This document shows positions 1 to 64,000 of a DNA stretch of 64,000 bases, one piece after another. Every line of letters starts with the position of its first letter. Positions within the stretch are counted from its first letter, which is position 1. Location: assembly GCF_039654945.1 (NCBI RefSeq), contig NW_027361957.1, positions 1,302,001 through 1,366,000 of the forward strand. Reading direction: 5' to 3'. Source of the DNA: Dendrobates tinctorius. Taxonomy: Eukaryota. Below the pieces are notes generated by a model. The model was not told the origin of the DNA, did no database searches, and worked only from the letters and a program-made list of their open reading frames with translations. Position numbers and translations under genes: made by a program.

Positions 1-3000
1 ATGAAACCCCTGTCTCCAACGCCACTTCTGCTGTGTGCACCGCGAACACCTCTGCCAAGCTGCCCCCGGCCCGTACGGCTCGAGTGAGAACCATCACCGC
101 TGCTGTGTGCTGGGAATGCCTCAAGCAACCGATTTACCAGAGTTGCTTGTTTATTAGCCAATATTAGGTCAAGGTTCTCCTGTGGCATGATGTTTTGTAA
201 TTTGCCTTTATAGCGTGGATCCAGGATGCTGGCCAACCAGTAGTCGTCATCGTTCATCATTTTGGCAATGCGGGGGTCCCTTTTTAGGATCTGCAAGGCA
301 TAATCTGACATGTGGGCCAATGTTCCCGGTGTCAATGATGCACTGCGAGTGCTGGTTGGAGGAGCACTATCTGGCAAATCCACATCCCTCCAGTCACGCA
401 CAAACCCTGTACCAGACCTTGCCACGCCAACATTTTCACTTGCCCCACGAGATGCATCCTCCTCCCCTAAGTAATCATCCCCATCATCATCCTCCTCCTC
501 CTCTTCTTCCTCCACCTCGTCCAGGAGAGGTCCCTGAGCAGACAATGGCTGAATGTCATCAAGGATTCCCTCCTCCTCTTCCTCCTCATCAACATTGGCT
601 GCAGATGCCTGCTCCTTAAGGTGCGTCAAAGTTTGCATGAGCAGATGCATAAGTGGGATGCTCATGCTTAGGATGGCGTCGTCTGCGCTTACCAGCCGTG
701 TGCATTCCTCAAAACACTGAAGGACTTTACAGAGGTCTTTCAGCTTCGACCACTGCACACCTGTCAACTCCATGTCTGCTCTCAAAGTGCCTGGCCGTGT
801 ATCCTCCCACAAATGCATTATGGCCTGCCTCTGCTCGCACAGCCGCTCCACCATGTGCAGGGTGGAGTTCCACCTTGTTGCAATGTCAATAATGAGGCGG
901 TGGTTGGGAAGGTGGAGCAATCGCTGCAGCTTCTGCATACGAACGGAGTGTACAGGCGACCGGCGGATGTGCGCGCACAGTCTTCGCACCTTCTGGAGCA
1001 GGGCTGTTAACTCCGGATAATTTTTGAGGAAGCACTGCACCACCAGGTTCAAGGTGTGAGCCAAGCAAGGTATGTGGCTGAGTTTTGAAAGGGCTATGGC
1101 TGCCACAAAATTACGGCCGTTATCACTAACTACCTTGCCTGCCTCAAGATGTACACTGCCCAGCCATGACTCAGTTTGTCGCTTCAAGTACTCGGCCAGT
1201 ACCTCGGCGGTGTGTCTGTTGCCCAAACACATCATCTGCAACACAGCCTGCTGACGCTTTCAACTAGCTGCTCGATAGGGGGACACATCGTGTGCAACAG
1301 TGGCAGCTGCAGATGGAGTGCTCGTACGACTGCGCTCTGTGGACGATCTTTCGCTTCTGGAGGAGGAGGAGGGTCGAACGCCTACAGCCAACTGTTTCCT
1401 ATACCGTGGGCTAGGCAGCACTGTCCCACCACCGCTGTCCCCTGTGGACCCTGCATCCACCACATTAACCCAGTGCGCAGTGATGGACACGTAACGGCCC
1501 TGGCCATGCCGACTGGACCATGCATCAGTTGTGAGGTGCACCTTTCCGCTCACTGACTGCTTGAGTGCATGGACAATGCGGTCTTTCACATGATGGTGGA
1601 GGGCTGGGATGGCTTTGCGAGAGAAGAAGTGGCGACTGGGTAGGTCATAGCGTGGTACTGCATAGGCCATGAGTTCGCGGAAAGCTGCACTTTCCACCAA
1701 CCGAAAGGGCATCATCTCAAACGAGATTAGTTTGGCAATGTGGGCGTTCAAACCCAGTGTACGCGGATGAGAGACTGAGTACTTTCTTGACCTACTCATA
1801 GTGTCTGGGAGGGTGAGCTGGACTTGAGAGCTGCATATGGTGGAAGTAGCGGTGGACAGGGCGGACTGAGAGAGGGTTGATGATGGTGATGGAGTTGGTG
1901 TTCTTTCTGATGGCCTAGAATCAGTCTTTCGTTGATATAACAGTGGGATTCCCTGACTGCTGTGGCATTGCAACGACACCTCAACATTTGCTGCTGTGCT
2001 AACCGGTGGGCTTACAGTGGGGGAAACAATGTAGCGTTGATGACTACCTTCGTTGTGATCAGTTGCACATGTGGCACTTGAGGTTTGGTGTTGTGTCCAC
2101 GCTTGCAAGTGCATGCTGGTTAAATGTCTAAGCATGCAACTGGTATTCAAATTTTTCAGATTTTTCCCTCGGCTAAAGGTCTTTGCGCACTTCTTACAGA
2201 TAACCTTGGCCTGATCATGAGGATTTTGTTCAAAAAAGTGCCACACTGCACTCTTCCTACTTTGGCAGACATTTTGCGGCCTAGCACGCTATGATCTTTT
2301 GACCCTCTGGACAAGCTGTCCAGCAACTCTTTTGATGTTTGGAACCTGTCTTTGGAGTGCTCCGGGCCTGCCAGATAACAGCTGTTGCGATGTCGATGTC
2401 TGCTGTGGATGCTCCTCATCTGAGCTATTGGAAGCAGCACCCCCTTCCCCCAATGGATGCCAATCTGGGTCAACAACTGGGTCATCCATCACCTCCTCTT
2501 CTATGTCATGTGCACCTTCCTCTGTGTCACCGTGTATGGTGGTATAGTGTGCGGGAAGGGGCACCTGAGTCTCATCAGGGTCAGAATCTGGCTCTGTACA
2601 CTGCGAGGACAATGTAGTGCTCTGAGTGAATGTACCAGCAGAATCATCCATCAGCAGCTGTGCATCAGTGCACTCCATGTCAGATTCATCTTGGCCTGGG
2701 TAATTCACCATTTCACTTGATAATCCAGGCATGGTATGTGAAAACAGCTCCTTGGAGTAATCAGTAGTATGGCCTGCGTCATCCTTCAATCTTGGTTGGG
2801 GTGAAGGACACAAGGAAAGGTGTGGTTCATGAACATGAGCCTCCAATGACGACTCAGTGCTTTTACTTTTTACAACTGAAGAAGAGGAGGCGATAGAGCT
2901 GGAGGCTGAGTCAGCAATGTAAGACAAAACTTTTTCCTGATGCTCTGGCTTTAAAAGGGTTTGCCAACTCCTAAGAAACTAAGCGTTCAAGGCCTTATGT

Positions 3001-3145
3001 AGCCAGACGATGACGCAGGCTCAACACCTCCTGCATTCGGTCCTATTTTGCTCTTGCCACTACCATCAGATCCACCACCAACACCATCGTTACCAGCTGC
3101 CAACCCCCGCCCAATTCCACGGCCTCTTCCACCAGCCTTCCTCAT
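1..3145 (-). pseudogene. hAT transposase pseudogene (BED zinc finger plus RNase H-like DDE core)
   Basis: Likely ATG at 3145 (MRKAGGRGRG). BED finger WHFF..VICKKC..LRHLTSMH; VHLTTDAWSS..YVSITAHWV. The frame continues past the TGA at 1260 with VSDNGRN, HIPCLAHTLNLVV and DIATRWNST; ILDPRYK occurs near 205-225. Stops at 2987, 2289 and 1260, and a frameshift near 2950. Confidence 0.9.
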
Positions 3146-3220
3146 TTTTGGTAGAAATGTAGACAAAATCCAACAAACTATATAGTAATGTAAAACAAGG
3201 TACAAGGTGTCTATAAGACA

Positions 3221-3573
3221 GGGGAGATTTTGAATTTCTGTAGACACTTGTGGACACTGGACACTTTTGGATTGTGTGAGGCCCACTGAGTATCTGAGCG
3301 CTCTGTCACAGGCTCGATGGCAGAGCTGTGACCAAAGTGACTAGAGGATAAGGGAGATTTTGAATTTCTGCACACACTTGTGGACACTGGACACTTATGG
3401 ATTGTGTGAGGCCCACTGAGTATCTGAGCGCTCTGTCACAGGCTCGATGGCAGAGCTGTGACCAAAGTGACTAGAGGATAAGGGAGATTTTGAATTTCTG
3501 CACACACTTGTGGACACTGGACACTTATGGATTGTGTGAGGCCCACTGAGTATCTGAGCGCTCTGTCACAGGC
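3221..3573. repeat. 130-bp tandem repeat (about 2.7 copies) inside the hAT element
   Basis: GGGAGATTTTGAATTTCTG recurs at 3222, 3352 and 3482. Confidence 0.95.
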
Positions 3574-3793
3574 AGAAATTGGCTAGTGTATCACAAACTA
3601 CAAGGTGTATGTAGAATTGGGCAGAATTGGAATCTCCCTAGAGTGCAGGTCTGTAAGAACGGAACATGTCCTCGACTTATTCTCACAGAGTGACTCACTG
3701 ATAGCTTCACTGTGGCTGTGATAACAGCCGTTACACGGTACTGTGTGAGGAGCGTACACCGCTGTATGGTGTGAAAAAATGCACGCTCAGTAC

Positions 3794-4652
3794 CTCAGCA
3801 GGACAAAAAAAAAAATTGTGATTGCTTTTAAAAAAGCAGTTTGCGGAGCAGTGGGTAAACAGCAATGCAGGAATATCAGGAAGCCTTAGAAGGCAGCCCA
3901 ACAACCAACACCACTGATACACCACTATATAGCCTCCCCTTGCACTGCACAGTGACTGGTGTGTTGTACAGGCAAAATCGCTAGCAGCAGAAGCAGTTTT
4001 TTTTCTTCTTCTCAGCAGGACAAAAAAAAAAATTGGGATTGCTTTTAAAAAAGCAGTTTGCGGAGCAGTGGGTAAACAGCAATGCAGGAATGTCAGGAAG
4101 CCTTAGAAGGCAGCCCAACAACCAACACCACTGATACACCACTATATAGCCTCCCCTTGCACTGCACAGTGACTGGTGTGTTGTACAGGCAAAATCGCTA
4201 GCAGCAGAAGCAGTTTTTTTTCTTCTTCTCAGCAGGACAAAAAAAAAATTGGGATTGCTTTTAAAAAAGCAGTTTGCGGAGCAGTGGGTAAACAGCAATG
4301 CAGGAATGTCAGGAAGCCTTAGAAGGCAGCCCAACAACCAACACCACTGATACACCACTATATAGCCTCCCCTTGCACTGCACAGTGACTGGTGTGTTGT
4401 ACAGGCAAAATCGCTAGCAGCAGAAGCAGTTTTTTTTTCTTCTTCTCAGCAGGACAAAAAAAAAAATTGGGATTGCTTTTAAAAAAGCAGTTTGCGGAGC
4501 AGTGGGTAAACAGCAATGCAGGAATGTCAGGATGCCTTAGAAGGCAGCCCAACAACCAACACCACTGATACACCACTATATAGCCTCCCCTTGAACTGCA
4601 CAGTGACTGGTGTGTTGTACAGGCAAAATCGCTAGCAGCAGAAGCAGTTTTT
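3794..4652. repeat. ~217-bp tandem repeat (4 copies) inside the hAT element
   Basis: CTCAGCAGGACAAAAAAAAAAATTG recurs at about 3794, 4011, 4228 and 4445; units nearly identical. Confidence 0.95.
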
Positions 4653-5160
4653 GGTGTCTTCTTCCCTGCCTAACGCTCTCCCTACAAAATCAGCAGCAGC
4701 AGCATCTCTCCCTATTCTGAGATCAGCATGAGTAACATGGCAGTCGGCGTGCACGCCCTTTTATACCCCCTGTGACGCCCCCCAAAGCAAGCCAATCACT
4801 TGCATGCCCTTCTGAAAGATGGTGGTGACCCGTGCCTATGTCATCACGTTGCCCACAGTGTCCGTGGATCCTGATTGGCTGAAAAAGAGCGCAAAACAAA
4901 CTTTTGAAACGCGACTTTGGCGCGTAAGTCGCCAACCTCGTGGCCGACCTCATCCTAGGGTCGGGTTTCATTTCATGAAACCCGACTTTGCCAAAAGTCG
5001 CGACTTTTGAATTTTTTCGACCCGTTTCGCTCAACTCTACCTGTGGGTTCAAGGTGCTTACTACACACAAGATATTTTCCATGAGGGGTCTAGTTTCCAA
5101 AATAGTGTCACTTGTAGGAGGTTTCTTCTATTTAGACACTCATCTCTCAATCTCTCATCT

Positions 5161-5914
5161 GCATACCATTCCAAGACGAATGGGCTGGTGGAAAGGGCCA
5201 ATCAGACTCTGGTCACATACTTACGACATTTTGTCTCTGCTAGGAATGATGACTGCCTTGCTGCCTTGAGTGGAGTTTGCTCTAAATAGCATCGTCTCCG
5301 ATTCCACAGGGCAGACACCATTTCCCCTAACTACGGTCAGCATCCACGTGTTCCCGTTCCCATGCCAGTCTCGTCTTCCGACCCTAGGAAGTGGAGGCTC
5401 GTGACATCTGGGACTGCATGCAGGATGCTATTAAAGCTTCCAAGGAGAGCATGAGGGTCTCCGCCGATGCGCATTGTTGTCCCGCTCTGGGCTTCGCTCC
5501 TGGCATGGCTGTCAGCTCGTAACCTCAGACTGCATGTATAGTTGACTAAATTTGCTCCCTGCTACCTAGGCCCTTTCAAGGACTTGAACAAGTGAATCCT
5601 GAAATCTATCTCCTCAGCCTTCCACCACACTTGAACATCACCGATACCTTCCATATGTCTTTGCTAAAGCCTGTATATATGACCCTGTCTTCCGGAACTC
5701 CTACTGGGAGTTCGGATACGTCCTCAGACAATTTTGAGGTCAATGCCATTGTCGGCTCCAAGGTGGTGGGTGGCAAAAATTTTTTTGGGTGGACTGGAAG
5801 GTTCATGGGCTTGAGGATAGGTCCTTGGAGCCTATTGAGCATATTTGTACCCCCCAGCTTATAGCGGCTTTTGAGCATGACGAAGGTCATCAGGGGGATG
5901 CTAGAGGGGGGTAA
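5161..5914 (+). pseudogene. Degraded Gypsy integrase C-terminus and chromodomain, followed by polypurine tract
   Basis: AYHSKTNGLVERANQTL..YLRHFV..VEFALN; FEVNAIVGSKVVGGK..DW chromodomain remnant; PPT AGAGGGGGGTA at about 5903. Confidence 0.8.
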
Positions 5915-6810
5915 AAATTAGGTGCCAGCATTCTCCCACTGCACGGGGTAGATCCAAAGCCTTGTCTGCCTCTGCGGTCTCCTATTCTGCTTCGGCCGCA
6001 GTGGCTGCTGCTGAGCAAAGATATCAGTCTCAGCGTTTTTCTCAGGCTCGTGCTGTTCACTTGGTTACTGCTGGCATTCCAGCCAAGTCTATGGTAACCA
6101 GCAATAGGCAGCGGCAAACAGACACTCTGTTAGCTAAGTCCAGAAATCACCCTACTGAGCATGCTTGTGATTTGGTGACATCTCATCATTGGTGGTCAGT
6201 CGTCAGCTGCTCTGATGATGTTGCAGCTTCGTATTGATCCACAAGCAAGATCCTGTCTGACTGGACAGGACCTGAACACATAAAGGATCCTCTGAGGCGC
6301 ACGCCGGTGCGCTAGTGTCATTTGTGTTTTGTGTGTGAGTGGATACACTACCACTCTGTGTGCATGTGTGTTGCTCCTAGTACAACGATTGAATCTCTAG
6401 GCAGGCAGTGTAGGGTGGGAACTCCCGCTTGGCTTAGCATTGGACTCTGGTCATGTATGCGGTTAGCACAGCTGAGTTTGAGAGCAAGCACAACCACCAG
6501 CCTAGACATCCCTGGGGAGTAGCTATAGGGACCCCAACTAGCATCATTGTTTCTCTACTTCTGTGACGTCTAACAGAATATAGCTCTAAGAGCCTTCTTG
6601 TACAGTACTGCTCTGTGGAGTAACAGAGCTAGGTATTTTGCGCTCTGTTCACATTGAGTGACGTTTAACTCAGTATGTTTAAAGTGCTTGCTCGCAGCAT
6701 CGCTCCGCCTTTGCTCACTAGCTGCGGTTTACCATCTCTGCATGGTGGACCTCGGGTTGTGATTGCACTTAATCATAATTTAGATTTAGTGCGATCCACC
6801 AACCCTAACA
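5915..6810 (+). mobile_element. Gypsy 3' LTR
   Basis: Follows the PPT; ends ..CCAACCCTAACA; homologous to LTRs at 20887-21811 and 23624-24708. Confidence 0.8.
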
Positions 6811-7199
6811 GTTACTGCAGAGGAAAAATATTCTATGATATTCTATCAAGAAATTAGTGTGCCTACCACTAGTTAAATATTCTTCGTGAGGCTCAAATTA
6901 CCTCAAAATAAATATTCTGAATGTTTTAAAATTGTAAATAGTATCTAGCAAGAGAATGAAAGTATAGCTTAAAGGCAAAATATACGCGATCGGATTATTT
7001 TGAAAAATAAAAAAACCTGAGAAAGGGTTAATAGAATAAAAAATGACATGCGCAATATCTCACCTTAGTGGGGTGTTGTTCTATTAAACCGTGATGATGA
7101 CCAAGCTAGCCATAATTGATCGGGTACAATGTGAAGGTGTGGCCTGTGTGACACTAAGGTGAGTGTGAAGAAAATGGGAAGTGAACAATATTAAAGCTT

Positions 7200-8310
7200 A
7201 TTTTGATTGCTAGCCACCTTGCTTTTCCCAAATGAGCAGCTGATGTCGCTTCCTGTGCTGATGGATAGCTGTATTTATTAGTCTATTTTAACTTGTACTG
7301 TATGTCCATAACTTATTTTCCTCTTCCAGAGTTTGCATACTGCCAGAAAATCATGTGGCAGCTATGGTAAACTGAACTCCCACACACGAGAATCCAGCTT
7401 GCCCATGTCAACACGACAGTCATTAGATCTTTGGGGACACCTGATCTAGAGCTGAATGCGGAACAAACAGATTTTTCTCCAGAGGATCTTTTAGCTGCAT
7501 GTCTCTTCTGAAAACATATCCTCCTCATCACCCATGTCTGGTTCCCATGTTTTGTCCATCACAGAATCATCATCATTATTATCCCAAATTCAGCTGACAG
7601 TTGCATCTGTGTGGGAAATGGCATATATTCATTTGTGCCCCTGTCTGATTCTCACATCGAGATTTGCATTGACTCTGACTCTGATGTTAAGGCCCTTTTA
7701 CATTTAGCGATGCACCAGCGATCCCGACCACGATATGACCCGGTCAGGATCACTGGTACATCGCTAAATGATCGCTAGTGAGCTGCCACACAGGCAGATC
7801 TCACAGCGATGCAGTAGCAATAAAAAAGACGATACTTACCTTTCAGAGGCGGCGATCCTGACGTCCTCCCGCCCGCCTCCACACGTTGCTCGTCGGCGCC
7901 ACAGGAAGCCCAGCAGGAAGTGCCCGACGAGAAATGGAGCCGGACAATCTCACGCGATCAGCGACAGACAGCGGGGGAGCCGGTCGGAGGTAAGTATCAC
8001 ACATAGCGATATCGCTAGCAATATCGCTATAATGTCACAAAATCGGTACTACCATTGCTAGTGCCCCTATCACCATGGCTCACAACTCACAAAGCCAGTC
8101 ACACAGCTGGGGTTAATTTGGGATGTTGGTCTCCTCCATCCCCATGTCTTCCAAGTACAAAGGCTGACTTTTCATTTCTTCCAACAAATCATCTGCTTGA
8201 AACTGTTCTGATGTATCTTTGTTAGCACTTAGGGTGCTTTGGTTTAAGTGACTAAAGGGCAAAATAAAGACCGAAGTGAGATTCTGATAAGTCATGCTCA
8301 AATAGTGCTG
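7200..8310 (-). pseudogene. Highly degraded hAT/ZBED transposase N-terminal fragment, interrupted by a MITE
   Basis: Remnant peptides DDSVMDKTWEPD (cf. DDPVVDPDWHP at ~2460) and LAVCKLWKRKISYG..HQHRKRHQLLIWEK (BED-finger-like). Confidence 0.4.
7691..8047. mobile_element. PIF/Harbinger-type MITE, truncated
   Basis: TAA|GGCCCTTTTACA start; internal AGCGAT/ATCGCT repeats; inverted homolog of 17415-17820. Confidence 0.7.
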
Positions 8311-9699
8311 TCAGGGGCTACATCATCCTGTTGTGACACTTGATCCTGGTGTCACATATATATATCATAACATTCTCTGCTTCCTCATCAATAGTATGCT
8401 TGCCAAAGGCAAAATAGTCCAGTTTTGACCTGTGTTTTGTAGCACTAGTACCATGATGGTTGCTGACTGAATTTCCAGTAATGCTCACACAATTTTTGCC
8501 ATGCTATGTGCAGTTTCTCTGTCACATTGCATCATTCATTGCCAGTGCCATATTTTGGTTTAACAAACATATTGAATGTAATTACAACATTTAAGTTATT
8601 TAACAAAAATTTGCTCCAATAACAGCTAACCGACCCTGGAAAACTATGGATTGAACCACAAATGCAAGGAAACATTCGCTTGACTGCCGAAAAGGCTAAT
8701 TCAACACCAGCCTTTCCGTAATATTGGTGTGGCATGTATTTGTCTCCAATTTGATAATTTAACCAATTGTACCATAACAGACCAGCACTATTAATGCCTT
8801 CCAGCATACATTATTTATCTGTAAATCAGATGAATCTCACCCATTTAAGTCTATGGATGCGTAACAAATTTTGGATGTGATATGGAACATTCAATTTTCA
8901 AGTACTTACATTTCTTTAATTAGATTTAATTTAATAAGAAAGTTTGCAATTGACATGCATTTTTCTATCTACTTTCATTCTCCTGCAATGACAGCTTTTT
9001 ATGTTTTTTAATCTGGAGCTGGTTACCATTAAGCTTAGTCTCCAGACCCTGGCCAAGTTCACTGTATGAGAAGTTAAGTAGAAGAAGTTAACTCTTAACA
9101 TTTCAGTCATCTCTCTTCTACCCATTGGTTTATATACAGAAGTTAATTGCTCACCTCCCCCTTTCCATCACCAGCCTGCAGCTTTTAGAGCAGGACTGCT
9201 CACTGCATTCCTTGTCAGGAGCTGTATACTTGTCCAAATTCCCTATTATATCCATATATACAGTAAATACATGAATAACTGCACACACTCAAACAAAACC
9301 ACTGATGTGGTAATAGCAGAACTTATGCTGAGCTTTATACTTCTATTAATACTGTATTACAGTTCTACTATTCTCCTGAGCTGCCAATCAAGGAGGAAAA
9401 GCCTGCCCTGCTATTATCCAGTAAGAAAAGATACTAAGAACACTGAAGAGTTGTGTGCTGATCAATACACAATTTAAGAATACCTCTTTAAGGTGCATTT
9501 ACATTGGCCAATAATTGGAAAGTGATTATCAGCCTATCTAACCAGGCTGCCAATCATATCTCACTTGACAATGTATATCCTGTGTCAAGATGCGCTGCCA
9601 AGAACAATGCTATTCTATTTACACAGAACATATATGGATTTCAATAAATGAGCTCATCTCTAATATTGACTCAGTAAAAATAGGGGGAAGGATCATCAT

Positions 9700-10230
9700 T
9701 ATTGATGAGCGAGTATACTCGTTGCTCGGGTTTTCCCGAGCATGCTAGGATTTCCGAGTATTTTGGCGTGCTCAGAGATTTAGTTTTCATCACCTCAGCT
9801 GCACGGTGGCTCAGTGGTTAGTGGTTCAAATCCCACCAAGGACAACATCTGCAAGGAGTTTGTATGTTCTCCCTGTGTTTGCATGGGTTTCCTCCTACCC
9901 GGTTTCCTCCCACACTCCAAAGATAGGGAATTTAGATTGTGAGCCCCATCGGGGACAGTGATGAAAATGTGTGCAAACTGTAAAGTGCTGCGGGATATGT
10001 TAGCGCTATATAAAAATAAAGATTATTATTATGATTTGCGACTTGTAGACAGACTGAATACATGTGGGAATTCCCATAACAAACAGGCATTCCACACATG
10101 TATTCAAGCTGTCTAGCAGTCGCAAATCATGCAGATGAAGCGATGAAATCTCCGAGCACGCCAAAATACCCGGAGGACACCTGAGCATGTTTGGGAAAAC
10201 CAGAGCAACGAGTATACTCGTTCATCACTA
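9700..10230. mobile_element. Non-autonomous hAT MITE interrupted by a SINE
   Basis: Long TIRs (TA(T/G)TGATGA(G/A)CGAGTATACTCGTTGCTC..); 8-bp TSD ATCATCAT at 9692-9699 and 10231-10238. Confidence 0.9.
9801..10032 (+). mobile_element. tRNA-derived SINE with L2-like 3' tail
   Basis: A-box GGTGGCTCAGTGGTTAG, B-box GGTTCAAATCC, core GGAGTTTGTATGTTCTCCCTGTG..GGGTTTCCTCC, tail GCGCTATATAAAAATAAAG(ATT)n. Confidence 0.88.
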
Positions 10231-10430
10231 ATCATCATAACTTATTGCCATACATTTATCACAAACACAACATTCTTTTGAGTTAGAAAGCTCCACTGAA
10301 TCTGTTTGTGAACAATCCAAGTGTAAGGTAAAGAAAATGTCTTTTCCTGCATTATGGAGAGAACTAGACTTTAAAGTCCTCCCGGAAGAGATGCACTGTT
10401 GAGCCTCTCTGATGTTTCTGGCATCGTTTG

Positions 10431-10435
10431 TCACA
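10431..10435 (-). CDS. Putative terminal coding exon of an unidentified host gene (A|TG TGA = Met-stop; 3' UTR runs toward lower coordinates)
   Basis: Strong acceptor TTGTTTTTCTATTTTAG at 10436-10452; phase-compatible with exon 10624-10652. Confidence 0.45.
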
Positions 10436-10623
10436 CTAAAATAGAAAAACAATTGGCCAATAGCAAAATAGTTGCTGTATAAAGCAGATTGCTTAAGATT
10501 TGTTTGTTCTTCAGGACACTTTCTTTACTGTCACAGTGTAAAAGAAGTCTGTAATAAATATTATCGCTGCTGATTGCAGAGGAGGCTAAAATGTTACAGT
10601 CACTATAGCCATCCGTCACTTAC

Positions 10624-10652
10624 TTGGACTCCGTTCACTACCCTTTATGCTC
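10624..10652 (-). CDS. Putative 29-bp internal exon, (R)SIKGSERSP
   Basis: Acceptor TATATTTCAG, donor GTAAGT; only one open frame, and it matches the phase of both neighbouring exons. Confidence 0.55.
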
Positions 10653-11998
10653 CTGAAATATAGCACGCAAATATATGGCCACAATGGGGATAACTGCTGC
10701 TCATTATAGCAATCATATAAGCACTTTGCCTTAAGCTTTCCTGTTTCATTGCTGATTCAAAGAATTCACATAGGAGTCAGGTGTCGCTGCCTTGACTTAA
10801 ATTCTCACACATTTCATTAAGTATTTCTAGTAAATATTATAACCCAAAACAGTGTGGTAAAACATATCTTTGACAGTAAAAAATAAATCCGTTAAAATAA
10901 ATTAATTAAGAATTAATGATGTTTACAAACCTATCGGTAAGGAAATCAAAGTGTTAGAAAATGTGCTTTAATTAGGCAAATATAAGAAAGCATAGATGCA
11001 TCTGACATGATTTCCTTTACTTACTGTCATACAGTTATCCTGCTATCTGGATTAACACAGATAATTAGACAGTTATTGTAAGCAAAACAATAACAAAACA
11101 ATTAATGCAAGACTTGAAAATATTGACAATACTAAAAATATAAAGAAAGATACACACTTTTTTTCAAACTTTTCACCTTTTTTAATTCTAATTTATCAAT
11201 GAATGAAAAGTGTAAGTAAAATTGGCTTTGGTAGATACTATTATTTATGTAATGCTCCTCTAATAAATTGCAATATCTTGCAAAATATCTGAGGAATAGA
11301 TAGTATTGGTCTCCACAGGATTGGAAATGTACGTATGTATGGCATCGATAACCTGGTCGCGTGCAACTTTTTGTAGTTCAGGAGGTGACTAGTTATTTAG
11401 ACAGTTATTAAGAGCACATGGTGTCTGGCTGCCAATTTTGAGGAGTGCTTTTGCCGATATATTGACAATATGAATATTAAATATGACTTTGGCTGGCACT
11501 GTCATATACCAATACTACAACTAGCGCCAATGCTTGCAATCTAAGAGTGAAGTATTTTTGTGACATTCTGTGTGGGTAATATGTTTATGTCTGAACTTTA
11601 CAGCAGAATTCATTACTTGAATTGTAAAGAATAAAATCTGCAACAGACCTCAATGCAAATCCATGTCAAAATATTCAACAAAGGCAGATTGTGGCTTTGC
11701 AGTGACATCCAAATATGCAACTTTCTATTTACACACTTTATGGAAGTTATGATTGATTTTATACGGACTAGCAGTATTATACGAAGTCTATGGATGTATG
11801 TAATATGACAGATGACCAGAATTATATTATGGTCACATTCACTGGCACCATTATGTGTTTACTTTTGGTGACAATTATGCTTTGATTTAAAAAAAAACTA
11901 AACACACACTTGTCAGAATTTTTTCACCTAAAAAATCATATCAAGAAGAATAATTTCAGAACTATTTCTACCTATAATATCACCCATAATATGTACAA

Positions 11999-12948
11999 TC
12001 TATATATAATTGCCTTAAATTGTCTGCCATCCACTTCCGTCTGGATGTTCCCAAATCCCACAATCCACCCCGCCGCATCGGAAGTACGCCATCCGCCATT
12101 TTGGAACACCCAAGTGATGCCGCTCGGATCCAGGACGCAGCTGCTATCCCAAACGCCGCTGCGATCCCGACCGCCGCTCGGATCCAGGCCGCCGCTGCGA
12201 TCTCAAATGCCGCTGCGATCCCTACTGCCGCTGGGATCCCAGCTGCCGCTCGGATCCAGGCCACTGCTGCGATCCCAACCGCCGCTGGGATCCGGGCCGC
12301 TGCTTGGTTCCCAGCCGCCGCTCGGATCCCAGCTGCTGCTTGGATCCAGGCCACCGCTGCGATCACGAGGCTGTGAAAGGGGTGTAAAGAGGGGCTATAA
12401 TGAGAGGTGTGTAATGAAGGGGGTGTAATTAGAGGGTGTAATGAGGTTGAGTAATGAGAGGGATGCCACCACCGGACCCCCACCAGGACCCACTGCCTGA
12501 ATACATGCGCCGGATCCCGCCACTGCCTGCCCACCCACCTCCGTGCAGTCACAGCCGGCAAGAAAGACCGCGCCTCGATGCCTGTGCTGTAGATTAGGTG
12601 CCGCCACCCTCTGGTGGTGCTGCACATCATCTCCAGCACAGGCCGCAAAACACCGTCTCTCCTGCAGGCTGTGAGAGGGGTGTAACGAGAGGGTGTAATG
12701 AGGGGGGAGTAATGAGAGGGATGCTGCTGCCGGACCAACCTCCTGACTACATGCGCCGGATCCCGCCGCTGCCTGCCCACCTCTGTACAGTCACAGCCGG
12801 CAGGAAAGACTGCAGCTTGAGGCCTGTGTGGGAGACTGGATGCAGCCATGCACGGAAGTGGGTGGGCCGCAACCCCCTGCACCACAAAGCTGCCCCCCAT
12901 CGTGATGTTACTGCCCTCCTGATGCTATAGCATCGGGCAAACATCTAG
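11999..12948 (+). mobile_element. Non-autonomous Helitron
   Basis: A|TCTATATATAATTGCC 5' end; 3' hairpin GATGCTATAGCATC near 12920 followed by CTAG|T; inserted between A and T with no TSD. Confidence 0.8.
12118..12364. repeat. 18-bp GC-rich minisatellite (GCCGCT(C/G)(G/C)GATCC..) inside the Helitron
   Basis: About 13 units; explains the repetitive ORFs at 11910-12900. Confidence 0.9.
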
Positions 12949-12989
12949 TTAGATTAATAAATAAACAAAAATATTTTTAAGCAGTTAAA

Positions 12990-13620
12990 GAAAAATAAAG
13001 AGCTAAAATATTCTGGTTGCATAAATTTGAACACCCTAAAACTAATACTTTATTGAAACTCCTTATGTATTTCTAACAGCATTCAAACTTTTGGGTAGGG
13101 GTCTATCAGCATGGTGCATTTGTAATTGGCAATTTTTGTCCATTGCTCCTTGCAGCAGTGCTCCAATTCTATCAGACTGCTGGGGCAACTCTTTTGTAAA
13201 GCTCTCTTCAGGTCACCCAGAGATTTTCAGTTGGATTCAGGTATAGTCTTTGACTGTATTGTGATCTTCTTTTGGCACACATCTTGTTGATTTAGAAGTA
13301 TGCTTATTGTCATTGTCATGCTGACAGGTGAAATTCCTCTTTATCTTAGACTTTTCAGTTTAGATCTGAAGATTTTGATGCAGGATTGACTAATATTTGA
13401 AATTTTTCAGAATTTCCTTTAACCTTGACTAAAGACCAAGTTCTAGCTGCTGAAAAACAGCACTAATGTCTAATGCTGCCACAACCATGCCACACTGTGG
13501 GTACAGTGTTCCTTTGGTGATGTGCAGTGTTGGCTTTTCTATAAACGTACCCTTTAGAATTAGGAGCAAAAAGGTCAACTTTAACTGCATTTAACCATAA
13601 CATGTTTTTCCCAAAAAATC
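12990..13620 (-). mobile_element. Old degraded Tc1 fragment
   Basis: Similar to the Tc1 transposase 3' region (CTAATACTT.., TGGATTCAGG.., CATTGTCATGCTG, CCACAACCATGC) seen in the intact Tc1 copies. Confidence 0.55.
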
Positions 13621-14507
13621 AACTGCCTATCTCATAATGTGTTAGTGTTGTAACATTGCACCTTTCAAGCAATCAGAATACAGTGACCTGTCATAGGTGA
13701 TCGCTTGCTCTTTGGTAATGACCCAGGGGTGTTTTTATTAATCTTCTAGGTAAAGGAAATGTTTTTTTTTTTATTCAATATTCCAATTTAGAAACCATGC
13801 AACCTGTGACTATATTGTATGTTGTTGCCACATGTCTTTTTCTAGGAATCAACCTACCTGTAACTACTTACAGTGGGGGAAATAAGCATTTGATCCATTG
13901 CTGACTTTGTGAGTTTGCCCACTGACAAAGACACAAACAGTCTATAATTTTAAGGCAGGTTCATTTTAACATTGATAGATAGAATATCAAAAATAAAATC
14001 CAGAAAATCACATTGTATAAATTAGATACATTTATTTGCCTTTTGCAGTGAGAAATAATTATTTGATCCCTCTGGCAAACAAGACTTAATACTTGGTGGC
14101 AAAATGCTTGTTGGCAAGCACAGCAGTCAGACGTTTTTGTAGTTGATGATGAGGTTTGTGCACATGTCAGTAGGAATTTTGGTCCACTCGTCTTTGCAGA
14201 TTATCTCTAAATTATTAAGATTTTGAGGCTGTCGCTTGGCAACTCGGAGCTTCAACTCCCTCCAAAAGTTTTCTATGAGAATAAGGTCTGGTCAAAGAGA
14301 TCAATTTTTGTCTCATCTGACCACAGCACCTTCTCCCAATCCCTCACAGAATCATCTAGGTGTTCATTGGCAAACTTCCGACGGGCCTGCACATGTGCCT
14401 TCTTGAGCAGGGGACTTTGCGGGCACTGCAAGATTTCAAACCTTTACAGCGTAATGTGTTACCAATGGCTTTCTTGTTGACTGTGGTCCCAGCCTTGAGA
14501 TCATTAA

Positions 14508-15468
14508 CCTTTTAATGACCTGAGATTTTTTCAACTTTTCGCTTTCATTTTTCACTCCCTTTCTTCCAGAACCATAACTTTTTTATTTTTCAGTCAACAT
14601 GACCATGTGAGGGCTTATTTTTTGCAGGATGAGTTGTACTTTTGAACAACACCACTGGTTATAGTGTACTCGAAAATGGGGAAAAAATTCCAAGTGCTGT
14701 GAAATTGCAAAAAAAGTGCAATCCCACACTTGTTTTTTGTTTGGCTTTTTTGCTAAGTTCACTAAATGCTAAAACTGATCTACCATTATGATTCTACAGG
14801 TCATTACAAGTTCATAGACACCAAACATGTCTAGGTTCTCTTTTATCTAAGTGGTGAAACAAAATTCCAAAGTTTGCAAAAAAAAAAGATGAGCAATTAT
14901 CCAAGAACCGTAGCGTCTCCATTTTTTGTGATCTCGGGTCGGGTGAGAGCTTATTTTTTGATACCACATTTTTAATGATATCACTTTTGTGCAGATTTGT
15001 TCTTTTGATTGCCCGTTATTGCATTTTAATGCAATGTCACGGCGACCAAAAAGCATAATTCTGGCGTTTTGATTTTTTTCTCGCTATGCCGTTTAGCGAT
15101 CAGGTTAATCCTTTTTTATTGATATATCGAGCTATTCTGAATGCGGTGATACCAAATATGTGTAGGTTTGATTTTTTATTGTTTTATTTTGATTGGGGCG
15201 AAAGGGGGGTGATTTAAACTTTTCTGTTTTTTTATTTTTTTATTTTTAAACACTTTTTTTACTTTTGGCATGCTTCAATAGTCTCCATAGGAGGCTAGAA
15301 GCATGCCATACTTGATTGGCGATTCCGCCCTCACCTATTGCTGGCACATTTCAGCTGTTTATAACAGCTGACATGTCATGACTCTGAGGTGGGCTCACTG
15401 CTGCAGCCGACCTCAAACTGGGGGATACCCACAGCTGACGCAATAGTACGTCAGCGGTCATAAAAGGG
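14508..15468. mobile_element. Non-autonomous piggyBac-like TTAA element nested in Tc1 A
   Basis: TTAA|CCTTTTAATGACC ... GGTCATAAAAGGG|TTAG; removing it restores the Tc1 sequence GAGATCATTAACAAGTTCC. Confidence 0.75.
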
Positions 15469-15750
15469 TTAGCAAGTTCCCCCTTGTAGTTTTGGGCTGA
15501 TCTTTCACCTACCTTCCTCATGATCAAGGATACCCCACGAGGTGAGCTTTTGCATGGTGCCCCAGATCGATGCCATTTGAAAGTCATTTTTCATTTCTTC
15601 CATGTTTTTACTATTGCACCAACAGTTGTCTCCTTCTCACCCAGCATCTTGCTTATGTTTTTGCAGCCCATTCCAGCTTTTTGCAGGTCTATAATCTTGT
15701 CCCTGACATCCTTAGAAAGCTCTTTGGTCTTTCTCATATTGTAGAGGTTA

Positions 15751-16218
15751 GGGCCCCATCAGACATAGCGATCTCGCTAGCTGACACAACAGCGATCTCA
15801 CCAGTGAGATCGCTGTGTATGACAGCGATCAGCGACCGCGCCTCCTGCTGGTATTGCTGATCGTTCTTGGAAACCTCTGGACTTTTCTTTGGTCGCTGGT
15901 CTCCCGCTTGCCAGCACGCATCGCTGCGTGTGACAGGCGGGAGACCAGCGATCAGCTGGTAACTAACGTACACATCAGGTATTCAAGGGACTTGCGTCCT
16001 TTAGATACCCGATGTGTATGTTAGTTACCAGCTCCCTGCATCAGCGCGCTGGCAACTAATGTACACAGCGACCCCGCGCGCTCGGCGTCGCTGTGCTGAT
16101 TGCTGGTGAAGCTGTCTGCTTGACAGCTCACCAGCGATCATGTAGCGACTTACCAGCGATCCTGACACGTTGATATCGTTGTTGGGATCACTGGTAAGTC
16201 GCTATGTGTGACTCCAGC
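15751..16218. mobile_element. PIF/Harbinger-type MITE nested in Tc1 A
   Basis: TTA TSD on both sides; imperfect TIRs GGCCCCATCAGACATAGCGA / TCGCTATGTGTGACTCCAGC. Confidence 0.75.
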
Positions 16219-16400
16219 TTAAGAATCTGACTAATTAATTGAGTCTGTGGACAGGAGTCTTTTATAAAGCTGACTATGTAAGACAGCTGTCTTCAATGCA
16301 AGTAATGAGTTGATTAGGAGTGTCTAATTGATCTGTGGGAGCCAGAACTCTTAATGGTTGGTAGGGCATCAAATACTTATTTCTCACTGCAAAATGCAAA

Positions 16401-16843
16401 CAGGAAAGATGTATATCTTTGTACCTTGTTAACCAGTAGATAGAAAAAAATTCAGAATTGAGAGTCCTCAGTGGTTGACACCTTTTAATGACTAACTTAA
16501 AAGATGGTAACGCATTGCAAGCTTTCGAGACTACTCAGGTCTCTTCATCAGGCATTGACTAATACAACATCTGAAGAATCATATATATATGCACAACACA
16601 GGACAGAAAAAATGCAATAGGTAAGACAAGTGACGTGAAGCAGAATTATCATTATGGGATAAGGAGAAACATAAATATTGGACTAGTTCATAGATAAGGA
16701 TTCTGGATGTTTTATTGTCCTCTCATTGGGGTCTCCTAATGTGTTGTGATGCCCCCACAAGGTCTTAGGAGCAAATTCCTTAATTGATGTAAAAAGACAT
16801 AAATCCATGCGACACATTCATTCCAGCACTGAGAGTGTCAAAG
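16401..16843 (-). mobile_element. Penelope-like element 3' fragment nested in the Tc1 A TIR
   Basis: C-terminal peptide FDTLSAGMNVSHGFMSFYIN*, typical of PLE GIY-YIG ends; hammerhead motif; flanking TGCAAA duplication (16395-16400, 16844-16849). Confidence 0.75.
16513..16557 (-). ncRNA. Minimal type I hammerhead ribozyme motif (Penelope-associated)
   Basis: CAAUGC-CUGAUGA-A-GAGAC(cugagua)GUCUC-GAAA-GCUU-GCAAUG. Confidence 0.7.
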
Positions 16844-17414
16844 TGCAAATAAATTTATACAATTTATACAATGAGATTTTCTGGATTTTATTTTTGATAT
16901 TTCTCAATATTTCTTTGATATCTTTCAATGTTAAAATTAACCTACCCTTAAAATTATAGACTGTTCATGTCTTTGTCAGTGGGCAAACTTACAAAATCAG
17001 CAAGGGATCAACTATCTATTTCCCCCACTGTAGTAACACAGGATTTTGGGATTACATTTAATTTTTTCATCATTGGCTGATAATTTAAAAAGATGAATAA
17101 TTTAAAAAATATATAAAAACACATAAAAGAAAAAGTTGCTACATTTTATTTACGGTGAGTGTAAAGACAGTTTTTTAAATTCAGGAATTGTTGTTAAAGG
17201 GAAGAAGAATTTAAACCAAAAAATATATAAAAAAGCATAAAAAGAGGTTAATTGGTAGTGTAAAAAAAATGAAAAGATGATACACACATTTTTTTCTTTG
17301 CACAATGGTTTTAGTATTGTAATTTGGCAACTGTATAACACAGTAGATAGGTAGCAGTAGGATATTGAAGTGGAGGGCTATGTTAAGTTGGCACAGGCAA
17401 GAAACCAGGCTTAA

Positions 17415-17820
17415 GGGCCTGTCACACCAAGTGATATCGCTAGCAATATCGCTATAACGTCACCGATTTTGTGACGTTATAGCAATATTGCTAGCGATAT
17501 TGCTATGTCTGATACTTACCTCTGACCGGCTCCCCCGCTGCTCATCGCTGTTCGCGCGAGAACGTCCTGGACCGTTTCTAGTCATCAGCTTCCTGCTGGG
17601 CTTCCTGTGGCGCCGACGAGCGACGCATGGATGCGGGCGGGAGTACGTCAGGATAGCCTCATCTGACAGGTAAGTAGCGACCCCTGACCCCTGCTAAGTC
17701 GGTGGTGAGATCTGCCTGTGTGGCAGCTCACTAACGACCACTTAGCGATGCACCAGCGATCCTGACCGCGTCATATCACTGGTGGAGATCGCTGGTGCAT
17801 CGCTAAGTGTGACACTACCG
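17415..17820. mobile_element. PIF/Harbinger-type MITE
   Basis: TAA|GGGCCTGTCACAC ... GTGTGACACTACCG|TAA; same family as 7691-8047. Confidence 0.75.
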
Positions 17821-18142
17821 TAACAGAGTGAAAATGTTGGCAATGATGATGCTGGTCATGTTGAAAAATCTTTACAGTTGAGTAATGAAAGTAAACCAAT
17901 GGGGTCCTAGGTTGCGTTGAAGAACTTGGCAAGCTGTGTATTGGAATCCTTGTGGAATAAATACCATCAAACAAAACGATGACTACTAGATAGTCATGCT
18001 TTTAGATTCTTGCAATAAAAGTAAAATAAAGATTTAAAAAAAAAAAGTTTCTGAAAGATGTTCAAATTGGCTTAATACCAGAATAAGCTTTGTTAACTGC
18101 TTTTCAAAGCTTTTTCTAGCAGATGCCTAATCATTTGACTTA

Positions 18143-18616
18143 GGCCTGTTTCACACATCTGTTTGTCTCCATCAGTCAAAATCCGCTGTTTTGCAAAAAA
18201 ACGGATCCACCATTTTTCTTGGCGAATCCGTTTTTTTCCCATTGACTTGCATTATCGGTGGATCTTGACGGATGGTCATTCGTTGAATCCATTTTTTTAC
18301 AGATCCGCCAAAATTTTGGCGTCCGCTGACATGACAGGACGGACAATGAAACGTTTTTTAGGCTGGCCGGATCTGCATTTGTCACTGCGCATGCCCGGAA
18401 GCATTGCCTTTGGCGGAAATTTAACCCTAAATCCCGTTCTGGTAGCTGGTAAAAATATATCTCTCTCTCCGGGCACGGGTTCCTTTAAATGTCTGCCTTC
18501 CCTGGATCCGTCAAATCAACGGTCCGGTAGCACACGTTGCTTTCAAAACGGTTGCGGATCCCTATCCCGCCATTTTGATTGCAGCTGATGTAAAAGACGG
18601 ATGTGTGAAACAGGCC
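18143..18616. mobile_element. PIF/Harbinger MITE
   Basis: TIR GGCCTGTTTCACACATC / GATGTGTGAAACAGGCC; TTA TSD. Confidence 0.88.
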
Positions 18617-18710
18617 TTACCAGTAAACCCATTTGTTATCCTGCATGTATTATCATTATGGTTGCATCAGATACTGTATATGCGACAGCATCAGCAATAG
18701 ATATCATATA

Positions 18711-20342
<1,632 letters not shown>

Positions 20343-20886
20343 TATATTACATGAGAGACCAGATACAGTATTTTACTTGCCATGGTGACAACATTACACA
20401 TGTTAGAAAACAGTGATGTAATAGCAAAACAATCAGGTTCAGCCTTACCAAGGCTGTGTTCTTTCTCAAGAAGATACCACAAGCCACAATCCCATTGACT
20501 TCTGGTTCAGTTATTTAGAACAATGGCAAGAACTGTTGAAGTTTACTTAAGTGTTCTGTCCTTTCCAACCTCCATTGTAACTTCAGGGTATTAAGCAAAA
20601 GATTTAAAAACCTGACATTTGTCAGAATGAATCAGACATGTGTCAGTGGTGACTTTTATTCACCTACAGATGATGCCAATGATTAGAATGGTGATACCAT
20701 CTGCATGTTAGACTTTCCATTGTCTGTCTTCTACAGTTCATAGTTCCACCTCTGCCAGTACCATTGGCCAATGCACTGCAGGGCATATACTCCGTGTCTA
20801 TAATTTCATCTATATTGTCATACTGCTGTTAGACCTGCACTGCCAGGCATGCCCTTGCTTGCCCTTTCAATTTTTGCATGATACAG

Positions 20887-21811
20887 TGTTAGATGCCAGG
20901 AATCTCCCTCTGCACAGGGTAGATCCCAAGCCTTATCTCTCTCTGTGGTCCCCCATTCAGCTTCAAACCCAGTGGGTGCTGCTCAGCAGAGACATTGGTC
21001 TCAGCGTCTTGCTCAGAATGATGCTGTGCGCTTTGTTTCTGCTTGCTCTCCAGCTTCAGCTATAGTAACTAGCAAAAGGCAGTGGTGAACAGACATTCCT
21101 GAAACTAAGTCCGGGAATCACCCTACTGGGCATGCTCGTAAGGTGGCGACCTCTCATTGGTGGTCAGTCGTCAGCTGCTCCAGTGATGGTCCATGAGCAA
21201 ATTCCTGTCCAACTGGACTTAAGAGCACTCTATAAAAGAGTCTTTGGGGTGCCCTGCGGCGCGCTAAGATCATTTACGGATGTGTGTGTGTGGGTGGAGA
21301 CTCTGTCACTCTGTCGGTGTATATGAGCATCTAGTTTTACATAGAGAGGCAGGTTTTTCATTGGCCTGGCCTAGCACCTGTCTTGGCCACATGTGCTGTT
21401 AGCACGGGCTGCTTACAAGGCACAGTCAAACCTCACTGCTTTAACCCTTTTGTTTTGGGTATAGCACACTTCTCTTTTGGTACCGTTTGGCAGTTAACTG
21501 AGCTTGATACTCTCACTTTTGTGACACTCAGTGGAGCTGAATTAGTTAGTTGTATTTTTGATGCCACTCGGCGGTTAGCTGAGCTGGTATTCCTCAGTCA
21601 GTGCTCAAACCTCTGACAAGTTATCAGAGTAGGGTAATCTGCACTCAGTCCAAACAGGGTGACATTTAACCCCATGTGTTCTTGGTGATCGCTCGCCACA
21701 CTGCTCTGTCATTACTCACTAGCAGCAGGCTAACATCTCTGCACGGTGGACCCCGGGTTGTGATCGCTGTAAATAAAGTAACTAATAAAGTGTGATCCGC
21801 CAACCCTAACA
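20887..21811 (+). mobile_element. Gypsy solo LTR
   Basis: TGTTAG...CTAACA termini; 5-bp TSD TACAG. Confidence 0.9.
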
Positions 21812-22364
21812 TACAGCTTCTGCTTCTGCCACTGCGCATTAATGCCAGCCACACATCTCCTTGCTGAACACTGTGCTTTATAATACTATACTTCACTGCT
21901 GCATCAAAAATGGTTAACCCTACACTACGAGACATTTCCTTGACTGACAGTTCAAATTTCTCTGATTTGCAGCTTATGCTGCTTTCACTACCACTGCATA
22001 GTTTCAATAGCCACATATCTTCTGTTTGCCTACTCTGTTTAATAGCTAAACTATTTGGATGACAGGAAGTGCACTATATTGATGGCACACAAACAGGAAA
22101 CTGTTCCTAAAATAAGGCTAATTTTTTGTTTGGCTTGTTGACACCAATTGATTCTTCACTTTAAAAACAGAAATCTTTTTCCTGCTCCCTAAAAAAGGGG
22201 TCATTTTTGTATGGACTGATAAAAGCCTTTGTAATTGATTAATGAGTTTGACAATAGAAACAAGTTGCACATCCAACAAAAGGGATAATTCTTTTCACTC
22301 CTATTTGGTTACTTCTCCATTTTTAGTACATGATGTACTGCAGGAATTAAAATCTAGTATTTAC

Positions 22365-22458
22365 CTGCCAGATGCACCACTTGTACAGAAGTGTAGAAGA
22401 GAGCTACATCCCTCTGCCCTGTCACTGGTTTCGCTCAGCTTCTTCTTGATTTTGATTC
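22365..22458 (-). CDS. Putative 94-bp internal exon of the host gene, xIKIKKKLSETSDRAEGCSSLLHFCTSGASG(R)
   Basis: Acceptor TTTTACTGCAG, donor CAG|GTAAAT; ends in phase 2 (AG) and joins the G of exon 10624-10652 to make AGG. Confidence 0.55.
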
Positions 22459-22665
22459 CTGCAGTAAAACCTGTTTTCTTGCAGCACAATTTTCATGCAA
22501 ATGCTCTTTAATCAATACAGTCATGCAGTGTACACATGCAGACTGTATAGAACAATTTTTTTTCACTATGGGAATCCCCCATCCTTACAGCTCCCCTGTG
22601 AGTTTTGCTAGGAGGAATGGTGTAAAGGATGTATTGGCAGTTTTCATTTGATTAGAATAATTGCC

Positions 22666-23479
22666 ATATGTTGGAGCAGTGGGCAGCAACTAACAGAATG
22701 GTTTTTAACAGGGAAAAATGCAAAGTACTACATCTGGGCAATAAAAATGAAAAAAGCATATACAGAATGGGGGGAATAGGGCTAAGCAACGGCTCATGTG
22801 AAAAAGAATTGGGTATACTAATAGATCACAGACTGAATATGAGTCAACAGAGTGATGCAGCAGCAAAAAGGAAAATGCAATTCTAGGATGTATTAACAGA
22901 AGCACACAGTCTAGATCACGTGAAGTCATTATTGCCCTTTACTCCTTTTTGGTCAGACCTCATCTGGGTCCAGACCTCATCTGTGTCCAGTTTTTGGGCG
23001 CCACATTTAAAAAAGACATCAACAAACAGGAGCAAGTTCAGAAAAGAGCGACCAGACTGGTGACCGGTTTGCAAACCCTGTCTTATGAGGAAAGGTTGCA
23101 GGATTTGGGAATGTTTAGCTTGCAAAAGAAAAGACTGAGAGGAGACTTAATAGCTGTCTATAAATATCTCAAGGGCTGTCACATTGTAGAAGGATAATCT
23201 TTATTCTCATTTGCACAAGGAAAGACTAGAAGCAGTGGGACGAAACTGAATGGGAGGAGACACAGATTAGATATTAGAAAAAACTTTTTGACAGTTAGAG
23301 TGATCAATGAGTGGAACAGGCTGCCACGAGAGGTGGTGAGTTCTCCTTTAATAGAAGTCTTCAAACAGAGGCTGGACAGACATCTGTCTGGGATAATTTA
23401 GCAAATCCTGCTTTGAGCAGGGGGTTGGAGTAGATGGCCCAGGAGGTCCCTTCCAACTCTACGATTCTATGATTCTATG
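22666..23479 (+). mobile_element. CR1 LINE 3' fragment
   Basis: [44 protein letters not shown]; CR1 tail (ATTCTATG)n. Confidence 0.92.
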
Positions 23480-23623
23480 TTCTTTTTCTATCAATTAAAC
23501 TGCATGGACCAAAAGTCTCACTTTGTATAATGAACAGTTTACAATTGTTATTATAATTAGGCCTGGCACTGCAATAATACAGATATTTATTTATTTTCTG
23601 TGCATATAATATTAGATTGTGTG

Positions 23624-24835
23624 TAATAGTGTTGGCAGGTTGCTAAATAAAATATGAAATAAAGTGCAATCGCAACCTGGGGTCCACCGTGCAATGAGGA
23701 ACCCTGCTGCTAGTGTGAATAATGATGGAACAAAACAGTGAGCATTACCTTAAGCACATTGTGTTAACACCTCACAGTGTGATTGGAACACTGAGTACCA
23801 AGCTCAGTTACTTCACCGAGAGGTTCTGCACTAAGTGTGCTAAGTGCTAACCCCTGTTCACGTCACAGGGATGTTAGCACAAGGATAAGGGTTGCTTTGC
23901 AACTACACTGTGATAACCGCACACATGAATGAAGCAGATGCTGAGCCAATAGAAAGAACTCTTATGATGCTAAGTCCGATACCCTGTCGCCTTCATAGAG
24001 AAGTATAGTGTAAGGGTTGAGCTTACTGTGCAACTGGACTGTGCTAACAGCACACAAGAAGGAAACAGATGCTTAACCAAGAGGCCAGCTACCCCAGTCC
24101 TGACACTACTGAACCTGTGCCTGACTGGCACCCAAAGCATGTAACAGACTAGAGTCTCAGGCAGAGAGCCATGGGTATGAAATTGCACAAGTGTGCAACC
24201 TGCCTGCCAGCGTATAAAGGCTCAAGCAAAGACAGACACACAAACGTGCGGACAGAGTGGTAGGGTATCCACCCACACACACCAAATGTAAATAACACTA
24301 GCGGGTCCACATGTACCACTGAGAGCCTTTTATACACTAGGCTCCACCCCAAACATACAAGCCCAGTCGGACGAGACATTGCCCATGGCCCAATCTGGAG
24401 CTGCCACATCATCAGAATAGCCAATGTCCAACCACCAATGAGAAGACGCCACATCATGGACGTGCCCAGTCAGGTGATCTCTGGACTTACACTCCAGAGT
24501 GCAAGACTGCACCTGCACATCACTGGCTACCACAGACTTGGCTGAAGAACCCGCAATAACCAAACATATACCATGAGCCTGAGCAAGACAGTGGGATCGA
24601 CGTCTGTGCTGAGCAGCAATTGTAGCAGGCGGACCTGAATGGGAGACCGCAGGACCAGATAATGCTTGAGAGCTATTCCACGCAGCAGGAAAATCCTGAT
24701 GCCTAACATTACCCACCGCTAGCATCCCCCGGTGATGTTTGCCATTATTAGCCAGACCTGGTGTCAGTGTACTGCTAGAGTTGGTGGATTGCACTAAATA
24801 AAATATGAAATAAAGTGCAATCACAACACCTAACA
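23624..24835 (-). mobile_element. Collapsed Gypsy element: 63-bp remnant 5' LTR, 64-bp internal region, ~1.08-kb 3' LTR
   Basis: TSD GTGTG (23619-23623, 24836-24840); PPT-like GGGGGATGCTAGCGGTGGGTAA matches 5893-5914. Confidence 0.75.
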
Positions 24836-25273
24836 GTGTGTCCTTCATCTTTCAGCACCATTTCCTATTTAATAAAAAAAATATTTTAGAGTAATTTAGG
24901 TTTCACTTCCTTATTATTGGGTTAATGCGTAATCCTAATTTATGGCTATACAAAATATGAAAAAAAGTGAGGTTTGACTTGTCATTTATAAAGTAGAACT
25001 ATGTCAATTTTCATTGACCATGTTATTTTAGTTATCAGACACTGATTAGTACAAGTTAGTTTTAAAAATGTGGGCAAAATAAAATAGTTAAAGGTAAATA
25101 TTTATTTGACTCAGGTCTAGGTCAGTGGAGTTGAATAATGTAAAGTTAATTTATATGCAGGATATTAATTATGTTTCCAGGCTTCTTCATGTAGCAGGTA
25201 GATTGACAAAGTTAGACCGCCATTTGTGGATGACTTGATCACTGTTAGCTTCTGTTACCTCTTCTGCACTGCT

Positions 25274-25425
25274 AATTTATACAATGTGATTTTCTGGATT
25301 TTATTTTTGATATTCTATCTCTCAATGTTAAAATTAATCTACCCTTAAAATTATAGACTGTTCATATCTGTCAGTGGGAAAACTCACAAAATCAGCAAGG
25401 GATCAAATAATTATTTCCTTCACTG
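25274..25425. mobile_element. Isolated Tc1 TIR fragment (family of element A), followed by (TATG)n/(TA)n to ~25480
   Basis: Near-identical to 16860-17030; ends CACTG|TA. Confidence 0.85.
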
Positions 25426-25443
25426 TATGTGTATGTATGTATG

Positions 25444-25485
<42 letters not shown>

Positions 25486-26539
25486 ATACATGTACTGTAT
25501 AAATACTTAATGAAGAATATAAGCTCTGACATTCTTAGTGTACAGTTGCTAGGAAACCATCTGTCCATTATGTCAAATGTTGTAATGTTAATGTTGTATC
25601 CACTAACCATCCAAAGTAAATCATTCAGAGAGTTATACAGAAGGGAAATCTCTTTACTTTGAATTATATGCTTTGCAAGTATATTTCCTATCTTTAGTCA
25701 AATCTTTTGTCAGAAGAATTTCCACATAAATATTGATTGAAATATTTAATAAAAGCAAACAAATATTTTAACAATAAGTATAATCTAAGGTATAAACAAA
25801 ACAAACATATGCTTTACTTCCCGTAAAACATTATCTAGAACTATTACTTTTACTTTAATTACAATCATTTAACTTTCATTTAACTATTGTAATAGTTAGT
25901 GGTCTGTGGAGGCTTCACCACATCAGATAATGTGATGAACCATTAAGATGTTAGCATAGTTCAATATCAATTGATTTTTTGCTTATGTCTAAAGACTGAT
26001 TAAAGCTATTTATAGATTAACCATAATCTGTATTTTTGCCCTTTGCTGGGCAATAGTATATTCACCAAAGGATGAATTGTTCTGCAAAGTCTTGCAACAA
26101 AGGATCCTGATCAATGCAAAGTTAAAAAAATTGTGCATGAAATGTAATATTCCTGGGTAAATGAGCTTCATGATAGTTGGCCAAAATGTAATTCTGAATA
26201 TTATTGCAAGTGTATTACATTTACATGTAATGTTCTGGGGTTAATTTAACTCTCTCAGCCAGGACCAGATTTAACTAAAGGCATAGTAACTGTATATCCT
26301 ATGGAAGGACACTTACTACAAAAATAAAATAACCTGTTAATTAGTGTTGAGCATTCCGATACCGCAAGTATCGGGTATCGGCCGATACTTGCTGTATCGG
26401 AATTCCGATACCGACTTCCGATATTTTTTCAATATCGGAATTCGGCATCGGAATCGGAAGTTCAGTTGATTGACGGCCTGACGTCATCATGATGCGCGGT
26501 GTGTGCGCATCATGATGCGCCGTCATTTCGGGCCTTCCG

Positions 26540-26730
26540 GGGGTCTCTGCCGGCCTGCCGGGGGGCTGTGCCGGCCTGCCGGGGGGCTGTGTGGACTGCC
26601 CGGGGTCTGTACCGGACTGCCGGGGGGCTGTGCCGGCCTGCCGGTGGTCTGTGCACCCTGTGGGGGTCTGTACCGGCCTGCCGGGGGGCTGTGCCGGCCT
26701 GCCGGGGGGCTGTGCTGATGTCCGGGGGTC
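26540..26730. repeat. 21-bp GC-rich minisatellite GCCGGCCTGCCGGGGGGCTGT (mirrored at ~29460-29680)
   Basis: Direct reading; also at ~48055-48245 and ~50560-50780. Confidence 0.9.
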
Positions 26731-26886
26731 TGTGCAAGCATCGTCCGATGGGACTACAAGTCCCATCGGGCGATGCCTGCTACCATGACAGTGATTGACA
26801 CATTAGCCAATGATGGGACAGTAGTAGTCCCATCATCCGGCTAATGTGTTAAATGTTAAAAAAAAAAATAAAAAAAAAAAAAAAAA

Positions 26887-27760
26887 TACTACATACATAC
26901 TACATGCATGCTACATACATACTACATACATACTACATGCATGCTACATACATACTACATATATACTACATACATACTACATACATGCTACATACATACT
27001 GCATGCTACATACATACATACTACATACATACTACATGCATGCTACATACATACTACATATATACTACATACATGCTGCATGCTACATACATACTACATA
27101 CATACTACATACATGCTACATGCATGCTACATACATACTACATATATACTACATGCATGCTACATACATACTACATGCTACATACATACTACATATATAC
27201 TACATACATACTACATACATGCTACATACATACTGCATGCTACATACATACTACATACATACTACATGCATGCTACATACATACTACATATATACTACAT
27301 ACATACTACATACATGCTACATACATACTGCATGCTACATACATACATACTACATACATACTACATGCATGCTACATACATACTACATATATACTACATA
27401 CATGCTGCATGCTACATACATACTACATACATACTACATACATGCTACATGCATGCTACATACATACTACATATATACTACATGCATGCTACATACATAC
27501 TACATGCTACATACATACTACATATATACTACATACATACTACATACATGCTACATACATACTGCATGCTACATACATGCTACATACATACTACATACAT
27601 ACTACATACATACTACATGCATGCTACATACATACTACATGCATGCTACATACATACTACATGCATGCTACATACATACCACATACATACTACATGCTAC
27701 ATACATACCACATATATACTACATACATACAATACATTCATACAATACATACATAGACAT
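26887..27760. repeat. Compound TACA/TAC/TGCA satellite, left arm of copy 1
   Basis: Mosaic of 7/11-bp units (TACATACATAC, TACATGC). Confidence 0.95.
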
Positions 27761-28374
27761 ACAGTACATATAACATAGAGTAACATACTTACCAATACTT
27801 GTCACATTGTTCCCCGAAGCCATTGTCTATTCCGGGATAAATATTAACATAACAAACCACAAAAATACTCACCCACGATCCGAAGCAGTCCACGAGTGTG
27901 TCCCACGACGATCTTGGGTAGAGAACTGCAGCATCAGATGATGCTGCCGTTCTCTACGGGCTGCAGGAATCCAATGACGGAAGGTAGGTATCCTTCCGCA
28001 CTGTATTCCTCCGCCACTTAAAAAAAAAAAGTCCCTAGTCTCACTTTATGCCATTGCTGTGTGGGAATTTCCCACACAGCAATGGCATAAAGTGAGACTA
28101 GGGACTTTTTTTTTTTAAGTGGCGGAGGAATACAGTGCGGAAGGATACCTACCTTCCGTCATTGGATTCCTGCAGCCCGTAGAGAACGGCAGCATCATCT
28201 GATGCTGCAGTTCTCTACCCAAGATCGTCGTGGGACACACTCGTGGACGGCTTCGGATCGTGGGTGAGTATTTTTGTGGTTTGTTATGTTAATATTTATC
28301 CCGGAATAGACAATGGCTTCGGGGAACAATGTGACAAGTATTGGTAAGTATGTTACTCTATGTTATATGTACTG

Positions 28375-29311
28375 TATGTCTATGTATGTATTGTATGAAT
28401 GTATTGTATGTATGTAGTATATATGTGGTATGTATGTAGCATGTAGTATGTATGTGGTATGTATGTAGCATGCATGTAGTATGTATGTAGCATGCATGTA
28501 GTATGTATGTAGCATGCATGTTGTATGTATGTAGTATGTATGTAGTATGTATGTAGCATGTATGTAGCATGCAGTATGTATGTAGCATGTATGTAGTATG
28601 TATGTAGTATATATGTAGTATGTATGTAGCATGTAGTATGTATGTAGCATGCATGTAGTATATATGTAGTATGTATGTAGCATGCATGTAGCATGTATGT
28701 AGTATGTAGGTAGTATGTATGTAGCATGCAGCATGTATGTAGTATATATGTAGTATGTATGTAGCATGCATGTAGTATGTATGTAGTATGTATGTATGTA
28801 GCATGCTGTATGTATGTAGCATGTATGTAGTATGTATGTAGTATATATGTAGTATGTATGTAGCATGCATGTAGTATGTATGTAGTATGTATGTAGCATG
28901 CAGTATGTATGTAGCATGTATGTAGTATGTATGTAGTATATATGTAGTATGTATGTAGCATGTAGTATGTATGTAGCATGCATGTAGTATATATGTAGTA
29001 TGTATGTAGCATGCATGTAGCATGTATGTAGTATGTATGTAGTATGTATGTAGCATGCAGCATGTATGTAGTATATATGTAGTATGTATGTAGCATGCAT
29101 GTAGTATGTATGTAGTATGTATGTATGTAGCATGCAGTATGTATGTAGCATGTATGTAGTATGTATGTAGTATATATGTAGTATGTATGCAGCATGCATG
29201 TAGTATGTATGTAGTATGTATGTAGCATGCAGTATGTATGTAGCATGTATGTAGTATGTATGTAGCATGCATGTAGTATGTATGTAGCATGCATGTAGTA
29301 TGTATGTAGTA
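28375..29311. repeat. Compound TGTA/GTA/TGCA satellite, right arm of copy 1
   Basis: Reverse complement of the left array, slightly longer. Confidence 0.95.
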
Positions 29312-30597
29312 TTTTTTTTTTTTTTTTTATTTTTTTTTTTAACATTTAACACATTAGCCGGATGATGGGACTACTACTGTCCCATCATTGGCTAATGTGT
29401 CAATCACTGTCATGGTAGCAGGCATCGCCCGATGGGACTTGTAGTCCCATCGGACGATGCCTGCACAGACCCCCGGAGCCTGCACAGACCACCGGCAGGC
29501 CGGCACAGCCCCCCGGCAGGCCGGCACAGCCCCCCGGAGCCTGCACAGCCCCCCGGCAGGCCGGCACAGCCCCCCGGCAGGCCGGCACAGCCCCCCGGAG
29601 CCTGCACAGACCACCGGCAGGCCGGCACAGCCCACCGGAGCCTGCACAGACCCCCTGGCAGGCCGGCACAGCCCCCCGAAAGGCCCGTACAGACCCCAGA
29701 GAGGCTGTACAAGGGCAGGAAAGGGTTTTTCTTATTCCGATACCGGAAGTCCCATAGACTTGAATGGGACTTCCGGTATCGGAATCGGCGATACCGATAC
29801 TTTTTTTAAAGATCGGCCGATACCATCCGATACGATACTTTGAAGTATCGGACGGTATCGCTCAACTCTACTGTTAATTAAATCATGCTGTTATGGTAGT
29901 AATATTTTTTGTAATGGCTGGCAATTTTTTAAATAGACTATCTATACTAAATAGTGAATCTTACTACAGATGGGCGGACCCATGGATGTTCGGGTCCGGC
30001 GGAATAATTAAAAAAAGTTCGAGTTTGGTTACCAGAACAGTACCAAGACCCAAACCAGGACCCCATTCACTTAAATGGGGGATCAAAGATTGTTGTTTGC
30101 CATGCTGTCATGTGCATGACAGAGGGCAAACACTGCTTGTGATCTGTGGTAAAATCATTACCACAGGTCATATAGCCGCAGTTCCCATGGTGTCAAATGA
30201 CAGCGTGAGCCCGAAACTGTGATCAGAAGTATAAAGTTTATCAGCCAGCCAGGCAAAACTGACAGCTGGGAGCTGCAAACCTCAGCTGTTAGTGTTAGCA
30301 AAGCTTGTTATCAAGAATAGAGGGGTAACCTTGCTGTTTTTTTTAATTAATTAAATAAATAATTAAAAAAATGAAGTGGGGTCTTTTCATTTTTGCCAAC
30401 CAGACTTGGCAAAGCAGATTGCTGTGTGCTGGTATTTTTTAAATGATATATTTAGAGCGTAGGCACCAGCTGATGAATACTCCCATCAGTAACCTCCTGC
30501 TCTCATTATTATTAGTGGCAGCAGGCATAGTCTGATGTGAGCTGTGGTCCCATCAGATAGTGCCAGTGACCGGAGGTAAACTTTATACCTCCGATTA

Positions 30598-32546
30598 CAC
30601 CTCACAACAAATTTCAGTGAAGTGCTTGTTCCCTGAGAAAATTTTATTGTATCTTATAGATTTTGATATGCTGAACACAAATGTGTGGTCCAAAAGTCTG
30701 TATCATGTAAGATTTTTAAGAAACAACAGTTTATAGTCTACATTATGATGTCCGAGACATTACATACATGTTAATCAATGTCAGTAGCCAAAGCAATTGT
30801 TCAAAAGTGTTTTGCAGATGACTTTCATTTATAATCTGTGTCAGATACTTCTTGAATAAGATTCCAGCAATAGTCAGCCAGCATTGATGTACTCCACTTT
30901 CCCTGGTACCTTTATTCCATCAGCGCAATGCCTTGGTGAAATCTTTCACTGTGTTCATCGCTAACAGCACCAAGGTTGGCTAGAAAAAAGTCCAAGTGAG
31001 AATGTAGAAAATGCATTTTTAATGACATATTGCATTTCCTCAAATGATATGCTGCGAGCATGTTGTTAGCGAGTTTTTCAAAGTTCAGTGCCATGCTGTT
31101 GCCAAGGAAGTTGAAGGTCACATCTTTAAAGGCTCTCCATGCCACTTGTTCAACACCTTGCAAAAGACCATCAAAGCTACTGTCATTTATTATATCTCTG
31201 ATCTGTGGGCCAATAAAAATACCTTCTTTAATCTTTGCATCACTTATTCTTGGAAATTTCTGTCGCAAGTAAGAAAAGGCTTCTGATTCTTTGTTCATTG
31301 CTTTGATAAAATTCTTCATAAGCCCAAATTTAATATGCAAAGGAAGGAGAAATATCTTTGCTGGATCAACGAGAGGATTATATTTAACAGTCTTCTGTCC
31401 AGCAACTAGGTTTTCAAGGAGTGCCCAGTCCTTTCTGAAATAGTGCATTTCTCGTGCACGACTGTCCCACTTACAAATAAAACAACAATACTTGGTATAT
31501 CCAAGCTGCAGTCCAAGAAGAAGTGCAATAACTTTTAGTTCACCACATATGTTTCAGTTATAATTTCTATAATTAATGGGTGTCATACATTTATTTCATG
31601 TGTACGGTATGTCCAATAGGTATAGAAGGATAGATATTTCCATTGTGTAGTAAAACAGCCTTCAGACTTAAAACTGACGAGTCAATGAACAGTTGCCATT
31701 CCTTCGGGTCATGTTCGCATCCAAGAGCACGAAACAACCCCAAAACATCGTTGCAAAAGGTTAAACTGTCGACATGGTTGAAAAATTGATTAAGGTCTTC
31801 TTGACGAATGCGAAAAACAGAAACTCTTGTTCCTGGAAATAAGAGATTCTGTTCTTGTAGCCTTGATCCCAATAATTCTGCCTGCCTCTTTGGCAATTTC
31901 AAATGTTTGACCAAGTCTCTCAGATCAGCTTCACTGAACAGATATGGATTATATGTAGAAGGCTCAAAGTCTGTGTCTGCAGCAGTTAATTTTCCACTGA
32001 CATTGTTAGTTCATCTTTGTCATCCTCCATTGTCCATACTTTGGGCATCTTTGGAACATGAAGAATTTCTTCGTGTGACACTGGTCTTAAGGCTGAAGGA
32101 AGATTAGGATATTCTATTGATTTATTATTCTTTGCTGAATATCCTGTTACATTTGTAAGGCAGAAGTAGAAATGTTTTTATGATCTCTCAGCCATGATCT
32201 AAGTATGTCAGTATTGTCTTTTGATTCCTCCCTTACTCATGAAATGTGGTATGCTCCATATACGGTCAGCCAAACGATTCACTGCTCCTGCGCAGAATTC
32301 GCATAAGTGCTTGCATATATGTATATCAGCAATTTGTTATTTCAGTGGAAAATTCAGAATATACTGTTTCAGAAAAAGTCCGTAAATGAGTTTCTAGAAT
32401 TATAACAGGATATTATAATGTTTCATATCATTTCTCAAAAACCTTACGTGATAGGAAAAATCTGAAGTCATTTCTGTAATCAGCATGAAAAAATCTATCG
32501 CATACATTCAAAATTGTTCTATGGACAAAACCTTAGTAGTACAGTG
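30598..32546 (-). mobile_element. Chapaev3-type (CMC superfamily) DNA transposon
   Basis: TTA|CAC ... CAGTG|TTA termini (3-bp TSD); transposase motifs listed in the next feature. Confidence 0.75.
30830..32200 (-). pseudogene. Chapaev3-type transposase pseudogene
   Basis: WQLFIDSS..LKAVLLHNGN, ICGELKV, GYTKYCCFICKWDSR, PLHIKFGLMKNF, KIKEGIFIGPQIR, KMHFLHSHLDFF..SDEHSERFHQ; stops and frameshifts. Confidence 0.78.
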
Positions 32547-34744
32547 TTACATCTGCACACACACGCTGCCATTTGATGCGCTGTCATGAAAATGACAGCA
32601 TGAAAAACAACCGGTGTTTGGGGGGCCGAACCTGGAGAGTAACAGTAGTGTTCAGTACAGATGCCAAACTTTACTGTTCGGGTTTGCCCATCTCTAACTC
32701 TTACGATTAAGTAGAGTCTATTTTTCTACAAGATCTATTAATTAATAAAACATAATTACACAATATACAATCAGTTCACTAAGACCCTTATATAATTGTT
32801 CACCCTCTAAATAATAGTTTCACAATTAATCTTTGTAAAAGATTAACATTTGTCTAAAGAAAAAATATTTATTTTAAATTGATAAGTTCACTGTATGGGG
32901 GAAAGTATTGAAACATATACATCCAGTATTACACCTAGTAGATCATTTATGACTTGTCACAGGATTAGGTTCTCACTTTGCAGGTGAAAACACTTCCATG
33001 CTTTAGGTAGGGCTTTTTATATCACTTTGGAGAGTGTCTGTTAGAATTTTTGACAATTTTTCAAGGAGATCATGCTGGATATTGAAACATAACCCATCAC
33101 TCCACAGAAAACATCTTTCTACTCATCAACAGCTCAGTTATTGTGTGGTTTACACCACTTCATCCAACCCATAGCATTGTGATTTGTGATAAAAGGCTTC
33201 TATACAGCTGCTCAGCCAAAAAAAAAGTCATGTATCTGCCAGGGCACATTTTTGTGTAATGTTAAAGAGTTTGTCAACTACTTGTCCCTTGAGTGAAAAA
33301 AAAATAACATGCAATCATCTCCTGCACTAATGCCATTCCGGAAAGGTTGGTGCCTGGTCTCCCAGCGCTCTTATGACATTGGTTTCCAACGTTAGTGTCA
33401 TAGACCTGCCACTGAAATCTATGCACTAACTACTGTAAAGGTGAGGAATTCATTAATTTTTCATATACAGTATATGGGGGGGCTACAGCATTTAAGAAGG
33501 GTTTTCACAAATTCTGCATTACTAATTAAATGCCAGAGATGGTTTGAACTCTGCAGTTATTGTACTGCTTAGCCTTTACATCTTTACTGCACTATGACAG
33601 CAGCAATCATTGATTGTAACTTTGTCACTGAGTTGATTTAGCTCCTATGTGCTTCCACTTTTAAATAATACCACTCCCAATTGATTGTGGAATATATACA
33701 GTTGTGGCCAAAAGTATTGACACCCCTGCAATTTTGTCAGATAATACCCAGTTTCTTCCTGAAAATGATTGCAAACACAAATTCTTTGGTATTATTATCT
33801 TCATTTAATTTGTCTTAAATAAAAAAACACAAAAGAGAATGAAGCAAAACATTGATCATTTCACACAAAACTCCAAAAATGGGCCAGACAAAAGTATTGG
33901 CACCCTCAGCCTAATACTTGGTTGCACAACCTTTAGCCAAAATAACTGCGACCAACCGCTTCCGGTAACCATCAATGAGTTTCTTACAATTTTGTGCTGG
34001 AATTTTAGACCATTCTTCTTTGGCAAACTGCTCCAGGTCCCTGATATTAGAAGGGTGCCTTCTCCAAACTGCCATTTTTAGATCTCTCCACAGGTGTTCT
34101 ATGGGATTCAGATCTTGACTCATTGCTGGCCACCTGTCACGTGGGGCTTAGTCCCACTAAGGCTGTAATACCCGGGGGCCCTGTGATGTCCCTATAACTA
34201 GGGAAAACCCTGTCTGACCCTCAACCCAGGGTTTTTGCTGATGGTGCAAATGCCTGAGCCTCCAACCTTTCCTTGTCTCCTGCTCAGCCCTGCACTTAAC
34301 CCTCCACCCTCCACTCAGTGAGGAGACACACCACCAAAGCCCCCACACAAATAAAGACAGACAGGGAGAACTTAAACTGCACTGCGCCACACACACACAG
34401 GAATATACAGTAATGTGAACAGGGCACAACTAAACACAAATATGGGAAGGAGAAAAGATAACGACGGATCATACGACACCAGATACGAATCTCTCTCTGC
34501 AACACCTCCACTCCAGACCGGAACCACTTGGTATGAAACACAAGCTATAATCGGCGACGCCCATAGGCCAGCATGACTATTTAAAGACCGTGGGCGTGAC
34601 TAACCATCCAACCTGGTCTCCAGCAGGATTAACCCCTGAGAGCCTGAAGATCAGGCCGGCGCCACTGAGGCTATAGTGGCTGGAGGTGGAACTACCTCTG
34701 CCTGCCGGACGCTGTGGTGTGAACAGCGTCCGACATGACACTAC

Positions 34745-37700
34745 CCCGTCTTCTACGAGGGACCTCTGGACCCTCAAGACTCATAGGACCCGGCTTGTCC
34801 GGATGACGACGGTGAAAAGAACTGACCAGCCGATCCGCATGTATGTCTGAGGCTGGAACCCAAGACCTCTCCTCCGGACCATACCCCCGCCAGTGCACCA
34901 AATACTGAAGAGTACGGTGTACTACTCAAGAGTCCACTACCTTGGCGACCTCAAATTCTAAATCGCCATCCACCATGACTGGAGGTGGCATCGGCATCAC
35001 GTCCACAGAGCCTACCACCTTTTTCAATAAAGCTCTGTGAAACACTTTGTGTATCTTGTACACCGCAGGAAGTTCCAACCGATACGCCACTGGGTTAATG
35101 ATGGCAGAAATCCTAAAAGGCCCAATAAACCTTGGACCCAGTTTTAAAGATGGAATTTTGAGTCTTATGTTCTTCGTAGCTAACCACACCCATTCACCCA
35201 CACACAGGTCCGGACCTGGCACACGTCTACTGTCAGCCACCCGTTTGTACCTGGCACTCATGCTCAACAAACGCTGTTTCACCCGCCTCCAGACTGATGA
35301 CAATTGGGCTCCTAGCTGATCCTCCTCCGGGACACCCCCCGAGTCACCCTGACGTAAGGTACAAAACTGAGGATGTTGACCGTACACACAAAAGAATGGA
35401 GACTCTCCCGATGACTCTTGGCGGTGATTATTTAACGCAAATTCAGCCAGAGGAAGGAAAGTAGACCACTCCTCCTGGTTGTCGGACACAAAGCATCGTA
35501 AATATTGTTCTAGATTTTGGTTCATGCACTCAGTTTGTCCATTAGACTGTGGATGAAACGCCGATGAATGTGACAACTTGATCCCCAAACGTGAGCAAAA
35601 AGCTTTCCAAAACCTCGCTACAAATTGCGTACCCCTATCAGATACTATGTCCGATGGTACTCCGTGGAGTCTGACCACCTCCTTCACAAATACCTGAGCC
35701 AACGTCTTAGCATTGGGCAACGAAGACAACGCCATAAAATGCGCCATCTTTGAAAAACGGTCAACCACCACCAGGATGACCGTGTTTCCCGCCGAGGCTG
35801 GCAAGTCAGTGATGAAATCCATGGAGATTTCTGTCCATGGCCTATTGGGTACCCCCAGAGGCTGTAGCATGCCAGCAGGACGGGTACGGGGTGACTTAGC
35901 CCTAGCGCACGTGATGCAAGCTGCCACGTATGAGACCACGTCCTGCCGGATTTTGGGCCACCAGAAACGACGCGATACCAGCTCTAAGGTGCCCCTCACC
36001 CCTGGATGACCAGCCAGTACCGAGTCGTGGTGTTCCTTCAACACCTTAAGCCGAAGATGCAGGGGTACAAATGATTTGTTGGCGGGAAGTCCTGGTGGTA
36101 CCTCCTCTTGGGCCTCGGCAATCTCCGCCTCTACCTCCGTCGTGAGAGCCGAGACCACTACCCCTTTCTGGAGGATGGGTACCGGCTCTTCCCGAGGTTC
36201 TCCCCCCGGAAAACACCTAGACAAAGCATCCGCCTTGGTGTTTTTAGCTCCGGGACAGTAAGTCACCAGAAAATTGAAACGAGTAAAAAACAATGCCCAG
36301 CGAGCCTGCCTAGGAGACAGACGCTTGGCCGACTCCAGATAGAGCAGATTCTTATGGTCGGTGATGACTGTGACCTGGTGAGCCGCCCCCTCCAAGAAGT
36401 GTCGCCATTCCTCAAAAGCCAGTTTGATGGCCAACAACTCCCTGTTGCCGATATCATAATTCCGTTCGGCCGGCGACAGCTTCTTGGAGAAGTAGGCGCA
36501 TGGATGCATCTCGCTCAAGGACGAGCCTTGAGACAGTACTGCCCCCACTCCCACCTCCGACGCATCAACCTCCACCACAAAAGGTTTAGACACGTCTGGT
36601 TGCACCAGAATGGGGGCAGAAGCAAAACTATTCTTCAGACGCTCAAAGGCACGTATAGCCACCTCAGGCCAGTTCGCCAGATCGGCACCCTTTTTTGTCA
36701 TGTCCGTGAGCGGTTTGGCGATAGTCGAAAAGTGTTTTATAAACTTCCTATAATAATTCGCAAACCCAAGGAACCGCTGGAGTGCTTTCAGACTCTCCGG
36801 CCTCTCCCACTGCAGCACCGCTTGCACCTTAGCCGTGTCCATTTTAAACCCGGCTGCGGACACACTATATCCCAAAAAAGGGCAACTCCTGGACAAAAAA
36901 TAAACATTTTTCCAGCTTAGCATAGAGCTGGTTCTCCCGGAGCAACTGTAACTCCTGCCTGACATGCTCCAAATGAGTGTCCCGATCGCTAGAATAAATG
37001 AGGATATCATCCAGGTATACAATCACAAATCTCCCCAGGACATGAGCAAATACATCATTAATAAAATGTTGGAAAACGGCAGGCGCGGTGGTCAACCCAA
37101 ACGGCATAACCAGACTCTCAAAATGACCCTCAGGAGTGTTAAACGCCATCTTCCACTCATCCCCCTGACGGACCCTTATGAGGTTATACGCCCCCTGAGG
37201 TCCAGCTTGGAAAACCATTTCGCCCCCGCTACCTGGTTGAACAAATCCGGGATTAACGGCATAGGGTAAGGATCACGGATAGTAATCTGGTTTAACTCTC
37301 GGAAATCCAGACATGGGCGCAACCCCCCATCTTTCTTCTTAATGAAGAAAAACCCCGCAGCTACAGGCGAGGACGAAGGCCGGATGTGTCCTTTGCTCAG
37401 ACTCTCCGCGATGTAGTCTTTCAGAGCTTGTCTCTCAGGACCAGAAATATAAAACATCCTGGCCTTAGGTAATTTGGCCCCGGGTTTTAACCTGATCGCA
37501 CAGTCATAGGCTCTATGTGGAGGCAGTTCTGAGCAACCCTTCTCAGAGAAAACATCTGCGAAATCCTGCAAAGCCTCCGGCAGGCTGGGCGTCACGGCAG
37601 ACACACATGTGGCCAAGCAATTGTCTTGGCAAAAACCACTCCATTGTACTATGTCCTGAGTTTTCCAATCAATTACTGGGTTGTGTCTGGACAACCATGG

Positions 37701-38060
37701 AAAACCCAGGACCATTTGTGCTGGGAGATTACGGAGGACCCTACATGTAACCGACTCAGAATGTAGGACCCCAATGTGGAGTTTCACCTCTGCCACAAAC
37801 TCCGTAATCTCCCCTTGAGGGAGGGGAACAGCATTAATGGTCACCACCTGTATGGGGTGAGGAAGTCTTTCAATCTTAAACCCGGCGGTGTGTGCAAACT
37901 CCTCATCTATGAGATTGGTGGCGGAACCGCTATCCACAAACACTGATATTGGTAGCTCTCTGCCCGCGATAATAACCTTGGCAGGGAGCATACATTGAGA
38001 TACCATCATGGAGGATATGCATACGCTCAGTTGGGTCTCCTCCATACCCTCTGAGCTTAA
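34745..38060 (-). pseudogene. Outer Gypsy pol (protease FVDSGS, RT YLDD, RNase H, integrase, GPF, chromodomain), frameshifted
   Basis: ORFs 37176-38045, 36865-37218, 34926-37022 and 34692-34901 tile a single pol. Confidence 0.93.
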
Positions 38061-38772
38061 CAGTTTTCCGCCAATGTGACCCTCTTAGGTAGTACCGGGC
38101 AAACGTTAATATAATGACCTCTTTTACCACAGTAGAAACATGCTCCGGGCTTCCGGAATCCCGGAGCGCGACGCTTAACCTGTGCCACGCCAGCAATCTG
38201 CATAAGTTCAGGGGACTCATCTACTTCAACCACACTTGCACCTCTGCTTTCCCCCAGAGGTAGCGTCTCCTGTGCCCCCTGACGAAAACGGCGATCAATA
38301 CGTATCACCAAACTCATGGCAGACTCCAACGATGCCGGAGTCTCATACATCAGGAGGGCCTGTTTAACCCTCCCTGACACCCCATGCATAAACTGGCTCC
38401 GCAGCGCTGGGTCATTCCACTGTGTGTCTACGGCCCAGCGGCGAAATTCCGAACAATAGTCCTCTGCCAAGCGCTCCCCCTGGCAGAGGGCGCGGATTTT
38501 AGATTCCGCTAGAGCCAGTCGGTCAGGATCATCATAAATGAGTCCGAGGGCAGAAAAAACATTATCAACAGAAAGAAATGTAGCAGAGTCAGCTGGTAAG
38601 GAAAATGCCCATGCTTGGGGGTCACCACTCAGTAATGACAACACCAGCCCTACCCGCTGGGCCTCATTACGTGCGGAGATAGGGCGCATGCGGAAGTATA
38701 ACTTGCAGGCCTCCCGAAATACGACAAATTTGCTGCGATCCCCTGAAAAACGTTCTGGCAGCGGAAACTTCG

Positions 38773-41700
38773 TGTCAAAGACACCGCACTACACTTGCTC
38801 ATAGAGCCAGTGCACGTGTCCTGAGTACAGAAGCAGTGCTAAGAGTTACCTGGGGAGCAGGGCAGCAGAGGTGACAAAGCGTGCTTCAAGCTAATAGTGT
38901 CAGGGTCAGAGAACTCAGATTATGGCAAAGTAGAAGTCATGCACAGTACAGACCAGCGAGGTACAGGAGAGATAAACAGATGGGAGGTCAGACAAAGCCA
39001 AAGGTCATACACAGGATCACAGTACAGTACCAGGGAGGAGACAGAGCGGATAATCAGGGCCAAGCAGAGATCAAAGCCAAACAGACATATAAGGTACCAG
39101 GCAGAATCCAAAGCGATATCCAGGGAACACACCGAGTCATACACAGAGAATCAAGTAACCAGAACACAGCACTAACACACTCAGGGGTCACCACACAATG
39201 CCAAGGGCGAAAGTATAACTGACAGGGATGGGAGCGTCCTGAGGCTATAAGAAACCTCCCCCAGAACCAGGGAGAGGCCACAATCACAGCCCCAGGTGTG
39301 CAGGTAAGCCTGCACCAGGATCACAACCTTTAACCCCAGAAATGCCAGTCATCAGCACTGGTTCCAAACATTAACCCCACGTGTGCGAGTCAAACCCGCA
39401 CTGAGATCATGACAGTACCCCCCTCTCAACGGGGGGCCTCTGGACCCCCAGGCTTGCCCGGGTACTTAGCATGGAAAGCCCGCACCAGGCGATCAGCATG
39501 CATCAACCGGGCTGGTACCCAGGACCTGTCCTCTGGTCCATACCCTTTCCAATGAACCAGGTACTGTACCGACCGCCGTACCAACCTGGAATCTACGATA
39601 TGACCAACCTCGTACTCCACCTGCCCCTCGACCAAAACCGGAGGAGCAGCAGACTCGGAGTCTCCCCGTACTGCTTCAAAAGGTTTCAGTAGAGATTTGT
39701 GGAAGACGTTAGGGATCTTGAAAGAGGGTGGAAGGCACAGCCTATACGCCACTGGATTGATTTTTTCCACAATCTTGTACGGGCCAATGAATTTGGGTCC
39801 CAACTTGGCTGACGGAATCTTTAACTTAATGTTTCGCGTGGAGAGCCAAACTTTCTCTCCCACCCGAAACATGGGACCAGGTGTTCGTTTCCTGTCCGCG
39901 AAAAACTTATACCTGCCTTGAGACCTAGATATACGCCGCTGGGCTTCTGCCCATGTATCTTTTAACCGCTGAACAGAATCCTCAGCCCCGGGACACCCCG
40001 AATCCAGACGAGAAAACTCACCAAAATGAGGACTGAACCCATAGTTAATCAAGAAAGGGGACCTACCAGTGGATTGACTCACCCGACTATTGAAGGCAAA
40101 TTCAGCCAACGGCAGTGCATCGCACCAGTCATTCTGTCTAGCAGAGGTTAGACACCTGAGGATCTGTTCCAGGGACTGGTTAGTGCGCTCCGTCTGCCCA
40201 TTGCTCTCAGGATGGTATGCAGACGAAAAGGACAGAGACATACCTAATTTTTTGCAGAAAACACGCCAAAACTTAGCCACAAACTGCACACCACGATCAG
40301 ACACCACATTCAGGGGTACCCCATGCAACCGGATCACATGCTGCACAAACAACCTGGACAACGTCTCAGCTGACGGTAGTGCGGACAGGGGTACGAAATG
40401 AGCCTGCTTAGAAAACCTGTCCACCACTACCCATACCACTGTATTACCCTTAGATGGAGGGAGATTGGTAACAAAATCCATGGATAAATGAGTCCATGGC
40501 CTTTCGGGCACTGCCAAGGGTATCAGCTCCCCTGCCGGCCGGCTATGAGAGATTTTAGAACGAGCGCAGACCCCACAACCAGCAATGAATTTTTTTATGT
40601 CCGAACCAAGGGTAGGCCACCAAAAGATCCTAGCCACCGCCAGACGTGTGGCTGAAATACCAGGGTGAGCACTCAGCTTGGATTCATGGAACTCCTGCAA
40701 GAGTTTCAGGCGAAGTTGCTCTGGGACAAACAACTTCCCCTCCGGCTTGGCCGCCGAGGCCTGCGACTGGGCCCCCAGAATCTCCCGTTCCAATTCAGAT
40801 GAGACCTCTGCTATCACAACCCCAGGGTGAAGAATGGAGGACGGTGGCTCAGGGGGCGACACAGGCTGAAAACTGCGTGATAAGGCGTCAGCCTTGACAT
40901 TCTTAGACCCTGGACGAAATGTAATCGTAAACTGAAAACGGGAAAAAAAAAGTGACCAACGGGCCTGTCTGGGCGTTAGTCTTTTAGCAGACTCAATGTA
41001 CGACAGATTTTTGTGATCCGTGATCACCGTAACCGGGTGACTGGCCCCCTCCAAAAAGTGCCTCCATTCTTCAAACACCAATTTGACCGCAAGAAGCTCT
41101 CTATTGCCTACGTCGTAATTTCTTTCCGCAGCAGAGAACTTCTTGGAAAAGAAAGCACATGGCCTGAGGTTGGTTAGAGTGGCAGGCCCTTGGGACAACA
41201 CCGCCCCCACCCCCACCTCAGAGGCGTCCACTTCCACGACGAATGGTTTGGACGGATCTGGCTGCACTAACACAGGAGCAGACATAAAACATTTTTTCAG
41301 CGTTGCAAAGGCCTCTTTTGCGAGCGAGGACCAATTTCTCACATCCGCACCTTTGCATGTTAGATCCGTGAGAGGTTTGACCACTTGCGAAAACCCCCGG
41401 ATAAACTTGCGGTAATAATTGGTGAACCCCAAGAAGCGCTGAAGACCCTTAAGATCTCGGGGTTGCACCCAATCCGCAATGGCCTGCACCTTCTTGGGGT
41501 CCATGCGAAAACCCTCACCGGATACAATTAACCCCAAAAAGGACAACTCTTGTACACAGAATACACATTTCTCCAATTTGGCATACAAATGATTTTCTCT
41601 AAGCCTTTGGAGCACAGTTCGTACATGTTCCAAATGAGAATACTTGTCGGGGGAATATATCAAAATATCATCTAAGTAGATAACGACAAAATGACCAATG

Positions 41701-44355
41701 AGATCCGAGAATACCACGTTGATGAAATTCTGAAATATGGCAGGGGCGTTGGTAAGACCAAACGGCATGACTAAATTTTCAAATAGTCCCTCGGTCGTGA
41801 GGAACGCGGTTTTCCATTCATCCCCCTCCCGGACCCTTATCAAATTATATGCCCCCGAAGGTCCAGTTTAGAAAACCACTTTGCCCCTGATAGTTGGTTA
41901 CATAAATCGGTAATCAACGGAAGGGGGTACGTATTCCGTATAGTAATTTCATTAAGCTCCCGGAAGTCGAGACAGGGACATAACCCGCCATCTTTTTTCT
42001 TTACAAAAAAGAAACCTGCCGCAACAGGTGAGACTGAAGGACGTATGTGTCCTTTGCGCAGACTTTCAGTAATGTACTCCTTCATAGCCAAGCGCTCAGG
42101 ACCAGACAAATTAAACAGACGGGCTTTGGGTAATTTAGCCCCCGGGACCAGCTCAATAGCGCAGTCAAAGGGTCTATGTGGCGGTAACGTCTCGGCCTCG
42201 CTTTCGGAGAATACATCTTCGAAGTCCTTCAGGCATTCCGGAATACCTTCCAGCTCGACAGATGATACAGACACAGATTTAACTGGTTCAACCAGCAGTG
42301 CGGATTTATCACATAACTCAAAATCATTAAACCCCCATTGAACAATCTCCCCCGTTTTCCAGTTAATAACTGGGTTATGGCGTTGTAACCAGGGCATGCC
42401 CAACACCAACCCTGCAGGTAGATTGTCCAGCACAAAACAACTTATGTTTTCCACATGAATAGCGCCCACTCTGAGCGAAAACACATCAGACATAAAGCGA
42501 ATTCCCTCCTTAGTGAGGGGAGATGAGTCAATGGCCATCACCTTGATCGGAACCTTGAGCCTAACTGTCCCTATCTTGCAGTGTGTGACCAATTGGGAGT
42601 CAATGAGGTTAATAGATGATCCGCAGTCGATGAAGGCTGTAGAGGAAAAAGAACTACCGTCCACAAATAGTTCCACAGGCAGTAATACTTTAGAAAACGA
42701 GGAAAATGGTACCTGAGGGTCTGAGCAGCCTCCCCGTTGACTACCCAGACCTAGTCGTTTCCCGCCGACCGGGTTTGAAGACGGGCAATTCGGGCACTCC
42801 CTTTTCCAATGTCCCGTTTTAGCGCAGTAAAAGCATAGCTGCTTGTCCTTCCGGCGTTTCCTCTCTGTATCCTTCAGGGAGAGGGCGCCTACATCCATGG
42901 GCTCAGGGGCAGTCTCTTTTCCACTGGGGAATAATGGAGTATCCACCTGCATCACCCCTCTGGCCCGCAGTCTGCGGTCCATCCGGACGGCCTGGGTCAT
43001 GGCGTCCTCGAGAGAGTTAGGTGGGGGATGTAACGCCAAGGCATCCTGCAGCCGCTCGGACAAGCCTCTGCGAAAGAGTCCGCGGAGTGCGGCGTCGCTC
43101 CAAGAGACCTCTGCCGCCCAGCGGCGGAACTCAGAACAAAACCACTCAGCTGAATGTTTCCCCTGACAGACACTCATCAACATGTCCTCTGCCAATCGCA
43201 CTCGGTCAGGTTCATCATAAATGTGCCCAAGGGCCTCAAAGAATGCGTTCACTGACATACGTTCAGGAGCAGAGGAAGACAGAGAGAAAGCCCATGCTTG
43301 CGGAGCCCCCGAAGTAGGGAAATAATGACCCCCACCCTCTGGAACTCATCCCCGGAGGAGCGGGGCCTTAGAGAAAAAAAAAGCTTGCATCCTTCTCTGA
43401 AAGACCTGAACTCCTTTTTGTCCCCTGAGAAAAAGTCTGGCAATTTGACCGGAGATTCGGGGGACGCTAATGACACATCCCTACCCCCAGAACTAGAAGC
43501 CCCTGCATCGACAGCCTCCTGCACAGTAACCACCAACTGTTGCTGGGTCTGGGCCATCGTGCGTTGTTCCACATTGAGCTTATGGAACATTTGGGTCAGG
43601 TGCTTGACCTGATCAGACAAGGCTTGTATGGGATCCATGAGGATAACACACACCTTTTTTTTTTTTTTTTTTCTTCAGAAAAAAAAAAAAAAACTGAAAT
43701 GGTCAGTTATAATGTCAAAGACACCGCACTACACTTGCTCATAGAGCCAGTGCACGTGTCCTGAGTACAGAAGCAGTGCTAAGAGTTACCTGGGGAGCAG
43801 GGCAGCAGAGGTGACAAAGCGTGCTTCAAGCTAATAGTGTCAGGGTCCAGAGAACTCAGATTATGGCAAAGTAGAAGTCATGCACAGTACAGACCAGCGA
43901 GGTACAGGAGAGATAAACAGATGGGAGGTCAGACAAAGCCAAAGGTCATACACAGGATCACAGTACAGTACCAGGGAGGAGACAGAGCGGATAATAAGGG
44001 CCAAGCAGAGATCAAAACCAAACAGACATATAAGGTACCAGGCAGAATCCAAAGCGATATCCAGGGAACAGACCGAGTCATACACAGACAAACAAGTAAC
44101 CAGAACACAGCACTAACACACTCAGGGGTCACCACACAATGCCAAGGGCGAAAGTATAACTGACAGGGATGGGAGCGTCCTGAGGCTATAAGAAGCCTCC
44201 CCCAGAACCAGGGAGAGGCCACAATCACAGCCCCAGGTGTGCAGGTAAGCCTGCACCAGGATCACAACCTTTAACCCCAGAAATGCCAGTCATCAGCACT
44301 GGTTCCAAACATTAACCCCACGTGTGCGAGTCAAACCCGCACTGAGATCATGACA
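38773..44355 (-). mobile_element. Inner Gypsy chromovirus; LTRs 38773-39414 and 43713-44355
   Basis: TG..CA LTRs of ~642 bp; TSD CTTCG; PPT GAGAGGGGGGTAC. Confidence 0.96.
39426..43638 (-). pseudogene. Inner Gypsy gag-pol, near-intact (frameshifts at ~43305 and ~41850)
   Basis: MDPIQALSDQV.., CFYCAKTGHWKREC, FIDCGS, YLDD, integrase, GPY, chromodomain YEVGHIVDSR..YLVHWKGY. Confidence 0.93.
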
Positions 44356-45227
44356 CTTCGGCTCTGCACCGATACCTGCAGATGCCGTTTGCACCTTCGC
44401 TACTACCAGGCCCTGCTGCTGAACTGCCCCTTTCAACTCGGAGACCTGTAAGGACAGCGCCGCCAACTGGCGGGTTATGGAATCTAATGGATCCATGGAC
44501 TCCTGAAAAAATGTGGGCCGATTATAATGTCACGTGGGGCTTAGTCCCACTAAGGCTGTAATACTCGGGGGCCCTGTGATGTCCCTATAACTAGGGAAAA
44601 CCCTGTCTGACCCTCAACCCAGGGTTTTTGCTGATGGTGTAAATGCCTGAGCCTCCAACCTTTCCTTGTCTCCTGCTCAGCCCTGCACTTAACCCTCCAC
44701 CCTCCACCCAGTGAGGAGACACACCACCAAAGCCCCCACACAAATAAAGACAGACAGGGAGAACTTAAACTGCGCTGCGCCACACACACACAGGAATATG
44801 AACAGTAATGTGAACAAAGCACAACTAAGCACAAATATGGGAAGGAGAAAAGATAACGACGGATCATACGACACCAGATACAAATCTCTCTCTGCAACAC
44901 CTCCACTCCAGACCGGAACCACTTGGTATGAAACACAAGCTATAATCGGCGACTCCCATAGGCCAGCATGACTATTTAAAGACCATGGGCGTGACTAACC
45001 ATCCAACCTGGTCTCCAGCAGGATTAACCCCCGAGAGCCTGAAGATCAGGCAGGCGCCACTGAGGCTATAGTGGCTGGAGGTGGAACTACCTCTGCCTGC
45101 CGGACGCTGTGGTGTGAACAGCGTCCGACATGACACCACCTTAGAAGTCTCCAGTGCTTTCTCTCAAACCATTTTCTGTGCTTTTTGAAGTGTATTTTGG
45201 GTCATTGTCCTGCTGGAAGACCCATTA

Positions 45228-46007
<780 letters not shown>

Positions 46008-47854
46008 TCAACTGGCTGCAAGTGTGATTTAGTTATTGCCAACACCTGTTAGGTGCCACAGGTAAGTTACAGGTGCTGTTAATGAAACAAATTAGAGAAG
46101 CATCACATGATTTTTCGAACAGTGCCAATACTTTTGTCCACCCTCTTTTATGTTTGGTGTGGAATTATATCCAATTTGGCTTTATGACAATTCTTTTTGT
46201 GTTTTTTTCATTTAAGACAAATTAAATGAAGATAATAATACCAAAGAATTTGTGTTTGCAATCATTTTCAGGAAGAAACTGAGTACTATCTGACAAAATT
46301 GCAGGGGTGTCAATACTTTTGGCCACAACTGTAAGTGGAAATTTCGCAAACAAATGTATTGCAATAGTGGCATCCTGTTACATATTATGTCAAATTCAGT
46401 GAGCACATTAGAATGAGCCATTCTATCACATGTTTTTGTAAAGGCAGACTCTTGGATAGGGGCTTGTTTTGATAAGCCAGTAGCAATGGGAATAAATATC
46501 AATAGTTTACTGATTTGTCCCAATATTTTGTACATATAGTATTCAGTGTGTCATACAAATAAGTGTAACATTAAGACCTTTTCTTACACTGCCTTGTTGC
46601 TTTGTTTGTACATTTATCCACCACTGTCTGCAGAGGCATAGCTATCTTTTCTTCACAAACATTTAGTTCAGCGCACCTCTTCATTTCAATCCCAGAAAAT
46701 GCTGTTTAATGGAATGGTTGTGTGTATGCATTCAAACTATTCCACTCAAATAGGATACAAGAGACCACCATTGTTTTGACTAGTGGGGATCCTAGAGGTT
46801 GGACCTTCAGGTATCACTGATTTTTTTTAAGCTAAATGCACTCATGTACTGTTTTCTTACTGTGACTGCACTCATAGACTTTGTATACTTTCCCGTTACT
46901 TACTCTGATACTTCCCTTTGCTATTAGTTTCTGCCTAACCACATCTCTTCAAGGTCTCTCACTAGACTTCACACCTAAGGATACACCAGCCTATCAAGTT
47001 CTCTGGTATTGACAATCAAAATCTCGTCATCTCCTTCTTCAGTTATTTAATAACACATAGATGAGGAGAAACAAGTGCATAGTTCAACATACTCAGAAAG
47101 CTCAAATCTCCTCTTGTCTTTCGAGCCCCAAATAAAAAAGGAAGGAAGAGTCAGTGATCGTAAGTGAGGGCAGGGTAGGTGCAGCCAATGTCTGTGCTTC
47201 ACTAGTTAATATGGTAACAACCTGGACGACTGATAAATGTCACTATATGACCAGCAAGCCTACATATCACTGATTATGAAGCATGCTAATGTTAGCTGCT
47301 TTAATTAAATACTGTTTTTATTTGAAAATATTAAATGTATTAAAGTACTTTACTTAAACTTTTATGGCAATTTCCTTAAGGCATATTGAAAATGATTTAA
47401 TATTCTGCATTAACTGAAGTATCAATCTGTTCTCAAAAGATGTGTCCACTAAAGGTCAGAACGAGAAGTTGTTACCAATAGAATGTTTCTAATTTCTATG
47501 ATAAATTATTAGAAGAAGTCTACAGAAGAATCTGTAAAATATCAGTGCATTCAATGATTTTAGAATAGCATCACCTCTTTCCTAGTCTTTGCATGTCTCC
47601 AATTTGGGGATTATAGATGGAAAAGCTTTAACAACCGCTCTTGGGATTTGACAGAGAAGATGACCTATAGCACATTTTTCTATCCAGTAAGGTTACATTA
47701 TCTCTTTATTGACTTTTCAAAGTCTTGACTCTTCTTTTGCCGAAGCCTAAAATATGTATTTAGGAAAAGGTACTGTATGTAGTGTGGTGAAGAATGAAAA
47801 TGTTTTGCAAAAAAAGCTTACACTATTGGGTTGAATTGAAATAATGCTTACAAC

Positions 47855-50800
47855 TAGTGTTGAGCATTCCGATACCGCAAGTATCGGGTATCGGCCGATA
47901 CTTGCTGTATCGGAATTCCGATACCGACTTCCGATATTTTTTCAATATCGGAATTCGGCATCGGAATCGGAAGTTCAGTTGATTGACGGCCTGACGTCAT
48001 CATGATGCGCGGTGTGTGCGCATCATGATGCGCCGTCATTTCGGGCCTTCCGGGGGTCTCTGCCGGCCTGCCGGGGGGCTGTGCTGGCCTGCCGGGGGGC
48101 TGTGTGGACTGCCCGGGGTCTGTACCGGCCTGCCGGGGGGCTGTGCCGGCCTGCCGGTGGTCTGTGCACCCTGTGGGGGTCTGTACCGGCCTGCCGGGGG
48201 GCTGTGCCGGCCTGCCGGGGGGCTGTGCTGATGTCCGGGGGTCTGTGCAAGCATCGTCCGATGGGACTACAAGTCCCATCGGGCGATGCCTGCTACCATG
48301 ACAGTGATTGACACATTAGCCAATGATGGGACAGTAGTAGTCCCATCATCCGGCTAATGTGTTAAATGTTAAAAAAAAAAAAAAAAAATACTACATACAT
48401 ACTACATGCATGCTACATACATACTACATGCTACATACATACTACATATATACTACATACATACTACATACATGCTACATACATACTACATGCATGCTAC
48501 ATACATACTACATGCTACATACATACTACATGCATGCTACATACATACTACATATATACTACATACATGCTACATACATACTGCATGCTACATACATACT
48601 ACATACATACTACATACATACTACATGCATGCTACATACATACTACATATATACTACATGCATGCTACATACATACTACATGCTACATACATACTACATA
48701 TATACTACATACATACTACATACATGCTACATACATACTGCATGCTACATACATACTACATACATACTACATACATACTACATGCATGCTACATACATAC
48801 TACATGCTACATACATACCACATACATACTACATACATACTACATACATACTACATGCTACATACATACTACATATATACTACATACATGCTACATACAT
48901 ACTACATGCTACATACATACCACATACATACTACATACATGCTACATATATACTACATGCATGCTACATACATTCATACAATACATACATAGACATACAG
49001 TACATATAACATAGAGTAACATACTTACCAATACTTGTCACATTGTTCCCCGAAGCCATTGTCTTTTCCGGAATAAATATTAACATAACAAACCACAAAA
49101 ATACTCATCCGAAGCAGTCCACGAGTGTGTCCCATGACGATCTTGGGTAGAGAACTGCAGCATCAGAATTTCCCACACAGCAATGGCATAAAGTGAGACT
49201 AGGGACTTTTTTTTTTTAAGTGGCGGAGGAATACAGTGCGGAAGGATACCTACCTTCCGTCATTGGATTCCTGCAGCCCGTAGAGAACGGCAGCAACAGC
49301 TGATGCTGCAGTTCTCTACCCAAGATCGTCGTGGGACACACTCGTGGACTGCTTCGGATCGTGGGTGAGTATTTTTGTGGTTTGTTATGTTAATATTTAT
49401 TCCGGAAAAGACAATGGCTTCGGGGAACAATGTGACAAGTATTGGTAAGTATGTTACTCTATGTTATATGTACTGTATGTCTATGTATGTATTGTATGAA
49501 TGTATTGTATGTATGTAGTATATATGTGGTATGTATGTAGCATGTAGTATGTATGTAGTATGTATGTAGCATGCATGTAGCATGTAGTATGTATGTAGCA
49601 TGCATGTAGTATATATGTAGTATGTATGTAGCATGCATGTAGTATATATGTAGCATGTATGTAGTATGTATGTGGTATGTATGTAGCATGTAGTATGTAT
49701 GTAGCATGTATGTAGTATATATGTAGTATGTATGTAGCATGTAGTATGTATGTAGTATGTATGTGCTATGTATGTAGCATGTAGTATGTATGTAGCATGC
49801 ATGTAGTATATATGTAGTATGTATGTAGCATGTAGTATGTATGCAGTATGTATGTAGTATGTATGTGGTATGTATGTAGCATGTAGTATGTATGTAGCAT
49901 GCATGTAGTATATATGTAGTATGTAGTATGTATGTAGTATGTATGTGGTATGTATGTAGCATGTAGTATGTATGTAGCATGCATGTAGCACGCATGTAGT
50001 ATGTATGTAGCATGCATGTAGTATGTATGTAGCATGCATGTAGTATGTATGTAGTATGTATGTAGTATGTATATAGCATGCAGTATGTATGTAGCATGTA
50101 TGTAGTATGTATGTAGTATATATGTAGTATGTATGTAGCATGTAGTATGTATGTAGCATGCATGTAGTATATATGTAGTATGTATGTAGCATGCATGTAG
50201 TATGTATGTAGTATGTATGTAGTATGTATGTAGCATGCAGTATGTAGTATATATGTAGTATGTATGTAGCATGCATGTAGTATGTATGTAGCATGTAGTA
50301 TGTATGTAGCATGCATGTAGTATGCATGTAGCATGTATGTAGTATGTATGTAGTATATATGTAGTATGTATGTAGCATGTAATATGTATGTAGCATGCAT
50401 GTAGTATGTATGTAGTATTTTTTTTTTTATTTTTTTTTTTAACATTTAACACATTAGCCGGATGATGGGACTACTACTGTCCCATCATTGGCTAATGTGT
50501 CAATCACTGTCATGGTAGCAGGCATCGCCCGATGGGACTTGTAGTCCCATCGGACGATGCCTGCACAGACCCCCGGAGCCTGCACAGCCCCCCGGCAGGC
50601 CGGCACAGCCCCCCGGAGCCTGCACAGCCCCCCGGCAGGCCGGCACAGCCCCCCGGCAGGCCAGCACAGCCCCCCGGCAGGCCGGCACAGCCCCCCGGAG
50701 CCTGCACAGACCACCGGCAGGCCGGCACAGACCACCGGAGCCTGCACAGACCCCCTGGCAGGCCGGCACAGCCCCCCGAAAGGCCCGTACAGACCCCAGA

Positions 50801-50970
50801 GAGGCTGTACAAGGGCAGGAAAGGGTTTTTCTTATTCCGATACCGGAAGTCCCATAGACTTGAATGGGACTTCCGGTATCGGAATCGGCGATACCGATAC
50901 TTTTTTTAAAGATCGGCCGATACCATCCGATACGATACTTTGAAGTATCGGACGGTATCGCTCAACTCTA
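47855..50970. mobile_element. Non-autonomous hAT element with a giant internal inverted repeat (copy 2)
   Basis: Same ends as copy 1; 8-bp TSD CTTACAAC; satellites at ~48388-48995 and ~49475-50417; 128-bp deletion beside the centre. Confidence 0.93.
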
Positions 50971-51944
50971 CTTACAACGTGTCTCGATACAACAGTGCGC
51001 AAAGGTTAGGTAAATCCTTTCTCATACTTACTATGTTACATAAGTACATTGGTCCTGCGATGTGCATACAAATCAAATATTTTACATTTTACACCTTTTA
51101 ACTCTTGAGTAGCAATATGGGTCATATTTTATAGGGTGCCAAAAGACAAATTTCGAAGCAGTTGAAATGCTGTATGTCAGCTTTATGTGGTGAACTACAC
51201 GTCACACTATATTTGGCTTTTTTTTTTTTTTGCTTTGTCTTTCATGACCTTCCAATATGAATCTAATCTAATCCAAGACTAGCCCTTATGAGCATTTGCC
51301 ATTTTTACCTGTAATTATGCCAGCTTTAAATGTAGTGAAATTACTTTATAATTTCACACTATTTCTGATTTTTACAGCAGCTGAATATCCCTTTGTACAC
51401 ATTCATCTTATTTGACTATAATTGCTCTATATAACCTAATGATTATTGTCTTTGGGTTAGCAATGTACTATTGTATAGGAACTCATCAGTGAGGTGGAAA
51501 ATTTGAGGAATGAGAAGAAGCTCTCCATTGTACATCAGTGAGTTTCCTGTGTCATAGCTTTACTTGTTATCATTTATTTGGGTGGCATTACATTATTTTC
51601 TCTTTAACTATGTATTCTGTAAACATTAAAGTAGTTTAAATGAACAAAATCAGTAAGTTTTTTATTCTACCAGAGTTAACTTCTTTTAAGAGCATAAACA
51701 CAAAAACAAAGGAAAAGGTTTAATAAACCAGATCACTGTTTTGGCTCAAGGTGTGTAGAGGCATAGAGCAGTATTGTGACCAAACGCAATTAATCGAGAG
51801 AAAAAAAGAAAGGGTTAATTTCAGCTCCTTTTAACAAGTAATACTTTAACTCCTAAACCATTTCACAACCTTGCAATTTTTCATTTTTGCACTTTTGTTT
51901 TGTGCTCCCCTTCTTCCCAGAGCCATAACTTTTTTTTTCTTCTA

Positions 51945-54150
51945 CAAGCCATTAACCCTCAGACACTTCCTGACTCCGTACGCTCATCACTGTCCGCAGT
52001 CTCCTCTTTGACCTGTCCTGAACTGGCTGTAAATCACTATAATGACACCCTCAAAAGCACCCTGGACCAAGTAGCGCCCCTCACCCTCGATTACTTCAGC
52101 AATGCTCTTGGAGTGCCGAACGCCTATGGAGGAAAACTCGCACACCAGAGAATTTTAACCATTATAAAGTCATGCTAAGATCCTGTAATTCGGCACTTCA
52201 CCTCGCCAAACAGACCTACTTCACCACCCTGATATTCTCACTATCAAACAACCCAAAAAAACTTTTTGACACCTTTCACTCCCTCCTCAGTCCAAAAGCA
52301 CAGGCCCCTATCATAGACATCTGTGCTGATGATATGGCCTCCAATTTTACTGAGAAATTAGAAAACATCCATCAGTAAATCTGTTCCCAGCCACCAAGTG
52401 CTGTAACTCTAATCCCTCTCCACATCTCCTCTGGCTCACTCTCTATATTTGACCCCATCACAGAAGAAGTCTCCAGATGCCTCTCTTCTTCTTTTACTAC
52501 TACATACACCACTGACCCCATTCCCTCACACCTTCTCCAGTCTTTCTCTCCAGTCGTTAGTACTCAACTAACTAAAATATTCAATATCTCTCTCTTCTCC
52601 TATCTTCCCCTTCTCCTTCAAACACTCGATCATTACTCCATTGCTAAAAAAAACCCTCTCTCAACCCATCCTGCCCAAATAACTACAGAACTGTCTCTTG
52701 GAGCACCTGGGATACTCCCACCTTACATGTTACTTCTTCACTCACTCCCTCTTAGATCCATCACAGTCTGGCTCCCGCCCCCTTCTTTCCATGGAAACTG
52801 CACTCATCAAAAAGATCAATAACCTTTTGACAGCAAAACATAATGGTGACCACTCTCTGCTCATTTTTCTCGACCTCTCTGCAGTTTTTAACACTAGTAA
52901 CCACTATTTCCTACTCTCTATGCTCCAATCAATAGGCATAAAGGATACTTCTCTATCCTGGGTCTCTTCCTATCTTTCTGATAGCTCCTTCAGTGTATCG
53001 TTCACTTTGTCTCCACTTCCTTTCACTATTGGGGTGCCTCAGGGTTCAGTCCTGGGACCTCTTCTCTTCTCTCTCTACATGACTCCAATTGGACAGACTG
53101 TCAGCAAATTTGACTTTCAGTACCATCTTTATGCTGATGACCCACAACTTTACACTTCATCCCCTGACCTTACCCCTACTGTACTACAGAACACCAGTGA
53201 CTGTCCGCAGTTTCCAAGATCATGTCTGCTCTCTAACTTGAAACTCAACCTTTCCAAAACTGAACGTCTTCGGCTCTTGTCTTCTACTAATCTCCCAAAA
53301 TGTGACATCTCCCTCTGTGTGGGTGGCACCATAGTAATGCCTAGGCAGCAAGTGTGCTGTCTAGGTGTTATGTTTGATACCAACCTTTCCTTCTCCTCCT
53401 ATATACAATCTCTTGCCCTCTCTTGTTGCTTGCACCTGAAAAACATCTGTAGAACCTGCCCCTTTCTCACCATAGAAACAACAAAAGCCTTCACTGTCGA
53501 CTTAATCCACTCTCGCCTTGAATACTGTAATTATCTTTTAATTGGCTGCCCCTCACTCGACTTTTTGATCTTCAGTCCATCCTTAATGCAGCAGCCAGAG
53601 TCATCTATGTGGCTAATTGGTACTCTGAGGCCTCCAGTCTTTGCTAGTCATTGCAATAACTGCCCATACATTTTAGGATCCAATTTAAACTGCTTATTCT
53701 CACTGACAAAGTCCTCCACAGTGCAGCACCCCCTATATCCCCTCCCTCATTTCTGTTTATCAGCCTACCGCTTGTTACACTTTGCAAGCGACCTTCGACT
53801 AACATCCGCACTACTCCGTACCTCCCACTCCCAGCTCCAAGACTTCTCCCGAGTTGCAGCAATCCTATGGAATGCTCTAGAAATTAGGACCAACCACAAC
53901 TTACACAGTTTTAGGCATTCCTCAAAACACATCTGTTTAGGGTGGCCAATCACGCTCCTTAATCAAAGTCCTTTAATTTATAGACCATTCACTATTTCTC
54001 TGAACATAACTCTCCATCAAACTCCATCGCTCCCAAAATCATTACAAAATTTGGCTGGTGTCTAGCTCATGCAGCCTTTATCTACCCCAATTTCCTCAAG
54101 ATGGATGGACCATCATTGTAAATAAGTACCTGTACTTTGTGTCACCCGAC
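51945..54150 (+). mobile_element. L2 (CR1/L2 clade) LINE, 5'-truncated, degraded ORF2
   Basis: LDLSAVF, GVPQGSVLGPLLFSLY, YHLYADD, LKLNLSKTE, SRLEYCN. Confidence 0.9.
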
Positions 54151-54189
54151 ACAGAGACAACTAAATGCTGCACTGAGACAACTGAATCC

Positions 54190-55065
54190 TGAGCTAAGAC
54201 AACAAAGTGGATTTGGTTGTTGACTGTTGTGTGTGCAACTGCTGATTGTGGGCAGGAGGCATCAGTGCCTGCTTCATGGTCAGCAGTTTGGGAAGGCTGT
54301 AATACAGGGGAAGGGGCATTGGTTTAACCCTCAGACACTTATTTGGTACCCAGGTGTTCCATCGACCTACTGGGGTGCTTGGCTGTCATGTGCTTTTACA
54401 TGCTGGTGGTGCTCAGTTTGGCAGTGTTCTTGCCTCTTTTTGTCTTGGTTTGACAGATGCTGCAAATTACAGTTGTTTCATCTGAAGGACTTTCAGAAAA
54501 AAACTGCTATACAGGGGAATGACGCACCCTTGACCTGTTATCTAGCCGATTGGGGGGGCTCTGTGGAACAGTTGAACAAATTATACCTCTGGGCAAACTA
54601 CTACCTATTCTTGCCTGTTTTCTTGCTATGGATCCATCTGTCTCTGCATTGCTGTGCTTGCTGGGCATGCCACCATGCCAGGTTGGATCAGTGGCCTCAT
54701 CTTCGACCATGTCATCTTCCAATTTCTCAATCGAATCAATCTTTTGAGCTGTGATTTTAGGCTGACCTGATGGCATCTGTGCCTCATGAATATCCTTCAC
54801 CTCTTCAGATATCAATTGACCTTCCCCAATGTGCCTTTCACCTGGCCGTGGGTGCTCAAGTGTTTGGGCATTACTGCACTCCACTTCCTCGTGACCCTCT
54901 TTAATGGTGCACGTTGAGGCCTGACAAATTACAAGTGAACGTAAACAGTTCCCCAGAGTGACCAGTATTGGGGTCATATGTCCCCTGGGACTCTTGATGG
55001 TGGGAGGAAGAAGGACCAGGTTGAGGATTCAGAAGCCCAGCACCTTGGCTACTGAGACTGGACTG
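54190..55065 (-). pseudogene. Degraded hAT/ZBED transposase N-terminal fragment
   Basis: EDEATDPTW motif; BED finger remnant V*QFF..VICSICQTKTKRGKN..SM*KHMTAKH. Confidence 0.7.
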
Positions 55066-55071
55066 TGTGTA

Positions 55072-55155
55072 AGCCAAACCAGAATCTCAATTTGCAGACA
55101 CTATGTTTCGGGGTACTACCCCTCATTAGTGAAAAGTGTGAGATCTGGTTTGGCT
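55072..55155 (-). ncRNA. Type I hammerhead ribozyme (core variant CUAAUGA)
   Basis: UUUUCA-CUAAUGA-GGGG(uagua)CCCC-GAAA-CA(uag)UG-UC/UGCAAA, with stem I extended by AGCCAAACCAGA/UCUGGUUUGGCU. Confidence 0.75.
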
Positions 55156-55304
55156 GTGTGAGAGACGTCTGAACAATATGAAAGAAGTATCATTTCTCCT
55201 TGCGGAGATTGACATGCTAAGCATTAAGATTCTGGTTTGGATTTTATCCTAAGTTATGTGACAAAGCTGGATAAAGGGTCGACATTGACTTTTAGTATTG
55301 CTAC

Positions 55305-55440
55305 TTCCAATAGGTGGCACTAGAGTTCTAGTCTTCTTCCTCTCTAAAGAGACAATTTACATATTTCCCAGTGGAGCATTGCGGTTTTAAGTCTCCTCAT
55401 CTCGGCATGCTTAGCATGTCAATCTCCGCAAGGAGAAACA
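55305..55440 (+). promoter_or_regulatory. CTCF-like site, then octamer-like and SPH/Staf-like motifs (snRNA-type distal element)
   Basis: CCAATAGGTGGCACTAG (55307-55323); ATTTACAT (55355-55362) directly followed by TTCCCAGTGGAGCATTGCGG. Confidence 0.5.
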
Positions 55441-55716
55441 ATACTTCTTTGATGTTCTTTTAAATCAAGTAGTTAAATAACACAAAGTGATTAATAACTA
55501 GCATTTCTCATATGTCTACTTTACATTAGCATCATTTTTTAAACATATTTCTTTTGTTAGGAAGTTAGAAGGGTTAAAATTTTATAAGCAATTTTCTATT
55601 TTTCCCACAAAATTACCAAAACTTATTTTTTTAGATGATCGAAAATACCCAAAGGTAACATTTTAAAATCTGCATCCCTCAAGGTACTCAAACACATTCA
55701 AGAAGGTTTATTAATC

Positions 55717-56391
55717 GATCAGGGAGACCTGCACTGAAGGGCTAAATAGAGGCTGCCAAATGGACAATTCTAGGTCATATGCACCACTTAAATAAATGAA
55801 ATGCCGGTACCGCAATAATGCAAAGATAAATACAACGTACTTATGCACATAAAAAATGATAATAGCATAAAATAATCCTGAATCAGACAGGAAAGCACTC
55901 ACCAAAAGAAATGATGATGACGTGAGTTGCAGAGGATGATTAGCATGAACGTGGTGCCAGTGCTGGCCTGGAAGTGTAAAGCTGCAAGGAGAAATGAGCT
56001 GAGCATGCTCTGTGATGAGCAGAGGTGTAAGCTGCAGCAGCTGTGGCAGTTACATACCAAAAGTGGTAGCCTAGGCACAATGAAGAGCGGTATTGCCGTA
56101 AAAGATCCGTGCACAATGGGCGTTCTTCCAGATAAGGAGCATGTGCGCGAGGCACAGGGAAGGAAAGGAGGTGAGGGAAGCGGGAAAGGGAAAGCTCCGG
56201 CCGGTAGCGTCTCTAGAAACCCGCTTGGAGACGGCCGCCCAAGAGTACCTAAGCGTGTGACGTCACAGCCTGTACAGGGCAATGTGCAGGCCAAAATGCT
56301 AACCATCGCGTTTCGAAGGCACAGTCAGACTTCTTCATCAGGACCCATTTGGCAGCCTCTGCTTAGCCCTTCAGCACAGGTCTCCCTGATC
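55717..56391. mobile_element. ~675-bp element bounded by 47-bp inverted repeats with a hammerhead-like motif (possibly Penelope-derived)
   Basis: IRs 55717-55763 and 56345-56391; minus-strand CUGAUGA-A-GAAG..CUUC-GAAACGCG at 56307-56341. Confidence 0.55.
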
Positions 56392-56559
56392 ATTTTACCA
56401 TTGTTTTTAATTGCGGGCTGACACGGACCCGCATTTGATCTAGCAGCTGGGGTATTATTAGTGTTAAAATTTTGGGTAAGCGCTTGTGTGATTTTTTTGT
56501 TTATTTACAAAAGGTTTATTAATCATTTAGATGCATCACACAATTAAAGCAATGTGCAA

Positions 56560-57885
56560 GGAAAAAATGAAAATTTTACTTTTTCTGACAAAAATGTTGC
56601 TTTGTCCCCAAATTTTTCACTTTTGCAAGGGTAATAGTAGAAAATGGACTATATATTATAAGTACACAGATGCCCTATATATGATGGAAAACTATTGTTA
56701 GGGCACATGCAGGGCTCGAAAGGGAAGGAGCACAATTTGACTTTTGGAAAGTAAAATTGGCTGGAATAGTTTGCAGAACCCCTGATTAGCATAAACAGAG
56801 GAATCCCCCAACAAGTGACCCATTTTTTAAACTACATCACTCAAAGATTTTATCTAGGTATGTGGTGAGTACTTTAAACTCACAGGTGCTACACATCATT
56901 TTATATCATTGAGCCTTGAAAATGGAAACATACATTTTTTCCATAAAATGTTTTTTTGTTGCCCCACATATTTTATTTTCACAAGGATAACAGGAGAAAA
57001 TTGATCATTTAATTTGTTGTGCAATTTCTCCTGAGTACATCGACACAACATATGAGGTGGCAAACCACTGTTTGGGCTCACAGCAGGGCTTGGTAGGGAA
57101 GCAGCACTATTTGACTTTTGGAGTTAAAAGTTGTCTGAAATGGATAGCGGACACCATATTGTGTTTGCAGAGGCGCTGATGTGCCTGAACAGTGGAAGCC
57201 CCCACAAATTACCACATTTTGAAAACTACACTTCTCAAGGAATTTATCTAGACAAGAGATGAGCACTTTGAACTCACAGGTGCTTCATATAATTTTATAA
57301 CGTTGAACAATGAAAATGGAAAGATAAATTTTTACCATAAAATTTTGCTTTTGCCCCAAATTTTTAATTTTCACAAGAATAAAAGGAGTAAATTGACCAT
57401 ACAATTTGGTGTCTAAGGTCTCTGTGTAAACCCATGCCCCATTTGTAGAAAGCTACTGTTTGGAAAGGAAACCACACCATTTGACTTTTGGAGTGCAAAA
57501 TTGTCTGGAATAGTTAGAGGACGAATGTCATGTTTGCAGAGCCCCTAATGTGCCTAAAAAGTGGAACCCCCCTCACAAGTAACCTATTTTGGAAACTACA
57601 CTCCTCAAGGAATTTACGTAGAGGGGTGGTGAGCACCTTAAACCCAAAGGTGCCTCACATAATCTTATAACGTTGCGTTGTGAAAATAGAAAAATATATT
57701 TTATCAAAAAATGTTTTAGCCCCATATTTTTCATATTCACAAAGGAAGAGGAGAAAATGGATCATAGAATGTGTTGTGCAATTTCTATTAAGCAAGCCGA
57801 TAACCAATATTTTGTTGAAACTGTTATTTTGGCGCACAACAGGACTCAGGAAGAAAGGAGCACTATTTAACTACCAGAGTGCAAA
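56560..57885. repeat. Degenerate ~360-390-bp tandem repeat (about 3.5 units), probably internal to a DNA transposon
   Basis: TTTGACTTTTGGA and CCCCACAA..CCCATTTT.GAAACTAC motifs recur; a related unit lies in reverse at 5040-5140. Confidence 0.7.
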
Positions 57886-57887
57886 AT

Positions 57888-58014
57888 TATTATTAATTAT
57901 ACTAATAATTTTTATTTATATAGCACTAACAAATTCTGAAGCACTTTACAATTAAGGAGGGACATATGCAGACAATGAAAACAATACAATGTAATACTTT
58001 TGGACAGTTACAGG
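57888..58014 (-). mobile_element. L2/SINE-type 3' tail fragment
   Basis: Reverse of TGTAAAGTGCT..TTAGTGCTATATAAATAAAAA(TAA)n, as in the SINE tail at ~9980-10030. Confidence 0.6.
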
Positions 58015-59998
58015 AGGGGCGTGTCCTGCTGGTGGATGGGGTGAGACATCCATTGCAGAGCTCCTAGGGACTTCTGAAGAAGCGATGATTTAAAGCGACT
58101 ATCTGGAGGCATCCAGTACTGGAAAATCCTTCCTTGGACTTCAGGCGTCCCCTGGACCGTGGGGATATTTCCCTATATTCACCTATTTAATGGAATATAG
58201 AAGAACAGGATTGCGGCCTGCAGTGAGGAAGCAGCGGTGAAGCCTGAGTCTCCGGTGATCCGGAGCACATAACAAGTCACCCTGTTTTAATGAGGTCAGA
58301 CTGACTGGAAGAGGCCTCCTCCTAGCCTACAAGATCCGGACTCCCTCCTTGAATAACTTGAGATCCTGCAAGTCAGGTTTTGCGACTTATCTAAGTTGTT
58401 TTAAGAGAAAATCATCGGCGGTGGGGGGAGCTAGGGGATCTGGCTCCTGAACGACAACCGCTGCTAAATCCAGAACCCGCTGTGAACTTCAGCTTGCTAC
58501 GTGTACCTGCAGTTTAAGACTGCACGGGAGCCTGTTCCCTTGGATCTGGACTATCCCTCTGAACAATTCAAGACCGGGCACGCCGAGATCTGGTGAGTTT
58601 TCAGAAAGTTCTACACTAAAATCATCGGCGGTGTCAGGAGAGGAGGAGCCGATTTTTTGTACCGGCTCATATACGACAACCGAGGCTGCTTCTTGGATCC
58701 GCTATGGATTTTTGGTTGTAACGGACATCTATGTTGGTAGATCACTCGGGAGCCTGTCCCTTTGGGTCTGAACAACCCATGGGAGAGATTTAAGACTGGG
58801 CACGCCGAGAACTGGTGAGTTTTCGGAAAGTTATACATTAAAATCATCGGCGGTGTCAGGAGCTGGAGGAACCGGTTCTTTGTACCGGCTCTTAAACGAA
58901 GGCAGTGGCTGTTTCTTGGATCCGCCATATTTCCTGGGCAACCACGGGCATCTGCAACTCTGGTTCCAACGGAAGCCTGCTTATCCGAATAAAGATCATC
59001 TCCCTAAACAATTTAAGACCAGGCACTTCGAGATCCTTTAAATATTCAAAAAGTTCTTTGCTAAAATCATCGGTGGGGTAGGAGCTGCAGGAGCCAATTC
59101 ATAGCTGTGGCCGCCGCCCCCTAGATCCGCAGCTGAAGTTTGAAAACAGTGGACATCCCCGACTTTGAATCAGGTGAGTGCCTGTTTCATTGAACTTGGA
59201 CCTTCCCCCCGAGTGTTTTGAGCTTGGGCACGCCAGGCTCCACCGATTTCTCGGAGAGTTCTTTATTAAAGCCATCGGTGGTGGGAGGTACTGAGAGAGC
59301 CAGTTCTTGACTGTCGGCGGCTGCTGTTTCGAGACCCGCCATGAGTTTCTGCTGCAGCGACCACCTGTGGATTATTACTGTGGATCTGACCGGTTCCTCT
59401 GGGCTCTTTGGAGACAGGGGTGCCGGGTTTGATTCACTCTTGGTGAGAAACAGATTGAAATCGTTGGCGGTGGAGGCTCTTGTGGGAACTGGCTCTTGAG
59501 CCATAGCTACACCGGATACGCAATTTTTTTTATGTTTATTGTGGATATATGCTATTCTGAATTAGGAGGGATACCTTTCAAGAATTGGGGCCTTCTGCTA
59601 TGGGGTTTGGGATTTGATTCTCAGGAAAATCATTACAGTCCTTAGTTGTGGGGAATTGTTTTCTCTAAATGAGAAAATTTTCAGGGTCATTGCATTTATT
59701 GATACTATTTGTGACCTTGAGTCTTAGGTTGTGCCAGGGACTAAGCAGATTATTTTAGACTAATTTTATGTTGGATACTTCTCTTTTCGGTTGGGATTTA
59801 TAAAAGTACTATTTTCTCCCACATAGGTTAATCAATATTGTATTTGGCTCATACTTGTTTCTAAAAAGCTTTGGTCTATAGATTCATATTCTTTGAACCA
59901 TTTTATTTTAAAATTGAGGAGCTTCCAGGTAGAGTAAAACGATTTTTTTTGCTTATTTGGGAGTTTTTTTTTCAACACTGCTGTTTGATAATTTTAAA

Positions 59999-61000
59999 AT
60001 GAGTCAAAGAAATACTAAACTGAAGCAACAAAGAGACAAATCTAGATCAAGGACAGACACTACTAAATTAGATGAGGCTGTACTTGTTAACCCCCTTCTT
60101 CCCCGAAATCTCCTAGAATTTCAATTGATCAAAAAGGAGATGTGAATGCGTTACTGCTACAAGAGCTTGAAAGTATTCAGATAGAGATGGATATCTCAGC
60201 TGCCAGTAAACAAACTAAAAGAAAAGGGGGTAATAAGGGAGGTAAATCCATTTTATCTGAATCTGATGAAGAGTTTTATGAAACTTCTCCTTCTGAAAGT
60301 CCTGATAAAAGCAGACCCAGGTTGGAAAAAAACAATCCACAGGAAGATGACTCAGTAAAATCTCTTAAAGAGCTAATTGTGGCCATGGATAAAAAATTAG
60401 AACTTACTCTTAGTAAGCATACTGAGCTTTTACAGACTAATTTAAAGGTGATGAATACCAGAATTGATAAAAATGAAAAAAAGATAGAGACTTTGGATCG
60501 TAGCAGAAGGAATAATATTAAAATAAGGGGTATCTCGGAAAAAATAACTCAAAATAATCTACAAAATTATGTCAAAGAACTTTTGATAAAAATTTTACCC
60601 TCTGTCCCGGATATGGAATTAATGATAGACAGGATCCATAGACACCCCCGCCCACAATCTGTACCATCTGAACTTCCTAGGGACACAATTTTGAGGTTCC
60701 ATTTTTTCTCAACTAAAGAAAAGCTTCTAAACTATCTTAAAATTAATAAGCAGTTTCCTCAACCATTTGACCATATTAAAATATTTGCTGATCTCTCTAA
60801 AGAGACAATCCAATTAAGGAAAAACTTTAATGAGATCACTACACTTCTACGAAAAAAAGGGATATTATACAGGTGGGGTTTCCCAGTTAAACTCCTGATT
60901 AATCATGAGGGAAGAGTTGTTTCAATTCTTTCTGTCAAAGAGGGTATGTCCTTTATTGCAATGCTGAATAAAGAAGGGGGACCGCCGTGGATGAATGCAA
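59999..61000 (+). pseudogene. L1 ORF1p (coiled coil, RRM, CTD), frameshifted near the start
   Basis: DRSRRNNIKIRGISE, IDRIHR, PRDTILRFH, IFADLS, YRWGFP. Confidence 0.88.
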
Positions 61001-61171
61001 GGATGTATATTTTGTTATGTCTCCATATTTTAACATGCAGAGGCCCTGATAGGCTTTCACAAACTTTCCCAGTTTAGGAAGTGTATCTGCAAGTTGCAGA
61101 GTCTTCCTCTTTATTTGTATTTTGTATTTTACATCTTTTGTACTTTTGTATTGTTTGTATTGTTTATATTT

Positions 61172-64000
61172 ATGGTTAAGATTTTATCGTTTAATGTGAG
61201 AGGGTTAAATAGCCCAGTCAAAAGGTATTATACATGGAGGGAGATTAGAAACAGTAAGGCGGATGTTATTTGCCTTCAAGAGGTTAAGTTGGCTAAGGTA
61301 GGGCATCCCAAGATCGAAAACAAAAACTTTCCACATATTTTTAAATCTTTAAACGAGAAGAAAAAGGCAGGAGTACTTATTTTAATTAGAAACACAGTCG
61401 CATTTGAACTCATCAGCGAATACTCTGACTCTGCAGGAAGGTACTTAATTTTAATTTGCTTGATTGATAATCATCTTACTACAATAGTAAATATTTACGC
61501 GCCCAGTGATGGGCAAATGCGTTTTTTTAACGATCTAGACAAAAAAATTGAAGAGATTAAAAAAGGCACCACTGTTCTAATTGGAGATTTCAATATTGTC
61601 CCAAATGGCTTAATTGATTCAACATCTCCCACTAGGTCTTCATTTCCGGAGCTTAAACAATGGCTTAGTAATCACGAATATCTTGATGTCTTTGGATGTT
61701 TGAACACATCTTCTCGAGAATACACCCATTTTTCTGAAGCACATAAGACCTTTTCCAGGATCGACCTTTTTTGACAGATTCTCTTTCAATTTCAAAGTTT
61801 TAAAAGATAGAGATTCTACCCAGATCTTTCTCAGACCATTCCCCGATTGTTGCCGAGGTAATTTTGGGAAGTTGGACTAAACCATGCTTTTTATGGAAGT
61901 GTGATTCTACGCTTTTTTTTAATCCAAACTCAAAAAAAGAAATTGAAATAGCTCTAAAAAATTATTTTGCAGAAAATGACATTAACAATATGAGTCCTTT
62001 TACGATTTGGAACGCTCATAAAGCGGTAATTAGAGGGGTCATGATCTATTTGACTTCTTCCAAGAAAAAGCAAAATAGGGAAAAAAGTTACAAATTACAA
62101 TTGGATCTTAAAAATAAAGAAGAAATTTTGCAGAAATCATCTTTACCCCCACCTAATATCCATTCAGAAATTCTTCAATTAAGATTGGAATTAAGGTCAG
62201 CTTTATTCAACGAATATGATAAGTTTGCTAAGTCCATGAAATCTAATTATTACTCGTCATTCAATAAGCCAACAAAACTTATGGCCCAAAAATTTAGAGC
62301 AATGAGAATTAAAAGTAAAATAAATAAAATAAAACACAATGGATCTCTCTTAGAACACCCTAAAAAAATTGTTGATGCTTTTGCAACTTATTATTCCTCG
62401 ATTTATAAACTTAAATTTAACACAGATATTCCACAACCCGATAGTATGGAGATAGATCATTTCCTTTCCCCTTTGGATCTACCAAAAATTAGCCAGCAGC
62501 AATTGACTAGTCTTGAAGCTCCATTTTCAGCGTTTGAGGTTATGGAAGCCATCAAGTCACTTAAAAAGAAAAAATCACCTGGCCCTGATGGTTACTCCAA
62601 CGAGTACTACCAAGCCTTTACCTCTCTTTTATCTCCATATTTATCACTAATGTTTAACGAAGCGATTCGGGTTGGTGAATTTCCACCTGAGATGCTACGA
62701 GCCAACATAACTGTAATACCTAAACCTAAAGGAGATTTAGAGTTGGTAAAAAACTACAGGCCTATTTCCTTAATAAACACGGATGTAAAAATCTTTTCAA
62801 AAATTATAGAAAGTAGGTTAAAGAAAATTCTCCCCGATATAATTCACAAAGACCAACTTGGCTTTATTGAAGGACGTCAGACTAGTGATGGCACAAGGAG
62901 AACTTTTAATATTATAAATTTTATCAAAAAAAAGAAGATACCCTCTCTCCTCCTAGCTCTCGATGTCGAAAAGGCGTTCGATAGAGTTAGTTGGGATTTT
63001 TTAGTGGTCACTTTAAGAAAATTCGGTTATAATGATAATGTAATAAAAATGATTATGGCATTGTATACCTCTCCATCTGCAACGGTTTATGCTATTAACC
63101 ATATTTCTAAACAGATTTTAATCACTAATGGGACTAGACAGGGGTGTCCTCTGTCTCCCCTTTTATTTGCTTTGGTAATGGAACCGCTTGCAGAGACTAT
63201 TAGAATCAAAAAAGAGGTACAGGGGATTCAAATAGGTGATAATCAGCTTAAAATAGGCCTTTTTGCAGATGACGTAATTCTCAGTTTGTCGGATCCATTG
63301 AATTCTATAAAAGCTGTTCTGCCAATTTTTGAAAGCTTTTCTAGGGCTTCTTACTATAAAATAAATGAGGCTAAATCCAAGATTTTAGATTTTTTTTAAA
63401 CGACTCAACTGTTTTGGGTATTAAAGGTATTTCCCAGTTTGAATGGGAAAAAGAGGCCATCTTGTATTTGGGCGTTTCAATTACTAGGGACTTTCGAAAG
63501 ACGGTGGAGCTTAATATGCAAAATATAACTAAAATTACACAAAACGAGTTAAATAGTTATTCAAAACATGAGATTTCCTGGTTAGGAAGAATCGTTCTAT
63601 TCAAATTATTTACTTTACCGAAACTCCTTTATATTTTTAGAACAATCCCACTTTTCATTCCTTTGAATTATTTGAGAAAGCTACAAACTATTATTAACAA
63701 ATTTATCTGGAATGGAAAAAGAGCCAGGGTGGCTTCTCATATATTAATGAGAAGTAAACAGGACGGCGGATTAGCTCTTCCCAATTTAGTTAACTACTAT
63801 TATTCTAGTTTGATTAAACAATCCCTTTTTTGGATTAATACACATAATATCCCAGCATGGGTAGAAATTGAGAGATTTCAAGTAAAAAATATTCCGTTGC
63901 TAAGGTCGATCTTGGATTGTCTCACGTCTTCAACTCCAATGCAATAAGATTCCCCAACAATCTCAGCTACTTTGGTAGCATGGAAACAATTGGCTAAGCC
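61172..64000 (+). pseudogene. L1 ORF2p (APE endonuclease plus reverse transcriptase), frameshifts at ~61770 and ~63395
   Basis: SFNVRGLN, CLQE, GDFN, SRID, SDHSP; KSPGPDG, YRPISLIN, DVEKAFDRV, GTRQGCPLSPLLF, LFADD. Confidence 0.93.

Follow-up and report, generated by a model that had tools for sequence, protein, structure and literature searches.

Ordinary non-autonomous hAT transposons, such as Ds-type elements and hAT MITEs, have short terminal inverted repeats (TIRs), an 8-bp target-site duplication (TSD) and subterminal repeats, carry no transposase and are mobilised in trans. The hAT target consensus is nTnnnnAn, and the short TIRs start with the consensus (T/C)A(A/G)NG. Long spacerless palindromes are textbook fragile DNA, and according to Cunningham et al. 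2003, whom PMC3300023 and PMC7680136 both cite, they reportedly undergo centre-break revision, in which a one-sided deletion with microhomology ends at the centre. The ampliconic palindromes of the human Y chromosome show gene conversion from arm to arm. The same process has been described for the sex-chromosome palindromes of willow (PMC7023750), closely spaced inverted repeats are counter-selected (PMC3300023), and no palindrome longer than 618 bp has been reported from the human reference genome (PMC7680136). Elements of the foldback (FB) type are mostly assigned to the Mutator superfamily, with TSDs of 8–10 bp, and the foldback form is thought to have arisen independently in different transposon lineages (PMC4079207). 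Work on Galileo, a member of the P superfamily, describes one 9,021-bp copy without a transposase segment, composed solely of two TIRs (4,246 and 4,680 bp) in which tandem repeats lie (PMC4168063). Foldback transposons are already known (FB, Galileo, Tetris); the hAT-borne, spacerless, kilobase-scale vertebrate form described below is new beside those named.

The window analysed, a stretch of 64,000 nucleotides from the dyeing poison frog Dendrobates tinctorius (contig NW_027361957.1, positions 1,302,001 to 1,366,000), contains two copies of this element. By the features of its sequence, namely the TSDs, the TIRs and clustered subterminal repeats, the first copy (copy 1; 26342–29870, 3,529 bp) is a non-autonomous hAT-type transposon, and the original prediction that hAT TIRs and an 8-bp TSD bound it was borne out (features are given on the + strand; the TSDs and the palindrome centre have no strand). 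The TSD, CTGTTAAT, stands on both sides (26334–26341 and 29871–29878) and fits nTnnnnAn. Perfect 8-bp TSDs flank both copies, CTGTTAAT at copy 1 and CTTACAAC at copy 2, each with T as its second and A as its seventh base (n = 2 sites). The 11-nt TIRs, TAGTGTTGAGC on the left (26342–26352) and TAGAGTTGAGC, read as the reverse complement, on the right (29860–29870), match at 10 of 11 positions, begin with TAGTG/TAGAG and agree with the hAT consensus for TIR starts. The motif CGATAC/GTATCG, clustered at both ends in the hAT manner, occurs six times in the 189-bp left end (26342–26530) and nine times in the 173-bp right end (29698–29870), as against none in the 3.1-kb interior and eight in the other 57 kb. 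Each end also holds a hairpin (26478–26530 with a 14-bp stem on the left; 29738–29781 with an 18-bp stem on the right). The left end is 100% identical to that of copy 2. It does not mirror the right end; compared as mirrors, the two ends are about 50% alike. A CRE-like motif, TGACGTCA, lies in the left-end hairpin and occurs in the left end only.

The interior between these two ends of about 180 bp is one inverted duplication with a single-base centre, and copy 1 is thus a foldback-type element on a hAT chassis, with long arms, two tandem arrays per arm and 1 nt at the centre. Moving inwards, the left arm comprises a G-rich minisatellite (26531–26737, nine copies of a 21-nt unit), a module of two hairpins (26738–26857) with a 29-nt A run (26858–26886), a satellite with an 11-nt period (ATACTACATAC; 26887–27734, 848 nt) and a unique core of 333 nt (27735–28067) that contains a local 17-bp hairpin (27918–27957). 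Beyond the central T at 28068, the right core (28069–28401) mirrors 27735–28067 with 1 mismatch (27887/28249), the right satellite (28402–29311, 910 nt) has 4 mismatches to the left one and extends 62 nt farther at its outer end, the T run and two-hairpin module (29312–29460) mirror 26738–26886 perfectly, and a C-rich minisatellite (29461–29697, 11.7 copies) closes the arm. The single T at 28068 and the fixed order of modules in each arm had both been predicted, and both are confirmed: the ungapped inverted repeat pairs 26894–28067 with 28069–29242 (1,174 nt at 99% complementarity, the arms 1 nt apart). Once gaps are permitted, the near-perfect zone, in which the two-hairpin module is outermost, extends over 26738–28067 and 28069–29460 (arms of 1,330 nt) with 5 mismatches and one 62-nt indel. 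The near-perfect symmetry had been claimed from ~26540 to ~29680, which holds for 26738–29460 but not for the outer arms, where 26531–26737 and 29461–29697 are 88% alike and carry indels. The full arms (26531–28067 and 28069–29697) make up about 90% of the element. The two module hairpins have folding energies of −23.3 and −21.5 kcal/mol (z about −9), and the 667-nt core is predicted to fold as one hairpin (−433 kcal/mol, against −72 ± 4 for shuffles).

Like ordinary non-autonomous hATs, the element has short TIRs, an 8-bp TSD and subterminal repeats and is devoid of transposase; whereas the interiors of those elements are what deletions have left behind or filler of unrelated sequence, it has a palindrome of 2.7–3.1 kb inside. 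The designation MITE is ruled out by size (3,529 and 3,116 bp, against under about 800 bp). With the FB-like elements of Drosophila, Tetris included, it shares a modular, non-coding organization of variable length, with two long inverted arms that contain tandem repeats (PMC4079207). It differs from them in its hAT-type TIRs, its nTnnnnAn 8-bp TSDs, its hAT-style subterminal repeats and its vertebrate host, and also in being least mirror-like in the outermost ~180 bp and most so at the centre.

The second copy (47847–50978 including the TSDs, element 47855–50970, + strand; 3,116 bp) lies 21 kb away. It has a TSD of its own, CTTACAAC, as had been predicted, and its flanks have no similarity to those of copy 1. 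The order of modules is identical, the termini of the two copies are 100% identical, and the copies differ by about 1%, the arms within copy 1 by about 0.4%. Since the TSDs differ, the flanks are unrelated and the termini are identical, the element has been inserted in its entirety on at least two occasions. The further claim that the palindrome itself transposes as a unit is not supported in the form first given, for the palindrome of copy 2 is not intact: the centre motif of copy 1 occurs just once in the window, so copy 2 is without a spacerless centre. Its left arm is short of 128 nt beside the centre, 7 nt of the core and 135, 91 and 122 nt of the satellite, and the sole large gap outside that arm is 15 nt missing from the right one. 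The 128-nt deletion shows GA microhomology and has its left end within the 4-nt loop of the hairpin at 27918–27957, so that the junction at 49166/49167 joins the local-hairpin loop to within 1–2 nt of the centre and leaves about 133 nt unpaired. A one-sided deletion that ends at the centre with 2 nt of microhomology is the outcome described for centre-break revision. Engineered and pathological palindromes, however, disappear or undergo revision in the course of generations or cell divisions, whereas the spacerless 2.7-kb palindrome of the frog persists. Because copy 2 is not intact, the window alone does not show the spacerless form surviving transposition; that conclusion rests on read contigs that cross palindromic centres.

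Comparison of the two full copies, that is, of four arms, revealed a pattern of two zones. The inner arms are closer to each other within a copy than to the same side of the other copy, and the outer arms show the reverse. In the core there is 1 mismatch within a copy against 3–5 between copies. The satellites, whose alignments are non-unique, differ within a copy by 4 mismatches and 1 gap block (copy 1) or 3 mismatches and 4 gap blocks (copy 2), but by 11–12 gap blocks between copies on the same side, and the non-homopolymer part of 26738–26886 is identical in all four arms. The minisatellites, by contrast, are 88% alike within a copy and 99% (left against left) and 96.6% alike between copies on the same side. 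At 27829 and 27836 both arms of copy 1 read A,G and both arms of copy 2 read T,A, the family majority among read contigs; these are the only two copy-specific core sites shared by both arms, and they are linked, 7 nt apart. The pattern, then, is one of concerted evolution within each copy over the inner ~1.33 kb of each arm (core, satellite and hairpin module) and of old side-specific differences retained in the outer minisatellites, and this division points to DNA-level copying from arm to arm in the inner zone. Assembly polishing can also raise the apparent likeness of inverted arms. Sex-chromosome palindromes are similar in that DNA copying between the arms keeps them far more alike than their age predicts, yet they have arms of 10 kb to megabases and kilobase-scale spacers, bear genes and are fixed in place, whereas the frog element is mobile, spacerless and non-coding, with 1.3–1.6-kb arms and very many copies.

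The abundance of the family and the reality of its centre were assessed with contigs, not raw reads, from public sequencing runs mapped to the 657-nt core (Logan contigs, 60–230 nt long over the repeat). Run X1, which may derive from the same sample as the assembly, yielded 2,163 contigs on the core, and contigs from three other studies were found as well. The element belongs to a very high-copy family in the frog, in line with the genome-wide foldback-like hAT family that had been proposed. Contigs of X1 cross the centre, one of them at a word depth of 731, and variant palindromic centres are present in X1, X8 and X17; since several variants of the palindromic centre exist, it does not stem from faulty assembly, and the fold-back read artefact raised as a concern in the original prediction is improbable. 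Six of the 10 contig joints abut or span the centre, in keeping with the decay proposed for copy 2, although 1,763 of the 2,163 X1 contigs fit both arms, so that mirrored variants and some joints could be mapping effects. The mirrored variants at 27941/28195, 27946/28190 and 27963/28173 were discarded as evidence of concerted change, since the majority of contigs can be placed on either arm. Neither the left end nor hairpin 1 had an exact match in the metagenome contigs scanned, and exact look-ups of three spurious ORFs of the element brought up no further copies. The genome papers on the dyeing and strawberry poison frogs name hAT only as a class, with no foldback, palindrome or inverted repeat. 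Galileo is likewise a cut-and-paste family that has yielded kilobase-scale foldback derivatives; however, it belongs to the P superfamily, has TSDs of 7–8 bp, and its long-TIR copies are rare individual variants instead of a high-copy family, with no single-base centre described there (PMC4168063).

We give a probability of roughly 70% to the reading that these elements form a high-copy, non-autonomous hAT-type foldback family in which the inner arms are copied from arm to arm and of which copy 2 is a decayed member. A hAT transposase acting in trans would cut and paste the element, recognising the 11-nt TIRs and the CGATAC repeats, and DNA-level copying between the arms would be confined to the inner zone next to the centre. 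The copying might proceed by mismatch repair once a hairpin or cruciform has been extruded, by gene conversion from arm to arm, or by fold-back template switching during gap repair after excision. Copy 2 would have decayed through one-sided deletions, one of them running from the local-hairpin loop to the centre, as would be expected if a hairpin tip had been broken and rejoined, an outcome that stabilises the sequence. A bolder extension, which we put forward tentatively, is that the palindrome is self-symmetrising, a process started at the centre keeping ~1.3 kb per arm identical in very many copies; repair templated on the extruded hairpin or cruciform, or fold-back synthesis in post-excision gap repair, would be the candidates. 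If so, the frog germ line tolerates, and even regenerates, kilobase-scale spacerless palindromes of the kind that bacteria, yeast and mammals remove, and the genome would hold a natural library of palindromes at every stage of decay.

The direction of change between the two copies could also be the reverse. An ancestor with a loop of ~130 nt, like that of copy 2, might have given rise to the spacerless copy 1 through a secondary inverted duplication, the template having been switched at a pair of short inverted repeats, namely the centre and the local hairpin. The 128-nt difference begins at one hairpin tip and ends at another, as it also would after U-turn template switching, and a contig of the independent run X10, from a diverged subfamily, joins the local-hairpin region to the centre at a slightly different position. 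That junction is nevertheless off by several bases, as an independent deletion would be; centre-crossing contigs reach a word depth of 731 while the exact junction of copy 2 is absent among the joints listed; and four further one-sided deletions in the left arm of copy 2 indicate an arm that is decaying generally. We consider this order of events unlikely.

That the family seeds cruciforms and long hairpin RNA, as the original prediction has it, is at most a putative role. Selection on RNA is still less probable as the reason for the likeness of the arms. Here transcripts would fold into a hairpin of ~1.5 kb and feed siRNA or piRNA pathways, for example silencing the family or its transposase source in the manner of Mu killer, and the arms would be kept alike on that account. 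The strand is indeed predicted to fold into a near-perfect hairpin, one run, tentatively taken for RNA, yielded short contigs alone on the core, and the CRE-like TGACGTCA is found solely in the left end. No public run on record as RNA holds the element, however, and the arms consist of satellites, hairpins and a non-coding core, with no transposase sequence in them. A search of Rfam gave no match at the gathering threshold; the sub-threshold miRNA matches at the centre were to generic perfect-hairpin models, on structure only, and were rejected. Selection by itself cannot create the same new change on both arms, and DNA-level copying is therefore needed in any case.

That the palindrome of copy 1, or the near-identity of its arms, stems from fold-back chimeric reads or cross-mapping between arms is the least probable account of all. 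In its favour, reads and assemblies are known to go wrong at long palindromes, the runs in which the element is best represented (X1–X4) may be the assembly's own sample, and the centre bin is lowest or nearly lowest in three other runs. Against it, the element around the palindrome has distinct left and right ends and a perfect 8-bp TSD, and its flanks are not palindromic; copy 2, 21 kb away, has the same mirror architecture and its own TSD; contigs assembled from raw reads with 31-mers run through the centre at high multiplicity; diverged palindromic centres occur in other studies; and chimeric reads are not expected to recur at one position.

A foldback family on a hAT chassis adds hAT to the transposon lineages known to have produced foldback elements. 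Its abundant 2.7-kb palindromes with a one-base centre would constitute a natural experiment on replication, on breakage (through the one-sided deletions adjacent to the centre) and on the likeness of arms. Two kinds of tandem repeat have been spread through a giant genome by one transposon, and anyone who sequences or assembles amphibian genomes, or annotates their repeats, may be misled by elements of this sort.

The element itself is non-coding. Two long ORFs (26846–27778 and 28358–29352) were rejected as genes because they are frames that the 11-nt satellite happens to leave open. We found no autonomous partner whose subterminal repeats are CGATAC; the element of the window that bears a transposase (3–5039) has other subterminal repeats and two in-frame stops. 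Nor did we find the marks of a Mutator-Foldback element (Mutator-type ends, TSDs typically of 9 bp, a MULE source). The length of the 8-bp TSD would not by itself exclude that class, but in both TIR and TSD the pattern is hAT-like, and a BED/hAT-like ORF goes with the same TIR. This ORF, with its BED finger, is carried by the element at 3–5039, which shares the same 11-nt TIR and has a weak Hermes/ZBED1-like core: among solved structures the ORF matches Hermes transposase alone (E 0.02), and the Atlas clusters closest to it are ZBED1/hAT RNase-H-like.

The element at 26342-29870 (copy 1; 3,529 bp) is a real feature, a member of a foldback-type non-autonomous hAT family with a spacerless, kilobase-scale palindrome, a decayed sister copy and homogenized inner arms. 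As the original prediction had it, the unit is bounded by hAT-like TIRs (left, TAGTGTTGAGC; right, TAGAGTTGAGC as the reverse complement) and an 8-bp TSD, here two perfect copies of CTGTTAAT, and is centred on a single T at 28068: an ungapped inverted repeat pairs 26894-28067 with 28069-29242 (1,174 nt, 99% complementary), with only that base between the arms. The predicted order of modules was also recovered in each arm. From the outside inwards, these are a G-rich minisatellite with a 21-nt unit (9 copies in the left arm and 11.7 in the right), a pair of short hairpins (as DNA, -23.3 and -21.5 kcal/mol; z about -9), a run of 29 A, a satellite with an 11-nt period (848 nt on the left, 910 nt on the right) and a unique core of 333 nt. 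Upon folding, the 667-nt double core forms a single hairpin of -433 kcal/mol, compared with -72 +/- 4 for shuffled sequences; a palindrome with these modules and this fold cannot have arisen by chance.

Close inspection reveals that mirror likeness is graded along copy 1. In a gapped alignment, the near-perfect zone extends over 26738-28067 (1,330 nt) and 28069-29460 (1,392 nt), with five mismatches (26946, 27329, 27427, 27614 and 27887) and a single 62-nt indel at the satellite's outer edge. Near-perfect pairing had been proposed for the whole interval from ~26540 to ~29680; this holds for the inner 1.33 kb alone (99.6-100% as assembled), whereas likeness drops to 88%, with indels, in the minisatellites and to about 50% in the terminal 189 and 173 bp, which have little in common beyond short repeats.

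Five small hairpins share the inverted motif ATGGGAC...GTCCCAT: two in each arm (26748-26766 and 26813-26833, with mirrors in 29365-29450) and one in the right end only (29749-29770). Since there are just three occurrences in the other 57 kb of the window, the motif may serve to bind a protein. In both copies, the left-end hairpin has at its base a perfect CRE-like palindrome, TGACGTCA (26479-26486 and 47992-47999), which has no counterpart in the right end of the element.

The centre was also found in public sequencing runs whose contigs were placed on the core. Contigs of run X1 (which, like X2-X4, may come from the same sample as the assembly) span it (records 6 and 7; depth 731 for record 7), a second centre variant is present, on the left side, in loose ends of X1, X8 and X17, and X17 holds a third, diverged palindromic centre. 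Because centre-spanning words recur many times over in the raw data of more than one study, a one-off fold-back read artefact, named at the outset as what might undo the prediction, is ruled out at the centre. In three runs of other studies, depth is at or close to its minimum in the bin at or beside the centre (in X8, 4.7 as against several hundred to about 1,600 over most of the left arm), unlike in X1, where the centre bins are among the deepest. The low depth possibly reflects a library-dependent loss of snap-back DNA or a higher diversity of sequences there.

Both TSDs are 8 bp long and carry T as their second and A as their seventh base, and the TIRs start with TAGTG/TAGAG, features that are signatures of the hAT superfamily. 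The hexamer CGATAC or its complement is found six times in the left end and nine times in the right; it is absent from the 3.1-kb interior and occurs eight times in the remaining 57 kb. Such clustering of subterminal repeats is typical of hAT ends. The element contains no gene; the long ORFs scanned as candidates were rejected, being open frames of the satellite. On sequence grounds, its 11-nt TIR type is tied to a putative hAT transposase through another element in the window (3-5039), which ends in the same TIR (GCTCAACTCTA, plus strand, 5029-5039). That element has one minus-strand frame, running from 2978 to the window edge at 3 with in-frame stops at 2289-2291 and 1260-1262, which contains a BED zinc finger (E 3.5e-12). 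Among solved structures its sole matches are to the Hermes transposase (E 0.02, a weak likeness of the core), and the Atlas clusters closest to it are ZBED1-like and hAT RNase-H-like (score 0.95). The 3-5039 element is probably not the helper of the foldback family, since their subterminal repeats differ, and the foldback element is classified as a non-autonomous hAT. Minus-strand ORFs with near-identical starts at 3925, 4358 and 4576 point to a likely tandem repeat between the ORF and the end of the 3-5039 element.

The second family member (copy 2; 47855-50970, 3,116 bp, TSD CTTACAAC) follows the same plan. The flanks of the two copies have no mutual BLAST match, their TSDs differ, their termini are 100% identical and they diverge at 16 of 1,573 non-satellite positions (1.0%), and so they are independent, fairly recent insertions of the whole unit. 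The claim that the palindrome moves as a unit therefore stands for the unit itself but, within the window, is not shown for its spacerless centre, which is absent from copy 2 (the centre motif of copy 1 was found once in the window). Twenty public runs from eight studies, under one organism label, each contain part of the stretch, and in small runs some 30% of its words are present, close to the proportion of the query that the element makes up. Because of the satellite, contig placement was restricted to a 657-nt core (27740-28396), which drew 2,163 contigs in X1, with summed word depths of 1e5-8e5 that do not equal copy number, and 413, 27 and 35 contigs in X10, X8 and X17, all from other studies. 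From these contigs we conclude only that the family is very abundant, with many sequence variants.

In copy 2, 128 nt adjoining the centre and 7 nt of the core are missing from the left arm, as are 135, 91 and 122 nt of the satellite; the right arm is full-length, and about 133 nt at the centre are unpaired. The 128-nt deletion corresponds to copy 1 positions 27939-28066 and has a 2-nt GA microhomology at its junction (49166/49167). Both ends lie at hairpin tips, because the left one falls in the 4-nt loop of a local 17-bp hairpin (27918-27957, -17 kcal/mol) and the right one 1-2 nt from the centre. Among contig joints on the core, which on short contigs of a palindrome can be mis-splits, 6 of 10 abut or span the centre. 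In one X10 contig, which belongs to a diverged subfamily, the region of this local hairpin is likewise joined to the centre, a few bases off the copy 2 junction, and an X17 contig has satellite sequence adjoining 28060. This suggests that one-sided, centre-adjacent deletions are recurrent in the family and structure-guided. The centre-break model of palindrome revision, for which PMC3300023 and PMC7680136 cite Cunningham et al. (2003), reportedly predicts such a deletion after a hairpin has been cut at its tip and its ends joined again. The match with this expectation suggests that copy 2 is a decayed palindrome; the reverse direction, in which its long-loop form would be ancestral and the perfect centre of copy 1 secondary, seems improbable to us.

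Comparisons within and between copies separate two zones. The outer minisatellites differ by 2 mismatches in 207 between the left arms and are 96.6% identical between the right arms, whereas the two arms of the same copy are only 88% alike. The satellite arms differ by 4 mismatches and one gap block within copy 1 and by 3 mismatches and four gap blocks within copy 2, as against 11-12 gap blocks and up to 35 mismatches between same-side arms of the two copies; in the core, there is 1 mismatch between the arms of one copy and there are 3-5 between copies. Judging from these alignments, the arms of the inner zone (hairpin module, satellite and core) appear homogenized within each copy, and the outer minisatellites side-specific. 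At sites 27829/27836, copy 1 has A,G and copy 2 has T,A, in each case on both of its arms. As T,A is the family majority in X1 (245,448 of 263,189 and 276,841 of 322,117), copy 1 has the derived state on both arms. A change in one arm reaches the other only by DNA copying; selection and shared descent were rejected as causes, as neither transfers a change from arm to arm. Such copying would have nucleated at the centre and been halted by the diverged minisatellites, which fits the steady rise in arm likeness from the ends to the centre. The copying may have taken place through repair acting on a hairpin or cruciform that had been extruded, through conversion between the arms, or through fold-back template switching as a gap left by excision was repaired.

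Foldback elements are a long-known class, placed for the most part in the Mutator superfamily; independent origins of the form, through transposase loss and TIR elongation, are considered likely (PMC4079207). One 9-kb copy of Galileo (P superfamily) is built solely from two TIRs of 4.2-4.7 kb that contain tandem repeats (PMC4168063), and the arms of Tetris contain tandem repeats that seeded a satellite (PMC4079207). In contrast to these known foldbacks, the present element has a hAT chassis, a single-base centre together with very high copy number in a vertebrate, an inverted identity gradient (ends least mirror-like, centre most) and evidence of concerted inner-arm change. The literature searched describes neither a hAT foldback nor this family, and the dyeing and strawberry poison frog genome papers, in which hAT figures only as a class, mention no hAT foldback. 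For the human reference, the maximum palindrome length reported is 618 bp (PMC7680136), and closely spaced inverted repeats are counter-selected (PMC3300023).

Cruciforms and hairpin RNA are plausible candidate consequences of this structure. We saw no evidence of a host function in RNA runs or Rfam: among the public runs matching the stretch, none on record as RNA contains the element (in one run taken for RNA by guess, short contigs match the core, but these could be DNA), and the element has no Rfam match above threshold. At gathering thresholds, Rfam detects no family in the whole window, and thus no curated hammerhead model reaches threshold at 55071-55450. The remainder of the window is mostly other transposons (34926-43258 and 45225-45995, minus strand; 52698-54065 and 61864-63399, plus strand), including two adjacent or nested Ty3/Gypsy-type pol regions with protease, RT, RNase H and integrase, one of them with a chromodomain, a Tc1/Sleeping-Beauty-like HTH fragment and two reverse-transcriptase ORFs.
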